Origin: Thermoplasmata archaeon
GTDB taxonomy: Archaea; Thermoplasmatota; Thermoplasmata; Lutacidiplasmatales; UBA184
DNA: 37,501 bases
Direction: 5' to 3'
NCBI GenBank assembly: GCA_030044475.1
Contig: JASHVP010000086.1
Span: 1-37,501 of the forward strand
Shown: positions 1 to 37,501 of the stretch, in pieces
How positions within the stretch are numbered: position 1 is the stretch's first letter
Layout: every line of letters begins with the position of its first letter
Position numbers and translations under genes: made by a program
Notes under the pieces: generated by a model
Seen by the model: the letters and a program-made list of their open reading frames with translations, nothing else
What the model was told of the DNA's origin: nothing
Databases searched by the model: none

Positions 1-23
1 ACTTGATGGCGCGGACCGCCCGC

Positions 24-1091
24 CTATCCCGCCGACCGGGCCGTGGCGAGCCGCTGGGCGTACTTCTTGTAGACCTCGGTCGCCCGCGCGACCGCCTCGA
101 CCTTGACGTACTCGTTCGCCTGGTGGGACAATTCCTCCTCCCCGGCCCCGAAGATCACCACCCGCGAGTTCACCTGCGTGTAGTGGACCGCCTCCGAGGC
201 GTGGACGAGGACCGTCGTCTCCGCTTGGGCGACGTCGCGCAACAGGCGGACGTGCTCCGCGTTCGGGTCGATCTGGACCGCCGGCATCGTGAGGATGCGG
301 CGGAGCGTGAACGGGGTCTTGATCCGCCGCAGGTGCTCCTCGATCTCGTGGTACAGTTGGTCCGGCGTGTACGGGGGTGGGAACCGGATGTCGACCTCCG
401 CGGTGCATTTGTTCGGCACGACGTTGAGCCGGGTGCCGCCGTTGAACGTCCCGATGTTCAACGTCACGGTGCCGAGCTCCGGATGCGCGATGCGGCCCTT
501 GAACGACTCGAGGCCCCGGAGGATCCGCATCATCTTCCCGCTGGCGTTCTCGCCGAGGTGGGGCATCGCCCCGTGCGCGGCCTTCCCCCGCGTCTCGATC
601 GCGAGGTCGAGGACCCCCTTCTCGGCGTGGGCGACCCGCAGGCCGGTCGGCTCACCGACCACCACCGCCTTCGCCCGACGGAGGGGGAGCGTCTTCGCGA
701 GGGCCATCGCTCCCTGCATCGAGGTCTCCTCGTCGGTCGTGAACGCGAGCACGACCGGGATCTTCCGGGCGACCAGGTCCTGCGCCGCCTCGAGCATCGC
801 GATGACGGTCCCCTTCATGTCGGCGGCCCCGCGGCCGTACATGCGCCCCGACGCGAGCTGGCTCTGGGAGAAGCTCCAGTAGTCCCCGACCGGCGGCGTG
901 TCGAGGTGCCCGGAGAGCACGACCCCGCCCTGGCCGAACTCGGCGAGGAGGGCGGGTGCCGACGGATCCCCGAACAGCGTGTTGCGCATGTGGATCTGGT
1001 CGGTGAACGACTGGACGTAATCGAGGACTTCCTGCTTGTCGGAGAAGGGGTCGCTCGGGATCTTGATCAGCTCCGCGAGCATATCGACCAT
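24..1091 (-). CDS. M20-family metallopeptidase (ArgE/DapE/acetylornithine deacetylase-like)
   Basis: These are the last 355 codons of track ORF 24..3416, beginning MVDMLAELIKIPSDP. M20 metal-site motifs are visible (GHLDTPP, GRGAADMKG, TTDEETS). The ATG is at 1089-1091; in-frame GTG (1103) and TTG (1163) are alternative starts. The rest of the 1130-aa ORF is off-frame read-through of neighbouring genes. Confidence 0.85.
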   Translation of the reverse strand: MVDMLAELIKIPSDPFSDKQEVLDYVQSFTDQIHMRNTLFGDPSAPALLAEFGQGGVVLSGHLDTPPVGDYWSFSQSQLASGRMYGRGAADMKGTVIAMLEAAQDLVARKIPVVLAFTTDEETSMQGAMALAKTLPLRRAKAVVVGEPTGLRVAHAEKGVLDLAIETRGKAAHGAMPHLGENASGKMMRILRGLESFKGRIAHPELGTVTLNIGTFNGGTRLNVVPNKCTAEVDIRFPPPYTPDQLYHEIEEHLRRIKTPFTLRRILTMPAVQIDPNAEHVRLLRDVAQAETTVLVHASEAVHYTQVNSRVVIFGAGEEELSHQANEYVKVEAVARATEVYKKYAQRLATARSAG

Positions 1092-1180
1092 CTGGCGCTT
1101 CACCGGGGACCAACCACCTCGTTGCTCGGCGCCCAGCTGGCGAGACCGAACTTTCCCCTCCAAGGGCCGGGCGGGTATAA

Positions 1181-2065
1181 TCATTCGCGCCGGGCGCAGC
1201 GCCGGCGCGCGAGGTGGCGGGTCCGCGCGAGCGCGCGGGCGAACCCGTCCGGAGAACCGACGGAGCGCCACTCCTCCGGCCGCTCCAGGACGAGGGCCGC
1301 GACGCGGCCGCCCGCGGCGAGCAGTTCTCGGATCCCATCCGTCAGTTCCAACTCCCGGGGTCGAAGGCGTCGCCGGTACCGTTCGAGGGCCGGGTAGAGC
1401 GACGGAGCGAACGCGTAGACGGCGGTCGCGGCCCAGTGGGTCTTCGGGCGGTCCGGTTTCTCGACCATCCCGGTGACCGTCAGTCGACGGCGCCCGCCGA
1501 CCCGAGGTGCGGCGGCGCCCTCCACGACCCCGTATCGTCGGGGGTCCGCCACGCGGCGCACGAGCAGCACGGCGTCGAGGGCGTCCCGCTCGAGAAGTCG
1601 GGCCATCGCCCGGGGGAGCGTGCCGGGATGGGGCTCCAGGAGCACCGCATCCCCGGCGTGCACCAGGAACGTCCGGCTCCCGGTGAAGGGACGCGCCCGG
1701 AGGACCGCGTCGCCGAAGCCGTCCGGACGGGGTTGGACCGCGAACGAGATCCGCAGCTCGCGGAGCGTCGCGTAGAACCGCTCGGTCTCCGCCAGCCGCT
1801 CGGCGTGGTGGCGGTGCCGGGCGAGGAATCCGGGATCGATGGAGAAGTAGTGCCGGACGAACGCGAGGTCCTTCGGCTGGACCACCACCGTGAGCCGACG
1901 CGCCCCGGACCGGGCGAGGGACTCGACCACGAAGTGGGCGACGGGCTTCAGCACCGGCTCCCCCCGGTCTCCTCGGTCGTACAGCGGAAGGAACTCCTTC
2001 CGAAGTCCCCGGGTCCACGGGAGCATCCGGGTCCCCTCGCCCGCGAGGGTGAGGACGGCGTCCAT
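1181..2065 (-). CDS. Sugar-1-phosphate nucleotidyltransferase, UTP--glucose-1-phosphate uridylyltransferase-like (Agl4-like)
   Basis: 294 aa with an ATG start. The N-terminal LAGEGTRMLPWTRGLRKEFLPL matches the GxGTRxLP...KExLP nucleotidyltransferase signature. It starts 6 nt after the stop of the upstream agl3-like gene, so an operon is likely. Confidence 0.8.
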   Translation of the reverse strand: MDAVLTLAGEGTRMLPWTRGLRKEFLPLYDRGDRGEPVLKPVAHFVVESLARSGARRLTVVVQPKDLAFVRHYFSIDPGFLARHRHHAERLAETERFYATLRELRISFAVQPRPDGFGDAVLRARPFTGSRTFLVHAGDAVLLEPHPGTLPRAMARLLERDALDAVLLVRRVADPRRYGVVEGAAAPRVGGRRRLTVTGMVEKPDRPKTHWAATAVYAFAPSLYPALERYRRRLRPRELELTDGIRELLAAGGRVAALVLERPEEWRSVGSPDGFARALARTRHLARRRCARRE

Positions 2066-2071
2066 CGGGGG

Positions 2072-3331
2072 TCAGACCGTGGGGTCGACGGACGACGGCG
2101 GCGACGCCGCGGTCGGGGGGGGCGCGCTCGGCCCCGGGAACGACGGGAGCCGGGCGGCGATCGCCGGTTTGCTGTCGGCGACCCGCCAGTTGACCGTCGG
2201 GAGGACCACATGGCGGCGGGCCTCGAGCCGGCGCCGGAATCGGATCACGTCCCGGAAGATCTGTCGGATGCCGTCGTCGAGCGTCCGCTGGGCCCGGTAG
2301 CCGAGCGCCGGCAGGTGCTCGTGGATCGGCTGGTAGTAGTGCTGCTCCGCCTCGACCCGCGGGTCCGGGGGGTGGTCGATCGTCGGATGGAGGCGGTACT
2401 CGGCCGCGATCCGGACGGTCGCCTCGGCGAGCTGGTTGACCGAGTAGGCGGCGTCGAACTGGTTGAACACCCGGTACTGCCCGGGCTCGGCGGGATGCTC
2501 CACCGCGAGCCGGAGCGACTGCATCGAGTCCTCGAGCGCGATGAACCCCCGGGTCTGCCCTCCCTGACCGTAGACCGTGAGCGGGAGGCCGAGCACCGCC
2601 TGCACGATGAACCGGTTCAGCGCGGTCCCCCAGGTCTCGTCGAAATCGAATCGGGTGAGGAGCTTGTCGTGGGTGATCTCGGGCGTGCGGGTCCCGTAGA
2701 TCACGCCTTGCATCACATCGGTCGTCCGCAGCTTCCAGATCCGGGTCGCGAACATCACGTCGCCGGAGTCGAACACCTTGCTCCAGTGGTACCACGACCC
2801 CGCCTGGCGCGGGAACGGCAGGGTGTCCCGGCGACCGCGGTACTCGACCTCGAAGAACCCTTCGGGGATGTCGACCCCCGGAGTGCCGTACTCTCCCATC
2901 GTCCCCATCTTCACGAGGTGGGCGTCCGGAACGACCTCGCGCATCGCGTAGAGGAGATGGAGCGTGCCGGTCAGGTTGTCGACCTGGGTCGCGACCGCGT
3001 GATGGACGTCGATCATCGAGTACGGGGCACTCCGCTGTTCGGCGAGGTGCACGATCGCGTCCGGTCGCTCGGTGGCGAGCACCCCGCGCACGAACTCGTA
3101 GTCCGCGAGGTCCCCCTTGTGGAACCCGAGCTCCTTCCGGAGCAGGTCGTGGACCGCCTGCTGTCGCTTCGGGAACGGGAGGATGGGGGTCCCCGACCAG
3201 CTCCCGACCTCCTTGACCCGGCGGCGCGTCACGAAGTTGTCGACACCGACGACGTCGTGCCCGCGCCCGAGCAGGTGCAGGGCGAGCGGCCATCCGGAGT
3301 AGCCATCGATGCCCGTGATCAGGACCTTCAT
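2072..3331 (-). CDS. agl3: UDP-sulfoquinovose synthase (SQD1/SqdB/Agl3-family short-chain dehydrogenase)
   Basis: 419 aa from the ATG at 3329-3331 (MKVLITGIDGYSGWP, a Rossmann GxxGxxG). The block GTMGEYGTPGVDIPEGFFEVEYRGRRDTLPFPRQAGSWYHWSKVFDSGDVMFATRIWKLRTTDVMQGVIYG aligns by eye with the SQD1-specific region of plant SQD1, recalled from memory. The upstream part of the 720-aa track ORF is not coding in this frame. Confidence 0.8.
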   Translation of the reverse strand: MKVLITGIDGYSGWPLALHLLGRGHDVVGVDNFVTRRRVKEVGSWSGTPILPFPKRQQAVHDLLRKELGFHKGDLADYEFVRGVLATERPDAIVHLAEQRSAPYSMIDVHHAVATQVDNLTGTLHLLYAMREVVPDAHLVKMGTMGEYGTPGVDIPEGFFEVEYRGRRDTLPFPRQAGSWYHWSKVFDSGDVMFATRIWKLRTTDVMQGVIYGTRTPEITHDKLLTRFDFDETWGTALNRFIVQAVLGLPLTVYGQGGQTRGFIALEDSMQSLRLAVEHPAEPGQYRVFNQFDAAYSVNQLAEATVRIAAEYRLHPTIDHPPDPRVEAEQHYYQPIHEHLPALGYRAQRTLDDGIRQIFRDVIRFRRRLEARRHVVLPTVNWRVADSKPAIAARLPSFPGPSAPPPTAASPPSSVDPTV

Positions 3332-3359
3332 CGGGGCGCCGCGAATCCATGCCGGGGTC

Positions 3360-3420
3360 CGCCCATAAACGTTGCCGCGGGCGTGGTTCCTCGCCGGCCC
3401 CGGACCAAACGGCCATAAGT
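3360..3420. promoter_or_regulatory. Divergent promoter region with two TATA-like boxes
   Basis: TTTAT on the - strand (3365-3369) lies 34 nt upstream of the agl3 ATG (3331). ATAAG (3415-3419) lies 33 nt upstream of the PAC2 ATG (3452). These are the only A/T-rich spots in a 120-nt GC-rich spacer. The spacing fits archaeal TATA boxes with short or absent leaders. Confidence 0.3.
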
Positions 3421-3451
3421 GCGAGGACGGTAGAGAGAGCGAACGGCGCCC

Positions 3452-4231
3452 ATGGTCGAGGTCTCCGACGTCCGGATCGTCGACACGCGCGACGAGTCGC
3501 TCAAGGGGGCGATGATGGTCGTCGGATTCCCGACGCACGGGCTCGTGGGTTCGGTGGCGGCGTCCTACCTCGTCCACTCCCTCGACATGACGCTGGTCGC
3601 GTACATGATCAGCGAGGAGTTCCCGCCGACCGTGATCATGGAGGAAGGGGTGGTCAGCGCCCCGGTCCGGTTCTACGCGAGCAAGCTCGTCTGCGGGGTC
3701 GACCGCTCGTGCGACCAGCTGGTCGTCGTCATCGCCGATATCCAGCCCCCGGTCGGGATGTTGAACCGGCTCGGGCAGGTGCTGCTCGATTGGGCGGAAG
3801 CGCGCGGCATCCAGCTCGTGGTCGCGATCGAGGGGCAGCCGATCGAGAGCGAGGTCCGGGGCGACGCCCGGGTCGTGGCGATGGCGAACCGGGCCGCGGC
3901 GCCGCTGCTCGAGAAGTACACGTTCCAGGCGGCCAATGGGGTCGTGACGGGCCTGGCGGGCGGGATCCTCCTCGGGGCGATCGGCCGGACCACGCCCGTG
4001 CTCTGCCTCGTCGCCCAGGCCCACAAGGACTACCCCGACGCCCGGGCCGCGGCGAAGGTGATCGAGACCGTCAACCCCCTCGTTCCCCTGCTCGTGCTCG
4101 ACACGAAGCCGCTGCGCGAGAAGGCCCGCCAGATCGAGGCGGAGGTGCGCAAGACCTTGCAGCAGACCCGGGAGTCGATGTCCGCGATCCGGACGGCGGA
4201 AGCCGAAGGGCCAGGTGAGATGTATCGCTGA
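3452..4231 (+). CDS. PAC2-family proteasome assembly chaperone (archaeal PbaA/PbaB-like)
   Basis: 259 aa. MMVVGFPTHGLVGSVAASYLV resembles the PAC2/DUF75 N-terminal signature. The C-terminus ...GEMYR ends in a hydrophobic-Tyr-X (HbYX) tripeptide, the motif used by 20S proteasome alpha-ring binders. Confidence 0.75.
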   Translation: MVEVSDVRIVDTRDESLKGAMMVVGFPTHGLVGSVAASYLVHSLDMTLVAYMISEEFPPTVIMEEGVVSAPVRFYASKLVCGVDRSCDQLVVVIADIQPPVGMLNRLGQVLLDWAEARGIQLVVAIEGQPIESEVRGDARVVAMANRAAAPLLEKYTFQAANGVVTGLAGGILLGAIGRTTPVLCLVAQAHKDYPDARAAAKVIETVNPLVPLLVLDTKPLREKARQIEAEVRKTLQQTRESMSAIRTAEAEGPGEMYR

Positions 4232-4280
4232 CACCGCGCTCGGGCCGACCCCGGGTCCGAAGCTCCCGGCCGCGCCGCCG

Positions 4281-4718
4281 GTGTCGCTGCGCGGCTACCG
4301 TCCGTCCGACATGCCGTTCGTGGCCGCGATCGTCGCCGAGGCGCTCCACGAACACTACGAGCCGTCCCTCTACAGTTCCCTCTCCGCCGAGTGGCCGGAC
4401 GGGTTCCTCCTCGCGGCGGATGCCCGGGACGTCCCGGTCGGGTTCCTTCTCGGGGTCAACCAGGTCGAGCGGGAGGCGCGCGTGCTCATGTTCGCCGTCG
4501 ACCGGAACCTGCGCACGCATGGCGTCGGAGCCCTGCTCATGGATGCCTTCCTCGACCGGTGCCGGCAACGAGGGTACCGCCGGGCGACGCTCGAGGTGCG
4601 GGTGTCGAACGCGACGGCGATCCGGTTCTACACGCGCTACCAGTTCTCGGTGATCGACCTTCTGCGCTCGTACTATTCGGACGGCGAGAACGGGTACCAG
4701 ATGGCCCGTGACCTCTGA
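4281..4718 (+). CDS. GNAT N-acetyltransferase, RimI/archaeal Nat-like
   Basis: The acetyl-CoA binding block is RNLRTHGVGALLMDAFLDRCRQRGYRRATLEVRVSNATAIRFYTRYQF (the Q/RxxGxG/A motif). Two in-frame GTG starts exist, at 4215 (17-nt overlap with the PAC2 gene) and 4281. I list 4281 because it gives a typical ~145-aa RimI size. Confidence 0.75.
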   Translation: MSLRGYRPSDMPFVAAIVAEALHEHYEPSLYSSLSAEWPDGFLLAADARDVPVGFLLGVNQVEREARVLMFAVDRNLRTHGVGALLMDAFLDRCRQRGYRRATLEVRVSNATAIRFYTRYQFSVIDLLRSYYSDGENGYQMARDL

Positions 4719-4765
4719 CCCGGTCCTCCGCAGTCGCTAAAACCTCCTCCTCAGGTGCCCCGTCG

Positions 4766-6010
4766 ATGCCTGCCGCGTGGCCGTCCGCCGCCGATTTGAT
4801 GACGTCGCGTCCGGTGACGCTCCCGCACGACGCGCCGATCTCCCGGGCGCTCGGCCTGATGCGCACGCACGGGTTCCACGAGATCCCGGTCCTGCGCCGC
4901 TCGCGGCTCGTCGGTCTGCTCACGATCGAGTCGATCGCGCGCCGGGTCTCGCGCGCGCTGACGACCAAGGTTGAGCACCTGCTCATCCTTCCGCCGATGA
5001 TCGTCCCGACGGCGACGCTCCCGGAGGTCGCCGAGCAGCTGCTCGCGACCGGGCTGCGCGCCGCGCCGGTCGTCGGACGCCGGGGCGAGCTGCTCGGCAT
5101 CGTCAGCCGGACCGACCTCGTCCGGGCGTTGCCGGACCTCCCGCAGGTCGCGGGACCGAACACGCCTCCGGTCGAGACGATCGCCGGTCCCGCGGCCCAC
5201 ATCGTGCGCGAGGACGACCTGTGCCGCAAGCTGGTCGCGCAGATCCGGAGCCTGGAGGAGCACCCGTTCCCGGTCGTCGATCGGCGGGGGCGGCTCGTCG
5301 GGGCCGTCGGCGTGAAGGACCTCGGCGGGGTCCTCTGGCGTCCCACGACCCCGGGGAAGCGGGACGCGAAAGCGACCCGATCCGCCCTGGACGTCGAGGT
5401 CGCATCGATCATGCACTCCCCGGCCCTGACCGTCCCGGCGGGTACCAGCGCCGCCGAGGCGGCGCGCCGGATGTCGGAGGAGAACGTCTCGAGCGTGTTC
5501 GTCGTGGAGGACGGACGGCCGACCCGGGTCCTCGGCCAGGCCGACCTGCTCGGCCTCGTCGTGGGCCGGTCCCGCCCGGCGAAGGGGCGCGCCCGGGTGG
5601 AGGACGTCTACGTCGAGATCACCGGCCTGCGCGGGTCGGGGGACCCCGCGTTGCTCGCGGAGATCGACCACCTGGTCGCGCGGGGCCTCCGGCGGGTCGC
5701 GCGGTACGTCCGCCCGACGTTCTTCTCCCTCCACGTGGCCCCCCACGCCACCCATCGGACCAACGACCTGACCGTCGAGGCCCGCCTTCACACCGACTCG
5801 GGGATCTACTACGCGTCGCACACCGGCTGGAACCTGCTCGCCGGGGTCTCGGGCCTGCTGGACGAGCTCACCGCGCAGACGATGCGGTCCCGGGAGGCGA
5901 GCCGGGACCGCGGCCGACGGTCCCGGCGGACCCGCGAGGCGGACGAGACGGAGCCGGTCGACCCCGACCTCGAGGAACGGATCCGCGTCGCCACCGGCGC
6001 GGACGAGTGA
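4766..6010 (+). CDS. Four-CBS-domain (two Bateman modules) protein with a C-terminal RaiA/HPF-like domain and a basic/acidic tail
   Basis: 414 aa with an ATG start. Four CBS repeats are recognisable (..MTSRPVTLPHDAPI..; ..MIVPTATLPEV..; ..HIVREDDLCRKL..; ..IMHSPALTVPAGTS..). The C-terminal ~95 aa (VYVEITGLRGSGDPALLAEIDHLVARGLRRVARYV...LTVEARLHTDSGIYYASHTGWNLLAGVSGLLDELTAQ) follow the beta-alpha-beta-beta-beta-alpha pattern of RaiA/YfiA by eye. Confidence 0.8.
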   Translation: MPAAWPSAADLMTSRPVTLPHDAPISRALGLMRTHGFHEIPVLRRSRLVGLLTIESIARRVSRALTTKVEHLLILPPMIVPTATLPEVAEQLLATGLRAAPVVGRRGELLGIVSRTDLVRALPDLPQVAGPNTPPVETIAGPAAHIVREDDLCRKLVAQIRSLEEHPFPVVDRRGRLVGAVGVKDLGGVLWRPTTPGKRDAKATRSALDVEVASIMHSPALTVPAGTSAAEAARRMSEENVSSVFVVEDGRPTRVLGQADLLGLVVGRSRPAKGRARVEDVYVEITGLRGSGDPALLAEIDHLVARGLRRVARYVRPTFFSLHVAPHATHRTNDLTVEARLHTDSGIYYASHTGWNLLAGVSGLLDELTAQTMRSREASRDRGRRSRRTREADETEPVDPDLEERIRVATGADE

Positions 6011-6018
6011 GGCCGACG

Positions 6019-6405
6019 ATGCTCCCCGGGGGCCCGCGGAACCAACGCCAGATGGAGCAGATGATGCGCCGGCTCGGCATGTCGAGCGAGGCGCTGCCGG
6101 GGGTCGAGGAGGTCGTGATCCGGACGCCGACGAAGGAGCACGTGTTCCGCGCCCCGGAGGTCACCGTCCTGACCATCCAGGGAGTCCGGACGTACCAGGT
6201 CGTGGGCACCCCCGAGGTCCGGCCCCGCGGCGCGGGCCCGTCGGCGTCGGCCCCCGCCGCCCCGACCGGTCCGCCGGACGAGGACGTCCGCCTGGTCATG
6301 GAGCAAGCGAACGTCGCGCGCGAGGAAGCGGTGGAGGCCCTGGCCGCCGCGCACGGGGAGCCGGCCGAGGCGATCCTCCAGATCCTGACCCGACGGGGGA
6401 GCTGA
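6019..6405 (+). CDS. nac: Nascent polypeptide-associated complex protein (archaeal NAC, NAC domain + UBA domain)
   Basis: 128 aa. MLPGGPRNQRQMEQMMRRLGM is the typical archaeal NAC N-terminus, followed by a NAC beta-barrel (EEVVIRTPTKEHVFRAPEVTVLTIQGVRTYQV). The C-terminal UBA is DEDVRLVMEQANVAREEAVEALAAAHGEPAEAI. An SD-like GTGAGG (6007-6012) precedes the ATG. Confidence 0.9.
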   Translation: MLPGGPRNQRQMEQMMRRLGMSSEALPGVEEVVIRTPTKEHVFRAPEVTVLTIQGVRTYQVVGTPEVRPRGAGPSASAPAAPTGPPDEDVRLVMEQANVAREEAVEALAAAHGEPAEAILQILTRRGS

Positions 6406-6482
6406 CCCCGCGCGGGGTCCGGGGCGCCCGGGCCGGACGGTCCTCCTAATCTGCCCGGGTGGTCCTTTCGACGGCGACATCC

Positions 6483-7172
6483 ATGCCCGACGCGTGTCCG
6501 GATTGCGGCGCCGAGGTCGCCTTCGAGGTCCGAGCCGCCCAGGTCCGAACCGGCACCTGCGCGGCGTGCCACCACGCCTTCGCGATCGTCGGCAGCTCGG
6601 AGGAGTTCGTTCCGGAGGGCGGTCTCGCGCCGCCGCGGGCGGAGTCCGCTCCCGCCCCGTCCGGCGGACCGGAGTGCGAGGAGTGCGGCGGACCGTTGGT
6701 CATCCGGTCGACGCTCGACGGTGGTCTGGAGGCGACCTGCTCGACCTGCGAGACCCGGGCGGTCTTCGTTCCGGCCGAGGCCGTCGCGCGAGCCCCCGCG
6801 AACGACCGACGCCCGCCCCGGGGCCCGCGACCGGACCGCCCCGGGTCGCCGTACGGCCGCCCGGCGCGCCCGTGCCGCGAGTGCGGCGGCCCACTCCGGT
6901 TTTCCACGGATCCCGAGGGTCGGGTGGTGGGCGAGTGCGGTTCCTGCGGGAACCGATTCGTCCTTCCGCCCCGGCGGGAGGAGAGTCCCCGCGGACCGCC
7001 CCGATTCGTCTCCCGACCCGGCGGCGGCTACGCGACTCGCTATCCGCGGGACCGGCCGCGGACCGCCGGGGGGCCCCGCCGCGGCCGTCCGCGGTACGAC
7101 CGCCGGAGCGGCGAGGACGACGAGGACGACGACCGGCGCGAGCGCCGTCGCCCCCGCCGCCGCGAGTACTGA
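6483..7172 (+). CDS. Uncharacterised protein with three tandem zinc-ribbon modules and an Arg/Gly/Pro-rich, then acidic, tail
   Basis: There are three CxxC...CxxC units: CPDC..CAAC, CEEC..CSTC and CREC..CGSC, each followed by a xFxxVP strand. Third-position GC is very high in this frame. ATG 6483 is preferred over the upstream in-frame GTG 6459 because a TAAT box at 6447-6450 lies 33 nt upstream. Confidence 0.6.
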   Translation: MPDACPDCGAEVAFEVRAAQVRTGTCAACHHAFAIVGSSEEFVPEGGLAPPRAESAPAPSGGPECEECGGPLVIRSTLDGGLEATCSTCETRAVFVPAEAVARAPANDRRPPRGPRPDRPGSPYGRPARPCRECGGPLRFSTDPEGRVVGECGSCGNRFVLPPRREESPRGPPRFVSRPGGGYATRYPRDRPRTAGGPRRGRPRYDRRSGEDDEDDDRRERRRPRRREY

Positions 7173-7202
7173 TCGACCAACGGCCCCCAGTCGGAGCGAC
7201 CG

Positions 7203-8243
7203 ATGCCCGGAACGACCGCGGAGCCGGTCGGTCCGGCAGTTCCCGGGGCCCGCGTGTTCGCGGGCGTGGGTCCGGAGCTGTTCGCGGCCATCCGGGAACT
7301 CCGGCCTCGGCGCGTCGTCCTGCAGGTGCCCGCCGGTCTGACCCGCAACGCGCACGAGCTCGCGAGCCGGATCCGGACCGAGGCGGAAGTCGCCGTGGTG
7401 CTGGCGAACCGGGCCTGCTTCGGCGCCTGCGACTTCCCGTCGGGGGACGAAGCCCCGCGGGCGGACCTCGCCGTGGTGCTCGGTCACGCCCCGATCCCGA
7501 ACGTCGCGCTCGCCCGGTCGACGTATTTCGTCGAGATGCGCGAGCCCGGCGGCGACCCGCGCCGGATCGCCCGGATGGTCCGGGACGCCGGGCTGCCCCG
7601 TCGCCTCGGTCTCGTCGCCTCGGTCCAGCACCTCGAGCTGCTCGTCCCGCTGCAGACCGCCCTCGCGGAGATGGGATTCGAGCCCCGCGTCGGGTCCGGG
7701 GACCGACGGCTCGCCTACCCGGGCCAGGCCCTGGGATGCAATTACACCGGGGCCGAGGCGATCGCTTCCGGCGTCGAGGCGTTCCTGTTCGTCGGGACCG
7801 GGCAGTTCCATCCGATCGGGCTGGCGTTCGCGGTCGACCGCCCGGTTCATGCGATCGACCCGCTCCGGAACGTGCTGGAAGCCCCGATCGACCGGGAGGG
7901 GCTCGTCGCCCGACGTCACCTGCTCGTTGCCGCCGCCCACGACGCCCGCCGCTGGGGCATCCTCGTCTCGACCTTCGCGGGGCAGAACCGACTTCCGACC
8001 GCCCTCGCCCTTCAGGAGCGGGCCCGATCCCGGGGTCGGGAGGCCGAGATCCTCGTCTTCGACCGACTCGACCCCCGGGACCTCGAAGGGCGGGCGCTCG
8101 ACGCGTACGTCAACACCGCCTGCCCGCGCATCGCGCTGGACGACGCCCCGAGCTATCCGAAGCCCATGCTCACGCCGCCCGAGTTCCTCGCGGCGCTCGG
8201 CGAGCGCCCCCTCGAACCGTACCGGTTCGATACCTATCACTGA
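7203..8243 (+). CDS. dph2: 2-(3-amino-3-carboxypropyl)histidine synthase (diphthamide biosynthesis Dph2, non-canonical radical-SAM)
   Basis: 346 aa. The three conserved cluster cysteines sit in their expected contexts (RACFGACD, ALGCNYTG, NTACPRIALDD), and the overall length is that of archaeal Dph2. Confidence 0.85.
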   Translation: MPGTTAEPVGPAVPGARVFAGVGPELFAAIRELRPRRVVLQVPAGLTRNAHELASRIRTEAEVAVVLANRACFGACDFPSGDEAPRADLAVVLGHAPIPNVALARSTYFVEMREPGGDPRRIARMVRDAGLPRRLGLVASVQHLELLVPLQTALAEMGFEPRVGSGDRRLAYPGQALGCNYTGAEAIASGVEAFLFVGTGQFHPIGLAFAVDRPVHAIDPLRNVLEAPIDREGLVARRHLLVAAAHDARRWGILVSTFAGQNRLPTALALQERARSRGREAEILVFDRLDPRDLEGRALDAYVNTACPRIALDDAPSYPKPMLTPPEFLAALGERPLEPYRFDTYH

Positions 8244-8285
8244 CCGCCGAAAGCGGGAAGCCGTCGCGCGGCGTCCGGTTCGACG

Positions 8286-8690
8286 ATGCGGCTCGCCCCC
8301 GTGGCCGCCCTCGCCGCCGCCGTGGCGGGGGCCGTGCTGATCGGGGACTCGGTCGCGCGCGGCGGCGCGCAGTTGACGCTGGTCCTGATCGTCCCGATCG
8401 TCGCCGGCCACTCGGTCGAGTTTCTGGGGGGAGTGGCCCTTCTCGTCGGGGGCGTGCTCGCGACCCCGCTCTCGCTCTCCAGAGACCCCGCGCCGGAGCC
8501 CCCGCCGTCCCCCGGCCCGACCTCGGCATCGACCGGATCGAGGGGGGCCGGCGGCCTCGTCCTCCTCGGACCGGTTCCGGTCTTCTTCGGGAATTGGCGC
8601 GGGGTCTCGCGACGCACGCGCTGGGCCGTGGCCGCCGCCGGGGTCGCCCTTACCGGGGCGGTCGTCCTCGCGTGGTGGATCGCACGGTAG
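8286..8690 (+). CDS. Small multi-pass membrane protein (DUF131/TIGR00304-like)
   Basis: 134 aa with three or four hydrophobic segments. GGLVLLGPVPVFFGN resembles the GGxxxIGPIPIxxG motif of archaeal DUF131 proteins, recalled from memory. The 3' end overlaps the convergent pdxT by ~40 nt. Confidence 0.5.
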   Translation: MRLAPVAALAAAVAGAVLIGDSVARGGAQLTLVLIVPIVAGHSVEFLGGVALLVGGVLATPLSLSRDPAPEPPPSPGPTSASTGSRGAGGLVLLGPVPVFFGNWRGVSRRTRWAVAAAGVALTGAVVLAWWIAR

Positions 8691-9279
8691 CCCCCCGCTG
8701 GACCGCGGCGAGGAACATCTTGTGCAACCGCAGGTCGCCCGAGAGTTCGGGGTGGAACGTCAGACCCCAGATCGACCCCCGTCGGACGCCGACGACCTCG
8801 TGCTCCTGCCAGGCGAACGAGGTCGCGCGCGGCCCGACCGCGAGGATCCGGGGGGCGCGGATGAAGACCCCGGGGAACGGGGGGCCGGAGAGGCCCTCCA
8901 CGCGCACGGGGCCTTCGAACGACTCCCGCTGGGCCCCGTAGTCGTTGCGCCGGATGGTCACGTCGAGGGCGCCGAACGTGGGAGGGTCGATCCCGCTCGC
9001 CCCGGGAGAGAGCGAGGTCGCCAGCAGAATGAAGCCCGCGCAGGTGGCGAGCACCGGGAATCCGTCCTTGAGGCGGCCCGCGAGCGGTTCCCACAACCGC
9101 GCCTGCTGGAGGAGTCGGGCGATGGTCGTCGACTCGCCTCCGGGGAGGAAGAGGACGTCGGCGGCGGCCAGGTCCTCGGGCCGCCGGACCGCCAGCGGGA
9201 CGGCGCCGGGGACGACCTGGGCCAGCGCGCGGAGGTGCTCCGGAACGTCCCCCTGCAGCGCGAGGACGCCGACCTTCAT
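8650..9279 (-). CDS. pdxT: Pyridoxal 5'-phosphate synthase glutaminase subunit PdxT
   Basis: 209 aa starting MKVGVLALQGDVPEHL. The catalytic Cys is in LATCAGFILL and the His/Glu in TFHPELSGD. Its ATG (9277-9279) overlaps the hmgA stop TGA (9276-9278) as ATGA. Confidence 0.9.
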   Translation of the reverse strand: MKVGVLALQGDVPEHLRALAQVVPGAVPLAVRRPEDLAAADVLFLPGGESTTIARLLQQARLWEPLAGRLKDGFPVLATCAGFILLATSLSPGASGIDPPTFGALDVTIRRNDYGAQRESFEGPVRVEGLSGPPFPGVFIRAPRILAVGPRATSFAWQEHEVVGVRRGSIWGLTFHPELSGDLRLHKMFLAAVQRGATVRSTTRGRPPR

Positions 9280-10580
9280 CCCCCGCCGCGACGGAGTTCC
9301 TCGAGGACCTCCTTCGCCCGATCGAACCGGACCTGCCGCTCCGTCACGAGGCGTGCCACGACCCGATCGACCTCGTCGGGCCGCGCGCCGGCGCTCGTCG
9401 CGAGGTTCCGGGCGTGCAGCTCCATGTGGCCGCGCTGGATCCCCTCCGTGGCGAGCGCGCGGAGCGCCGCGAAGTTCTGCGCCAGGCCGACCGCCGCCAG
9501 CACCTCGCCGAGCTCGCGGGCGCTCTTGACCCCGAGGACCTTGACGTTCGCCTTGGCGGTGGGGTGGACCGCCGTCGCGCCCCCGATGAGCCCGACGGGG
9601 ACCGGGAGCTCGATCGTGCCGACGAGGTCGCCGTGGGCGTCCTTCTCGTATTCCGTGAGCGGGGCGATCACCTCGCCGTGGTCCGCGGCCTGCCACGCCG
9701 CGTAGCTGTGCGCCCCGCTCTCGATCGCCCGGAAGTCGTTCCCGGTCGCGACCACGACGCTCGAGACCCCGTTCATGATCCCCTTGTTGTGCGTCGCGCA
9801 GCGGAACGGGTCCGCGGCCGCGAACGCGTAGGCGTCGAGGACCGCGTCGACCACCTGGGGGCCGGTCGCCGTCTCCGTCTTCAGGATCGCCGCGGGGAAC
9901 GTGGCCCGGGCCCGGCCGAGCCGGTGGATCGCGAGGTTGGAGATGATCCGCAGGACGACGCGCCCCCCCGTCAGCCGGGCGAACTCGGGCGCGAGGGCCT
10001 CGCACATCGTGTTGACGGCGTTCATCCCCCCGGCGTCCCGGGCGTCGACCAGGAGGTGGACGACGAGCATCGGGCCCCGGTCGGAGTCGAGCCGGCGGAC
10101 CTCGAGCTCCTTCGCCCCTCCGCCGAACTTCACGAGCACCGGGTCCTTCGCGTTCGCCGCCGCCAGGAGCTCGTCCCGATGGTCGAGGATCCGCAATCGC
10201 GCCGCGGCCGGGTCCACGACGTCGAGGATCTGGACCTGTCCGATCATCACGGGCGCGGTCGTCTGGGCCTGGAACCCGCCCGCCGCGCGCGCGACCTTGG
10301 CGGCGTTCGACGCCGCCGCCACGACGCTCGGCTCCTCGATCGCCATCGGGACGAGCACGTCCCGGCCGTTGATCCGGAAGTTCGTCGCGACTCCGAGCGG
10401 GATCGGCATCACGCCGATCACGTTCTCCACCATGTGGTCGACCGTGGATGGGTCGACCCCCGGGGGGAACTCGTAGGAACGGGTCTCCTCCTCGGACAGC
10501 CCGCCCCACTCGCGGACGAACGCCCGCCGCTCCTCGATCGACCGCTTGTAGAATCCGGGGACCTCGGACGATCGCGTCAC
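9276..10580 (-). CDS. hmgA: Hydroxymethylglutaryl-CoA reductase, class II
   Basis: 434 aa from GTG 10578-10580 (VTRSSEVPGFYKRSIEERR). The class II signature is HMVENVIGVMPIPLGVATNFRINGRDVLVPMAIEEPSVVAAASNAAK. Also present are DAGGMNAVNTM, ATHNKGIMNG and GTIELPVPVGLIGG. Confidence 0.9.
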   Translation of the reverse strand: MTRSSEVPGFYKRSIEERRAFVREWGGLSEEETRSYEFPPGVDPSTVDHMVENVIGVMPIPLGVATNFRINGRDVLVPMAIEEPSVVAAASNAAKVARAAGGFQAQTTAPVMIGQVQILDVVDPAAARLRILDHRDELLAAANAKDPVLVKFGGGAKELEVRRLDSDRGPMLVVHLLVDARDAGGMNAVNTMCEALAPEFARLTGGRVVLRIISNLAIHRLGRARATFPAAILKTETATGPQVVDAVLDAYAFAAADPFRCATHNKGIMNGVSSVVVATGNDFRAIESGAHSYAAWQAADHGEVIAPLTEYEKDAHGDLVGTIELPVPVGLIGGATAVHPTAKANVKVLGVKSARELGEVLAAVGLAQNFAALRALATEGIQRGHMELHARNLATSAGARPDEVDRVVARLVTERQVRFDRAKEVLEELRRGGG

Positions 10581-11134
10581 GCCGACCCCTCCGGGGACGG
10601 CAGATCGGACGCCGCCGCCTCCGTCGCGGCCGGGGCGGGATCCCGGGCGACCACGACTTTCGCCGGACGGAGCAGCCCCCCGAAGAACCGGTATCCCTGC
10701 TGGACGATCTCCGCCACCGTGCCCGCCGGCGTGCCGTCGCTCGCGGGCGCGTCCCCGATCGCCTCGCACTCGTCCGCCCGGAACGGGCGTCCGACCTCCG
10801 CGACCGGCTCGACGCCCTCGTGACGGAGGAACGTCGCCCACTCGCGCTCGAGCAGCTCCAATCCCCGTCGGACCGGATCGGCGGCCGGCAGCTTCGCGAC
10901 CTCCGGCTGCGCGGAGCGGAAGCCCTCGAGGATCGGGAGCAGTTCGCGAAGCATCGCCCCGCGGGCCTGTCGGGTGATCGTCTCGCGGTCCCGCTCCGAG
11001 CGTCGCCGGAAGTTCTCGAAGTCCGCCAGGAGGTACTTGTACCGCGTCGCCCAGTCGTCGGGGCGGGGCGCCTCGACGGGGGTCGGCGCGGTCTCCCCGT
11101 TGGAGGTCGTCGTCGACCGCTCGTCGTCGGGCAT
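10577..11134 (-). CDS. grpE: Nucleotide exchange factor GrpE
   Basis: 185 aa from ATG 11132-11134. YKYLLADFENFRRRSERD is the GrpE coiled-coil signature, and the C-terminal beta domain reads TVAEIVQQGYRFFGGLLRPAKVVV. The stop TGA (10577-10579) overlaps the hmgA GTG as GTGA. An AAATA box on the - strand (11166-11170) lies 32 nt upstream. Confidence 0.85.
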   Translation of the reverse strand: MPDDERSTTTSNGETAPTPVEAPRPDDWATRYKYLLADFENFRRRSERDRETITRQARGAMLRELLPILEGFRSAQPEVAKLPAADPVRRGLELLEREWATFLRHEGVEPVAEVGRPFRADECEAIGDAPASDGTPAGTVAEIVQQGYRFFGGLLRPAKVVVARDPAPAATEAAASDLPSPEGSA

Positions 11135-11311
11135 CGCACCGCCGAGGGGCGGAGGGGAGGCGGAGGTATTTCCGCTTGTCGCGGGGGCGCCCGGGGCGGT
11201 CCGGGACGGAGGCGTCCGGGGGCCCCCGGGGGCGGCCTGATAAGCTGTCCGGGGTCCGTTCCGGAGGCCCGGAACGAGGGGCGATTTTCCCCCAAAACCC
11301 AACCGTTATAA

Positions 11312-13276
<1,965 letters not shown>

Positions 13277-13547
13277 GAGGTCCACGGCGCCCGCCGAGCT
13301 CACGAGCGTCGCCGACGGACTCCGCGCGGTCGGCGCCCGGGGACCGGAGCCGCCCCGCCGCCCGATCCTCCGGACCCGCGACGGGACCCTCCTCACGCTC
13401 GCCACGCTCGCCGGCGATGGGTCGGCCACGTGGCACGGCCTCTGGGTCACCCCGACGGCGACCCAGGTCCTGGGGCCCCGCGTCCCTCGCAGCCTCGTCA
13501 CCGACTCCGCCGGGCTCACCGGGGCGACGGCGGACCTGTCGGACCTC

Positions 13548-14264
13548 GTGCAGGCCGCCGCCGTCTCCTACCTCGAGATCCTCGAGGGCGTCGGCGAGCG
13601 GCTCGACGAGTTCGAGGGGCGGACCGACCCGCCCGAGATCCCGGAGCTGAGCGCGCTGCTGCGCCAGCTCGCCGGGGTCCGCAAGCACGTCGTGCGCCTC
13701 GCCGTGACGCGAGCATGGCTCGACGGTCCGTTCGGGGCGCAGTTCCCGGGCCTCGCCGGGAACCTGCGTCCGCTCTCGGGGGAGATCGACCATTTGGAGC
13801 AGCTGTCGACCGGGCAGGCGCAGGCGGCCCGTGACCTGATCGCGCTGCGCAACGCCGTGGAGTCGAACCGGCTCGCGGAATCGGCGAACGAGCTCGGCCG
13901 CGTGTCGAACCGGATCGCGGCCCTCGCGAACACGTCGAATCTCCGGATGCTCGGCGTCGCGTACATCGCGCTCCTGCTCGGCCTCATCAGCGCGGTCGTC
14001 CTGATCCCGAACACCGCGGCCACGATCCTCGGGATGCCGAGCGCGGCTTGGGTACCGGGCCTCTGGGTCGACCTCGTCCTCGTCGTCCTCGCGATCGTGC
14101 CGATCGTCGTCGTCTTCTCGCGCCCGTGGGTCCGTCGAATGCTCCACGGCTGGCGGTCGTACGAGTCGCGGAGCGGCGAAGGCCTCGCGGACCTTCCCGA
14201 GGTCCCCCCGCAGGACGTGAACTCCGGCCCGGCGGCCGAACGGCTTATCCGCGAGAGCCCGTAG
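13548..14264 (+). CDS. CorA-like divalent-cation channel family protein, divergent (GMN motif reads GMP); probably extends 5' to ~13278-13284
   Basis: The listed ORF starts at GTG 13548. It has a long stalk helix, then two C-terminal TM helices with ILGMPSAAW between them, where CorA has YGMNF. The 90 in-frame codons upstream (13278-13547) have almost 100% G/C at third positions but contain no ATG, GTG or TTG. Confidence 0.6.
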   Translation: MQAAAVSYLEILEGVGERLDEFEGRTDPPEIPELSALLRQLAGVRKHVVRLAVTRAWLDGPFGAQFPGLAGNLRPLSGEIDHLEQLSTGQAQAARDLIALRNAVESNRLAESANELGRVSNRIAALANTSNLRMLGVAYIALLLGLISAVVLIPNTAATILGMPSAAWVPGLWVDLVLVVLAIVPIVVVFSRPWVRRMLHGWRSYESRSGEGLADLPEVPPQDVNSGPAAERLIRESP

Positions 14265-14271
14265 GCGCGGC

Positions 14272-15600
14272 GTGGCGGAGGCCGGTCCCGCTCCGCGCGT
14301 CCTGGCGGGGGCGCTCCTGGTCACGCAGGACGATCGCCGGCGGGTGCTCCGCGGCGACCTCCGGATCGAGAGTGGACGGCTCACCCACGTCGGTCCGGAC
14401 GCCCCGCGGGAGGGGGCGGAGGTCGTCGACGCGCACCGGTTCGCCGCTGTCCCCGGCTTCGTCAACCTCCACGGGCACGTGGCGATGGGCCTCCTTCGGG
14501 GGATCGCGGACGACCGGGAGCTCGCCGGATTCCTCGAGACCCTCTTCGCGGTCGACGCGCACCGGACCGAGTCGGACGTCGGAGCCGGCGCGCGGCTCGG
14601 GATCGCCGAGATGCTGCTCGCCGGGACGACGACGTTCCTCGACCTCTACTACTTCGAGGACGCCGTGGCCCGGGCCGTCGAGGAGCTCGGCATCCGGGGG
14701 TACCTCGGCTGGGCGGTCCTCGACGCCGACAAGACCACGCAGCGGGGTGTTCCGCTCGACAACGCCCGCGAGTTCGTCCGCCGATGGAAGGGCCACCGAC
14801 GGGTGGTCCCCCTCGTCGCCCCGCAGGGCGTCTACGTCTGCGGCCCCGAGACCTGGCTGGGAGCGCGCGCGCTCGCCGAGGCCGAAGGCACGCTCTGCCA
14901 CTTCCACCTCTCCGAGACCCGGCGGGAGGTCCACGAGCACGAGGCGACGACCGGCCGGCGACCGGCCGTGTGGCTCGACGAGATCGGCTTCCTCGGACCG
15001 CGGATGGTCGCGGCGCACACCGTCTGGCTCACCGGTGACGAGATCGCCCGTCTCGGACGACACCGGCTCGGCATCGCCCACTGCGCCAGCTCGAACCTGA
15101 AGCTCGCCTCCGGGGGCATCGCCCCCGTCGTCGAGCTGCGGGCGGCCGGAGCGGTCGTCGGACTCGGCACGGACTCGGTCGCGAGCAACAACTCGCTCTC
15201 GATGCTGCGGGAGATGCATCTCGCGGGGCTGGTGCAGAAGAACCAGCGGTGGGACGCCGCCGTCCTCTCCGCCCAGGAGCTGCTCGACCTCGCGACCCGC
15301 GAGGGAGCCCGGGCCCTCGGCGCGGAGGCCGAGATCGGGTCGCTCGAGGTCGGAAAACGGGCCGACCTGTCGCTCGTGCGCCTCGACCACCCGACCCTCG
15401 TCCCGGCCCGACCGGAGGCGATCGTCTCGCATCTCGCGTACGCGGCCGCCGAGGAGGCGATCGATTCGGTCTACGTCGACGGGGTGCCGGTGGTGGAGGG
15501 CCGGCGGTTGCGTACCGGCGACTGGCCGCAGATTCGCGCGGAGGCCGAGTCCGCGGCCGAGCCGCTCTGGCAGAGCCGGCCGGTCCGGGCGCCCCGCTAG
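14272..15600 (+). CDS. mtaD: Amidohydrolase, 5'-methylthioadenosine/S-adenosylhomocysteine deaminase-like
   Basis: 442 aa with a GTG start. Metal ligands are in NLHGHVAMG (HxH), HFHLSET and GLGTDSVASNN, and the length and order of motifs fit MtaD/DadD-type deaminases. Confidence 0.8.
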   Translation: MAEAGPAPRVLAGALLVTQDDRRRVLRGDLRIESGRLTHVGPDAPREGAEVVDAHRFAAVPGFVNLHGHVAMGLLRGIADDRELAGFLETLFAVDAHRTESDVGAGARLGIAEMLLAGTTTFLDLYYFEDAVARAVEELGIRGYLGWAVLDADKTTQRGVPLDNAREFVRRWKGHRRVVPLVAPQGVYVCGPETWLGARALAEAEGTLCHFHLSETRREVHEHEATTGRRPAVWLDEIGFLGPRMVAAHTVWLTGDEIARLGRHRLGIAHCASSNLKLASGGIAPVVELRAAGAVVGLGTDSVASNNSLSMLREMHLAGLVQKNQRWDAAVLSAQELLDLATREGARALGAEAEIGSLEVGKRADLSLVRLDHPTLVPARPEAIVSHLAYAAAEEAIDSVYVDGVPVVEGRRLRTGDWPQIRAEAESAAEPLWQSRPVRAPR

Positions 15601-16307
15601 CGGAATCCCGTCGTCGCGGCCAGCGCGAGCGCGAGACGCTGAGCCGCCACGACGGGGTCGCTCCGAACGCCGAGCTCCGCGAGGCTTCCCAGACGGTCGA
15701 GGGTCCGCGCGGAGGCCTCCGGATGGACTCGGCCGAGCGCGGCCCGGTCGATCGTGGCGCTGATCACGCCATGGTGCAGGAGGTGATGCCGGTTCACACG
15801 CTGCGCGGCGCCACCGACGATCCGGCCACCGACGGCGAGGACCTCGCCTCGACCGCTGAGAAAACAGACGTCGTCCGAGAGGCCGGGGGCGGGCACCCAC
15901 TCCGCCGAGCACCCCAGGGACCGGAAGAAGTCGACGACGCCGGAACCGAGGGACGAGTAGGCGTGGACGAATCCCCGACCCGCTCGGGGGTCCCGCCGCG
16001 AGAGGACCAGGCTCCAGGCGAGGTCGCCCGGTTCGTGCAGCACCCCGGCTCCGCCCGAGGGTCGCCGGACGACGGGAATCCCCGACTCCCGCGCCCTCCG
16101 GAGATAGGGGGCGTCCCCGGGAACCCCGATCCCGACGGAGAGGGCTCGCTCCCTCAGGACCGCAGTCCGGACCGCCGGCACGGGACCGGCGAACGCGGCC
16201 TCGTCGGCCGCGAGGTTCTCCGCCGCGGTCAGGAGCTCGACCGGAGGCTCGCCGTTCGGCCCCGGGGTTCGGGGCCCGGTCGCTTCGCTCGCCCGCGCTC
16301 CGGTCAC
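15597..16307 (-). CDS. Lipoate-protein ligase A catalytic-domain family protein (BPL/LPL fold), catalytic Lys replaced
   Basis: 236 aa with a GTG start. GGRIVGGAAQRVNRHHLLHHGVI aligns without gaps to E. coli LplA [23 protein letters not shown] (from memory), putting Ile at the Lys133 position. There is no C-terminal LplA accessory domain. It overlaps the convergent mtaD by 4 nt. Confidence 0.7.
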   Translation of the reverse strand: MTGARASEATGPRTPGPNGEPPVELLTAAENLAADEAAFAGPVPAVRTAVLRERALSVGIGVPGDAPYLRRARESGIPVVRRPSGGAGVLHEPGDLAWSLVLSRRDPRAGRGFVHAYSSLGSGVVDFFRSLGCSAEWVPAPGLSDDVCFLSGRGEVLAVGGRIVGGAAQRVNRHHLLHHGVISATIDRAALGRVHPEASARTLDRLGSLAELGVRSDPVVAAQRLALALAATTGFR

Positions 16308-16365
16308 CCCCCGAGTCGACCGACGGCGCTCGAAACGATAAGAACCGACCCCGGTTCGGGGCCCC

Positions 16366-16917
16366 GTGGCCGAACTGAGCGAATTTCGACTGCACCCGGG
16401 AGATCCCGCGCCGGCGTTCGCCCTCCCCGGGGTCGATGGCCGAACGGTCCGTCTCTCGGACTACGCCGATCAACGGTTGCTGCTCGTCGTCTTCTGGTGC
16501 AATCACTGCCCCTACGTGCAGGCGTGGGAGGGGCGGATGATCGAGATCGGTCGGCAGTACGGCCCGAAGGGGGTTGGGATCGTCCTGATCAACTCGAACG
16601 ACGCCCGGGCCTACCCCGAGGACCGACTCGACTCGATGGTCCGGCGGGCGTCGGAGAAACACTACCCATTCCCGTACCTGCAGGACGAGTCGCAGGACGT
16701 CGCCCGCGCCTACGGGGCCCTCGTCACGCCGCACCCGATGCTGTTCGACGCGCAGCGGCGGCTTCTCTTCCAGGGCCGGATCGATGACGACCACCAGCAC
16801 CCCGAGCGGGTGACCCGGCACTTCCTCACGTCGGCCCTCGACGCGGCGTTGGCGGGACGCCCGGTGACGCCCGCGGAGCTACCGGTCGCCGGCTGCACCG
16901 TGAAGTGGCGCAGCTGA
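16366..16917 (+). CDS. Thioredoxin-fold thiol:disulfide oxidoreductase (TlpA/ResA/AhpC-TSA-like)
   Basis: 183 aa with a GTG start. The redox motif is WCNHCP in LLLVVFWCNHCPYV, followed by the typical ...YPFPYLQDESQDVARAYGA.. block. A GATAAG box at 16337-16342 lies ~25 nt upstream. Confidence 0.8.
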   Translation: MAELSEFRLHPGDPAPAFALPGVDGRTVRLSDYADQRLLLVVFWCNHCPYVQAWEGRMIEIGRQYGPKGVGIVLINSNDARAYPEDRLDSMVRRASEKHYPFPYLQDESQDVARAYGALVTPHPMLFDAQRRLLFQGRIDDDHQHPERVTRHFLTSALDAALAGRPVTPAELPVAGCTVKWRS

Positions 16918-17919
16918 CCGACGGGAGGGTCGGGTCCGGGGCCTCGCGCCCCGTCGCTGACGAAGGGCGGAGCGACGTCGTTCGTACGCCTGCGCGAGCG
17001 ACGGGTCCACCGGTGCGTTCCCGTGGTCGAGGCGGGCGGCGATGGCGACCTTCCCGGCCAACGCCCGGGCCAGCTTGCCCCGCTCGACCCGCGGCGCCGA
17101 CTGGATCGTCGGGTGCAGGAACAAGAGCCCGTGGCGGGGCGGGGGCGCGTGTCCGCGGAGGTGTTCGAAGAACGCTCGCTCGGCCCCGAGGACCTGGACC
17201 GTGCTCGCGGGGAGGCGGGCCAGTCGGTCGAGCCCACCGGCCTGGGCGACGAGCCGGGCCGCGAGTTCCGGGCCGAGGAGCGCCGATAGATTCGGGGCCC
17301 GCGCCGGGGCCGACCGTTCGACGGCGGCGGTGAGCGCGGTCTGCGCGGCCTCGATCGAGCGGTACAGTTCGGCCAGCGCCCGTCGGGCCGCCCGGAGGCT
17401 CGGTTCGGCCGGGGCCAGCGGACCGCCCTCGTCCGGACCGAGCGCCCTCGCCACCGCCCGCGCATGGTCGCCGGGATCGACCTCCGGCGCATCGCGGGAC
17501 GTCCAACTCCCGAGTCGCTCCCCCACGAGGTTCTTGACCCGATCCAGATCGGAGGCGGCCCGGACCGCTTCTTCGACGTGCACCGAGGGGTCCCACGCGA
17601 GCACGAGGGACCGCTCGGCGTCGGCGAGCAGGAACGCCCGCAGCGGACCTCGCGTCTCGCGGGAGGTCTCCGAGCCCGAGCGGGCCGCGGGATTCCATCG
17701 CAGGCCATGGGCCGCCAGCCGACGGTCCGCGGTCTCCCACATCTCGGCGCCCCGGAGCGCGAGCATCTCGCTCTCTTCCGCCGTCAGCTGCCCGACCCGT
17801 CGGGACCGCGCCCGGTCGGCGAGGGGCTCCACGTCGCGGGGGGCCGAGACCTCGCGCACCAGTCGCGATCCGTCCCAGAGGGTCGTCGCCTGCCACGATG
17901 TCTCGAGGACCTTCGTCAC
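16879..17919 (-). CDS. nop5: C/D-box sRNP core protein Nop5 (Nop56/58 family)
   Basis: The Nop domain reads NLSALLGPELAARLVAQAGGLDRLARLPASTVQVLGAERAFFEHLRGHAPPPRHGLLFLHPTIQSAPRVERGKLARALAGKVAIAARLD, with a basic tail. The start is assigned to GTG 17917-17919, the first in-frame start downstream of the divergent crotonase gene, and is uncertain. Confidence 0.75.
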   Translation of the reverse strand: MTKVLETSWQATTLWDGSRLVREVSAPRDVEPLADRARSRRVGQLTAEESEMLALRGAEMWETADRRLAAHGLRWNPAARSGSETSRETRGPLRAFLLADAERSLVLAWDPSVHVEEAVRAASDLDRVKNLVGERLGSWTSRDAPEVDPGDHARAVARALGPDEGGPLAPAEPSLRAARRALAELYRSIEAAQTALTAAVERSAPARAPNLSALLGPELAARLVAQAGGLDRLARLPASTVQVLGAERAFFEHLRGHAPPPRHGLLFLHPTIQSAPRVERGKLARALAGKVAIAARLDHGNAPVDPSLAQAYERRRSALRQRRGARPRTRPSRRSAAPLHGAAGDR

Positions 17920-17997
17920 GGGGACTCCGTGCGACGAGCGGGCATCGGTGCCGGAGAGCGCGCCCCATAAATAGCGCAGCACGGGTCGGCGGGACCG

Positions 17998-18849
17998 ATG
18001 GGAGAACCGTCGGTCGGCGACCTCGTGCGACGCGAGCGCCTCGGCTCCACCCTGGTACTCACGCTCCACCATCCTCCGGTCAACGTCCTGTCTCGCCCTG
18101 TCCTCGAGGCCCTGGCCGACGCGCTCCGATCGGCCGAGGCCGATGAGGCGGTGCGGGTCGTGGTCCTCGACAGCGACGCGGAGAAGGCGTTCGCCGCCGG
18201 CGCCGACATCCGGGAGATGGCCCCCCTTCGGGCCGCGGAGGCGCGCGAACATGGGGCCCGCGGACAGGCGGTTACCCGCCAGATCGAGCGCCTCCCGCTC
18301 CCCGTGATCGGCGCGGTCCACGGGGTGTGCTTCGGCGGAGGGTGCGAGATCGCGCTCGCCTGCGACTTCCTCGTCGCCAGCGAGGACGCTCAGTTCGGGC
18401 AGCCGGAGATTAACCTCGGCGTCATGCCGGGCTGGGGCGGGACCCGACGGTTGCCCCGACGGATCGGTCCGGCCCGCGCGCGACGCTGGATTATGAGCGG
18501 GAAGCCGGTCGGCGCGACCGAAGCGTTCGAGGCCGGGCTGGTCGACCGCGTCGTCCCGCGGACCGAGCTCCGCGCGACGGCCCTCACTCTGGCGAACGAG
18601 TTGGCGACGAAGCCGCCGCTCGCGCTCGCGGCGGCGAAGTACGCCGTGCTCTCGTCCATCGACCCGGGGATCGACGAGGGGCTCGCGTACGAGCTCGACC
18701 TGTGGGCCCGTCTCTTCGGGACCGTCGGACAGCGCGAAGGGATGCGGGCGTTTCTCGAGAAGCGACCGATCTCCGGCGTCGACCGGGCGGGCTGGGATCG
18801 GCAGTCGACCGGGTTCCCGTGGGCCCGTCCGGAGGCGAAACGGGATTAA
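17998..18849 (+). CDS. Enoyl-CoA hydratase/isomerase (crotonase superfamily)
   Basis: 283 aa with an ATG start. It shows FAAGADIREM, the oxyanion/catalytic region GAVHGVCFGGGCEIALACDFLVASEDAQFGQPEINLGVMPGWGGTRRL, and REGMRAFLEKRP. An ATAAATA box at 17967-17973 lies 25 nt upstream. Confidence 0.9.
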   Translation: MGEPSVGDLVRRERLGSTLVLTLHHPPVNVLSRPVLEALADALRSAEADEAVRVVVLDSDAEKAFAAGADIREMAPLRAAEAREHGARGQAVTRQIERLPLPVIGAVHGVCFGGGCEIALACDFLVASEDAQFGQPEINLGVMPGWGGTRRLPRRIGPARARRWIMSGKPVGATEAFEAGLVDRVVPRTELRATALTLANELATKPPLALAAAKYAVLSSIDPGIDEGLAYELDLWARLFGTVGQREGMRAFLEKRPISGVDRAGWDRQSTGFPWARPEAKRD

Positions 18850-18877
18850 CCTCCCGGCCTCGGTCGGCCGACGCCGT

Positions 18878-18950
18878 GCCGCGGTGGCTCAGCTGGCAGA
18901 GCGGCTCCTTGGTAAGGAGCAGGCCGAGGGTTCAAATCCCTCCCGCGGCT
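18878..18950 (+). tRNA. tRNA-Thr (anticodon GGT)
   Basis: I folded the 73-nt cloverleaf by hand. Acceptor GCCGCGG/CCGCGGC, D-arm GCTC-AGCTGGCA-GAGC, anticodon arm GCTCC-TTGGTAA-GGAGC, variable AGGCC, T-arm GAGGG-TTCAAAT-CCCTC, discriminator T. No CCA is encoded. Confidence 0.9.
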
Positions 18951-19017
18951 GGTCATGCCTTGATTTCTTCCGCACGACTATATCGCTACGCTCCCATACG
19001 GAGAGCTCCGTGGGACG

Positions 19018-20370
19018 ATGGATGCGCCCAAAACGTTCTACGCGAAAAGCGGGAACGTTCATGTTGCATACCAAGTCGTCGGCCGCGGACCCATCGACCT
19101 CGTCATCTCCCCTGGGGCTCCGTCCCACTTAATGGTCTATTGGGAAAGCCCCGACCTGAGGGCGTTCCTGGAGGAACTGAGCCGTTTCGCTCGCCTCATC
19201 CTGTTCGACAAGCGCGGTACCGGAATGTCCGACCGCGTCGCGGGACTCGCCACGCTCGAGGACCGGATGGACGATATCCGCGCGGTCATGGACGCGGCCG
19301 GATCCCAGCGGGCCTGGCACTTCGGAGCCTTCGAGGGCGCGGCGATGAGCATCTTGTTCGCGGCGACGTATCCAGAGAGAACTCTAGGCCTGATCCTTTG
19401 CGGGGGCTACGCTCGGGGGCGTCGGGCGCCGGATTATCCATGGGGAGACGCGGAAGAAGACTCTCAACGGCTCACCGACGCCGTTGAAAGAGACTTCCCG
19501 GCCTGGGTCGAGGATTTCGGGCGGATCTTGGCACCCAGCCGGGCGAACGACCCGGATTTCCAGTCGTGGGTATCGAGGCTACTCCAACTCAGCCACACCC
19601 CCGGGTCGGTCGTCACCCATGGGGCGATGAACCAGCTCATCGACGTCCGTCCGATCCTACCGACTGTCCACGTTCCGACCTTGGTGCTCCATGCCGCGGG
19701 GGATCAGATGGCCCTCGTGGACGAGGGTCGGTACATCGCCGAGCGGATTCCCGGGGCCAAATTCGTCGAGATCGACGGAGTCGACCACTTTTTCTTCGTC
19801 CAGCCGAACACCCGTGCGTTCGTCACGCAAGAGGTTCGTCGCTTCGTAAGCGGTCTTCAGCATCCGTCCGAGGCCGACCGGGTCCTCAAGACGGTGCTGT
19901 TCACGGATATCGTGGGTTCGACCCAACGGCTTGCGTCACTCGGGGACCGGGAGTGGGGTCGACGGCTGAACCAGCACTTCTCGGTCGCCCGTGAGGAGGT
20001 AGAGCGGTACCGAGGCCGTGAGGTCAAGACCCTCGGCGACGGATTGGTCGCCACCTTCGATGGACCCACTCGGGCCGTTCGATGCGCGTGCGCGATTCGA
20101 GATCGATCGAGGGCGCTGGGCCTCGAAATCCGAGCCGGATTGCACACTGGCGAGTGTGTCCTGACCGACAAGGACATCGAAGGAATTGCGGTTCACTTCG
20201 CCTCGCGGGTGATGGAGAAGGCGCGTCCCGGGGAAGTGCTCGCTTCGGGTACCGTCCGGGACCTCTCGGCCGGTTCCGACCTCCAGTTCGTCGACCGCGG
20301 GGCCCGAACGCTCAAGGGTGTGCAAGGAAGGTGGCGGCTCTACTCGACGGATGACCCCGAACGAAAGTGA
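19018..20370 (+). CDS. Alpha/beta-hydrolase-fold domain fused to a class III adenylate/guanylate cyclase domain (LipJ/Rv1900c-like architecture)
   Basis: 450 aa with an ATG start. The N-terminal hydrolase fold shows FDKRGTGMSD, GAFEGAAMSILFAATYPER, LVLHAAGDQM and GVDHFFF. The C-terminal cyclase shows VLFTDIVGST, EVKTLGDGLVATF, IRAGLHTGE and IAVHFASRVME. Confidence 0.85.
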   Translation: MDAPKTFYAKSGNVHVAYQVVGRGPIDLVISPGAPSHLMVYWESPDLRAFLEELSRFARLILFDKRGTGMSDRVAGLATLEDRMDDIRAVMDAAGSQRAWHFGAFEGAAMSILFAATYPERTLGLILCGGYARGRRAPDYPWGDAEEDSQRLTDAVERDFPAWVEDFGRILAPSRANDPDFQSWVSRLLQLSHTPGSVVTHGAMNQLIDVRPILPTVHVPTLVLHAAGDQMALVDEGRYIAERIPGAKFVEIDGVDHFFFVQPNTRAFVTQEVRRFVSGLQHPSEADRVLKTVLFTDIVGSTQRLASLGDREWGRRLNQHFSVAREEVERYRGREVKTLGDGLVATFDGPTRAVRCACAIRDRSRALGLEIRAGLHTGECVLTDKDIEGIAVHFASRVMEKARPGEVLASGTVRDLSAGSDLQFVDRGARTLKGVQGRWRLYSTDDPERK

Positions 20371-20681
20371 GGCGTCGAGTCGGCCTTCTTCGCGGGCAGA
20401 CCGGCCGAGTTTCGATCCGGCGGCCGAACCCTCATCGCACGAATCCGGCAGGACGATCTGTTTGGGTGGGCGTGGGCAAGGGATTTGCAGCCTTCCGCCC
20501 GGTGGGCACGCGAGATGCTGCATGACACCGCGAAGGTCGGATCGGGGTGTAGGGTCGTGTGGGCCCACGACCTCGGCCACGTCCGTCGCGGTGCGAGCGC
20601 GCCCTGTCCCGAGACGCTATGTGAGGGACGTGCTCGACCGGACCGATAGCGCGCTGGCCCCCTCCGCGCTACCACGTCACG

Positions 20682-21140
20682 GTGGAGTTCGACGTTCCTC
20701 CCTCGTTTGCGTACAAGTGGTGCACCGATTTCCAACCTGACGATAGCGCCTTGGCCGGGGAGCACTTCGAACGCACGATCCTCCAGCGCTCGCGATACGA
20801 GGTTCTCTACGAGGACCTCTGGTGGGAAAGGGACGGCTGGTTTTGGCGCCGGAACCGCGTGACCCTTCATCCGCCCGACCGCTGGCACGCCGATTCCGTC
20901 GGCAATTTCCGAGACTCGACCCTGGACTATCAACTTACGGAGCTGCCGGGAGGTCGGACCCGGTTCGATCTTCGTTTGCGACGTAGACCGGCTCGCGGTC
21001 GTGGGAAGCAGATCGCTCGCGCGGCACTCGAGGCCGAGCTCCGTTGGCGCTGGCGACGCTACGCCCGCGAGATGTCACGAGATTATCGCCGCTCGAAGAG
21101 GAGCCGCCATTCGCATCCGCGCGCTCGGTCGAACCGCTGA
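20682..21140 (+). CDS. SRPBCC (START/polyketide-cyclase-like) superfamily protein with an Arg-rich tail
   Basis: 152 aa with a GTG start; an in-frame stop at 20622-20624 limits the 5' extent. FDVPPSFAYKWCTDFQPDD resembles the N-terminal strand and helix of SRPBCC proteins. This is a weak by-eye assignment. Confidence 0.45.
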   Translation: MEFDVPPSFAYKWCTDFQPDDSALAGEHFERTILQRSRYEVLYEDLWWERDGWFWRRNRVTLHPPDRWHADSVGNFRDSTLDYQLTELPGGRTRFDLRLRRRPARGRGKQIARAALEAELRWRWRRYAREMSRDYRRSKRSRHSHPRARSNR

Positions 21141-21424
21141 ACACCTCTCGACCCAGGGCCCGTAGCGACCCGAGCGGAAAGGCGGGAGCCGCTTAGGAGC
21201 CTTCATACAGGGCTCTCGCGGCCGACGGAGGAACTCGACGAGCGCAGGACCCCGGGATGTGGAGAACCGAGCCCTTTCGGGCCAGCCGTCCATGAACTCC
21301 GGAGGTACCGGAACCAAGGCGATATGCCCTGCCCCGGGTGTTGAGTCTCAACCGGCGGATCAAGGCACTCGATTTTGCAATAGTCTTAATTGGGTTAGAT
21401 CCATAATCCAAATTTGATTTTGCC

Positions 21425-21637
21425 ATGGCAGCCACCACCATCACCGTTTCTCAGGAAACGAGGAAACTCCTGGAGAGCCTGAAGACCGGGGGGGCAACCT
21501 ACGACGACGTGATCCGCGGTCTCTTGATCGCCCACCCGACTCAGCTCACGATGGCCGAGCTTGCCCGGCGAATCCGGGAAGGCAAGTCGCACCCCATCGA
21601 GGAACTCATCGTCCGTAGCCGAAAGCAGCCTTACTGA
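21425..21637 (+). CDS. Putative type II antitoxin (archaeal VapB-like, PF02697-type)
   Basis: 70 aa. TITVSQETRKLLESLKTGGATYDDVIRGLL matches the pattern I recall for archaeal VapB-type antitoxins (TITISDEvyekLkklKg.geSFSdVIerLL). It ends 7 nt before the toxin start. An AT-rich promoter-like stretch lies at 21380-21420. Confidence 0.55.
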   Translation: MAATTITVSQETRKLLESLKTGGATYDDVIRGLLIAHPTQLTMAELARRIREGKSHPIEELIVRSRKQPY

Positions 21638-21644
21638 GGATTCC

Positions 21645-21995
21645 GTGCCGTTTCGCCTCGAAAGTATCGAGGAAGCGGACACAGAGTTTCTAGCACTGCC
21701 TCCCGAAATCCGCGAGGTTTTCATTGCGGCGTTCCGAGAGATCGCTGTCGGCGATTCGCCGATCGCCCATGGGCCGGAGTGGTACTGCTCAGAGCTGCGG
21801 CAGCGACAGCGGGTGGCGACAGAAGGCCTGTTCTCGCTCCACGTCGGCGATCTCTGGAGAGGGGTCTACTTCCGACGCGGCGAGACCCTTATCTTCATCG
21901 CGTTCGGTTTCCGACTACCCGAGTTCTACGACAAGCTCCAGCGGCTGCGGAAGGCCATGACGGCGCTAGGCGAAACCCGAGGAAAGCTACCCTGA
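21645..21995 (+). CDS. RelE/ParE-superfamily toxin (HigB/Gp49-like)
   Basis: 116 aa from GTG 21645, which is preceded by GAGGA at 21636-21640. The core GLFSLHVGDLWRGVYFRRGETLIFIAFGFR fits the gLfElR...yRviYf..g..ivll.gF signature of the family. Confidence 0.55.
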   Translation: MPFRLESIEEADTEFLALPPEIREVFIAAFREIAVGDSPIAHGPEWYCSELRQRQRVATEGLFSLHVGDLWRGVYFRRGETLIFIAFGFRLPEFYDKLQRLRKAMTALGETRGKLP

Positions 21996-22086
21996 CTCTC
22001 CCTCCGGTTTAGCAGCCGTACCCCGCTCGACGCAAGGGTTCCCTCGCGGGGCTCCTGCGCCCTCTCCGGCAGGGCTTTGAACCCTT

Positions 22087-22109
22087 GGGTCAAATCCCTC
22101 CCGCGGCTG
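22087..22109 (+). repeat. Direct repeat of the tRNA-Thr 3' end (att-like site)
   Basis: GGGTCAAATCCCTCCCGCGGCTG compares with tRNA-Thr 18928-18951 GGGTTCAAATCCCTCCCGCGGCTG. The match is 20 nt identical (22090-22109 = 18932-18951), or 23/24 allowing a 1-nt indel. Confidence 0.7.
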
Positions 22110-22376
22110 ATTTTCTCAGCCAGCACCCTGGCCGGGAATTTGCACGGAGTCCTCGCGCGCGCGGTGTGGCGGGAGCTGCTCGACGGCGGGTATCTCCGTG
22201 ACCCGTTTCGACCTGGTTCTCAGAGAGACCTCTCCGCGGAAATCGGTCCCGTGAGTCGATGGCAAACCCTCGACTTCCCCCGGGAGCATGTGGCGGGCGC
22301 AGCCAAGGTCTCCTATCCCATGTCAAGTTCCGTTCGTGGAATCCCTGCAACCAAGTTCATGGGGCTCACACGGTGC

Positions 22377-22868
22377 TCAGACTCCGTGCTGGTCCACGAA
22401 TCGGTTCAACTTCTCGAAACTTCGAATGAGCACCCGGATTTCGTCGGGCTCGAGGACCGAAACGAATCCGGTGACGATCGCCTCGTATCGCCGCCTTGCC
22501 GCAGAAAACAGCTTCCTGCCGGCCGGAGTCATCCGGATGTTCACTACCCTTCGGTCCGAGGAATCTCTCACCCTGCGGACCAGGCCCTTCGTTTCCATTG
22601 CGTCGATGATAGCCGTGACTGCGGCCTTCGTGACGAGGTTTTCGTCGCTCAGCCGGACCATCGGAAGCGGGCCCGATTCCGACAGCTGTTGGAGCACCGC
22701 GAATTCGGTCAGTCTCAGATCGGGCATCCCGAAAGTCTTGTCAAAGTAGTGGGGCCACTTCCTGCTGGCCACGTTCATCGCGCGAAAAGCCGCCGCGGGA
22801 CTGATCGGGGTCTCTTCCCTCGGCCTTCCCTCCTCGGCGCTTGAGGGTACCCGTCGGCGGGTTGGCAT
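22377..22868 (-). CDS. MarR-family transcriptional regulator
   Basis: 163 aa with an ATG start; the internal ATG at 22778 is an alternative. The winged HTH reads LTEFAVLQQLSESGPLPMVRLSDENLVTKAAVTAIIDAMETKGLVRRVRDSSDRRVVNIRMTPAGRKL. Confidence 0.85.
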   Translation of the reverse strand: MPTRRRVPSSAEEGRPREETPISPAAAFRAMNVASRKWPHYFDKTFGMPDLRLTEFAVLQQLSESGPLPMVRLSDENLVTKAAVTAIIDAMETKGLVRRVRDSSDRRVVNIRMTPAGRKLFSAARRRYEAIVTGFVSVLEPDEIRVLIRSFEKLNRFVDQHGV

Positions 22869-23095
22869 CGTGACGCTCCTGCGTAAACGGTCTGTCAGTG
22901 GGCCCCAGGCGGAAGATGATTAAAGCAATTGCTGAATGGTCAAGTGTTAAGTAGTTCATACATTTACTATATTGTCATGGTGCTCGGGACCGAGGGGAGA
23001 CTTGGCTCGGCCAGGACCGAGGCGCTCGGGTACCTCTACCGGCACGATCGTTGCACGTTTGCCGGCCCTGCCGCCGGGCCGAGGCGAGAGGCCAG
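22869..23095. promoter_or_regulatory. AT-rich divergent promoter/operator region between the marR-like and oxidoreductase genes
   Basis: 22915-22980 (gatgattaaagcaattgctgaatggtcaagtgttaagtagttcatacatttactatattgtcatgg) is among the most A/T-rich stretches in the window, with several TATA-like elements. MarR regulators classically bind such intergenic regions. No clean palindrome was found. Confidence 0.4.
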
Positions 23096-24052
23096 ATGAA
23101 GGCCATTATCCAAGATCGTTACGGGAAGGCTGACACCCTAAAGCTGGACGACGTTGAGCCACCGGTCCCGGACGCGACCAGCGTGCTCCTGCGAGTGCGT
23201 TCCGCGTCGGTGAACAGCCTGGACTCGCAGATCATGTCGGGCCGACCGATCCTCCTCCGCCTCCTAGGGTTCGGCTTGACCCGGCCCAAGCGAAGGATCC
23301 GCGGGGTAGACGTGGCGGGCGAGGTCGTCGCCGTACCGAAGTCGGACTCGCATTTCAAGGTCGGCGACTCCGTTTTCGGCATCGGCAGCGGAACGTTTGC
23401 GGAGTATGTCGCTGCCGACGAGCGGGAGATTACGACCAAGCCGGACGGGGTTTCGTTTGACGATGCGGCAACGCTCGGGGTCGCCGCTTGCACGGCCCTC
23501 TTGGCGGTGCGGGACCGGGGACGCCTTCGGCCGGGCCAGTCCGTGGCCATTACGGGGGCAGGCAGTGGCGTCGGAACGTTCGCCGTCCAGCTCGCGAAGT
23601 GGATGGGGGCTCGGGTGACAGCGGTCACTCGCGCAGACAACCTCGAGATGCTCCGTGCATTGGGCGCAGACAAGGTCATCGACTACGACAAAGGGGACTT
23701 CACGTGCGGACCCGACCGTTTCGACGTCGTCTTCGATATCTCGGGCCTCAACTCGACGCGTACCCTGTTGGGTACACTTCGGCCCGGCGGGACCTTGGTC
23801 ATCGTCGGGGGCCGGGGGGCATTCGGTCGATTCCTGAGCGCCGGGTTGCGCCGCCGAATCCTGCGCCAACGGGTGTACGGTCTCCTGGCCAGGGCCAAGG
23901 CGGACGACCTTGCTCAGCTGGCAACACTCGTCGCTGAAGGGAGAATCAAACCCGCCATCGAGCACGTCTATTCACTCTCCGAAGTGCCGGTAGCGATTGC
24001 TCGAGCCGAGCTCCGCCGGGCGCGCGGAAAATTGGTCATCCACGTTGCCTGA
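23096..24052 (+). CDS. NADPH:quinone oxidoreductase / zinc-type alcohol dehydrogenase-like MDR family protein
   Basis: 318 aa from ATG 23096 (MKAIIQDRYG). The Rossmann motif is VAITGAGSGVGTFAVQLAKWMGARV, and the C-terminal GKLVI is typical of quinone-oxidoreductase-type MDRs. Confidence 0.85.
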   Translation: MKAIIQDRYGKADTLKLDDVEPPVPDATSVLLRVRSASVNSLDSQIMSGRPILLRLLGFGLTRPKRRIRGVDVAGEVVAVPKSDSHFKVGDSVFGIGSGTFAEYVAADEREITTKPDGVSFDDAATLGVAACTALLAVRDRGRLRPGQSVAITGAGSGVGTFAVQLAKWMGARVTAVTRADNLEMLRALGADKVIDYDKGDFTCGPDRFDVVFDISGLNSTRTLLGTLRPGGTLVIVGGRGAFGRFLSAGLRRRILRQRVYGLLARAKADDLAQLATLVAEGRIKPAIEHVYSLSEVPVAIARAELRRARGKLVIHVA

Positions 24053-24111
24053 TCGCAATGCGAGGTTCAGTGGATGGAGGGGGGATGCAAGCCGCCGGGG
24101 ATTCGAACCAA

Positions 24112-24142
24112 GAGGGCAGTCCCTCGCGCGGCTGGTTTTCTC
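24112..24142 (+). repeat. Degenerate third copy of the tRNA-Thr 3' end / att region
   Basis: GAGGGCAGTCCCTCGCGCGGCTGGTTTTCTC shares GAGGG..TCCCTC.CGCGGCTGGT with the tRNA 3' end. It shares the following TTTTCTC with the sequence just after the 22087-22109 copy (GCGGCTGATTTTCTC). Confidence 0.4.
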
Positions 24143-24313
24143 GACGCGGCTCGACTCGTACCGGGAAGGGAGGGCAGCCTTCGGGGAGCTAGGACCTCCC
24201 AGAGAGTCCTACCGTGACTTCGAAGGGACTCGACGAGCGAGTACCGCTCCTTTGGGAATCCCCGGGTCGAATTCCACGGTTTGGAACCGAGCCCTTACGG
24301 ACCCGCCGCGCGG

Positions 24314-25300
24314 CTACCCGGCTCGGTCCAACACCTTCAGGGCCGTCAGCGTGATCATCTTGCTCGGACGACCGACCCGCTCGAAGGTCATTGACATCGG
24401 GCGCTCGTTCGGGTGTCCCGCATACCACCGTGCGCTCGTGGTCCCCGCTCGATCCAGCCAGTCGGGATGGTGGGCAGCCAAGTTCCACCGCCCATCGCTC
24501 CGCTGCTTTCTCTTGAGGTGGTCCAGGGCGAAGGCGAGGCGTCGGTCGCTCGCGTACCCAAGAGCGGTCAGCATGTCGAGCCCGACTAGGATATCGTAGT
24601 AGTAGTGCGTGGGCCAGTGGAAACGGTACCACGGCGGGTATCGGTCCCCCTGGCGGTGGAGCTCGTGGTCCAGGAAGAATTCCGATGCCCGCTCCACGCA
24701 CGCCTTCATGGTCGGCGACCACTTCGAGCGCGGATAGGCCGCGAAGGCCGCCAACCCCTCCCACGAATCGAGATTGCGACTCTTCGAGGGACCGTCGGTG
24801 AAGTTCCAACACGACCAGCCTCCTTGGGGGTGCGAGGTCTGGACCAGCCACTCGAGTGTCTTGCGGGTGCGTGGGTCGTCCGCGTATCCGAATTTCACGA
24901 GAGCGCGTGCCATATTGCCCGTGAAACACAGGTGACCGATGCCTTGATTCCCCAGTGCGCCCACGCCGCCGTTCTTGAGCGGGGTTTTCGCCATCCACAG
25001 CTCTGACGACGCAGCAACCTCGGGGATGGAGCGGGAGGCGCCGAGGTCCGCCATCGCGAGGAGATTCCAATTCATCGACTGATACTTCGGCCACATGGGC
25101 GCGCCATTGCGGACCCACCATCCTCCGGGGTCACGCTTGGCGAGCATGTCGGCGACCCAACCTTCCCGAGGGATCCGAGCCTTCGCCTCGCGAACGTCCG
25201 GGTCGCTCGCCTTGCGGCCCAGCAGTTGCGTGAGAGTGAGATAACGAACGGACGGTTGTTCCGGTTCCAACAGCCACTCGATGACTCGTTGGCCCGGCAT
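24314..25300 (-). CDS. Prenyltransferase/squalene-cyclase-like alpha/alpha-toroid repeat protein
   Basis: 328 aa from ATG 25298-25300; the track start at 25312 is a TTG. It has repeated Gly-Trp motifs characteristic of terpenoid cyclase/prenyltransferase repeats (DPGGWWV, PQGGWSCW, SDGRWNL). Its function is unknown. Confidence 0.55.
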   Translation of the reverse strand: MPGQRVIEWLLEPEQPSVRYLTLTQLLGRKASDPDVREAKARIPREGWVADMLAKRDPGGWWVRNGAPMWPKYQSMNWNLLAMADLGASRSIPEVAASSELWMAKTPLKNGGVGALGNQGIGHLCFTGNMARALVKFGYADDPRTRKTLEWLVQTSHPQGGWSCWNFTDGPSKSRNLDSWEGLAAFAAYPRSKWSPTMKACVERASEFFLDHELHRQGDRYPPWYRFHWPTHYYYDILVGLDMLTALGYASDRRLAFALDHLKRKQRSDGRWNLAAHHPDWLDRAGTTSARWYAGHPNERPMSMTFERVGRPSKMITLTALKVLDRAG

Positions 25301-25791
25301 TGCCCGCGGCAATTTCCGGAGCGTTTAATCCTGGATGGAGACGTCGGCCTATCATCACACGGGAGGTTCACATCCGAATCGCGTCGCGGCCTTCGCGTGA
25401 CGTCAGCTCTCAGGACTCGGCGGCGGTGTCTTGGGCGGCCGAGTCGTCCAGGACTTGAGCCCTCAGGTCGAATCCCTCGATCGCGAAGGCTCCTTTGACC
25501 CGAAAACCGGCCGCATCCTGAGCGTCGGCCGCTGCAGCATGGATTTGAACTCCGAGTTGAACCCCTTCTCGCGGGTCTCATCTCGCCGCGGATTTTTGCC
25601 GCGCTCCCCACCGCGCTTACCCAACGTAACCACCGCCTCGAAAACCGAAACAGGAACTTCTGGGCCCGATCGACGAGCTTCGGGTACGGGGCCGAACGGT
25701 GGCGGCACCGAAAAACAGGCTATCGGTCCCGTTCCGAAAGTCTGTCTCGGATGACATCGGTCTAAGAACCCCTTTCGACCATTCCTCGATC

Positions 25792-26574
25792 ATGCCGCGC
25801 CCCGCGACCACATCGGAGAAGATCGAGGGCTGGAATCCCCTTCCCGATCCCAACGGATTCTTCTCGTCGGGAATCGCCGACTTCGACCGGCTGCTCGGGG
25901 GTGGATTCCCCCGAGGGAGCTGCGCGCTCTTCAGCGTCGATGAGACGGTCGGACGCGAAGATCTCGATCTCCTGCTGATCCCGACGTTCCTGAATTTCCT
26001 CTATCAGTCCCGGGGGATCACCGCTACGTTGCCGTCTCGCGATTCCCCTCACGATTTTCGGGCGCGTCTCCTTCGCTTCGTCACGCGCCGTCGGTTCGAC
26101 AGCCGGGTGCGCGTGGTGGATTTCGTGGGTGAGGACGAGGGGCTCTCCTACGTCGTCAGCTTGCGGATCCGGAATCCGGCCCATCACCCGCTCACTCCCA
26201 CCGAACAGAAAGCCGGTCTGGAGAAGGCTCTGAAGGCCGAGAAAGCGGCCGCCGGGAATCGGAGGAAGCCGTGGCTGGAGCTGTCGGCATTCGAAGCCTT
26301 GGAGACGCTCGCGGGGGTGGAAGCGGCGACCCAGATGTTCTACATCGGCACGAAGCGGTCCCGGCAACTCGGCAACCTCTGGATCGGTCTCCTCAGTCCC
26401 GGTTTGGGGAGCGCGGCCGCGGCCCGCAGGATGGCCGATACGGAATTCGCCCTCCGCCACGAGGAGATGGGGCTCCTCATTCGGGGGATTCGACCGTCGT
26501 TCCCGAGTCACGTAGTCGTCTCGGACTCGAGAGCGGGTCCTCCCCACGTTGCGTTCGTCCCCCGCCCCTCCTGA
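25792..26574 (+). CDS. KaiC/RadA-like RecA-superfamily protein with a degenerate (absent) Walker A
   Basis: 260 aa from ATG 25792. SSGIADFDRLLGGGFPRGSCALFS matches the KaiC-like GIxGLDxLLGGGxPxGSxxLxxG signature. The expected GxxGxGKT is replaced by VDETVGRED. The C-terminal ALRHEEMGLLIRGIRPS resembles the KaiC-fold terminal strands. Confidence 0.6.
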   Translation: MPRPATTSEKIEGWNPLPDPNGFFSSGIADFDRLLGGGFPRGSCALFSVDETVGREDLDLLLIPTFLNFLYQSRGITATLPSRDSPHDFRARLLRFVTRRRFDSRVRVVDFVGEDEGLSYVVSLRIRNPAHHPLTPTEQKAGLEKALKAEKAAAGNRRKPWLELSAFEALETLAGVEAATQMFYIGTKRSRQLGNLWIGLLSPGLGSAAAARRMADTEFALRHEEMGLLIRGIRPSFPSHVVVSDSRAGPPHVAFVPRPS

Positions 26575-26615
26575 GGGTCGTCTCGCGGTCGAGGAACGAT
26601 GGGAGGGAGTTCGAG

Positions 26616-27362
26616 ATGATCGCATGCGCGAACGAAGGGGCGCACGTCCCGGGCCGGGAGACTCGCGCGTGGGCTACCGCCATGCCGCCGTCCGATCTCC
26701 CCGGGAAGGAGACCCCCTCCGTACGACGCGTGTCGATGGAGGACTTCCGACCGGCGCGCTTGCAGGACATTCTCGGTCAGCCCGACGCCATCGCTCGACT
26801 CCTACGGCTGGCCCGGGGGGTCCGGAACGGCTCGATCGTTCCTCCGACGCTCCTGCTGCACGGCCCACCGGGAATTGGTAAGACCACGGCCGTACGGGCC
26901 TTCGCTCGCGAAGTCCTGAGCGACGAGTTCGAGAACAGCTTCTCCGAATTGAAGGCCTTCGACGACCGCAGCCCGCGCCGGATGGCGGAGATCATTCTCA
27001 ATTCCCGTCGCCCGCCGTTGCGCGGTGCGCCGTTCCGGATCATCTTCTTTGACGAGATCGAAACGCTCAGTCCGGAGTCCATGAACGCCCTGCGACCCGC
27101 GGTGGAAGGTGAGGGTGGCACGTCTCTCTACGCCCTCGCCTGCAATGACATTCGTGATGTTCCGAAGCCCTTGCAGTCGAGGTGTACCGTTCTCGAGTTC
27201 CGCCCTGTGAGCCCGGAAGGGATGCGGCAGATTCTCGCTCGGGCGCTGCCGAGAACTTCGTTCCGGCTCGATGATCTGGCGATTGCGTCGATCGTCGAGC
27301 GATGCCACGGTATTCCGCGCGAGGCGATCAAACTCCTTCTCGAAGAGGGTGGTGCGGCCTAG
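26616..27362 (+). CDS. Clamp-loader-clade AAA+ ATPase, RFC small-subunit-like but lacking the C-terminal collar domain
   Basis: 248 aa from ATG 26616, which is preceded by GGGAGGGAG at 26601-26609. Motifs present: FRPARLQDILGQ, Walker A HGPPGIGKTT, Walker B IIFFDEIE, sensor-1 LACN, the SRC motif LQSRCTVLEF and sensor-2 GIPREAIKLL. The ORF ends ~10 aa later. Confidence 0.75.
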   Translation: MIACANEGAHVPGRETRAWATAMPPSDLPGKETPSVRRVSMEDFRPARLQDILGQPDAIARLLRLARGVRNGSIVPPTLLLHGPPGIGKTTAVRAFAREVLSDEFENSFSELKAFDDRSPRRMAEIILNSRRPPLRGAPFRIIFFDEIETLSPESMNALRPAVEGEGGTSLYALACNDIRDVPKPLQSRCTVLEFRPVSPEGMRQILARALPRTSFRLDDLAIASIVERCHGIPREAIKLLLEEGGAA

Positions 27363-27669
27363 AGGCGGTGCGCGCGGGACCTCATCGCGTTCGGTTTCTG
27401 AACGCCGGAGTTCCATCCCACGCTGGAGCGACTGGGGAGGGCCGTCACTACCCGAGGCGAGCCCCCCGGAACCCCCGCGGATTCTCCCGCGAGTGGGATG
27501 GCCCGACCGTCGCCTCTCGCGCGCGGCTCGGTGCGGCGGCCTTGTGCCCTCTCCCATGACGTCGGGTCCCGGAAGCCACTTGCCCCCCCGCGGCAAGCGC
27601 CCTTGCGCCGCAGCGGTATCGAACGACCACCTCGCTCGGGGCAGTCGGAGCCAAGAAGTCTCGCGGGGA

Positions 27670-28587
27670 CTACCTCGGCCGAAACCCGTCCGGCCGAAGT
27701 CCGTCGAACACGACGTACTCCCGACGCCCGACGAGTCGGAATCCCAGTTTCTCCGGAATTCGCCACGAGGCTATGTTCGGTTCGCCCGCCACCCAGACCG
27801 GCGTCAGTCCGGCAGCCCGTAGGTCGGAACAAACGAGGAACGCGGCAGCGCTCGCGAGACCTCGACGTCGTGCCTCGGGCAGTGTCGCCGCGCCCAGATC
27901 GACGTGGAGACCGGCCCACGCCGAGGTGGTGATCGCCGAGACGAGCTTTCCACCGGAAACGGACCCCGCTGCCACCCCATCCGACAGCGTACGAGCCGCG
28001 CTCCCGTGGCCGACGAAGAACGACCTGAAGAGCACGTCGGAACCCTCCACCTCCCGGAGGTCGGCAGCCCCGAGGCGCCGGACCTCGGGCCGGGTGAAAT
28101 TTCGGGGTTCTCCCCCGAGGGAGTAGATGCGTTCGCTGACAATTCGCGAGGGGAGCTCGAGCCTCGGTTCGAGCACCGAGGCCACCTCCCGTCCGATGCC
28201 TGCCTCAACATTGACACAGTCCCATCCGGGAAGGCGAGCGAGCAGGGACCAGAGCGCTTGCACATCGGTGCCCATGGCCATCGGCTCGCGTGGCTCCCCG
28301 AAACCCCGCACCACGGCCATCGCGGGAGCGGCCGGACTGCCGACGGCGTACGACCGACAGAGACCGAACTTGAGTTGACCTGCGGTCAGCGCCGAGAACG
28401 CCGTATCTCCCATCCATCGGAGGAGGGCGATCCGCTCGTCCGCGGTGAGTTCCGCCAACCCGGGTGCCTCGGGCAACACCTTCGACCGTCGAAGCGAACG
28501 GACAATGCGGAGAGCGGAAGAAGGCTGGGATTCGGCGAAGAAGGCGGGGTCGGTGCCAGCGACTCGGACGTCCAGCAGAGGAGCCAC
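27670..28587 (-). CDS. GNAT-family N-acetyltransferase (two-domain, GNAT_acetyltran/FR47-like C-terminus)
   Basis: 305 aa with a GTG start. The C-terminal EARRRGLASAAAFLVCSDLRAAGLTPVWVAGEPNIASWRIPEKLGFRLVG fits the acetyl-CoA-binding core of this GNAT subfamily. Confidence 0.7.
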   Translation of the reverse strand: MAPLLDVRVAGTDPAFFAESQPSSALRIVRSLRRSKVLPEAPGLAELTADERIALLRWMGDTAFSALTAGQLKFGLCRSYAVGSPAAPAMAVVRGFGEPREPMAMGTDVQALWSLLARLPGWDCVNVEAGIGREVASVLEPRLELPSRIVSERIYSLGGEPRNFTRPEVRRLGAADLREVEGSDVLFRSFFVGHGSAARTLSDGVAAGSVSGGKLVSAITTSAWAGLHVDLGAATLPEARRRGLASAAAFLVCSDLRAAGLTPVWVAGEPNIASWRIPEKLGFRLVGRREYVVFDGLRPDGFRPR

Positions 28588-28917
28588 GATGGATGGGACC
28601 TACCGTCGCGGGTGAGTGAGCCGCGCCGGGGAGGCGGTGATGGGAACCGGGGGCGCCCAGGTGGTCGGCGGCGGCCAGTTTTTCCCCCGGCCCGGGTGCG
28701 TCAATACGTCGGCCGAGGAGGCGCCTCCCCACGGTAGCGGCCGGACTCTGCTCCTTCGCTGACCAGCCCGGCTGACCACCGTGGGACCGCGACCAGACGG
28801 GCCGTACGCGACCCCTCGCGCCAGTCATCGCCTCCGGGGAAGCGAGAGATCCCCTCGACTCTCCCGAACGACCTCCCCTTGCATCGTCCCCCAGCCCCTC
28901 TGTCGAGGGGCCCGGTC

Positions 28918-29364
28918 TCATGCCCGACGTTCGTAGTGAAGGAACGACACGTCGCGGACCCAACCTTCGGATTCGTACAGCGATCGTGCTGGATTATCAA
29001 CCGCGGTCTCAAGCGTCAGGTACTCCGCCCGAGTTTCGCGGGCGTACCTCCGGGCCCGTCGGAGCAGCGCCCGTCCCACACCGTTCCGTCGGCAACCGGG
29101 GAGAACGTAGAGGTCGTTCAGCACCCAGATCGGCCGTAGGGAAATGGAGGAGAAGGACGGATAGAGGAGGGTGAAGCCGACCACATCTCCCGCCTGCTCC
29201 GCCAGAAACACGACCGCCTCGCGGCGACGCAGTCGCGAAGCGAGGTACGTACGTTCCCCCGACGGGTTCGGTCGCCGTCGGTAGAATCGCCGGTACGCCC
29301 CGAAGAGAGGAACGAGGCGACCCAGGTCGCCGGCCCGCGCCCGTCGAATTACGAGCGGAGCCAC
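28918..29364 (-). CDS. GNAT-family N-acetyltransferase
   Basis: 148 aa with a GTG start. LYVLPGCRRNGVGRALLRRARRYARETRAEYLTLETAVDNPARSLYESEGW contains the R/QxxGxG/A motif and the terminal YxxxGF/W block. Confidence 0.8.
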   Translation of the reverse strand: MAPLVIRRARAGDLGRLVPLFGAYRRFYRRRPNPSGERTYLASRLRRREAVVFLAEQAGDVVGFTLLYPSFSSISLRPIWVLNDLYVLPGCRRNGVGRALLRRARRYARETRAEYLTLETAVDNPARSLYESEGWVRDVSFLHYERRA

Positions 29365-29471
29365 GCGCGGTCAGCGAACGGGGCCGATTAGGCGTTGCGC
29401 TCGCTACCCCGGGGGATTCGAACTCCTCACGGACCGAGGGATATGTACTAGTTCCCAGCTCGCTGCCCTCG

Positions 29472-32400
29472 ATGACCGTGTCCATCTTGCGGTCGTTCCG
29501 TCCGGCCGTGGCGGGGGTGGTTGCCGGGGTCGTACTTCTCGGAGCCCTGGGCACAGCGGCGATCGGATGGGGGTCGGCCGCCCATCCGTCGTCCGGCGGA
29601 TTCGAGTCTCCACTCGCGCCGAGCCCACTGAGGGCCGGGGGGGCCGCCGGCGTCTACGCGGACTCGAAGTTCGATCAACGGGTCGCCTCGACCGCGACAG
29701 AGCTCCGACAGGCCGGTTTCCCGCCCCAGGACGTCCGGTTGCCGTACGTCGGGACCCCGGCCCGTCTCGTGGACGGGGTGGTCGAGCCGGGGCCGGTGGC
29801 CGCGCTCTCCAATGTGACGCCCTACGCGTCCGCGTCCCCGGCCCCGTCCGGGATTGCCTACTACGGGGAGAGCCAACCGGGATCCACGGTGCAGGCAACC
29901 ACGCTCTACGCGTCGAGCGTCGCAGGAACCCTGACGGTCTCGAAGCTGTCCGCGCTCAGCCTCGATGTCGACACTCCCGGAGTGTGGGGCATCCAGCTCA
30001 ATTCGGTCCTCACGAACGTGACCCTCCAGGGAGGCACGGGCTACCAATTCTGGACCCAGAACGCGGTCGACTATTACGCCGAGAACTCGACGATCAACTT
30101 CGGTGAGGACACCTGGAACTTTTCGTCGGAGGCGGCGTCGGTACCGGTCGGAGGGTCGACGATCGCGGCCCAAAGCCCGAGCGGGGAGTTTGTCGGAGGT
30201 CTTCAGGTCGCGGAAGGTCCGTTCCTTTCCGCGCCGATGCCGTTCTCCTTGGCGCTGTACCTGAACTCGTCCGTGACCGCTTCCGGCGACCAGGAATTGT
30301 GGTTCAACTACACGCTGCTCCCGGCCGGCGGACCGCTCGAGACGGGCAACTACGCCTGGGAGATCTTCAATTCCACCAACCCGTCCCACCCGGGATTCGC
30401 CGCGCTTGCCCCGTTCCAGGCCTCGGGGACGATGCTCGACCCCATCGGAGCCCCGAACGACTTCGAGCTCGACTTCGGAATCGGGGGCTTCAACGGGGCG
30501 AATATCGACGACTTGGCCGCCAACGCGACCGCCACCCTCGACTACTGTCCCTCGGCCACCCCCCTCTGCTCGTCGAGTACCTACCAGTCGGTGCCAGCGG
30601 CGGAGGACTACGGTGGAGAGACCGGCGAGACGTCGGACGGTCTGTCGATCACCTACTCGGGCACCACGGCGACCGCGACCGCCGGCCCGGCCCTCCTGCG
30701 GGGACTCTGGGGGTTCTCGGGCGCGGCCGGGTCGTCGAGCGGATCGACCCCCGTGCGGAACGCCGTGGCCATCGCGGGAGCTCCCGACGGCGGCGGGAGC
30801 GTCCCGTACGTCTTCGTCTTCCTGAACCTGACGACCTCGATCGACACGACCTACGAGTGGGCACCGGACGTGCCCGTGTGGTACTTGGCCCCCGGGACGT
30901 ACCACTACGAGATCGAGCTCGCCGACTACGCCGAGGCGACGGGCACCCTGGTCGTGGGCGGACTCCCGACCCAACTGGCGGTCACCCTTTCGTACCACCC
31001 GGCCTCGGGAGTCTACACACCGCTGTGGGCCCTCAACGACTCCGCGCTCGCCGGGATCTCGACGTCGGGGTCCGGAACGATCTTCGGCCAGTACGAGCTG
31101 TTCAACAATCCGACGTCGGATTGCTCGGACTGCGCGAACGCGTCCGACGGGAACCTCTCGTCGTCGTTCGCGTCGTGGAACGATCTCCTCTACCCGACGT
31201 TCGCGGGCGTGCTCCTGGTCAGCACCGACGCGTACGTGGAGGTCGACCATCCCCCGACGTTCGACGTGTTCGCCGATATCTTCAGTTCGCTCAGTCCCTC
31301 GCTCACCGCCGCGCTCCCGTTCTACCTCCAGATCGAGTTCCTGGGGACGCAGCACGTGACCCTCACGGGCGATGACACCCCCGGCGGTTGGCCCGCGATG
31401 TTCGAGACGCTGACTCTCGCCGGCACGGTCGGGGGCGACCAGGACCTTTTCCCCACCGCGAATGTCGTCGTCTGGAACTCGACGGACGACCTGATCATGT
31501 CGAACGAGTTCGTCGACCCGGGGACCGTCCCCACGTACAGCTCCCTGTGCATTTCGATCTGCGCGGCGGTGAAGTGCAACGACTGTGGCCCGACGGACGG
31601 TCTGCTGCTCTACGGCGGAACGCGGAACACCGTCTGGGGCAACACGTTCGAAGATGCGGAGATGCCCGGGGAGTACACCGGATCGTACGGCGGTCTCGCC
31701 GAGGCCGAGAGCGGCGACCTGATCTACAACAACAACTTCTCCGTCGACAATCCGACGGTCGATCTCCCGTTCGACCTGTACAACGACTCGTGCCCGTTCG
31801 GGTTCGCCGGCGACTGCCTCCCGACGTTCCTGCCGACCTACTCCGACACGTGGAACGTGTCGAACCAGTCGTCCTCGACGGTCAGCGCCTCGGTGAACGG
31901 CTTTCCGCTCTCGGGCAACGTGCTCGGCGCCGGCTGCCCGTTCCAGGGAGGCAACTTCTGGTCGACGTACGGCGACGCCCTCAATCCGACCGGGACGCTC
32001 CCGTTCGTGAACGTCTACAACTACTCCGAGGACCTGCCGATGCTCCCCCCGGGAACCCTCGCCGATCAGGCGGGGATCCGGATCGGCGGGGACGATTTGC
32101 CGCTCACCCGGGGCGGCTGCACGAGCCCCCCACCGTCGACGTATCCGGTCACGTTCTCGCAGAGCGGGCTCCCGTCGGGCACGAACTGGTCGGTCACCCT
32201 GGGCACGACGGTCAACGGGTCGACGCTTCCGACGATCGGGTTCCAGGTGTCGAACGGGACGTATTCGTACGTGGTCGGGGCGGTGGCGGGATACGCCTCG
32301 GCGCCCTCGGCCGGCAACGTCACGGTCCAGGGCTCGGCCGTCTCGGAGTCGATCGTGTTCTCGCCGATCGCCCCGACGTACGGCGTGACGTTCTTCGAGA

Positions 32401-33017
32401 CCGGTCTGCCGGGGGCGACGCTCTGGTACGTGAACTTGACCGGGGCCGGGTCAATCGGGATCGTCGGAGACAGCGCGACGGAGCCGTTCGCGAACGGATC
32501 GTACGGCTACTCGGTGGCCTCGAGCGACAAGGAGTACGCCCCGACGCCGGCGCGCGGTACGTTCTCCGTCCACGGGACCGGGGAGACCGTGAACGTGACG
32601 TTCGTGCCGGTGCTCTACCTCGTGACGTTCACCGAGAGCGGACTCCCGTCGGGGACGCTCTGGTCGGTGGTCTTCCACGGTTCCACGAACTCGTCGGGCG
32701 GGGCGACGATCGGGTTCGTCGTGCCCAACGGCACGTACGGGTACTCGATCGGGGTCGTCGCTGGTTACACGGCCACCCCGCCGACCGGGTCGGTCTCCGT
32801 GAGCGGTCCGGGGACCGTGGTCTCGGCCGCGTACGCCCCGACCTCGACGTCGAGCTCCGGAGGGCGAGGGTTCCTGGGCCTCTCGACCACGGACTGGATC
32901 GGGGTCGTCGGGGGGATCGCGGCCGTGGTGGTCCTCGGCGGGACCGGGGCCTGGGCGATGCGTCGCCGGCGCGAACGCCCTCCGCCGGACGCCGGGACGG
33001 CCTCGCCGCCGCCGTGA
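29472..33017 (+). CDS. Thermopsin-family (peptidase A5) surface protein with a beta-helix-like middle region, three ~80-aa repeats and a C-terminal membrane anchor
   Basis: 1181 aa with an N-terminal signal/anchor (RPAVAGVVAGVVLLGALGTAAIG). Blocks parallel Sulfolobus thermopsin as I recall it: SPAPSGIAYYG, WGIQLNSVL, YQFWTQNAVDYY, GEDTWNFSS, FELDFGIGGFNG. NTVWGNTF and IYNNNFSVDN resemble PbH1 turns. The C-terminal TM is followed by RRRRERPPP. I counted ~27 N-X-S/T sequons by hand. Confidence 0.8.
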   Translation: MTVSILRSFRPAVAGVVAGVVLLGALGTAAIGWGSAAHPSSGGFESPLAPSPLRAGGAAGVYADSKFDQRVASTATELRQAGFPPQDVRLPYVGTPARLVDGVVEPGPVAALSNVTPYASASPAPSGIAYYGESQPGSTVQATTLYASSVAGTLTVSKLSALSLDVDTPGVWGIQLNSVLTNVTLQGGTGYQFWTQNAVDYYAENSTINFGEDTWNFSSEAASVPVGGSTIAAQSPSGEFVGGLQVAEGPFLSAPMPFSLALYLNSSVTASGDQELWFNYTLLPAGGPLETGNYAWEIFNSTNPSHPGFAALAPFQASGTMLDPIGAPNDFELDFGIGGFNGANIDDLAANATATLDYCPSATPLCSSSTYQSVPAAEDYGGETGETSDGLSITYSGTTATATAGPALLRGLWGFSGAAGSSSGSTPVRNAVAIAGAPDGGGSVPYVFVFLNLTTSIDTTYEWAPDVPVWYLAPGTYHYEIELADYAEATGTLVVGGLPTQLAVTLSYHPASGVYTPLWALNDSALAGISTSGSGTIFGQYELFNNPTSDCSDCANASDGNLSSSFASWNDLLYPTFAGVLLVSTDAYVEVDHPPTFDVFADIFSSLSPSLTAALPFYLQIEFLGTQHVTLTGDDTPGGWPAMFETLTLAGTVGGDQDLFPTANVVVWNSTDDLIMSNEFVDPGTVPTYSSLCISICAAVKCNDCGPTDGLLLYGGTRNTVWGNTFEDAEMPGEYTGSYGGLAEAESGDLIYNNNFSVDNPTVDLPFDLYNDSCPFGFAGDCLPTFLPTYSDTWNVSNQSSSTVSASVNGFPLSGNVLGAGCPFQGGNFWSTYGDALNPTGTLPFVNVYNYSEDLPMLPPGTLADQAGIRIGGDDLPLTRGGCTSPPPSTYPVTFSQSGLPSGTNWSVTLGTTVNGSTLPTIGFQVSNGTYSYVVGAVAGYASAPSAGNVTVQGSAVSESIVFSPIAPTYGVTFFETGLPGATLWYVNLTGAGSIGIVGDSATEPFANGSYGYSVASSDKEYAPTPARGTFSVHGTGETVNVTFVPVLYLVTFTESGLPSGTLWSVVFHGSTNSSGGATIGFVVPNGTYGYSIGVVAGYTATPPTGSVSVSGPGTVVSAAYAPTSTSSSGGRGFLGLSTTDWIGVVGGIAAVVVLGGTGAWAMRRRRERPPPDAGTASPPP
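32142..32850 (+). repeat. Three tandem copies of a ~80-aa module (consensus Y-x-V-T-F-x-E-S-G-L-P-x-G-T-x-W-S-V ... N-G-T-Y-x-Y)
   Basis: The copies start at 32142 (YPVTFSQSGLPSGTNWSVTL), 32378 (YGVTFFETGLPGATLWYVNL) and 32626 (YLVTFTESGLPSGTLWSVVF). The same module occurs once in the next surface protein, at 35716. Confidence 0.75.
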
Positions 33018-33042
33018 GGCACGTCGCGTTCGACGCTGGGCC

Positions 33043-33048
33043 TAAATA
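33043..33048 (+). promoter_or_regulatory. TATA box (TAAATA) for the initiator tRNA gene
   Basis: This is the only A/T-rich hexamer in the 55-nt spacer, and it ends 25 nt upstream of tRNA position 1 (33073). That is the classical archaeal spacing. Confidence 0.45.
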
Positions 33049-33072
33049 CCGCACGCCCCTGCCCCGCCTCGC

Positions 33073-33177
33073 AGCGGGGTAGGGTAGTCAGGAAAGCGGC
33101 CGAACGCACGCCGGTCGTCCTGAAATCCCGACGGGCTCATAACCCGTAGATCCATGGTTCAAATCCATGCCCCGCTA
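33073..33177 (+). tRNA. Initiator tRNA-Met (CAT) interrupted by a 30-nt intron in the D-loop
   Basis: 105 nt. Acceptor AGCGGGG/CCCCGCT with A1:T72 and discriminator A. Anticodon arm ACGGG-CTCATAA-CCCGT has three consecutive G:C pairs, an initiator hallmark. T-arm is CATGG-TTCAAAT-CCATG. The D-arm GGGT-AGTCAGGAAA-[30 nt]-TCCC is interrupted, and removing 30 nt (e.g. 33095-33124) gives a normal 75-nt tRNA. Confidence 0.8.
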
Positions 33178-33333
33178 TGTTCCTGGCGGGTCTGGGGATC
33201 CACACGCCCGGCACCGCCAAACTGCGGCAAACCCGTGGGATCCCCCGTCCACGGTCCCGCGCGCCCCCTCGGCGCCGGGGCTCCGGACGACCGGGAACCC
33301 CCCGACGATCCCGTCCGGAAGGCCGGCGGCGAC

Positions 33334-36096
33334 GTGACCCTTCGAATCGAGTTGGGCGCGGGGACGGCGGGGGCGAATCTCGGTGGCCGGGGGGCCTCAC
33401 CTCCCGGGGGCGCGGGAGGGGGTCATGTCCCCCGTCGTCCCGCGCCGCGGTGGATCGATCGCCGTCGCGCCGTCGTCGTCAGCCTGCTTATTGCGATCGG
33501 GATGGCCGCAACGGCCGGTACGTCGTTCGAGGGCGCCCCCGCGAGGGCGCTTCCGCCGTCGCTCCTGCTCGCTGTCACGGACGATTTCGCCCACGCCGCT
33601 CGCCCTTCCGCCCCGGGGTTCTCCCCGGTGATCCCGACGACGCTGGACCTCTCGAACGGCTCGCGGCTCTTGGGAAATGTCTCCACGCTGCAGGGACTCT
33701 CCCCCTACGCCGTCGTCGAGGACCCCGCGACCCAGGACCTCCTCGTGGTGAGCGGGTGCTACGTCGATTCGTACTGCCGGTACGATGTCCCAGAGCTGGG
33801 CTTCACCGTCACGATCCTCAACGGTTCGACCGGTGTACCGCAGGCCACCTTCCCGTTGGGCGCCTCCGGGTCGCTGCCGGTCGGGTCCAGCGGCCTCCCC
33901 GCCGATGCGATCGCCTACGACCCGTCCAGCGGGGAGCTGTTCATCGCGGCGAACGCGACGTACATCCTGAACGTCGCAACGGAGCGAGTCGTGGCGACGC
34001 TTCCTCTGGGGGCGTTCACCGGGGGCCTCGCCTACGACCCGAACACCGGAGACGTGTACGCCGCCGCCGGAGCCAACGTGACCGTCATCTCCGGCGCCAC
34101 GAATTCCGTGCTGCAGACCTTCCCAATCGGCCGTGACGTCGACGGGATCGCGTACGCTCCCTCCGACGGGGACCTGTATGTGGGAGAGCCGGCGGGCGGG
34201 TGGATGGGGAACAACCCCCACGAGCCGATCGTGGAGGCCGGGAACGTCTCCGTCCTCTCGCCCCTCACCGGGGAGGTCCTCGCCACGCGGGGGCTCTCGA
34301 TCTGTCCGTTCGGGCTGCTCTTCGACCCCATCGGGTCCGACGTTGACGTCGCCGGATTCGTCGACCCGGAGCCCGCCCGGAACGTCACGGGGGCCAGCGG
34401 CGTGACCGTGCTCTCGACCGCCACGAACGCGGAGGTCGCTCAGATTCCCTGCGAAGCCGACTGCTTCTCGGGGGCGTTCTCCTCGGCCTCGGGGGACCTG
34501 TACTTCTCCGGAGAAGACGCGGTCACGATCGACAACGCCACGACCGGCGCGTTGGTCGCGACCGTGTACGGGAACGGGTCGGCGACCCATCAGCAGTTCG
34601 TCGGACCGGTCCGGGGGATCTCCGTCGACGCGACCGACGGACGGGTGCTGGCGGCGGTCGCGAACTCGCCGGCGAATCTGAACCCGCTCGGGAGCGTGAT
34701 CGCGCTGTCGGGGTCGAACGACACCGTCGTCGACCACTTTCAGGTGGCGGCGCTCCCGGGGAACGTCCTGTGGGACTCGGAGACCGGCGACCTCTACGTC
34801 GTCGACATCGGGACCGAGAACGTCACCGTCGTCGACCCGAGCACCGGGGCGATCGTCGCCCAAATCTTCGTCCCGGGCCTTGCGAATGCCCCGATCGCCG
34901 TCGCCCCGTCCGGACGGGAGCTGTACGTGATCGGCGCGGCGGTGCCGATCCGCGCCGATTCCAACGCGGTCTACGCGATCGATCCGGCGAACGATACGGC
35001 CTGGCCGGTCTGGCGCCCGGGCCGTACGGTGGGGGACGTCGGCGTCGATCCGGTGACCGGCGACCTCTACGTCTCGAACTTGCTTTCGACCAACGTCACG
35101 ATCGTCGACCCCGATTCGGGGGCGTTCGTCGAGAACCTCACCCTGGCTCCCGCCTCGCCGAGCCCCGAGGTGGTGTACAGCTCTCCGCCGGTGTACGACC
35201 CGGCGGACGGGGATCTCTACGTTCCGGTCGGGCCCATCGAAGGCTCTCTCAACCTAACGGTGGTGAACGCGAGCCGGAACTCGCTCGTCGCGTCGTTCCT
35301 CTGCCCCGTGGCGGGCGGAGACTACGAGGTGGACTCTCCCGAACTGGCCTACGACCCGACCGACCACCAGGTCTGGGCCAACGCGCTCAGCGGAGCGTGC
35401 GAGGACGAGCAGAACGTGAGTTCGCTTCCAAGCGACCTTCCGCTGCTGCCGTTGACGATCGGCTACGATCCGAACGCGGGGGCGCTGATCCTGGCCGGCG
35501 CGGGCACGGTGAACGGGACGACGGGCGACGTGACCGCGCTCTACGACCCCGCCACGAACACGACCCTCGGAGCGGTCGGGCTCCCCTCGCCCGGGGCCAC
35601 GGTGCCTTCGAGCGTGGCGCCGATCCCGACGCTCGGCACGGTCGCGATCCCGAACGCCCTCCCCGGCGACCTCGCGATCGCGCAGTTCGCCTCCGGGCCA
35701 CCGCCCGCCCCGACGTATCCCGTCACCTTCACCGAGTCGGGCCTTCCCGCGGGCGCCGAGTGGTCGGTGACGCTCGGGACCGGGTCGAACTCGAGCTCGT
35801 CCGCCTCGGTCGGTTTCGGGGTCACGAACGGCACCTATCTCTACTCGATTCCGTCCGTGACCGAATCCGGGGATCGCTACGGGGCGACGCCCCCGAACGG
35901 CTCGGTCGCCGTGAACGGCTCGGCGGTCCGGATCTCCCTCGCGTTCCAGCCGACCCTCGGGTCCCCGCCCGAGACGACGGCGGCGGCCGGGGTCCCCTGG
36001 GTCCTGTACGGGTCGTTGGTGCTGGCCGCCGCCGTCGCTCTCGTCGCGGCCGTCCGGTTCGCCCGGAGACGGAAGCCTCCCCCGGGCCCGCCGTGA
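33334..36096 (+). CDS. YVTN-family beta-propeller repeat surface protein with one copy of the shared ~80-aa module and a C-terminal membrane anchor
   Basis: It has many ~40-aa repeats of the type GIAYDPSSGELFIAANATYILNVATERVVATLPLG / GLAYDPNTGDVYAAAGANVTVISGATNSVLQTFPIG. The shared module starts at 35716 (YPVTFTESGLPAGAEWSVTL). The C-terminal TM is followed by RRRKPPPGPP. I counted ~23 sequons by hand. The track start (33154) lies inside the tRNA gene. I list the first in-frame GTG (33334); TTG 33352 or a frameshifted ATG 33425 are alternatives. Confidence 0.75.
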   Translation: MTLRIELGAGTAGANLGGRGASPPGGAGGGHVPRRPAPRWIDRRRAVVVSLLIAIGMAATAGTSFEGAPARALPPSLLLAVTDDFAHAARPSAPGFSPVIPTTLDLSNGSRLLGNVSTLQGLSPYAVVEDPATQDLLVVSGCYVDSYCRYDVPELGFTVTILNGSTGVPQATFPLGASGSLPVGSSGLPADAIAYDPSSGELFIAANATYILNVATERVVATLPLGAFTGGLAYDPNTGDVYAAAGANVTVISGATNSVLQTFPIGRDVDGIAYAPSDGDLYVGEPAGGWMGNNPHEPIVEAGNVSVLSPLTGEVLATRGLSICPFGLLFDPIGSDVDVAGFVDPEPARNVTGASGVTVLSTATNAEVAQIPCEADCFSGAFSSASGDLYFSGEDAVTIDNATTGALVATVYGNGSATHQQFVGPVRGISVDATDGRVLAAVANSPANLNPLGSVIALSGSNDTVVDHFQVAALPGNVLWDSETGDLYVVDIGTENVTVVDPSTGAIVAQIFVPGLANAPIAVAPSGRELYVIGAAVPIRADSNAVYAIDPANDTAWPVWRPGRTVGDVGVDPVTGDLYVSNLLSTNVTIVDPDSGAFVENLTLAPASPSPEVVYSSPPVYDPADGDLYVPVGPIEGSLNLTVVNASRNSLVASFLCPVAGGDYEVDSPELAYDPTDHQVWANALSGACEDEQNVSSLPSDLPLLPLTIGYDPNAGALILAGAGTVNGTTGDVTALYDPATNTTLGAVGLPSPGATVPSSVAPIPTLGTVAIPNALPGDLAIAQFASGPPPAPTYPVTFTESGLPAGAEWSVTLGTGSNSSSSASVGFGVTNGTYLYSIPSVTESGDRYGATPPNGSVAVNGSAVRISLAFQPTLGSPPETTAAAGVPWVLYGSLVLAAAVALVAAVRFARRRKPPPGPP
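35716..35955 (+). repeat. Single copy of the Y-x-V-T-F-T-E-S-G-L-P module shared with the thermopsin-like protein
   Basis: YPVTFTESGLPAGAEWSVTLGTGSNSSSSASVGFGVTNGTYLYSIPSV...PPNGSVAVNGSAV compares with YLVTFTESGLPSGTLWSVVFHGSTNSSGGATIGFVVPNGTYGYSIGVV...PPTGSVSVSGPGT in the neighbouring gene. Confidence 0.7.
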
Positions 36097-36231
36097 CCTT
36101 CCGAGGGCGTCGTGCCGGTCCCCGGGACCCGGTCGTCCGGGGTGGGTGGTATTTGAACCCCCACGGGGTTCGCGGTCGAGCCGTGGTCCGCTCGAACGCC
36201 GGCCCCCACCGAACGAGGTGACCGATCGAAC

Positions 36232-37374
36232 ATGGCGAGCGCTCGCCGAGCCCAGCAGTCGTCCGCCCGCCGCGCGTACCGGGCCCGGGTCGACCAGTAC
36301 AAACGGTCGTGGAACATCCTCCGGCAGAACACGCTCGCGCTCGTCGGGATCGGGATCCTCGTCGGGATGGCGTTCACCGCGATCTACGCCCTGACCCAGC
36401 CGATCCCGTGGTACCAGCTGACCCTCTACTGCGCGTCCAACCAATCGAACGGCTCGGCGAGCGACTGCCTGACGAGCCTGCCGTCCGTCTGCACCTATCC
36501 GGCCGGGTCGCTCCCGCCGCACCCGGGCTGCTACCAGACTCCGTCGGCCTACCCGTCCGTCATCCCTCCGACGATCACGTGGAATCCACCCTCGGCCGGA
36601 CCGTTGCCGTTCGGTTCGCTGACGCTCGAGGGCGGGCTGCCGTACTTCTACAACACGTTCCAAGGTCTCTTACGAGGGTCCGACTGGTCGCTCATGTTCT
36701 CGGTCACGATCGTGGGGGCCGGGGCCCTGATCGGACTCGTGCTGGGGGGTCTCTCCGGCTACTTCGGCGGGGTCCTCGACGAGGTCATCATGCGCCTCAC
36801 CGACACGTTCCTGGCGGTGCCGGGTCTCCTCCTCATCATCGTGTTCATCACGGCGATCCAGTTCAGCGTGCACTCGCTCTTCGGCCTCGATGAAACGGAG
36901 ACGTTGATCCTGATCCTGATCATCGGGTTCGTGATCACCTGGTGGCCGTTCTACACCCGCGTCGTCCGGGGCCTGGTCCTCGTCGTGCGCGAGCAGAAGT
37001 ACGTGGAATCCGCGCGGGCGAGCGGGGCGCGCACCGGACGGATCCTGCGGCGCCACATCCTGCCGAACTCCCTCTACCCCGTCTGGATCCAGTTCGCGCT
37101 GGACGTCGGGACCGTGCCGCTCGGGATCGGGGCGATCAACTTCCTCGGATTCCAGATCCTGCCGACCGTCGACTTTCCCGAGTGGGGCGCGATCACCGCG
37201 CTCTCCGCGATGGACGTCACCAACTACCTGACGACCTGCCAGCTCCCCTCGGGCTGCATCATCCCCTGGTGGCAGTTGCTGTTCCCGGGCCTGATGCTGA
37301 CGCTGTTCGCGCTCTCCGTGAACTTCCTAGGGGACGGTCTGCGGGACGCGCTCGACCCGCGGCTGCGCCGCTGA
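36232..37374 (+). CDS. ABC transporter permease, peptide/nickel (DppC/OppC) family, with a large Cys-containing extracellular loop
   Basis: 380 aa with an ATG preceded by GAGGTGA (36215-36221). It shows the EAA-loop region YVESARASGARTGRILRRHILPN and the C-terminal signature NFLGDGLRDALDPRLR. A ~100-aa loop with 4 Cys follows TM1. Confidence 0.85.
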   Translation: MASARRAQQSSARRAYRARVDQYKRSWNILRQNTLALVGIGILVGMAFTAIYALTQPIPWYQLTLYCASNQSNGSASDCLTSLPSVCTYPAGSLPPHPGCYQTPSAYPSVIPPTITWNPPSAGPLPFGSLTLEGGLPYFYNTFQGLLRGSDWSLMFSVTIVGAGALIGLVLGGLSGYFGGVLDEVIMRLTDTFLAVPGLLLIIVFITAIQFSVHSLFGLDETETLILILIIGFVITWWPFYTRVVRGLVLVVREQKYVESARASGARTGRILRRHILPNSLYPVWIQFALDVGTVPLGIGAINFLGFQILPTVDFPEWGAITALSAMDVTNYLTTCQLPSGCIIPWWQLLFPGLMLTLFALSVNFLGDGLRDALDPRLRR

Positions 37375-37389
37375 CCGGCGCGCGGCGTC

Positions 37390-37501
37390 GTTACGGCGCC
37401 GTCTCGTCCGTCGGCTTCGGCTTCGCCGCGCGCCGGCGGGCGGGCTTCTTCGCCGGCGGGGCGGCCTCGAGCGTCGGGGGCGTCGTCTCCTCCGTCGGCG
37501 G
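37390..37501 (-). CDS. 3' end of an unidentified reverse-strand gene (Pro/Lys/Thr-rich tail), partial at the window edge
   Basis: The reverse-strand frame ending at TAA (37390-37392) reads ...PPTEETTPPTLEAAPPAKKPARRRAAKPKPTDETAP* with G/C-rich third positions. It is too short to identify. Confidence 0.25.

What the first reader, a model, noticed from the sequence alone, without database searches (positions are those of the whole stretch)
4766..6010. Four CBS domains fused to a RaiA/HPF-like ribosome-binding fold, inside a ribosome/proteostasis gene neighbourhood
After two Bateman modules, the last ~95 structured residues track E. coli RaiA (recalled from memory) position by position. VEITGLRGSGDPALLAEIDHLVARGLRRVARYV / FFSLHVAP / LTVEARLHTDSGIYYASHTGWNLLAGVSGLLDELTAQ parallels [28 protein letters not shown] / HIILSKEP / [35 protein letters not shown]. 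A charged tail follows. The flanking genes are ribosome- or translation-linked: a RimI/Nat-type acetyltransferase, NAC 8 nt downstream behind an SD-like GTGAGG, then Dph2, which modifies aEF2. CBS pairs bind adenine nucleotides or SAM. The architecture therefore suggests an energy-charge-gated ribosome hibernation or silencing factor in an archaeon.
Basis: partly seen in the sequence, partly recalled or inferred. Interest (0 to 1): 0.6.

Follow-up and report, generated by a model that had tools for sequence, protein, structure and literature searches.

The report
Archaeal HibA/AHA ribosome hibernation factor

Summary
The ORF at 4766-6010 (+, 414 aa) is real. [quoted passage not shown]

**HPF/RaiA domain.** A profile of that domain from 60 relatives hits 23 bacterial or plastid HPF/RaiA/YfiA chains (E down to 7e-9). 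An AlphaFold model of it has only HPF/RaiA/pY structures as its top 36 hits (E. coli HPF: TM 0.83, rmsd 2.3 A).

**Family.** The whole protein aligns co-linearly with Pyrococcus abyssi HibA (PDB 9SR9; E 5e-15 alone, 4.6e-70 as a family profile). It therefore belongs to HibA/AHA, shown by cryo-EM and knockouts (Nat Commun 2026; EMBO J 2026) to bridge both ribosomal subunits and block the mRNA/tRNA sites. This scan reached the same verdict before on other DNA, including close relatives.

**Lineage-specific features.**
- The HPF domain is too diverged for Pfam PF02482.
- The CBS4 ribose-phosphate motif is degenerate.
- There is a conserved acidic C-terminal extension.
- There is a conserved TATA-like box, and nac is translationally coupled.

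The PAC2-Ard1-HibA-NAC-Dph2 neighbourhood is conserved only in this genus (nac also in a sister genus), so it is weak functional evidence. Energy-charge gating remains unproven.

The parts
4766..6010 (+). hibA/aha gene, 414 aa including stop
   Evidence: ORF. It is co-linear with P. abyssi HibA 9sr9_H at E 5.3e-15. The family profile gives 4.6e-70.
4787..4942 (+). CBS1 (residues ~8-59)
   Evidence: Best Pfam CBS stretch is 9-61. Secondary structure from the AF2 model.
4970..5137 (+). CBS2 (residues ~69-124), with the canonical GIVSRTD ribose-phosphate motif
   Evidence: Pfam CBS hit with 4 stretches, AF2, motif table.
5171..5335 (+). CBS3 (residues ~136-190), motif GAVGVKD; G182 and D185 are invariant in the genus
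5336..5392 (+). Long loop after CBS3 (residues ~191-209, WRPTTPGKRDAKATRSALD). It is the counterpart of the HibA 'PTC loop' / AHA 'loop 3', which inserts into the peptidyl transferase centre.
   Evidence: The surrounding region 186-212 is 27 residues here and a median of 28 in 59 relatives. The model confidence is low here, with pLDDT <50 at 198-201. The role is taken from PMC13324472 and PMC13728122 and is inferred for this protein.
5393..5572 (+). CBS4 (residues ~210-269), with a degenerate motif RVLGQAD. R254 stands where 57/60 relatives have G. G257 stands where 50/60 have T/S.
5606..5929 (+). HPF/RaiA-like domain (residues ~281-388): beta1 282-286, alpha1 294-311, beta2 317-326, beta3 335-343, beta4 347-354, long alpha2 357-388
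   Evidence: AF2. The Foldseek top 36 hits are all HPF/RaiA/pY. Profile against the PDB.
5930..6007 (+). Lineage-specific acidic C-terminal extension (residues 389-414) with the conserved motif D-P-[DE]-L-E-x-[KR]-[IL]-R
   Evidence: The tail after Q371 is 43 residues, against a median of about 19 in relatives. The motif is conserved in the genus. The predicted helix 400-409 has low confidence.
4737..4743 (+). A/T-rich CTAAAAC element, 24-28 nt upstream of the ATG: a candidate TATA box for a leaderless or short-leader hibA transcript
   Evidence: Sequence. AT frequency is 0.70-0.85 at -28..-26 in 74 genus loci, against a background of about 0.2. Promoter function is inferred, not shown.
6007..6012 (+). 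SD-like GTGAGG overlapping the hibA stop codon, 6 nt before the nac ATG
   Evidence: The hibA-nac junction is -4 to +33 nt in the 40 genus loci printed, with ATGA overlaps or GGAGG-type motifs.
6019..6405 (+). nac (nascent polypeptide-associated complex, NAC + UBA), probably co-transcribed and translationally coupled with hibA in this genus
   Evidence: PF01849 at E 9.6e-15. Synteny.
4215..4718 (+). Ard1/Naa10-type N-terminal acetyltransferase (GNAT), 47 nt upstream. A neighbour, not part of the factor.

Best explanation
The gene encodes a HibA/AHA-type ribosome hibernation factor.

By homology with the solved P. abyssi HibA and H. volcanii AHA ribosome complexes, the following is inferred.
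- The C-terminal HPF/RaiA domain binds the decoding region of the small subunit. There it fills the mRNA channel and the A/P tRNA sites.
- The N-terminal CBS tetrad sits on the large subunit. The long loop after CBS3 can reach the peptidyl transferase centre.
- One polypeptide therefore clamps both subunits, keeps idle 70S ribosomes assembled and inactive, and protects them during starvation or stress.
- The CBS3/CBS4 interface probably binds an adenine nucleotide. Whether that controls binding or release is unknown.

Shown here: the domain architecture, the fold, the homology, single-copy conservation in relatives, and the gene organisation. Inferred: ribosome binding, nucleotide binding and physiological role.
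For: **Architecture and homology**
- Four CBS domains.
- Full-length co-linear match to HibA 9sr9_H at E 5.3e-15. PDB 9SRE of that series is named in the paper as the HibA-PTC structure.
- The family profile hits HibA at 4.6e-70 and a second ribosome-bound 406-aa CBS protein, 9l96_a, at 2.8e-54.
- A C-terminal-only profile finds 23 HPF/RaiA/YfiA chains.
- 55 of 60 relatives hit PF02482.

**Fold**
- The AF2 full model has pLDDT 84.8 and pTM 0.81.
- The CBS tetrad matches ribosome-bound SriA/SriD and Dri, plus MJ1225 and AMPK-gamma.
- The C-terminal model matches only HPF/RaiA/pY in its top 36 hits.
- The CBS3 loop is of family-typical length.

**Conservation and annotation**
- The gene is single-copy in the own genome.
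- It is present in 31/31 relatives across the class and in most Thermoplasmatota families.
- JGI already names close relatives 'CBS domain-containing protein/ribosome-associated translation inhibitor RaiA'.

**Mechanism of homologs:**
Against: - There is no direct evidence for this protein: no transcript, ribosome-binding or nucleotide-binding data.
- Its HPF domain is more diverged than in most relatives. Pfam PF02482 gives no hit for the protein or anywhere in the own genome, and the family consensus DWDL is GWNL here.
- The CBS4 G-h-h-[TS]-x-x-D motif is degenerate and varies within the genus.
- The MSA used for AF2 was shallow (54-89% identity).
Confidence: 0.88

Rival explanations
1. This is the same protein, with the first reader's specific mechanistic claim added. 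The cellular AMP/ATP ratio, read by the CBS pairs, gates binding to or release from the ribosome, making the protein an energy-charge switch.
For: - Two AMP molecules are seen at the CBS3/CBS4 junction of ribosome-bound AHA.
- Isolated HibA CBS module binds AMP (Kd 12 uM) more tightly than ADP (65 uM) or ATP (113 uM), and does not bind GTP or GMP.
- The CBS tetrad of the window's model resembles AMPK-gamma.
- The CBS2 and CBS3 motif residues are intact, and G182 and D185 are invariant in the genus.
Against: - AMP or ATP at saturating concentration left HibA's three ribosome-bound conformations essentially unchanged. The authors could not conclude that ATP has a role in release.
- In the window's protein, the CBS4 motif at the known nucleotide site is degenerate (R254 for G, G257 for T/S). 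It varies within the genus, which suggests relaxed constraint.
Confidence: 0.3
2. The factor is functionally tied to nascent-chain factors. Co-expression with NAC, and proximity to the Ard1 N-terminal acetyltransferase, PAC2 and Dph2, would reflect a coordinated ribosome/proteostasis module rather than mere inherited gene order.
For: - PAC2-GNAT-HibA-NAC-(variable gene)-Dph2 is conserved in nearly all ~98 loci of the genus, where HibA identity is 54-77%.
- nac also follows HibA in a sister genus (L148).
- The hibA-nac junction is -4 to +33 nt, with ATGA overlaps or SD motifs.
Against: - None of these genes is adjacent to the homolog in the other 36 Thermoplasmatota families sampled.
- Kin share gene order by descent.
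- The Ard1-type enzyme is an N-alpha-acetyltransferase, and the N-terminus here is Met-Pro. From general knowledge, not tested here, that is a poor NatA-type substrate.
- The HPF domain and tail contain no lysine. The HVO_2384 K311/K313-type acetylation therefore has no counterpart there.
Confidence: 0.2
3. In this lineage the HPF domain has decayed. The protein would then be a generic CBS-tetrad regulator, for example a metabolic or transcriptional one like HhpR, that no longer binds ribosomes.
For: - The window's C-terminal domain falls below every curated HPF model.
- Some family-consensus residues are changed, and CBS4 is degenerate.
Against: - The fold is predicted with core pLDDT above 90 and matches only HPF/RaiA.
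- The domain is conserved at full length in all genus members. Invariant residues include G287, R289, D301, W355, N356 and Q371.
- The basic alpha2 helix and proximal tail are retained, with net charge +6 over residues 373-392.
- No other HPF-like gene was found in the genome, although it is only 74% complete.
Confidence: 0.06
4. The C-terminal domain is an ACT or ferredoxin-like ligand-binding regulatory domain, not an HPF fold.
For: Both folds are small alpha/beta sandwiches. Pfam gives no hit.
Against: [quoted passage not shown]
- The Foldseek top 36 hits are all HPF/RaiA/pY, and no ACT or ferredoxin-like regulatory domain appears among the significant hits.
- The profile search finds only HPF/RaiA.
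Confidence: 0.01

Closest known systems
HibA (Pyrococcus abyssi Q9UYR4, PDB 9SR9-9SRF/9T7H; Thermococcus barophilus hibA), Madru et al., Nat Commun 2026, PMC13324472
   Same: [quoted passage not shown]
- Both have a long loop after CBS3.
- The alignment is co-linear over residues 10-382.
   Different: - The pairwise alignment is weak (E 5e-15).
- The window's protein is 22 residues longer, owing to an acidic C-terminal extension.
- The loop sequence lacks the family-typical G-E..G-E-K pattern.
- The CBS4 motif is degenerate.
- Lys is almost entirely replaced by Arg (6 K against 50 R) in a 72% G+C genome.
AHA (Haloferax volcanii HVO_2384, D4GWN2), Souza et al., EMBO J 2026, PMC13728122
   Same: It has the same 4xCBS-HPF architecture, AMPK-gamma-like tetrad and HPF-like C-terminal domain with an extended terminal helix.
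   Different: - AHA's HPF domain is recognisable by PF02482: the Haloferax control genome rings. The window's is not.
- AHA is reported to be Lys-acetylated (K311/K313) and to co-purify with an inactive variant of the GNAT Pat2.
- The window's HPF domain has no lysine, and its neighbouring GNAT is Ard1-type.
Bacterial HPF / RaiA (YfiA, protein Y) / plastid PSRP1(pY), Pfam PF02482 Ribosomal_S30AE
   Same: It shares the fold and is homologous by profile search.
   Different: - The domain is fused behind a CBS tetrad, not standalone or followed by the long-HPF dimerisation domain.
- It falls below the Pfam and NCBIfam thresholds.
- The alpha2 helix is longer and the beta2-beta3 loop is larger.
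Dri (Pyrobaculum calidifontis, PDB 9E6Q/9E7F) and SriA-D (Methanosarcina acetivorans, PDB 9ZNF/9ZNG/9ZNI): CBS-tetrad-only archaeal hibernation factors
   Same: The CBS tetrad is structurally closest to these ribosome-bound proteins and scores highly by sequence profile.
   Different: They have no HPF domain. Dri has two tetrads. AHA and Dri bind the large subunit in orientations about 180 degrees apart.
AMPK gamma subunit (eukaryotic energy sensor)
   Same: It shares the four-CBS disc, with TM about 0.7 normalised to the target.
   Different: There is no kinase partner and no HPF domain in AMPK-gamma. This is a resemblance of one module only.

Membership tests
HibA/AHA archaeal ribosome hibernation factors | N-terminal module of four consecutive CBS motifs forming a tetrad (two Bateman modules) | tested here: met
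   Pfam CBS in 4 stretches at E 8.6e-39. The AF2 model has pLDDT mostly above 85 over residues 1-270. Foldseek matches CBS tetrads of SriA, Dri, MJ1225 and AMPK-gamma at E 1e-19 to 1e-14.
HibA/AHA archaeal ribosome hibernation factors | [quoted passage not shown] | tested here: met
   AF2 secondary structure. The Foldseek top 36 hits are all HPF/RaiA/pY, with 6h4n_x at TM 0.83 and rmsd 2.3 A. The domain profile against the PDB reaches E 7e-9.
HibA/AHA archaeal ribosome hibernation factors | Full-length, co-linear sequence homology to an experimentally characterised member | tested here: met
   9sr9_H (P. abyssi HibA) at E 5.3e-15, residues 10-382 against 8-378. The family profile gives 4.6e-70, and 9l96_a gives 2.8e-54.
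HibA/AHA archaeal ribosome hibernation factors | Long loop in/after the third CBS motif (PTC loop / loop 3) | tested here: met
   The loop is present with family-typical length: 27 residues against a median of 28 for region 186-212. Its sequence is diverged and the model confidence is low there.
HibA/AHA archaeal ribosome hibernation factors | Adenine-nucleotide binding at the CBS3/CBS4 interface | tested here: inconclusive
   The CBS3 motif residues G179, G182 and D185 are kept. In CBS4, G is replaced by R254 and T/S by G257, and these positions vary within the genus. Binding itself cannot be tested here.
HibA/AHA archaeal ribosome hibernation factors | [quoted passage not shown] | not testable with these tools
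   Known only for P. abyssi and T. barophilus HibA and for H. volcanii AHA.
Bacterial-type HPF/RaiA (Pfam PF02482 Ribosomal_S30AE; NCBIfam TIGR00741/NF007780) | Match to the curated family model above its threshold | tested here: not met
   There is no Pfam hit at E<=10 and none in the whole own genome. NCBIfam scores are 15.0 and 12.9 bits, against cut-offs of 125 and 40.9. Of 60 relatives, 55 do hit PF02482 at E<=1, the best at 4e-8.
Bacterial-type HPF/RaiA (Pfam PF02482 Ribosomal_S30AE; NCBIfam TIGR00741/NF007780) | Standalone ~95-120 aa protein, or long HPF with a C-terminal dimerisation domain | tested here: not met
   Here the domain is the C-terminal third of a 414-aa CBS fusion.
Dri / SriA-D (CBS-tetrad-only hibernation factors) | One or two CBS tetrads with no HPF domain | tested here: not met
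   An HPF domain is present.

The most novel reading that the evidence does not exclude
In this soil/peat Thermoplasmata lineage, HibA has become a variant factor in three respects.
- It is transcribed from its own conserved TATA-like promoter as a hibA-nac bicistron, which ties ribosome silencing to the nascent-chain chaperone NAC.
- It has relaxed or lost the canonical CBS4 nucleotide site.
- It has gained a conserved acidic C-terminal helix, D-P-[DE]-L-E-x-[KR]-[IL]-R. This helix could occupy the mRNA exit region or recruit a partner.

More broadly, a histone-deacetylase-family gene sits convergently next to hibA in 11 of 37 sampled Thermoplasmatota families. Haloferax AHA is reported to be Lys-acetylated and to co-purify with a Pat2 variant. 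Together these would point to acetylation control of archaeal ribosome hibernation.
Probability: 0.15. Interest if true: 0.45.

Novelty: new member of a known kind. Interest (0 to 1): 0.2.

Why it matters
The biology, however, has already been published. HibA/AHA is reported in about 47% of archaeal genomes, and IMG already labels this protein's close relatives as CBS/RaiA fusions.

The value here is limited to annotation and a few leads.
- **Annotation.** NCBI calls these proteins only 'CBS domain-containing protein', and one record calls one an 'HPP family protein'.
- **nac coupling.** hibA and nac are conserved as a coupled pair in one genus, and nac is also adjacent in a sister genus.
- **CBS4 site.** A diverged CBS4 site could serve as a natural test of whether nucleotide binding matters for the factor.
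- **Deacetylase neighbour.** Neither HibA/AHA paper mentions the recurrent convergent deacetylase gene across Thermoplasmatota.

Tried and rejected
- **Single-sequence domain scans of the C-terminal part.** Pfam gave nothing at E<=10. NCBIfam gave only sub-threshold HPF hits.
- **PF02482 over the whole own genome.** No hit.
- **The search for related loci with diverse alignments A1 and A2.** Both failed because no stretch was conserved enough. The closer alignment A3 worked but returned only genus-level relatives.
- **Foldseek with the full-length model.** The results were swamped by CBS tetrads. The HibA entries are not in that fold library, whose cut-off is 2026-04-08. I therefore modelled the C-terminal domain alone.
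- **Acetylation link for this protein.** The idea was that the adjacent GNAT mirrors the Haloferax Pat2-AHA link. I rejected it for two reasons. The GNAT is Ard1/Naa10/RimI-type, and the HPF domain and tail have no lysine.
- **K311/K313 mapping.** I did not hold the HVO_2384 sequence, so its K311/K313 could not be mapped.
- **ACT or ferredoxin-like reading.** Rejected.
- **Transcript evidence.** Neither the leaderless start nor hibA-nac co-transcription could be checked with reads.
Full report
**Observation**

The window is 63-75% G+C. It holds a 414-aa ORF at 4766-6010 on the + strand.

- Pfam finds four CBS stretches (E 8.6e-39) and nothing else credible.
- The last ~147 residues have no Pfam family even at E<=10.
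- NCBIfam gives only sub-threshold hits on them: HPF NF007780 at E 0.024 and yfiA TIGR00741 at E 0.12.
- phmmer against PDB sequences gives E. coli HPF (6h4n_x) at E 0.0046.

- The GNAT at 4215-4718 is Ard1/Naa10/RimI-type. Thermoplasma Ard1 4pv6 scores E 4e-31, and rimI TIGR01575 scores 79.5 bits against a cut-off of 86.4.
- nac (PF01849 plus a UBA domain) starts at 6019, 8 nt after the TGA at 6008-6010. GTGAGG lies at 6007-6012.
- PAC2 lies upstream and Dph2 downstream. A zinc-ribbon gene sits between nac and dph2.

**Is the C-terminal domain really HPF/RaiA?**

The answer is yes, and the evidence is as follows.

- A scan of 1.84 billion representative proteins gave many full-length co-linear relatives of about 370-420 aa at 24-63% identity. 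I aligned 60 of them as A1.
- I cut out their C-terminal domains as A4. As a profile, A4 hits 25 PDB sequences at E<=1e-3. Of these, 23 are bacterial or plastid HPF/RaiA/YfiA/protein Y, best T. thermophilus 2ywq at 7.4e-9 over nearly the whole domain. The other two are archaeal CBS-HPF proteins. Nothing else is significant.
- Taken singly, 55 of the 60 domains hit Pfam PF02482 at E<=1, best 4e-8. The window's own domain does not.
- AlphaFold2 on the whole protein gave pLDDT 84.8 and pTM 0.81. The C-terminal topology is beta(282-286)-alpha(294-311)-beta(317-326)-beta(335-343)-beta(347-354)-alpha(357-388).
- A separate model of residues 274-414 (pLDDT 83, core above 90) was searched against the PDB. 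The top 36 hits are all HPF/RaiA/pY. E. coli HPF 6h4n_x gives TM 0.83 and rmsd 2.3 A over 102 columns. No ACT or ferredoxin-like regulatory domain competes.

**What it is**

A full-text search found that this architecture is a recently characterised family.

- **HibA** (Madru et al., Nat Commun 2026, PMC13324472). It was found by cryo-EM of stressed Pyrococcus abyssi ribosomes.
  - Its C-terminal HPF/RaiA domain sits in the 30S mRNA/tRNA channel.
  - Its CBS module takes three positions on the 50S. One of them inserts a long CBS3 loop into the PTC.
  - Deletion in Thermococcus barophilus lowers 70S pools and delays recovery.
- **AHA** (Souza et al., EMBO J 2026, PMC13728122). This is HVO_2384 of Haloferax volcanii.
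  - It has the same architecture and binding mode.
  - Two AMP molecules lie at the CBS3/CBS4 junction.
  - The authors report 3160 homologs in 2723 archaeal species.

The window's protein aligns co-linearly with HibA chain 9sr9_H, residues 10-382 against 8-378, at E 5.3e-15. PDB 9SRE of that series is named in the paper. The family profile A1 gives 4.6e-70 for HibA and 2.8e-54 for a second 406-aa ribosome-bound CBS protein, 9l96_a. Both alignments run through the HPF domain. The CBS tetrad of the model matches ribosome-bound SriA/SriD and Dri, plus MJ1225 and AMPK-gamma, as reported for AHA. The loop region after CBS3 has family-typical length, 27 residues against a median of 28. JGI already names many 70-75% identical relatives 'CBS domain-containing protein/ribosome-associated translation inhibitor RaiA'.

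I therefore file the protein as a member of HibA/AHA. Ribosome binding, nucleotide binding and phenotype are inferred by homology and were not tested.

**Distribution**

- The window lies in a MAG of 1.67 Mb in 201 contigs, 73.65% complete. It carries one copy of the gene plus an unrelated CBS protein on contig C158.
- All 31 sampled relatives across the class have a full-length homolog.
- In a phylum-wide draw, most Thermoplasmatota families have one. Two families (0/10 and 0/17) have none among those searched. The HibA paper notes that Poseidoniia lack identifiable hibernation factors.
- Named close relatives are all 'Thermoplasmata archaeon' MAGs, by their isolate names largely from soil and peat projects.

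**Neighbourhood**

- In nearly all ~98 loci of the window's genus, the order PAC2-GNAT-HibA-NAC-(variable gene)-Dph2 is kept. HibA identity there is 54-77%.
- nac also follows HibA in a sister genus (L148).
- Outside this family, none of these genes flanks the homolog in 36 further families sampled. The one exception is a related GNAT about 1.65 kb away on the other strand in one family.

The 'ribosome/proteostasis neighbourhood' is thus a lineage trait and weak evidence of function.

Within the genus, two regulatory features are conserved.

- An A/T-rich element (consensus gCTAAAgCC; window 4737-4743) lies 24-28 nt before the ATG. AT frequency is 0.70-0.85 at -28..-26, against about 0.2 around it, in 74 loci. 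This is the geometry of an archaeal TATA box for a leaderless or short-leader mRNA.
- The hibA-nac junction spans -4 (ATGA overlap) to +33 nt in the 40 loci printed, often with GGAGG-type motifs.

These features suggest a hibA-nac bicistron. They fit an earlier first-reader note on this window about TATA and SD usage.

**Lineage-specific features of the protein**

1. The HPF domain is too diverged for PF02482.
2. The CBS4 ribose-phosphate motif G-h-h-[TS]-x-x-D reads R254-V-L-G257-Q-A-D260. Among the 60 family members, 57 have G and 50 have T/S at those two positions. Within the genus, position 254 is R 46 / G 19 / S 5 of 75, whereas G182 and D185 of CBS3 are invariant. The published nucleotide site lies at the CBS3/CBS4 interface, so nucleotide binding may be altered here.
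3. The tail after Q371 is 43 residues, against a median of about 19. It ends in an acidic stretch with a genus-conserved D-P-[DE]-L-E-x-[KR]-[IL]-R motif.
4. The protein has 6 Lys and 50 Arg, with no Lys in the HPF domain or tail.

**Energy-charge gating**

The gating claim is plausible but unproven.

- HibA-CM binds AMP at Kd 12 uM, ADP at 65 uM and ATP at 113 uM.
- AMP or ATP did not change HibA's conformational landscape on the ribosome.
- The CBS4 site is degenerate in this protein.

**Side observation**

In 11 of 37 Thermoplasmatota families sampled, mostly with one or two loci each, a histone-deacetylase-family gene (PF00850) lies convergent within 500 nt of the 3' end of hibA. It is 2.7 kb away in a twelfth family. 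The own genome's single PF00850 gene is on another contig.

Independently, Haloferax HVO_2384 co-purified with an inactive Pat2 GNAT variant and was reported acetylated at K311/K313 (PMC12607858). Neither HibA/AHA paper mentions acetylation of the factor or a deacetylase.

This lead concerns the family rather than the window's protein, whose HPF domain has no lysine. Relatives are not independent, so the count is descriptive only.

**Earlier notes of this scan**

The same architecture has been reported in at least 43 other genomes, with the same verdict. These include soil Thermoplasmata relatives, and one note stresses the nac coupling. I reached HibA/AHA from the literature search before reading those notes.

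**Verdict**

The protein is a new, somewhat divergent member of a known kind, and the interest is low.

Noticed in passing
L025, L026, L028, L031, L120, L121, L122, L129, L132, L138, L139, L150, L151, L155 (downstream of the HibA homolog); L123 at 2.7 kb: A histone-deacetylase-family gene (PF00850) lies convergent, 7-420 nt from the 3' end of the HibA/AHA gene, in 11 of 37 sampled Thermoplasmatota families. Haloferax AHA is reported to be Lys-acetylated and to co-purify with a Pat2 GNAT variant (PMC12607858). The two HibA/AHA papers do not mention this. The pattern is absent from the window's family, and the own genome's PF00850 gene is on contig C60.
   Followed up: partly
window 4737-4743 and 6007-6021; L040-L119: Two features are conserved across the genus. 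An A/T-rich gCTAAAgCC element lies 24-28 nt upstream of the hibA ATG and is TATA-like. The hibA-nac junction is tight, from -4 to +33 nt, with ATGA overlaps or GGAGG motifs. Together they suggest a leaderless hibA-nac bicistron.
   Followed up: partly
window 5525-5545 (residues 254-260): The CBS4 ribose-phosphate motif is degenerate (RVLGQAD instead of G-h-h-T/S-x-x-D). It varies within the genus (position 254: R 46, G 19, S 5 of 75), while the CBS3 motif is invariant.
   Followed up: yes
window 5930-6007 (residues 389-414): There is a lineage-specific acidic C-terminal extension with the conserved motif D-P-[DE]-L-E-x-[KR]-[IL]-R. Most family members end about 20-25 residues earlier.
   Followed up: partly
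window 6459-7172: The zinc-ribbon gene between nac and dph2 has no tblastn match (E<1e-4) at the same position in any other genus locus, although nac and dph2 are conserved around it. In most loci the nac-dph2 interval is shorter, about 450-550 nt.
   Followed up: no
L028:1885-5131: In one Thermoplasmata family, the HibA homolog directly follows two exosome RNase PH genes (Rrp41/Rrp42-like) and ribosomal protein L37ae on the same strand. An earlier scan note reported a similar exosome linkage in another archaeal group.
   Followed up: no
L027:1746-2999 and L030:2715-3968: In family f3, an HD-domain plus HD_assoc_2 protein gene follows the HibA homolog on the same strand at 4-18 nt.
   Followed up: no
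L022:5247-7211 and L033:1871-3834: In family f2, a GvpD/KaiC-like P-loop ATPase gene lies divergent from the HibA homolog. It is followed by an Ard1/RimI-type GNAT that is 45% identical to the window's GNAT.
   Followed up: no
table (families f18 and f35): Two Thermoplasmatota families have no HibA/CBS-tetrad match at all (0/10 and 0/17 genomes, all at least 92% complete). The HibA paper notes that Poseidoniia lack known hibernation factors.
   Followed up: no
L059 (DAIDCO010000032.1): A record titled 'bacterium isolate clean3188' carries the same archaeal PAC2-GNAT-HibA-NAC block at 68% HibA identity. The MAG is probably mislabelled.
   Followed up: no
G000:C158:5688-6038 (L002): There is a second, unrelated CBS-pair protein in the own genome: 34% identity over residues 8-124, in a 365-aa open frame.
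   Followed up: no

What the first reader, a model, noticed from the sequence alone, without database searches (positions are those of the whole stretch)
25792..27362. Candidate undescribed two-gene module: P-loop-less KaiC/RadA-fold protein + collar-less RFC-like AAA+ ATPase
The two genes are co-oriented and 41 nt apart, and GGGAGGGAG lies 6 nt upstream of the second gene's ATG, so one transcript is likely. Gene 1 (260 aa) opens with the KaiC/RadA-type signature SSGIADFDRLLGGGFPRGSCALFS. Where GxxGxGK(T/S) must follow it reads VDETVGRED, so it has no P-loop and is predicted to be a non-hydrolysing RecA-fold scaffold. Gene 2 (248 aa) belongs to the clamp-loader clade and has every catalytic element intact: FRPARLQDILGQ, Walker A HGPPGIGKTT, Walker B IIFFDEIE, sensor-1 LACN, the SRC arginine finger LQSRCTVLEF and sensor-2 GIPREA. 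It terminates ~10 residues after the sensor-2 helix. It therefore lacks the C-terminal collar domain that assembles RFC/gamma-complex pentamers, and is unlikely to be the housekeeping RFC small subunit. The pair lies in the lower-GC island segment bracketed by tRNA fragments, next to an orphan alpha/alpha-toroid protein and two GNATs. My working hypothesis is a mobile-element-derived heteromeric NTPase machine in which the inactive RecA-fold protein replaces the collar as an oligomerisation platform. It could be a replication/recombination accessory of an extinct plasmid or virus, or an NTPase-driven conflict (defence) module. I know of no described system with this pairing.
Basis: partly seen in the sequence, partly recalled or inferred. 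Interest (0 to 1): 0.7.

Follow-up and report, generated by a model that had tools for sequence, protein, structure and literature searches.

The report
Two unlinked Thermoplasmata genes, not a module
The two neighbouring genes are real and unusual (a KaiC-like protein with no ATP-binding loop, and a replication-factor-C-like ATPase with no collar domain), but each belongs to its own conserved archaeal family with its own promoter, and they sit together only in this organism's closest relatives, so they are not a conserved two-gene machine or a mobile-element relic.

Summary
The sequence observations hold. Gene 1 (25792-26574) has a KaiC-like fold and no P-loop. Gene 2 (core 26736-27362) is an RFC-small-subunit homologue with every catalytic motif and no collar.

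The module interpretation does not hold.
- Gene 1 is a stand-alone copy of the C-terminal half of GvpD (Pfam GvpD_bR2). It belongs to a Thermoplasmata family of at least 346 clusters. The P-loop loss is ancestral, and about 100 nt of promoter/operator is deeply conserved.
- Gene 2 belongs to a discrete family of about 115 clusters, all collar-less. It is under purifying selection (dN/dS 0.10) and normally has its own TATA-like box.
- The two genes are adjacent only in the window and in relatives at 81% identity or more. They are apart at 80, 74, 65, 64, 62, 60, 58, 52 and 51% identity. Among 69 gene 1 lineages (643 kb of flanks) a gene 2 copy occurs once, in the reverse order and with separate promoters.
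- A close relative has the pair in the same backbone position but lacks the 6.66 kb that the window carries at tRNA-Thr, so the pair is not inside the island.
- Neither protein has a viral, plasmid or defence-system relative.

Best reading: two independent uncharacterised genes, juxtaposed and possibly co-transcribed in one narrow clade. Interest is modest.

The parts
25792..26574 (+). Gene 1: 260-aa stand-alone homologue of the C-terminal (bR2) half of GvpD. KaiC/RecA fold, no Walker A.
   Evidence: Pfam GvpD_bR2 at 40.1 bits against a 27.9-bit cut-off. hhalign to H. salinarum GvpD residues 246-517, probability 97.7%. Foldseek hits KaiC-like structures. 59 invariant columns in 30 orthologues, with DETVGxEDLD at the P-loop position. 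dN/dS 0.18 against L167.
25682..25791 (+). Conserved promoter/operator region of gene 1. It has a TATA-like TCTAAGAA box at 25761-25768 (-31 to -24 from the ATG) and three upstream TACCG-type boxes about 22 nt apart, which are partly degenerate in the window.
   Evidence: Conserved across about 80 orthologous loci whose proteins are only 55-66% identical to gene 1. RNAalifold predicts 0 pairs and Rfam gives no match, so this is a DNA-level element.
26736..27362 (+). Gene 2 conserved core (MEDFRP... to the stop): collar-less RFC-small-subunit paralogue made of an AAA+ domain I plus a three-helix lid. Walker A/B, sensor 1, the SRC arginine finger and sensor 2 are all intact.
   Evidence: AF2 pLDDT 86. 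Foldseek 2chg_A TM 0.81, rmsd 2.6 A. Family of about 115 clusters, all 147-281 aa. dN/dS 0.10.
26616..26735 (+). Only the last 10 or so codons (ETPSVRRVS) are conserved. Candidate true starts are ATG 26682, GTG 26730 and ATG 26736.
   Evidence: No DNA homology to L167 over window 26576-26707. The residue 1-29 alignment is not meaningful. pLDDT is below 50 for residues 1-15 and reaches only about 55 by residues 21-30. Family N-termini are listed. Unlike other family members, this region has no TTGATAT-type TATA box.
18878..18950 (+). tRNA-Thr(GGT), the integration target that precedes the inserted segment.
   Evidence: ARAGORN. Syntenic with L167.
18955..25611 (.). 6.66-kb lower-GC segment (GC 0.634 against 0.723 upstream) that is absent from relative L167. 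It contains tRNA-Thr 3'-end copies at 22087-22111 and 24120-24136, and it ends upstream of gene 1. It is context only, not part of the pair.
   Evidence: blastn of L167 against the window. Repeats. GC. Gene content: alpha/beta-hydrolase fused to a cyclase domain, MarR, Zn-ADH and a toroid protein.

Best explanation
These are two independent, conserved but uncharacterised Thermoplasmata genes. They became neighbours in one narrow, genus-level clade. They are not a conserved module.

Gene 1 is a free-standing copy of the catalytically dead C-terminal KaiC-like domain of GvpD-type regulators. It most likely acts as a non-hydrolysing adaptor or oligomerisation subunit in a regulatory protein-protein interaction. 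It is transcribed, probably without a leader, from its own deeply conserved promoter, which has three upstream operator-like boxes.

Gene 2 is a divergent paralogue of the RFC small subunit that keeps the ATPase module (domains I and II) and the trans-acting SRC arginine finger but has no collar. It is most likely an active ATPase that works through AAA+-to-AAA+ contacts, either as a homo-oligomer or docked on another AAA+ or clamp partner, and not as a collar-assembled pentamer subunit.

In the window's clade gene 2 sits downstream of gene 1 and lacks the family's usual TATA box. Here it may be read through from gene 1's promoter as a lineage-specific operon.

Shown: domain identities, conservation, purifying selection, lack of conserved linkage, and backbone location. 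Inferred: leaderless promoters, co-transcription in this clade, and the biochemical roles.
For: - Identity of gene 1.
- Identity of gene 2.
- Selection: gene 1 dN/dS 0.18 and gene 2 dN/dS 0.10.
- Linkage from the gene 1 side: 82 gene 1 loci represent 69 lineages with 643 kb of flanks. 60 of the lineages have at least 500 nt upstream and 60 have at least 500 nt downstream. Only L003 holds a gene 2 relative.
- Linkage from the gene 2 side: nine distinct gene 2 lineages at 51-80% identity (L178/179, L170, L171/172, L173, L176, L175, L006, L004/005, L177) have no gene 1 within their flanks, tested by tblastn at E up to 10 or 1e-6.
- The pair is kept only in L167-169, at 83% and 81-88% identity.
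- Large gene 1 contigs (717, 706, 659, 287 and 212 kb, among others) are not among the gene 2 contigs.
- Separate promoters: a conserved TCTAAGAA box plus TACCG boxes upstream of gene 1 in about 80 loci, and a TTGATAT-type box about 25 nt before the start codon of gene 2 in most lineages but not in the window or L167.
- Backbone position: L167 has ECH, tRNA-Thr, gene 1, gene 2, GNAT and a thermopsin-like gene, without window 18955-25611.
Against: - One further lineage (L003, a 2.18-Mb contig) also has the two genes adjacent, in reverse order and 280 nt apart. By chance about 0.03-0.08 such cases would be expected among about 70-80 lineages, so this is a weak hint of linkage.
- In the window's clade gene 2 has lost its own TATA-like box, which fits operon formation.
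- Genome-wide co-occurrence of the two families could not be tested, because most loci are short metagenomic contigs.
- The biochemical roles proposed for both proteins are inference only.
Confidence: 0.75

Rival explanations
1. A genuine functional two-gene module. The P-loop-less KaiC-like protein and the collar-less RFC-like ATPase form a heteromeric complex in which gene 1 supplies the oligomerisation platform. The genes are simply often encoded apart.
For: Adjacency is kept under purifying selection in the window and L167-169. There is a second adjacency, in reverse order, in L003. Gene 2 lacks its own TATA-like box in this clade. The conserved SRC arginine finger implies that gene 2 needs some oligomeric partner.
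Against: The genes are not adjacent in 9 of 10 other gene 2 lineages or in 68 of 69 gene 1 lineages. The gene 1 family is about three times larger than the gene 2 family: at least 346 clusters against about 115. Each gene has its own conserved promoter. In two-domain relatives the fused partner of the gene 1 domain is a KaiC-like P-loop domain. In L003 the gene 2 copy carries a 1-nt frameshift.
Confidence: 0.1
2. A remnant of a plasmid, virus or integrated element, or an NTPase-based defence module carried on the tRNA-Thr island.
For: The pair has a lower GC content (0.635-0.65) than the contig (0.694). It lies next to a 6.66-kb segment with tRNA 3'-end repeats. One gene 2 relative (L178) lies 0.6 kb from an AbiEi/AbiEii pair.
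Against: L167 has the pair at the same backbone site without the inserted segment. No tRNA fragment lies downstream of the pair. Gene 1 has no PADLOC hit and gene 2 has only weak generic AAA hits. Gene 1 has no phage or viral-contig relative, and its only plasmid hits are haloarchaeal gvpD. Gene 2 shows only generic clamp-loader or DnaX homology at 33% identity or less. Both families sit in varied housekeeping contexts such as PolD, FtsZ, Orc1/Cdc6, tRNA synthetases and eRF1.
Confidence: 0.03
3. Gene 2 is a 3'-truncated pseudogene copy of the genomic rfcS.
For: It ends about 100 residues short of canonical RFCS and aligns to residues 12-212 of 327 in 1iqp.
Against: About 115 clusters share the same short architecture and the conserved C-terminus GIPREAIKLLLEEGGA. 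dN/dS is 0.10. Identity to canonical RFCS is only 30-42%, and there is a clear score gap between the family and canonical RFCS. No collar remnant lies downstream. The AF2 model shows a complete lid.
Confidence: 0.01

Closest known systems
Archaeal replication factor C small subunit (RfcS; PDB 1IQP, 2CHQ; the engineered domains 1-2 construct is 2CHG)
   Same: AAA+ domain I plus lid domain II, with RFC boxes II-VIII: (F/Y)RP, GPPGxGKT, the DExx Walker B, sensor-1 N, the SRC arginine finger and the sensor-2 R. Foldseek TM 0.81 and rmsd 2.6 A to 2chg. 35-42% identity to P. furiosus RFCS.
   Different: No domain III collar (Pfam Rep_fac_C is absent). It scores 116 bits against the 303-bit equivalog cut-off. 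Canonical archaeal RFCS proteins are 57-62% identical to the P. furiosus protein, whereas this family reaches only 35-42%. Box IV is ELKAFDDR instead of ELNASDERG, and box VI is LRPAxEGEGG instead of LRRTME. No role in clamp loading has been shown.
GvpD, the haloarchaeal repressor of gas-vesicle formation that lowers the level of the activator GvpE
   Same: Gene 1 aligns over its whole length to GvpD residues 246-517 (probability 97.7%) and passes the Pfam GvpD_bR2 gathering score. Its near-invariant ARRMADTEF aligns to the same part of GvpD where the second arginine-rich region (494RRR496 in H. mediterranei, PMC4390858) modulates repression.
   Different: It lacks the whole N-terminal P-loop domain that GvpD needs for function (PMC4390858). 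No gvp genes are nearby. The host is Thermoplasmata, not Halobacteria. Identity is only 35-38% over 73 residues.
Single-domain archaeal KaiC-like ATPases (PH0186, PH0284, SSO2452, ArlH/FlaH)
   Same: Same RecA/KaiC fold and the same N-terminal SxGIxxLDxLLGGGxxxGS motif.
   Different: Those proteins keep a Walker A. In gene 1 it is replaced by DETVGxEDLD throughout the family.
Elp4/5/6 (PAXNEB), the P-loop-degenerate RecA-fold ring of eukaryotic Elongator
   Same: An inactive RecA-fold scaffold. There is a weak N-terminal motif match (E 0.0012).
   Different: The match is below the Pfam cut-off (18.4 against 28 bits) and covers the N-terminal motif only. There is no evidence of a hetero-hexamer or of a tRNA link.

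Membership tests
RFC small subunit (clamp-loader subunit) | AAA+ module with RFC boxes including Walker A/B, sensor 1, the SRC arginine finger and sensor 2 | tested here: met
RFC small subunit (clamp-loader subunit) | C-terminal domain III (collar, Pfam Rep_fac_C PF08542) that assembles the pentamer | tested here: not met
   The protein ends 13 residues after sensor 2. There is no PF08542 hit. It aligns to positions 7-205 of the 322-position model. No remnant lies downstream. The collar is absent in all of about 115 family clusters.
RFC small subunit (clamp-loader subunit) | Reaches the curated equivalog score (NCBIfam NF001679, 303 bits) | tested here: not met
   116.3 bits.
RFC small subunit (clamp-loader subunit) | Assembles with RfcL and loads PCNA; a canonical rfcS is present or absent in the same genome | not testable with these tools
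   The window is a single 37.5-kb MAG contig. No canonical RFCS was found in any fetched locus of this clade.
GvpD | C-terminal bR2 domain (Pfam PF20440 gathering score) | tested here: met
   40.1 bits against 27.9. hhalign probability 97.7%.
GvpD | N-terminal P-loop domain (Pfam GvpD_P-loop PF07088) required for repression | tested here: not met
   Gene 1 is 260 aa and matches only GvpD 246-517. Two-domain relatives such as P0271 do have PF07088, KaiC and PF20440 together.
GvpD | Encoded in a gvp cluster next to gvpE | tested here: not met
   The neighbours are a toroid protein, MarR, ADH, GNATs and the RFC-like gene. Compare the gvpD-gvpE arrangement in H. salinarum.
KaiC-like ATPase | RecA/KaiC fold | tested here: met
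   Foldseek probability 1.0 to KaiC, PH0284, PH0186, SSO2452 and FlaH, TM 0.5-0.64. The model is of moderate quality, pTM 0.71.
KaiC-like ATPase | Walker A GxxxxGK(T/S) | tested here: not met
   DETVGxEDLD in all 30 aligned orthologues, and similar degenerate sequences in distant relatives.
Conserved two-gene operon or module | The two families recur as neighbours across divergent genomes | tested here: not met
   One of 69 gene 1 lineages and one of 10 other gene 2 lineages, both the same locus (L003) and in reverse order.
Known anti-phage defence systems (PADLOC) | A significant match to a defence-system protein model | tested here: not met
   Gene 1 has no hit. Gene 2 has only weak, generic P-loop-region hits, the best being DolB at E 4.5e-6 over 80 residues.

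The most novel reading that the evidence does not exclude
The two adjacency events (gene 1 then gene 2 in the window's clade; gene 2 then gene 1 in L003) reflect a real, facultative partnership. A collar-less RFC-derived AAA+ ATPase would use a dead GvpD/KaiC-type RecA-fold protein as its assembly platform or substrate adaptor. That would be a previously undescribed AAA+/RecA-fold hybrid machine in Thermoplasmata.
Probability: 0.1. Interest if true: 0.6.

Novelty: new variant of a known kind. Interest (0 to 1): 0.3.

Why it matters
The proposed module would have been a new kind of NTPase machine, and the evidence says it is not one. Two modest leads remain.

1. A discrete Thermoplasmata family of RFC-small-subunit paralogues has lost the collar but kept every catalytic residue, including the trans-acting arginine finger. 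The collar is the feature that defines how clamp loaders assemble. This raises the question of what an RFC ATPase module does on its own.
2. A widespread free-standing GvpD C-terminal pseudo-ATPase occurs in organisms without gas vesicles, and it has an unusually conserved promoter/operator. That suggests GvpD-type regulation is broader than gas-vesicle control.

I found no published description of either family, but my literature access was limited.

Tried and rejected
- The genome-contig scan with the gene 2 alignment was swamped by generic P-loop patterns.
- P0202, the first collar-bearing hit, looked eukaryotic, so I could not use it to look for a canonical RFCS in the same genomes. A P. 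furiosus RFCS fragment found no canonical RFCS in the loci of this clade.
- The conserved-neighbour clustering around gene 1 was dominated by antisense and overlapping ORF artefacts of the high-GC DNA. The only real recurrent neighbour was a Roadblock/LC7 gene, in 13 loci.
- The unannotated ORFs of about 130-240 aa upstream of several gene 2 relatives are unrelated to gene 1 and to each other.
- I first read the toroid, cyclase and ADH homologues near both families as residual synteny. They lie at variable distance and orientation, so they are more likely abundant paralogues.
- I tested whether the conserved region upstream of gene 1 is a structured RNA. RNAalifold gave 0 pairs and Rfam gave no match, so I rejected that idea.
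- Literature searches found nothing on either family. The Makarova 2017 paper on KaiC-like ATPases is not held in the library.
- I did not use the sigma-70 promoter scanner, because the organism is an archaeon.
Full report
OBSERVATION

The window is an entire 37,501-nt contig of an NCBI MAG. Its two proteins are catalogued as P0214 and P0204. Homologues are named Thermoplasmata archaeon.

Both ORFs are present as described. Gene 1 (25792-26574, 260 aa) carries SSGIADFDRLLGGGFPRGSCALFS followed by VDETVGRED. Gene 2, as read by the first stage (26616-27362, 248 aa), carries all the listed RFC motifs and stops 13 residues after the sensor-2 arginine. GGGAGGGAG lies 6 nt before ATG 26616, which is 41 nt after gene 1's stop. 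No collar-like sequence exists in any frame of the 300 nt downstream.

WHAT GENE 1 IS

- Pfam places it in GvpD_bR2 (40.1 bits against a cut-off of 27.9), with a sub-threshold PAXNEB/Elp4 match.
- Sequence search of the PDB finds only the N-terminal motif of KaiC-like proteins.
- The family profile aligns over its whole length to residues 246-517 of the 536-aa H. salinarum GvpD (probability 97.7%).
- An AlphaFold model (pTM 0.71) hits KaiC, SSO2452, PH0284, PH0186 and FlaH.
- The family has at least 346 clusters at 90% identity. Members are about 262 aa, are 59-68% identical to the window protein, and share 59 invariant columns. The Walker A position reads DETVGxEDLD in every aligned member.
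- An exhaustive profile search of 1.84 billion representatives gives a small superfamily of 360 proteins at E ≤ 0.001. The orthologues form one 50% cluster. The rest are a few other stand-alone proteins of about 230-265 aa and many proteins of 440-545 aa that match through their C-terminal half. The longer proteins have the architecture GvpD_P-loop + KaiC + GvpD_bR2, with an intact Walker A only in the N-terminal domain.

Gene 1 is therefore a free-standing copy of the ancestrally P-loop-less C-terminal domain of GvpD-type proteins. In GvpD, the Walker motifs and an arginine-rich region are needed for GvpD-induced breakdown of the activator GvpE. A second arginine-rich region near the C-terminus modulates repression (PMC4390858). 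Gene 1's near-invariant ARRMADTEF aligns to that part of GvpD.

WHAT GENE 2 IS

- NCBIfam's best match is the RfcS equivalog, but only positions 7-205 of 322 and 116 bits against a 303-bit cut-off.
- The best PDB sequence match is P. furiosus RFCS, residues 12-212 of 327.
- The AlphaFold model (pLDDT 86) is an AAA+ core plus a three-helix lid that ends the protein.
- The best structural match is 2chg, the engineered 'RFC domains 1 and 2' (TM 0.81, rmsd 2.6 Å).
- A profile search finds about 115 clusters, all 147-281 aa and at least 47% identical. The next hits are canonical 320-334-aa RFCS proteins with the Rep_fac_C collar, at 30-35% identity, so there is a clear gap.
- Family members are 35-42% identical to P. 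furiosus RFCS, whereas canonical archaeal RFCS proteins are 57-62% identical to it.
- Walker A/B, sensor 1, SRC and sensor 2 are invariant or nearly so, and the C-terminus GIPREAIKLLLEEGGA is conserved.
- dN/dS against the closest relative is 0.10.

Gene 2 is a functional, discrete, collar-less paralogue family and not a pseudogene.

THE START OF GENE 2

Most family members start at MEDFRP or 4-18 residues before it, with a conserved RRxS(M/I)EDFRP motif. The real start is more likely ATG 26682, GTG 26730 or ATG 26736. The gap to gene 1 would then be 107-161 nt, and the Shine-Dalgarno argument loses force.

IS IT A MODULE?

From the gene 1 side:
- A metagenome scan returned 80 loci. With those from the encoding-contig look-ups this makes 82 loci and 69 lineages at 95% identity.
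- 60 lineages have at least 500 nt of upstream flank, 60 have at least 500 nt of downstream flank, and the flanks total 643 kb.
- tblastn finds a gene 2 relative in one locus only, L003.

From the gene 2 side:
- The pair is kept in L167-169, three assemblies with gene 1 at 83% and gene 2 at 81-88% identity.
- It is absent at 80% (L178/179), 74% (L170), 61-65% (L171/172), 64% (L173, which lies between PolD DP2 and FtsZ), 62% (L176), 60% (L175), 58% (L006) and 51-52% (L004/005, L177).
- The large contigs that carry gene 1 (717, 706, 659, 287 and 212 kb, among others) do not appear among the contigs of the gene 2 family.

In L003 the order is reversed: gene 2, then 280 nt, then gene 1. Each gene has its own promoter-like box there, and gene 2 carries a single extra base. 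That base is either an assembly indel or a recent frameshift.

Because the window was selected for its adjacency, L003 is the only independent replicate. About 0.03-0.08 such cases would be expected by chance among about 70-80 lineages, so it is a weak hint and nothing more.

SEPARATE REGULATION

About 100 nt upstream of gene 1 is conserved in about 80 loci, even though the proteins are only 55-66% identical to gene 1. The region contains a TCTAAGAACCCC box 24-31 nt before the ATG, which is the position of an archaeal TATA box on a leaderless mRNA (inference). It also contains three TACCG boxes about 22 nt apart. RNAalifold predicts no pairs and Rfam has no match, so this is a DNA element.

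Most gene 2 orthologues have their own (C)TTGATAT or similar box about 25 nt before their start codon. The window and L167 do not. In this clade alone, gene 2 may therefore be read through from gene 1. No oligo-T run follows gene 1's stop. This is inferred, not shown.

LOCATION

blastn of L167 against the window shows collinearity from ECH and tRNA-Thr (window 17958-18954) directly to the gene 1 region (25612-26575). The window therefore has 6.66 kb (18955-25611, GC 0.634) that L167 lacks.

tRNA-Thr 3'-end copies lie at 22090-22109 (a perfect 20 nt, none expected by chance) and, more weakly, at 24120-24136. None lies downstream of the pair. The pair is on the backbone next to an integration hot spot, not inside the island.

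Neither protein has relatives on viral contigs, phages or plasmids beyond haloarchaeal gvpD and generic clamp-loader or DnaX homology. PADLOC gives nothing specific.

MECHANISM (inferred)

Gene 1 has no P-loop. It has many invariant arginines (TRRRFDSRVRV, KRxR, RRM). Its homologous domain in GvpD-type proteins is fused to a KaiC-like ATPase. I therefore predict a non-hydrolysing adaptor or oligomerisation subunit in a regulatory protein complex, whose natural ATPase partner is KaiC-like.

Gene 2 keeps the trans-acting SRC arginine, so it should hydrolyse ATP within an oligomer. Without a collar, that oligomer must be held together by AAA+ contacts or by a partner. Its genomic contexts vary and give no consistent clue: PolD/FtsZ in one locus, 5-7 kb from Orc1/Cdc6 in two loci, and otherwise metabolic genes.

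VERDICT

The sequence observation is largely correct. The domain-level interpretation is correct. The module, mobile-element and defence interpretations are not supported. Novelty lies in two uncharacterised variants of known kinds. Interest is modest, at 0.3.

Noticed in passing
window 25682-25791; the same region in L087-L166, L001, L003: About 100 nt upstream of gene 1 is conserved across about 80 loci whose proteins are only 55-66% identical to gene 1. It holds a TCTAAGAACCCCTTTCGACCAT block 24-31 nt before the ATG and three TACCG boxes (GTACCGG ... GTACCGGAAAATG ... CTACCGTCAGAAAAT) about 22 nt apart. There is no RNA structure (RNAalifold 0 pairs) and no Rfam hit. This is probably a leaderless promoter plus the operator of an unknown regulator. 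The upstream boxes are partly degenerate in the window itself.
   Followed up: partly
window 18878-25611: An intact tRNA-Thr(GGT) is followed by a 6.66-kb lower-GC segment that is absent from relative L167. The segment holds a perfect 20-nt copy of the tRNA 3' end at 22090-22109 and a weaker copy at 24120-24136. This looks like two tandem, decayed integrations. No integrase was recognised. The cargo is an alpha/beta-hydrolase fused to an adenylate/guanylate cyclase domain, MarR, a Zn-dependent dehydrogenase and an alpha/alpha-toroid protein.
   Followed up: partly
L117 6416-6907 and 12 other gene 1 loci: A Roadblock/LC7-domain ORF (Pfam Robl_LC7, E 5.5e-9) lies immediately downstream of gene 1 on the same strand in 13 of the gene 1 loci. 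It is the only recurrent real neighbour found, and it is not present in the window.
   Followed up: partly
L003 5071-5740: On a 2.18-Mb contig the gene 2 orthologue sits 280 nt upstream of the gene 1 orthologue, which is the reverse order. It has one extra 'a' (gagAAtcggc, about 5516) that shifts the frame in an otherwise intact gene. This is either a long-read assembly indel or a very recent pseudogene.
   Followed up: partly
window 24314-25312 (-); L175 10245-11216; L158/L159; L176: The 'orphan' alpha/alpha-toroid protein (weak SQHop_cyclase matches) has orthologues of 59-61% identity near gene 2 (L175) and near gene 1 (8 of 82 loci), at variable distance and orientation. It belongs to an abundant family in these genomes rather than being an orphan.
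   Followed up: partly
window 27367-28921 and 33184-36143: Two further segments of the window have no blastn counterpart in relative L167. The first contains the 305-aa GNAT gene and the second a 980-aa ORF. Together with the tRNA-Thr insertion, they suggest this stretch of chromosome is a hot spot of gene gain and loss.
   Followed up: no
L178 1587-3391: In the relative at 80% identity, gene 2 lies 0.6 kb from an AbiEi/AbiEii toxin-antitoxin pair on the opposite strand. This was seen once only and is treated as coincidence.
   Followed up: no
L175 1-522 and L176 1492-2649: In two gene 2 lineages an Orc1/Cdc6 gene lies 5-7 kb upstream in a shared syntenic block (Cdc6, lipoyl synthase, CCA-adding enzyme, radical SAM). 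In L173 gene 2 lies between PolD DP2 and FtsZ. This hints at a position near replication genes, but it is not consistent across loci.
   Followed up: no

What the first reader, a model, noticed from the sequence alone, without database searches (positions are those of the whole stretch)
33073..33177. Initiator tRNA-Met with a 30-nt intron in the D-loop, held in a BHB-like (HBh') fold with identical AAA bulges
The gene has all initiator hallmarks (A1:U72 and three G:C pairs closing the anticodon stem around CAU), but 30 extra nt lie between D-loop ...AGTCAGGAAA and the 3' D-stem TCCC. I can fold a splicing motif as follows. Exon CAGG (33089-33092) pairs with intron CCTG (33119-33122) as a 4-bp central helix. 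A 3-nt AAA bulge (33093-33095) follows on the 5' strand. Next is a 7-bp inner helix, 33096-33102 with 33112-33118 (two G:U pairs), capped by a 9-nt loop. A second AAA (33123-33125) on the 3' strand lies directly before exon TCCC. On both strands the order is central helix then bulge, as in a true bulge-helix-bulge. The outer helix is not continuous, because TAGT is unpaired opposite the second bulge, so the motif is relaxed. Because both bulges are AAA, any symmetric cleavage yields the same mature ...CAGGAAATCCC. Non-canonical intron positions are best known from Thermoproteota and some DPANN lineages. One in the essential initiator tRNA of a Thermoplasmatota-like genome implies a splicing endonuclease with relaxed specificity.
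Basis: seen in the sequence. Interest (0 to 1): 0.6.

Follow-up and report, generated by a model that had tools for sequence, protein, structure and literature searches.

The report
Initiator tRNA gene with D-loop intron
This is the organism's only start-codon (initiator) methionine tRNA gene, interrupted in its D-loop by a 30-base protein-spliced intron that is conserved across a whole genus of soil archaea whose single splicing enzyme lacks every feature so far linked to cutting such misplaced introns.

Summary
Confirmed. Window 33073-33177 (+) is an archaeal initiator tRNA-Met(CAU) gene. It carries a 30-nt intron (33095-33124) between D-loop positions 20a and 21.

- **Splice junction.** Removing the intron gives a 75-nt tRNA. 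That product matches uninterrupted genes in sister genera end to end at 97% identity.
- **Fold.** There is no contiguous outer helix, so the motif is relaxed HBh'. Only 4e-6 of shuffled introns match this.
- **Conservation.** At least 100 distinct copies occur in soil Thermoplasmata (Lutacidiplasmatales-like). All 9 inner-helix pairs covary. Other lineages show a compensating CAGG/CCTG to TAGG/CCTA change.
- **Expression and need.** A TATA box is conserved at -29 to -25. None of 121 genus genomes has an intron-less copy, so the gene must be spliced.
- **Genome context.** At least 10 further non-canonical introns were mapped (at least 9 in T-loops, 1 in a D-loop).
- **Enzymes.** The genome has RtcB and one two-unit EndA. 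The EndA is closest to the M. kandleri fused enzyme and to A. fulgidus alpha'2. It has none of the L1/L2/L3 specificity loops.

The kind of intron is known; the closest case is M. kandleri tRNA-Glu 20b/21. The host tRNA, the lineage and the loop-less enzyme are the new points. This scan had already found the same gene in other genomes.

The parts
33043..33048 (+). TATA-like promoter box (TAAATA), 25-30 nt upstream of tRNA position 1
   Evidence: Seen in sequence. Positions -29 to -25 are 91-100% A/T in 108 distinct orthologous flanks that are otherwise about 80% G+C.
33073..33094 (+). 5' exon, tRNA positions 1-20a: acceptor AGCGGGG, U8 A9, D-stem GGG(U), D-loop AGUCAGGAA. The boundary can slide within the AAA without changing the product.
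   Evidence: Invariant in 100 distinct orthologues.
33089..33092 (+). Central helix H, exon strand (CAGG = C17 A17a G18 G19)
   Evidence: Pairs with 33119-33122. 99% of cells paired across 100 sequences. TAGG/CCTA in other lineages is a compensatory change.
33093..33095 (+). 5' bulge AAA, with the predicted 5' cut after 33094
   Evidence: AAA in 96 of 103 distinct genes.
33095..33124 (+). 30-nt intron at position 20a/21
   Evidence: Its removal yields a 75-nt tRNA that is 97% identical over 75/75 nt to uninterrupted genes of sister genera. The modal length in relatives is 28 nt.
33096..33118 (+). Inner hairpin h': 7-bp stem (33096-33102 with 33112-33118, two G:U pairs) and a 9-nt loop (33103-33111)
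   Evidence: MFE fold. All 9 aligned pairs of the family's inner helix change on both sides. 0 of 500 shuffles reach the observed covariation, and 97.7% of cells are paired against 34-48% when the partner is slid.
33119..33122 (+). Central helix H, intron strand (CCTG)
   Evidence: Conserved in 96 of 100 distinct sequences although it is intronic.
33123..33125 (+). 3' 'bulge' AAA, with the predicted 3' cut after 33124. It lies in a 4x4 internal loop opposite U13-A14-G15-U16, not in a closed 3-nt bulge.
   Evidence: The outer helix scored 0 contiguous pairs in my motif scan.
33125..33177 (+). 3' exon, tRNA positions 21-73: D-stem 3' strand, anticodon arm with CAT at 33138-33140, T-arm CATGG/TTCAAAT/CCATG, acceptor CCCCGCT, discriminator A. 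No CCA is encoded.

Best explanation
The gene encodes the cell's single initiator tRNA-Met and is transcribed from its own TATA-box promoter as a precursor carrying a 30-nt intron between D-loop nucleotides 20a and 21.

In the precursor, D-loop nucleotides C17-G19 pair with the intron's 3' end (CCTG). This forms the 4-bp central helix of a relaxed bulge-helix-bulge motif (HBh'). The 5' splice site sits in a proper 3-nt AAA bulge between that helix and a covarying inner hairpin. The 3' splice site sits in a second AAA, placed symmetrically but facing unpaired D-arm nucleotides.

The homodimer of the genome's single two-unit splicing endonuclease (EndA) cuts after the second A of each AAA. RtcB then joins the exons to give the 75-nt tRNA ...CAGGAA-AUCCC....

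- Shown here: the gene, the motif, its conservation and covariation, the exact junction (from uninterrupted orthologues), the absence of a backup gene, and the presence of EndA and RtcB.
- Inferred: that EndA itself makes both cuts, and the exact cut positions within the AAA runs.
For: - The sequence and fold are as described, and chance is about 4e-6.
That gave 103 distinct sequences, 90 of them with the exact frame CAGG/AAA/.../CCTG/AAA.
- Exons are invariant while the intron hairpin varies with compensation. 9 of 9 pairs change on both sides, and 0 of 500 shuffles reach the score. RNAalifold finds the same hairpin.
- The central helix changes from C:G to U:A (CAGG/CCTG to TAGG/CCTA) in other Thermoplasmata families.
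- Sister genera g21 and g23 have uninterrupted 75-nt genes matching the in-silico spliced product over 1-75 at 97%. Sister families do likewise.
- No intron-less copy was found in 121 genus genomes, 42 of them high quality. The pattern was validated on known intron-less genes.
- The TATA box is conserved.
- EndA is a single gene with two tRNA_int_endo units. It is present as exactly one such gene in 39 of 40 genus genomes. RtcB is present.
- The same cut geometry fits this genome's canonical Tyr and Leu introns and at least 10 other non-canonical introns (plus C25 seen).
- Precedent: the M. kandleri pre-tRNA-Glu HBh' intron at 20b/21 (PMC5829648).
Against: - There is no RNA evidence.
- In published assays the A. 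fulgidus alpha'2 EndA hardly cleaved a D-loop BHB intron (PMC3241643). Both it and the loop-less M. kandleri enzyme, which are the two closest structures to this EndA, removed a relaxed D-loop HBh' intron inefficiently (PMC5829648).
- This EndA has none of the L1/L2/L3 loops.
- A possible U16:A pair would lengthen the central helix to 5 bp in the free RNA.
Confidence: 0.85

Rival explanations
1. It is a true intron that is removed, but the loop-less EndA dimer alone cannot make the 3' cut. An accessory protein, a modification-dependent refolding of the D-arm, or another nuclease completes the reaction.
For: - AFU alpha'2 and fused M. kandleri EndA cut mainly at the bulge of an HBh' D-loop intron and leave the other site largely uncut (PMC5829648).
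- This EndA is structurally closest to exactly those two enzymes and has no specificity loop.
Against: - No candidate factor was identified.
- The 4-bp spacing and the AAA at the 3' site are conserved as if read by the symmetric EndA dimer.
- PMC8707768 states that homodimeric enzymes can cleave BHL-like motifs, so the literature is not unanimous.
- In-vitro inefficiency need not mean in-vivo failure.
Confidence: 0.1
2. The 30 nt are not removed. The mature initiator tRNA keeps an enlarged D-arm hairpin.
For: No spliced RNA has been observed. A recent preprint on Asgard tRNAs notes that some D-arm insertions may not be introns at all.
Against: - The insert sequesters G18-G19, which are needed for the D-loop/T-loop interaction, in the CAGG/CCTG helix.
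- Its ends keep the exact BHB spacing: 4 bp flanked by 3-nt bulges.
- Sister genera use an uninterrupted, 97%-identical 75-nt tRNA.
- The intronic CCTG and AA are conserved while the hairpin sequence drifts.
Confidence: 0.03
3. It is a decaying pseudogene disrupted by a chance insertion.
For: Standard tRNA finders do not call it.
Against: - The exons are invariant in at least 100 distinct copies.
- It is the only initiator gene in 121 genomes.
- The promoter is conserved.
- The insert shows covariation.
Confidence: 0.01

Closest known systems
Methanopyrus kandleri pre-tRNA-Glu(UUC) D-loop intron at 20b/21, relaxed HBh' motif, in an organism whose EndA lacks the specific loop (Kaneta et al. 2018, PMC5829648)
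   Same: - Same place, immediately 5' of nucleotide 21 in the D-loop.
- Same relaxed HBh' architecture: one true bulge, a 4-bp helix, an inner helix and no closed outer helix.
- The host enzyme lacks L1/L2/L3.
- The fused M. kandleri enzyme (5X89) is the best sequence and structure match of this EndA.
   Different: - Here the host is the single, essential initiator tRNA.
- The enzyme is naturally one polypeptide.
- The organism is a GC-rich soil or peat lineage described from acidic soils (PMC9287336), not a hyperthermophile.
- The intron is one of at least 11 non-canonical introns mapped in the genome (plus C25) rather than a lone exception.
- It is conserved over more than 100 species.
Non-canonical BHB/HBh'/BHL tRNA introns of Thermoproteales and other Crenarchaeota, cut by (alpha-beta)2 EndA with the Crenarchaea-specific loop (Hirata et al. 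2011, PMC3241643; Yoshihisa 2014, PMC4090602)
   Same: Protein-spliced introns at D-loop, T-loop and other positions, with relaxed motifs, and many per genome.
   Different: Those hosts have a heterotetrameric enzyme with the lysine-bearing CSL. This EndA has an unexpanded beta3-beta4 turn (RVGDR against AFU EKGDL), modelled as a two-residue turn.
ARMAN-2 (Ca. Micrarchaeum) non-canonical introns, e.g. pre-tRNA-Cys 59/60, cut by epsilon2 EndA with the ASL loop (PMC3239211, PMC3488258)
   Same: T-loop 59/60 introns like those in at least 9 other tRNAs of this genome, in an acid-environment lineage.
   Different: The ARMAN-2 enzyme has three units and the ASL (L2) and L3 loops. The enzyme here has two units and no such loops.
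Disrupted initiator tRNA genes elsewhere: the permuted tRNA-iMet of Thermofilum pendens (PMC4090602), and canonical 37/38 introns in iMet of other Thermoplasmata families seen here
   Same: They show that the essential initiator tRNA can be encoded by a gene that needs EndA processing.
   Different: The topology (permuted) or the position (37/38: L039, L041, L047-L049, L055) differs.

Membership tests
Archaeal initiator tRNA-Met | A1:U72 pair, CAU anticodon, three consecutive G:C pairs (29-31:39-41) closing the anticodon stem | tested here: met
   Read from the sequence and from the ARAGORN drawing of the spliced form. It is distinct from the G1:C72 elongator tRNA-Met on C41 and C186.
Archaeal initiator tRNA-Met | Orthology to uninterrupted initiator tRNA genes | tested here: met
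   97% identity over 75/75 nt to genes in sister genera, and near-identity to those of sister families.
Archaeal protein-spliced (BHB-type) tRNA intron | Removal restores a canonical cloverleaf of normal length | tested here: met
Archaeal protein-spliced (BHB-type) tRNA intron | 4-bp central helix with a 3-nt bulge 3' of it on each strand, and splice sites symmetric | tested here: met
   CAGG/CCTG 4/4, AAA and AAA. There is a compensatory change to TAGG/CCTA in other lineages.
Archaeal protein-spliced (BHB-type) tRNA intron | Inner helix h' adjoining the 5' bulge | tested here: met
   7 bp here and up to 9-11 bp in relatives. 9 of 9 pairs covary.
Strict hBHBh' motif | Outer helix h directly closing the 3' bulge | tested here: not met
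   U16 opposite U22 is a mismatch. The D-stem (G10-G12:C23-C25) is separated by a 4x4 internal loop, and my scan scored 0 contiguous outer pairs. The motif is therefore the relaxed HBh' form.
Archaeal protein-spliced (BHB-type) tRNA intron | Host encodes the splicing endonuclease and the RtcB ligase | tested here: met
   EndA on G000:C145. RtcB on G000:C87, 571 bits.
Archaeal protein-spliced (BHB-type) tRNA intron | Spliced tRNA and excised intron observed in RNA | not testable with these tools
Broad-specificity EndA (carrying L1/CSL, L2/ASL or L3) | Lys-bearing insertion in the beta3-beta4 turn of the catalytic unit (AFU E174-L178 site) | tested here: not met
   YGSRVGDRLELSL aligns without a gap to AFU YGSEKGDLVTLSL and M. 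jannaschii YGNVEGNFLSLSL. The length is the same in five orthologues. The AF2 model has strands 205-207 and 210-213 joined by a 2-residue turn. The site definition comes from PMC3241643 and PMC3488258.
Broad-specificity EndA (carrying L1/CSL, L2/ASL or L3) | L3: expanded, positively charged loop between the catalytic Tyr and His | tested here: not met
   Seven residues (PRNPEHA) separate Tyr and His. That is shorter than in the M. jannaschii and A. fulgidus enzymes in the alignments. In ARMAN-2 the span is Y236 to H251.
alpha'2-type (two-unit homodimeric) EndA | One polypeptide with an N-terminal structural unit and a C-terminal catalytic unit (Tyr/His/Lys) | tested here: met
   - Pfam finds two tRNA_int_endo and two tRNA_int_endo_N stretches.
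- The protein aligns full length with 1R0V/2GJW.
- TM-scores are 0.86 to 5X89 and 0.77-0.79 to AFU structures.
- Y284, H292 and K323 are invariant.
- Dimerisation itself was not tested.

The most novel reading that the evidence does not exclude
The Lutacidiplasmatales-type two-unit EndA is a genuinely broad-specificity enzyme. It would reach that breadth without any of the three known specificity loops. Candidate determinants are its full-length, beta-subunit-like N-terminal unit or the arginines flanking the beta3-beta4 turn. If so, the accepted rule that disrupted tRNA genes track a loop-bearing EndA fails for a large euryarchaeal class, and a fourth route to relaxed intron recognition exists.
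Probability: 0.4. Interest if true: 0.6.

Novelty: new member of a known kind. Interest (0 to 1): 0.45.

Why it matters
Reviews and biochemical papers hold that Euryarchaeota with alpha4 or alpha'2 endonucleases carry only canonical-position strict-BHB introns. They also hold that relaxed or misplaced introns need an EndA with a special loop (PMC4090602, PMC5829648, PMC3241643).

This case puts that model under test:
- A whole genus of more than 100 species depends for translation initiation on splicing a relaxed D-loop intron.
- The genome has at least 10 more non-canonical introns.
- Its only EndA is a loop-less two-unit enzyme.

That makes a clean experiment possible: one recombinant protein and one 105-nt transcript.

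There is also a practical consequence. ARAGORN and the Rfam tRNA model miss this gene and about a quarter of the genome's tRNAs. MAG quality checks and tRNA complements for soil Thermoplasmata are therefore likely underestimates.

Tried and rejected
- ARAGORN with intron mode (-i) gave mostly spurious kilobase 'introns' and mislabelled this locus as tRNA-Pro with a 167-nt intron. I discarded it.
- An exhaustive delete-and-rescan with ARAGORN localised the inserts but was too permissive to fix junctions.
- My first motif-plus-cloverleaf script timed out. The rewritten version worked.
- Low-scoring Rfam hits near the gene (Guanidine-II 17.7 bits, miRNA and snoRNA models) are all far below gathering scores and were treated as chance.
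- I considered a strict hBHBh' fold through alternative outer pairings (U16:U22, G15:C23 and others). No contiguous helix forms.
- I considered the RNAalifold register (U16:A ... G19:C). It gives a 4-nt bulge and loses the 4-bp/3-nt symmetry, and U16 is C in other lineages, so I rejected it.
- tRNAscan-SE was not available.
- Literature searches for any description of tRNA introns in Lutacidiplasmatales, Thermoplasmatota or Methanomassiliicoccales found none.
- tRNA-Glu on C64 and C89 could not be resolved. On C64 the gene runs off the contig end.

Full report
**1. The observation**

- AGCGGGG ... CCCCGCT form a 7-bp acceptor stem with A1:U72.
- The anticodon arm is ACGGG-CTCATAA-CCCGT, with CAT at 33138-33140 and three G:C pairs next to the loop.
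- The T-arm is CATGG-TTCAAAT-CCATG.
- Thirty extra nucleotides lie between the D-loop ...AGTCAGGAA(A) and the D-stem 3' strand TCCC.

ARAGORN and the Rfam tRNA model do not call the gene at default settings. With permissive settings Rfam gives a partial 26-bit hit, below its 29-bit gathering score. Deleting 33095-33124 gives a 75-nt sequence that ARAGORN draws as a normal tRNA-Met(CAU).

The unconstrained minimum-energy fold of the 105-nt precursor (-47.8 kcal/mol) contains the cloverleaf. It also contains CAGG:CCTG, an AAA bulge and the 7-bp hairpin with a 9-nt loop. Only 4e-6 of 500,000 shuffles of the intron give a 4/4 central helix plus an inner helix of at least 7 bp at this junction.

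**2. It is a conserved, functional gene**

*Distribution.* The window lies on contig C30 of a 1.67-Mb, 71% G+C, 74%-complete MAG.
- The full interrupted gene is present in 35 of 36 genus genomes first searched, at 87-95% identity.
- Nearly all are 'Thermoplasmata archaeon' MAGs from soils and peat. They include the AcS/SubAcS genomes and one labelled Ca. Lutacidiplasmatales.
- The published description of that order (about 69% G+C, about 2 Mb, acidic soils; PMC9287336) fits this genome and says nothing about tRNA introns.

*Covariation.* Of 103 distinct sequences, 90 have exactly CAGG / AAA / hairpin / CCTG / AAA, and the modal intron length is 28 nt. In an alignment of 100 distinct sequences:
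- the exons are essentially invariant;
- all 9 inner-helix pairs show changes on both sides;
- 97.7% of cells are paired, against 34-48% when partners are slid;
- 0 of 500 shuffles reach the observed covariation;
- RNAalifold recovers the same hairpin.

The intronic strand of the central helix (CCTG) and the intronic A's of the 3' AAA are conserved, although the hairpin drifts. In other Thermoplasmata families the frame is TAGG/CCTA, a compensatory C:G to U:A change in the central helix itself.

*Promoter.* A TATA-like box (TAAATA, 33043-33048) lies 25-30 nt upstream. Positions -29 to -25 are 91-100% A/T in 108 distinct flanks that are otherwise about 80% G+C.

**3. The junction is right and there is no backup gene**

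- Sister families of the same order have uninterrupted 74-75-nt initiator genes whose D-loops read ...GTAGTTAGGAAATCCC or ...GTAGCCAGGAAATCCC.
- Sister genera of the same family (g21, g23) have a 75-nt gene that matches my in-silico spliced product over all 75 positions at 97% identity.
- A pattern for an intron-less initiator gene finds nothing in 121 genomes of the genus, 42 of them at least 90% complete. The same pattern finds the known intron-less genes in my control loci.
- In G000 the only other CAU tRNA is an elongator type with G1:C72.

The interrupted gene is therefore the sole initiator tRNA gene. Pseudogene and 'spare copy' readings are excluded.

**4. Anatomy and likely mechanism**

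The arrangement on both strands is central helix, then 3-nt bulge. My motif scan assumed this geometry, and it also fits the canonical 37/38 introns of this genome's tRNA-Tyr and tRNA-Leu(UAA).
- With cuts after the second bulge nucleotide, the 5' exon ends at A20a (33094) and the 3' exon starts at A21 (33125).
- Because both bulges are AAA, any symmetric choice gives the same product.
- The 5' site is a textbook bulge between H and h'.
- The 3' AAA is not closed by an outer helix. U13-A14-G15-U16 faces A-A-A-U22, a 4x4 internal loop between C17:G and G12:C23.

This is the relaxed HBh' form, at the same place as the M. kandleri pre-tRNA-Glu intron at 20b/21 (PMC5829648).

In this clade a U16:A pair could extend H to 5 bp in the free RNA. 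Position 16 is C in other lineages with the same intron site, so that pair is not part of the conserved motif.

**5. The enzymes**

G000 encodes RtcB (571 bits) and one EndA gene on contig C145.
- *Architecture.* It is a 346-aa protein with two tRNA_int_endo units. Thirty-nine of 40 genus genomes at least 85% complete have exactly this one two-unit gene.
- *Relatives.* It aligns full length with A. fulgidus alpha'2 EndA. Its best match is the engineered beta-alpha fusion of M. kandleri. A confident AlphaFold model (pLDDT 90.5) gives the same ranking: TM 0.86 to 5X89, 0.77-0.79 to AFU structures and 0.63 to Thermoplasma acidophilum.
- *L1 and L2.* The literature places these at the beta3-beta4 turn (AFU E174-L178, 'EKGDL') (PMC3241643, PMC3488258). 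Here the turn is the same length (YGSRVGDRLELSL) and is modelled as a two-residue turn.
- *L3.* This is an expansion between the catalytic Tyr and His. Here the Tyr-His spacer is only 7 residues, and the catalytic unit aligns with the loop-less M. jannaschii enzyme with a single 2-residue gap.
- *Sister lineages.* Orthologues from lineages with and without the D-loop intron are collinear.

So the enzyme shows none of the known determinants of relaxed specificity.

*Published assays.* Wild-type AFU EndA 'hardly cleaved' a D-loop BHB intron. AFU and fused M. kandleri EndA removed the D-loop HBh' intron inefficiently, cutting mainly at the true bulge. One paper states instead that homodimeric enzymes can cut BHL-like motifs (PMC8707768), so the literature is not unanimous.

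My best reading (0.85) is that the intron is spliced by the EndA/RtcB pathway. Whether EndA alone suffices for the 3' cut is the open step; the rival reading carries 0.10.

**6. Context in the genome and the class**

The initiator is not a lone exception. A strict cloverleaf-plus-motif scan of weak tRNA hits found further introns in G000.

| Position | tRNAs | Features |
|---|---|---|
| T-loop, ~59/60 | Asn-GUU, Ser-GCU, Ser-GGA, Ser-CGA, Ala-GGC, Asp-GUC, Arg-UCG, Gln-CUG; one more on C25 seen by eye | 26-34 nt; the T-stem serves as the outer helix |
| D-loop | Arg-GCG | HBh' motif |
| Canonical 37/38 | Tyr, Leu-UAA | |

Across the class (151 genomes at least 80% complete) the D-loop-interrupted initiator occurs in 6 of 27 families sampled.
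- In this organism's family it is found only in its own genus: 11 of 12 genomes, against 0 of 5 in four sister genera.
- Each lineage has a different intron sequence at the same site.
- Some lineages add a second intron in the T-loop.
- Other families have a 37/38 intron in the initiator instead.
- A few Asgard MAGs also match the D-loop pattern.

This patchiness fits repeated gain, or an old intron with many losses. I cannot tell which.

**7. Comparison and novelty**

The kind of element is known: a relaxed BHB-type, protein-spliced tRNA intron at a non-canonical position. The closest precedent is M. kandleri tRNA-Glu 20b/21 with its loop-less enzyme. Three points are new relative to the literature I could search:
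- the host is the single essential initiator tRNA;
- the lineage is soil Thermoplasmata, described in reviews as having only canonical introns;
- the scale is genus-wide, with about a quarter of the genome's tRNA genes affected, combined with a two-unit EndA lacking all known specificity loops.

I rate it a new member of a known kind.

This scan has already followed up the same interrupted initiator gene on other genomes (e1-720042, e1-1495277), and many related T-loop and D-loop introns in Thermoplasmata. I reached my conclusions before reading those notes, and they agree.

**8. Limits**

- tRNAscan-SE was unavailable.
- EndA dimerisation and activity are inferred from homology.
- The genome is 74% complete, so the intron census is a minimum.

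Noticed in passing
outside the window: G000 contigs C41:~8450-8560, C132:~4780-4900, C160:~6200-6310, C131:~2830-2950, C136:~2640-2760, C127:~4340-4440, C177:~22590-22690, C70:~6960-7070, C25:~5260-5390: At least nine other tRNA genes of this genome carry a 26-34-nt intron in the T-loop (~59/60) with the T-stem as outer helix: Asn-GUU, Ser-GCU, Ala-GGC, Ser-GGA, Ser-CGA, Asp-GUC, Arg-UCG, Gln-CUG, and one on C25. ARAGORN and Rfam miss or mis-size most of them.
   Followed up: partly
outside the window: G000:C138:~21930-22045 (-): tRNA-Arg(GCG) has a 34-nt D-loop intron (junction after nt 17) with a 4/4 central helix, a 6-bp inner helix and no outer helix. It is a second HBh' D-loop intron in the same genome.
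   Followed up: partly
L068, L092, L104, L129, L135, L152 (other Thermoplasmata and Methanomassiliicoccales-labelled MAGs): The initiator tRNA genes there carry two introns. One is the D-loop intron, framed TAGG/AAA...CCTA/AAA. The other interrupts the T-loop after GGTTCAAA.
   Followed up: partly
L067 (Hodarchaeota MAG), L102 (Promethearchaeota MAG), L118 (Hermodarchaeota MAG): Asgard MAGs also matched the pattern for an initiator tRNA with a D-loop insert. In L067 a second insert follows CTCATAA, at the 37/38 position.
   Followed up: no
L087 (JASIAO010000353.1, labelled Acidobacteriaceae bacterium) and L063 (labelled Methanobacteriota archaeon): These MAG contigs carry this Thermoplasmata-type archaeal initiator tRNA gene. 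For the 3-kb contig in the bacterial MAG this probably reflects a binning error.
   Followed up: no
outside the window: G000 C41/C186 (elongator tRNA-Met), C47/C49 (tRNA-Arg CCU), C64/C89 (tRNA-Glu CUC): Identical or near-identical tRNA genes sit on pairs of separate contigs. This suggests redundant contigs or strain variants in the MAG despite its 0.04% contamination estimate. G034 and G169 likewise hold two initiator copies on separate contigs.
   Followed up: no
L177:671-1711 (G000:C145), residues ~95-125 of the EndA: The N-terminal, structural unit of this EndA keeps a full-length pseudo-catalytic loop (F-x-V-x-PRGG...KTPS..W) that is deleted in the A. fulgidus enzyme. It is conserved across the class and makes the protein look like a natural beta-alpha fusion (best match M. 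kandleri 5X89).
   Followed up: partly
window 33279-33326 (+): There is a weak Guanidine-II riboswitch-like hit (17.7 bits against a gathering score of 32) about 100 nt downstream of the tRNA. It is most likely chance in G+C-rich sequence.
   Followed up: no
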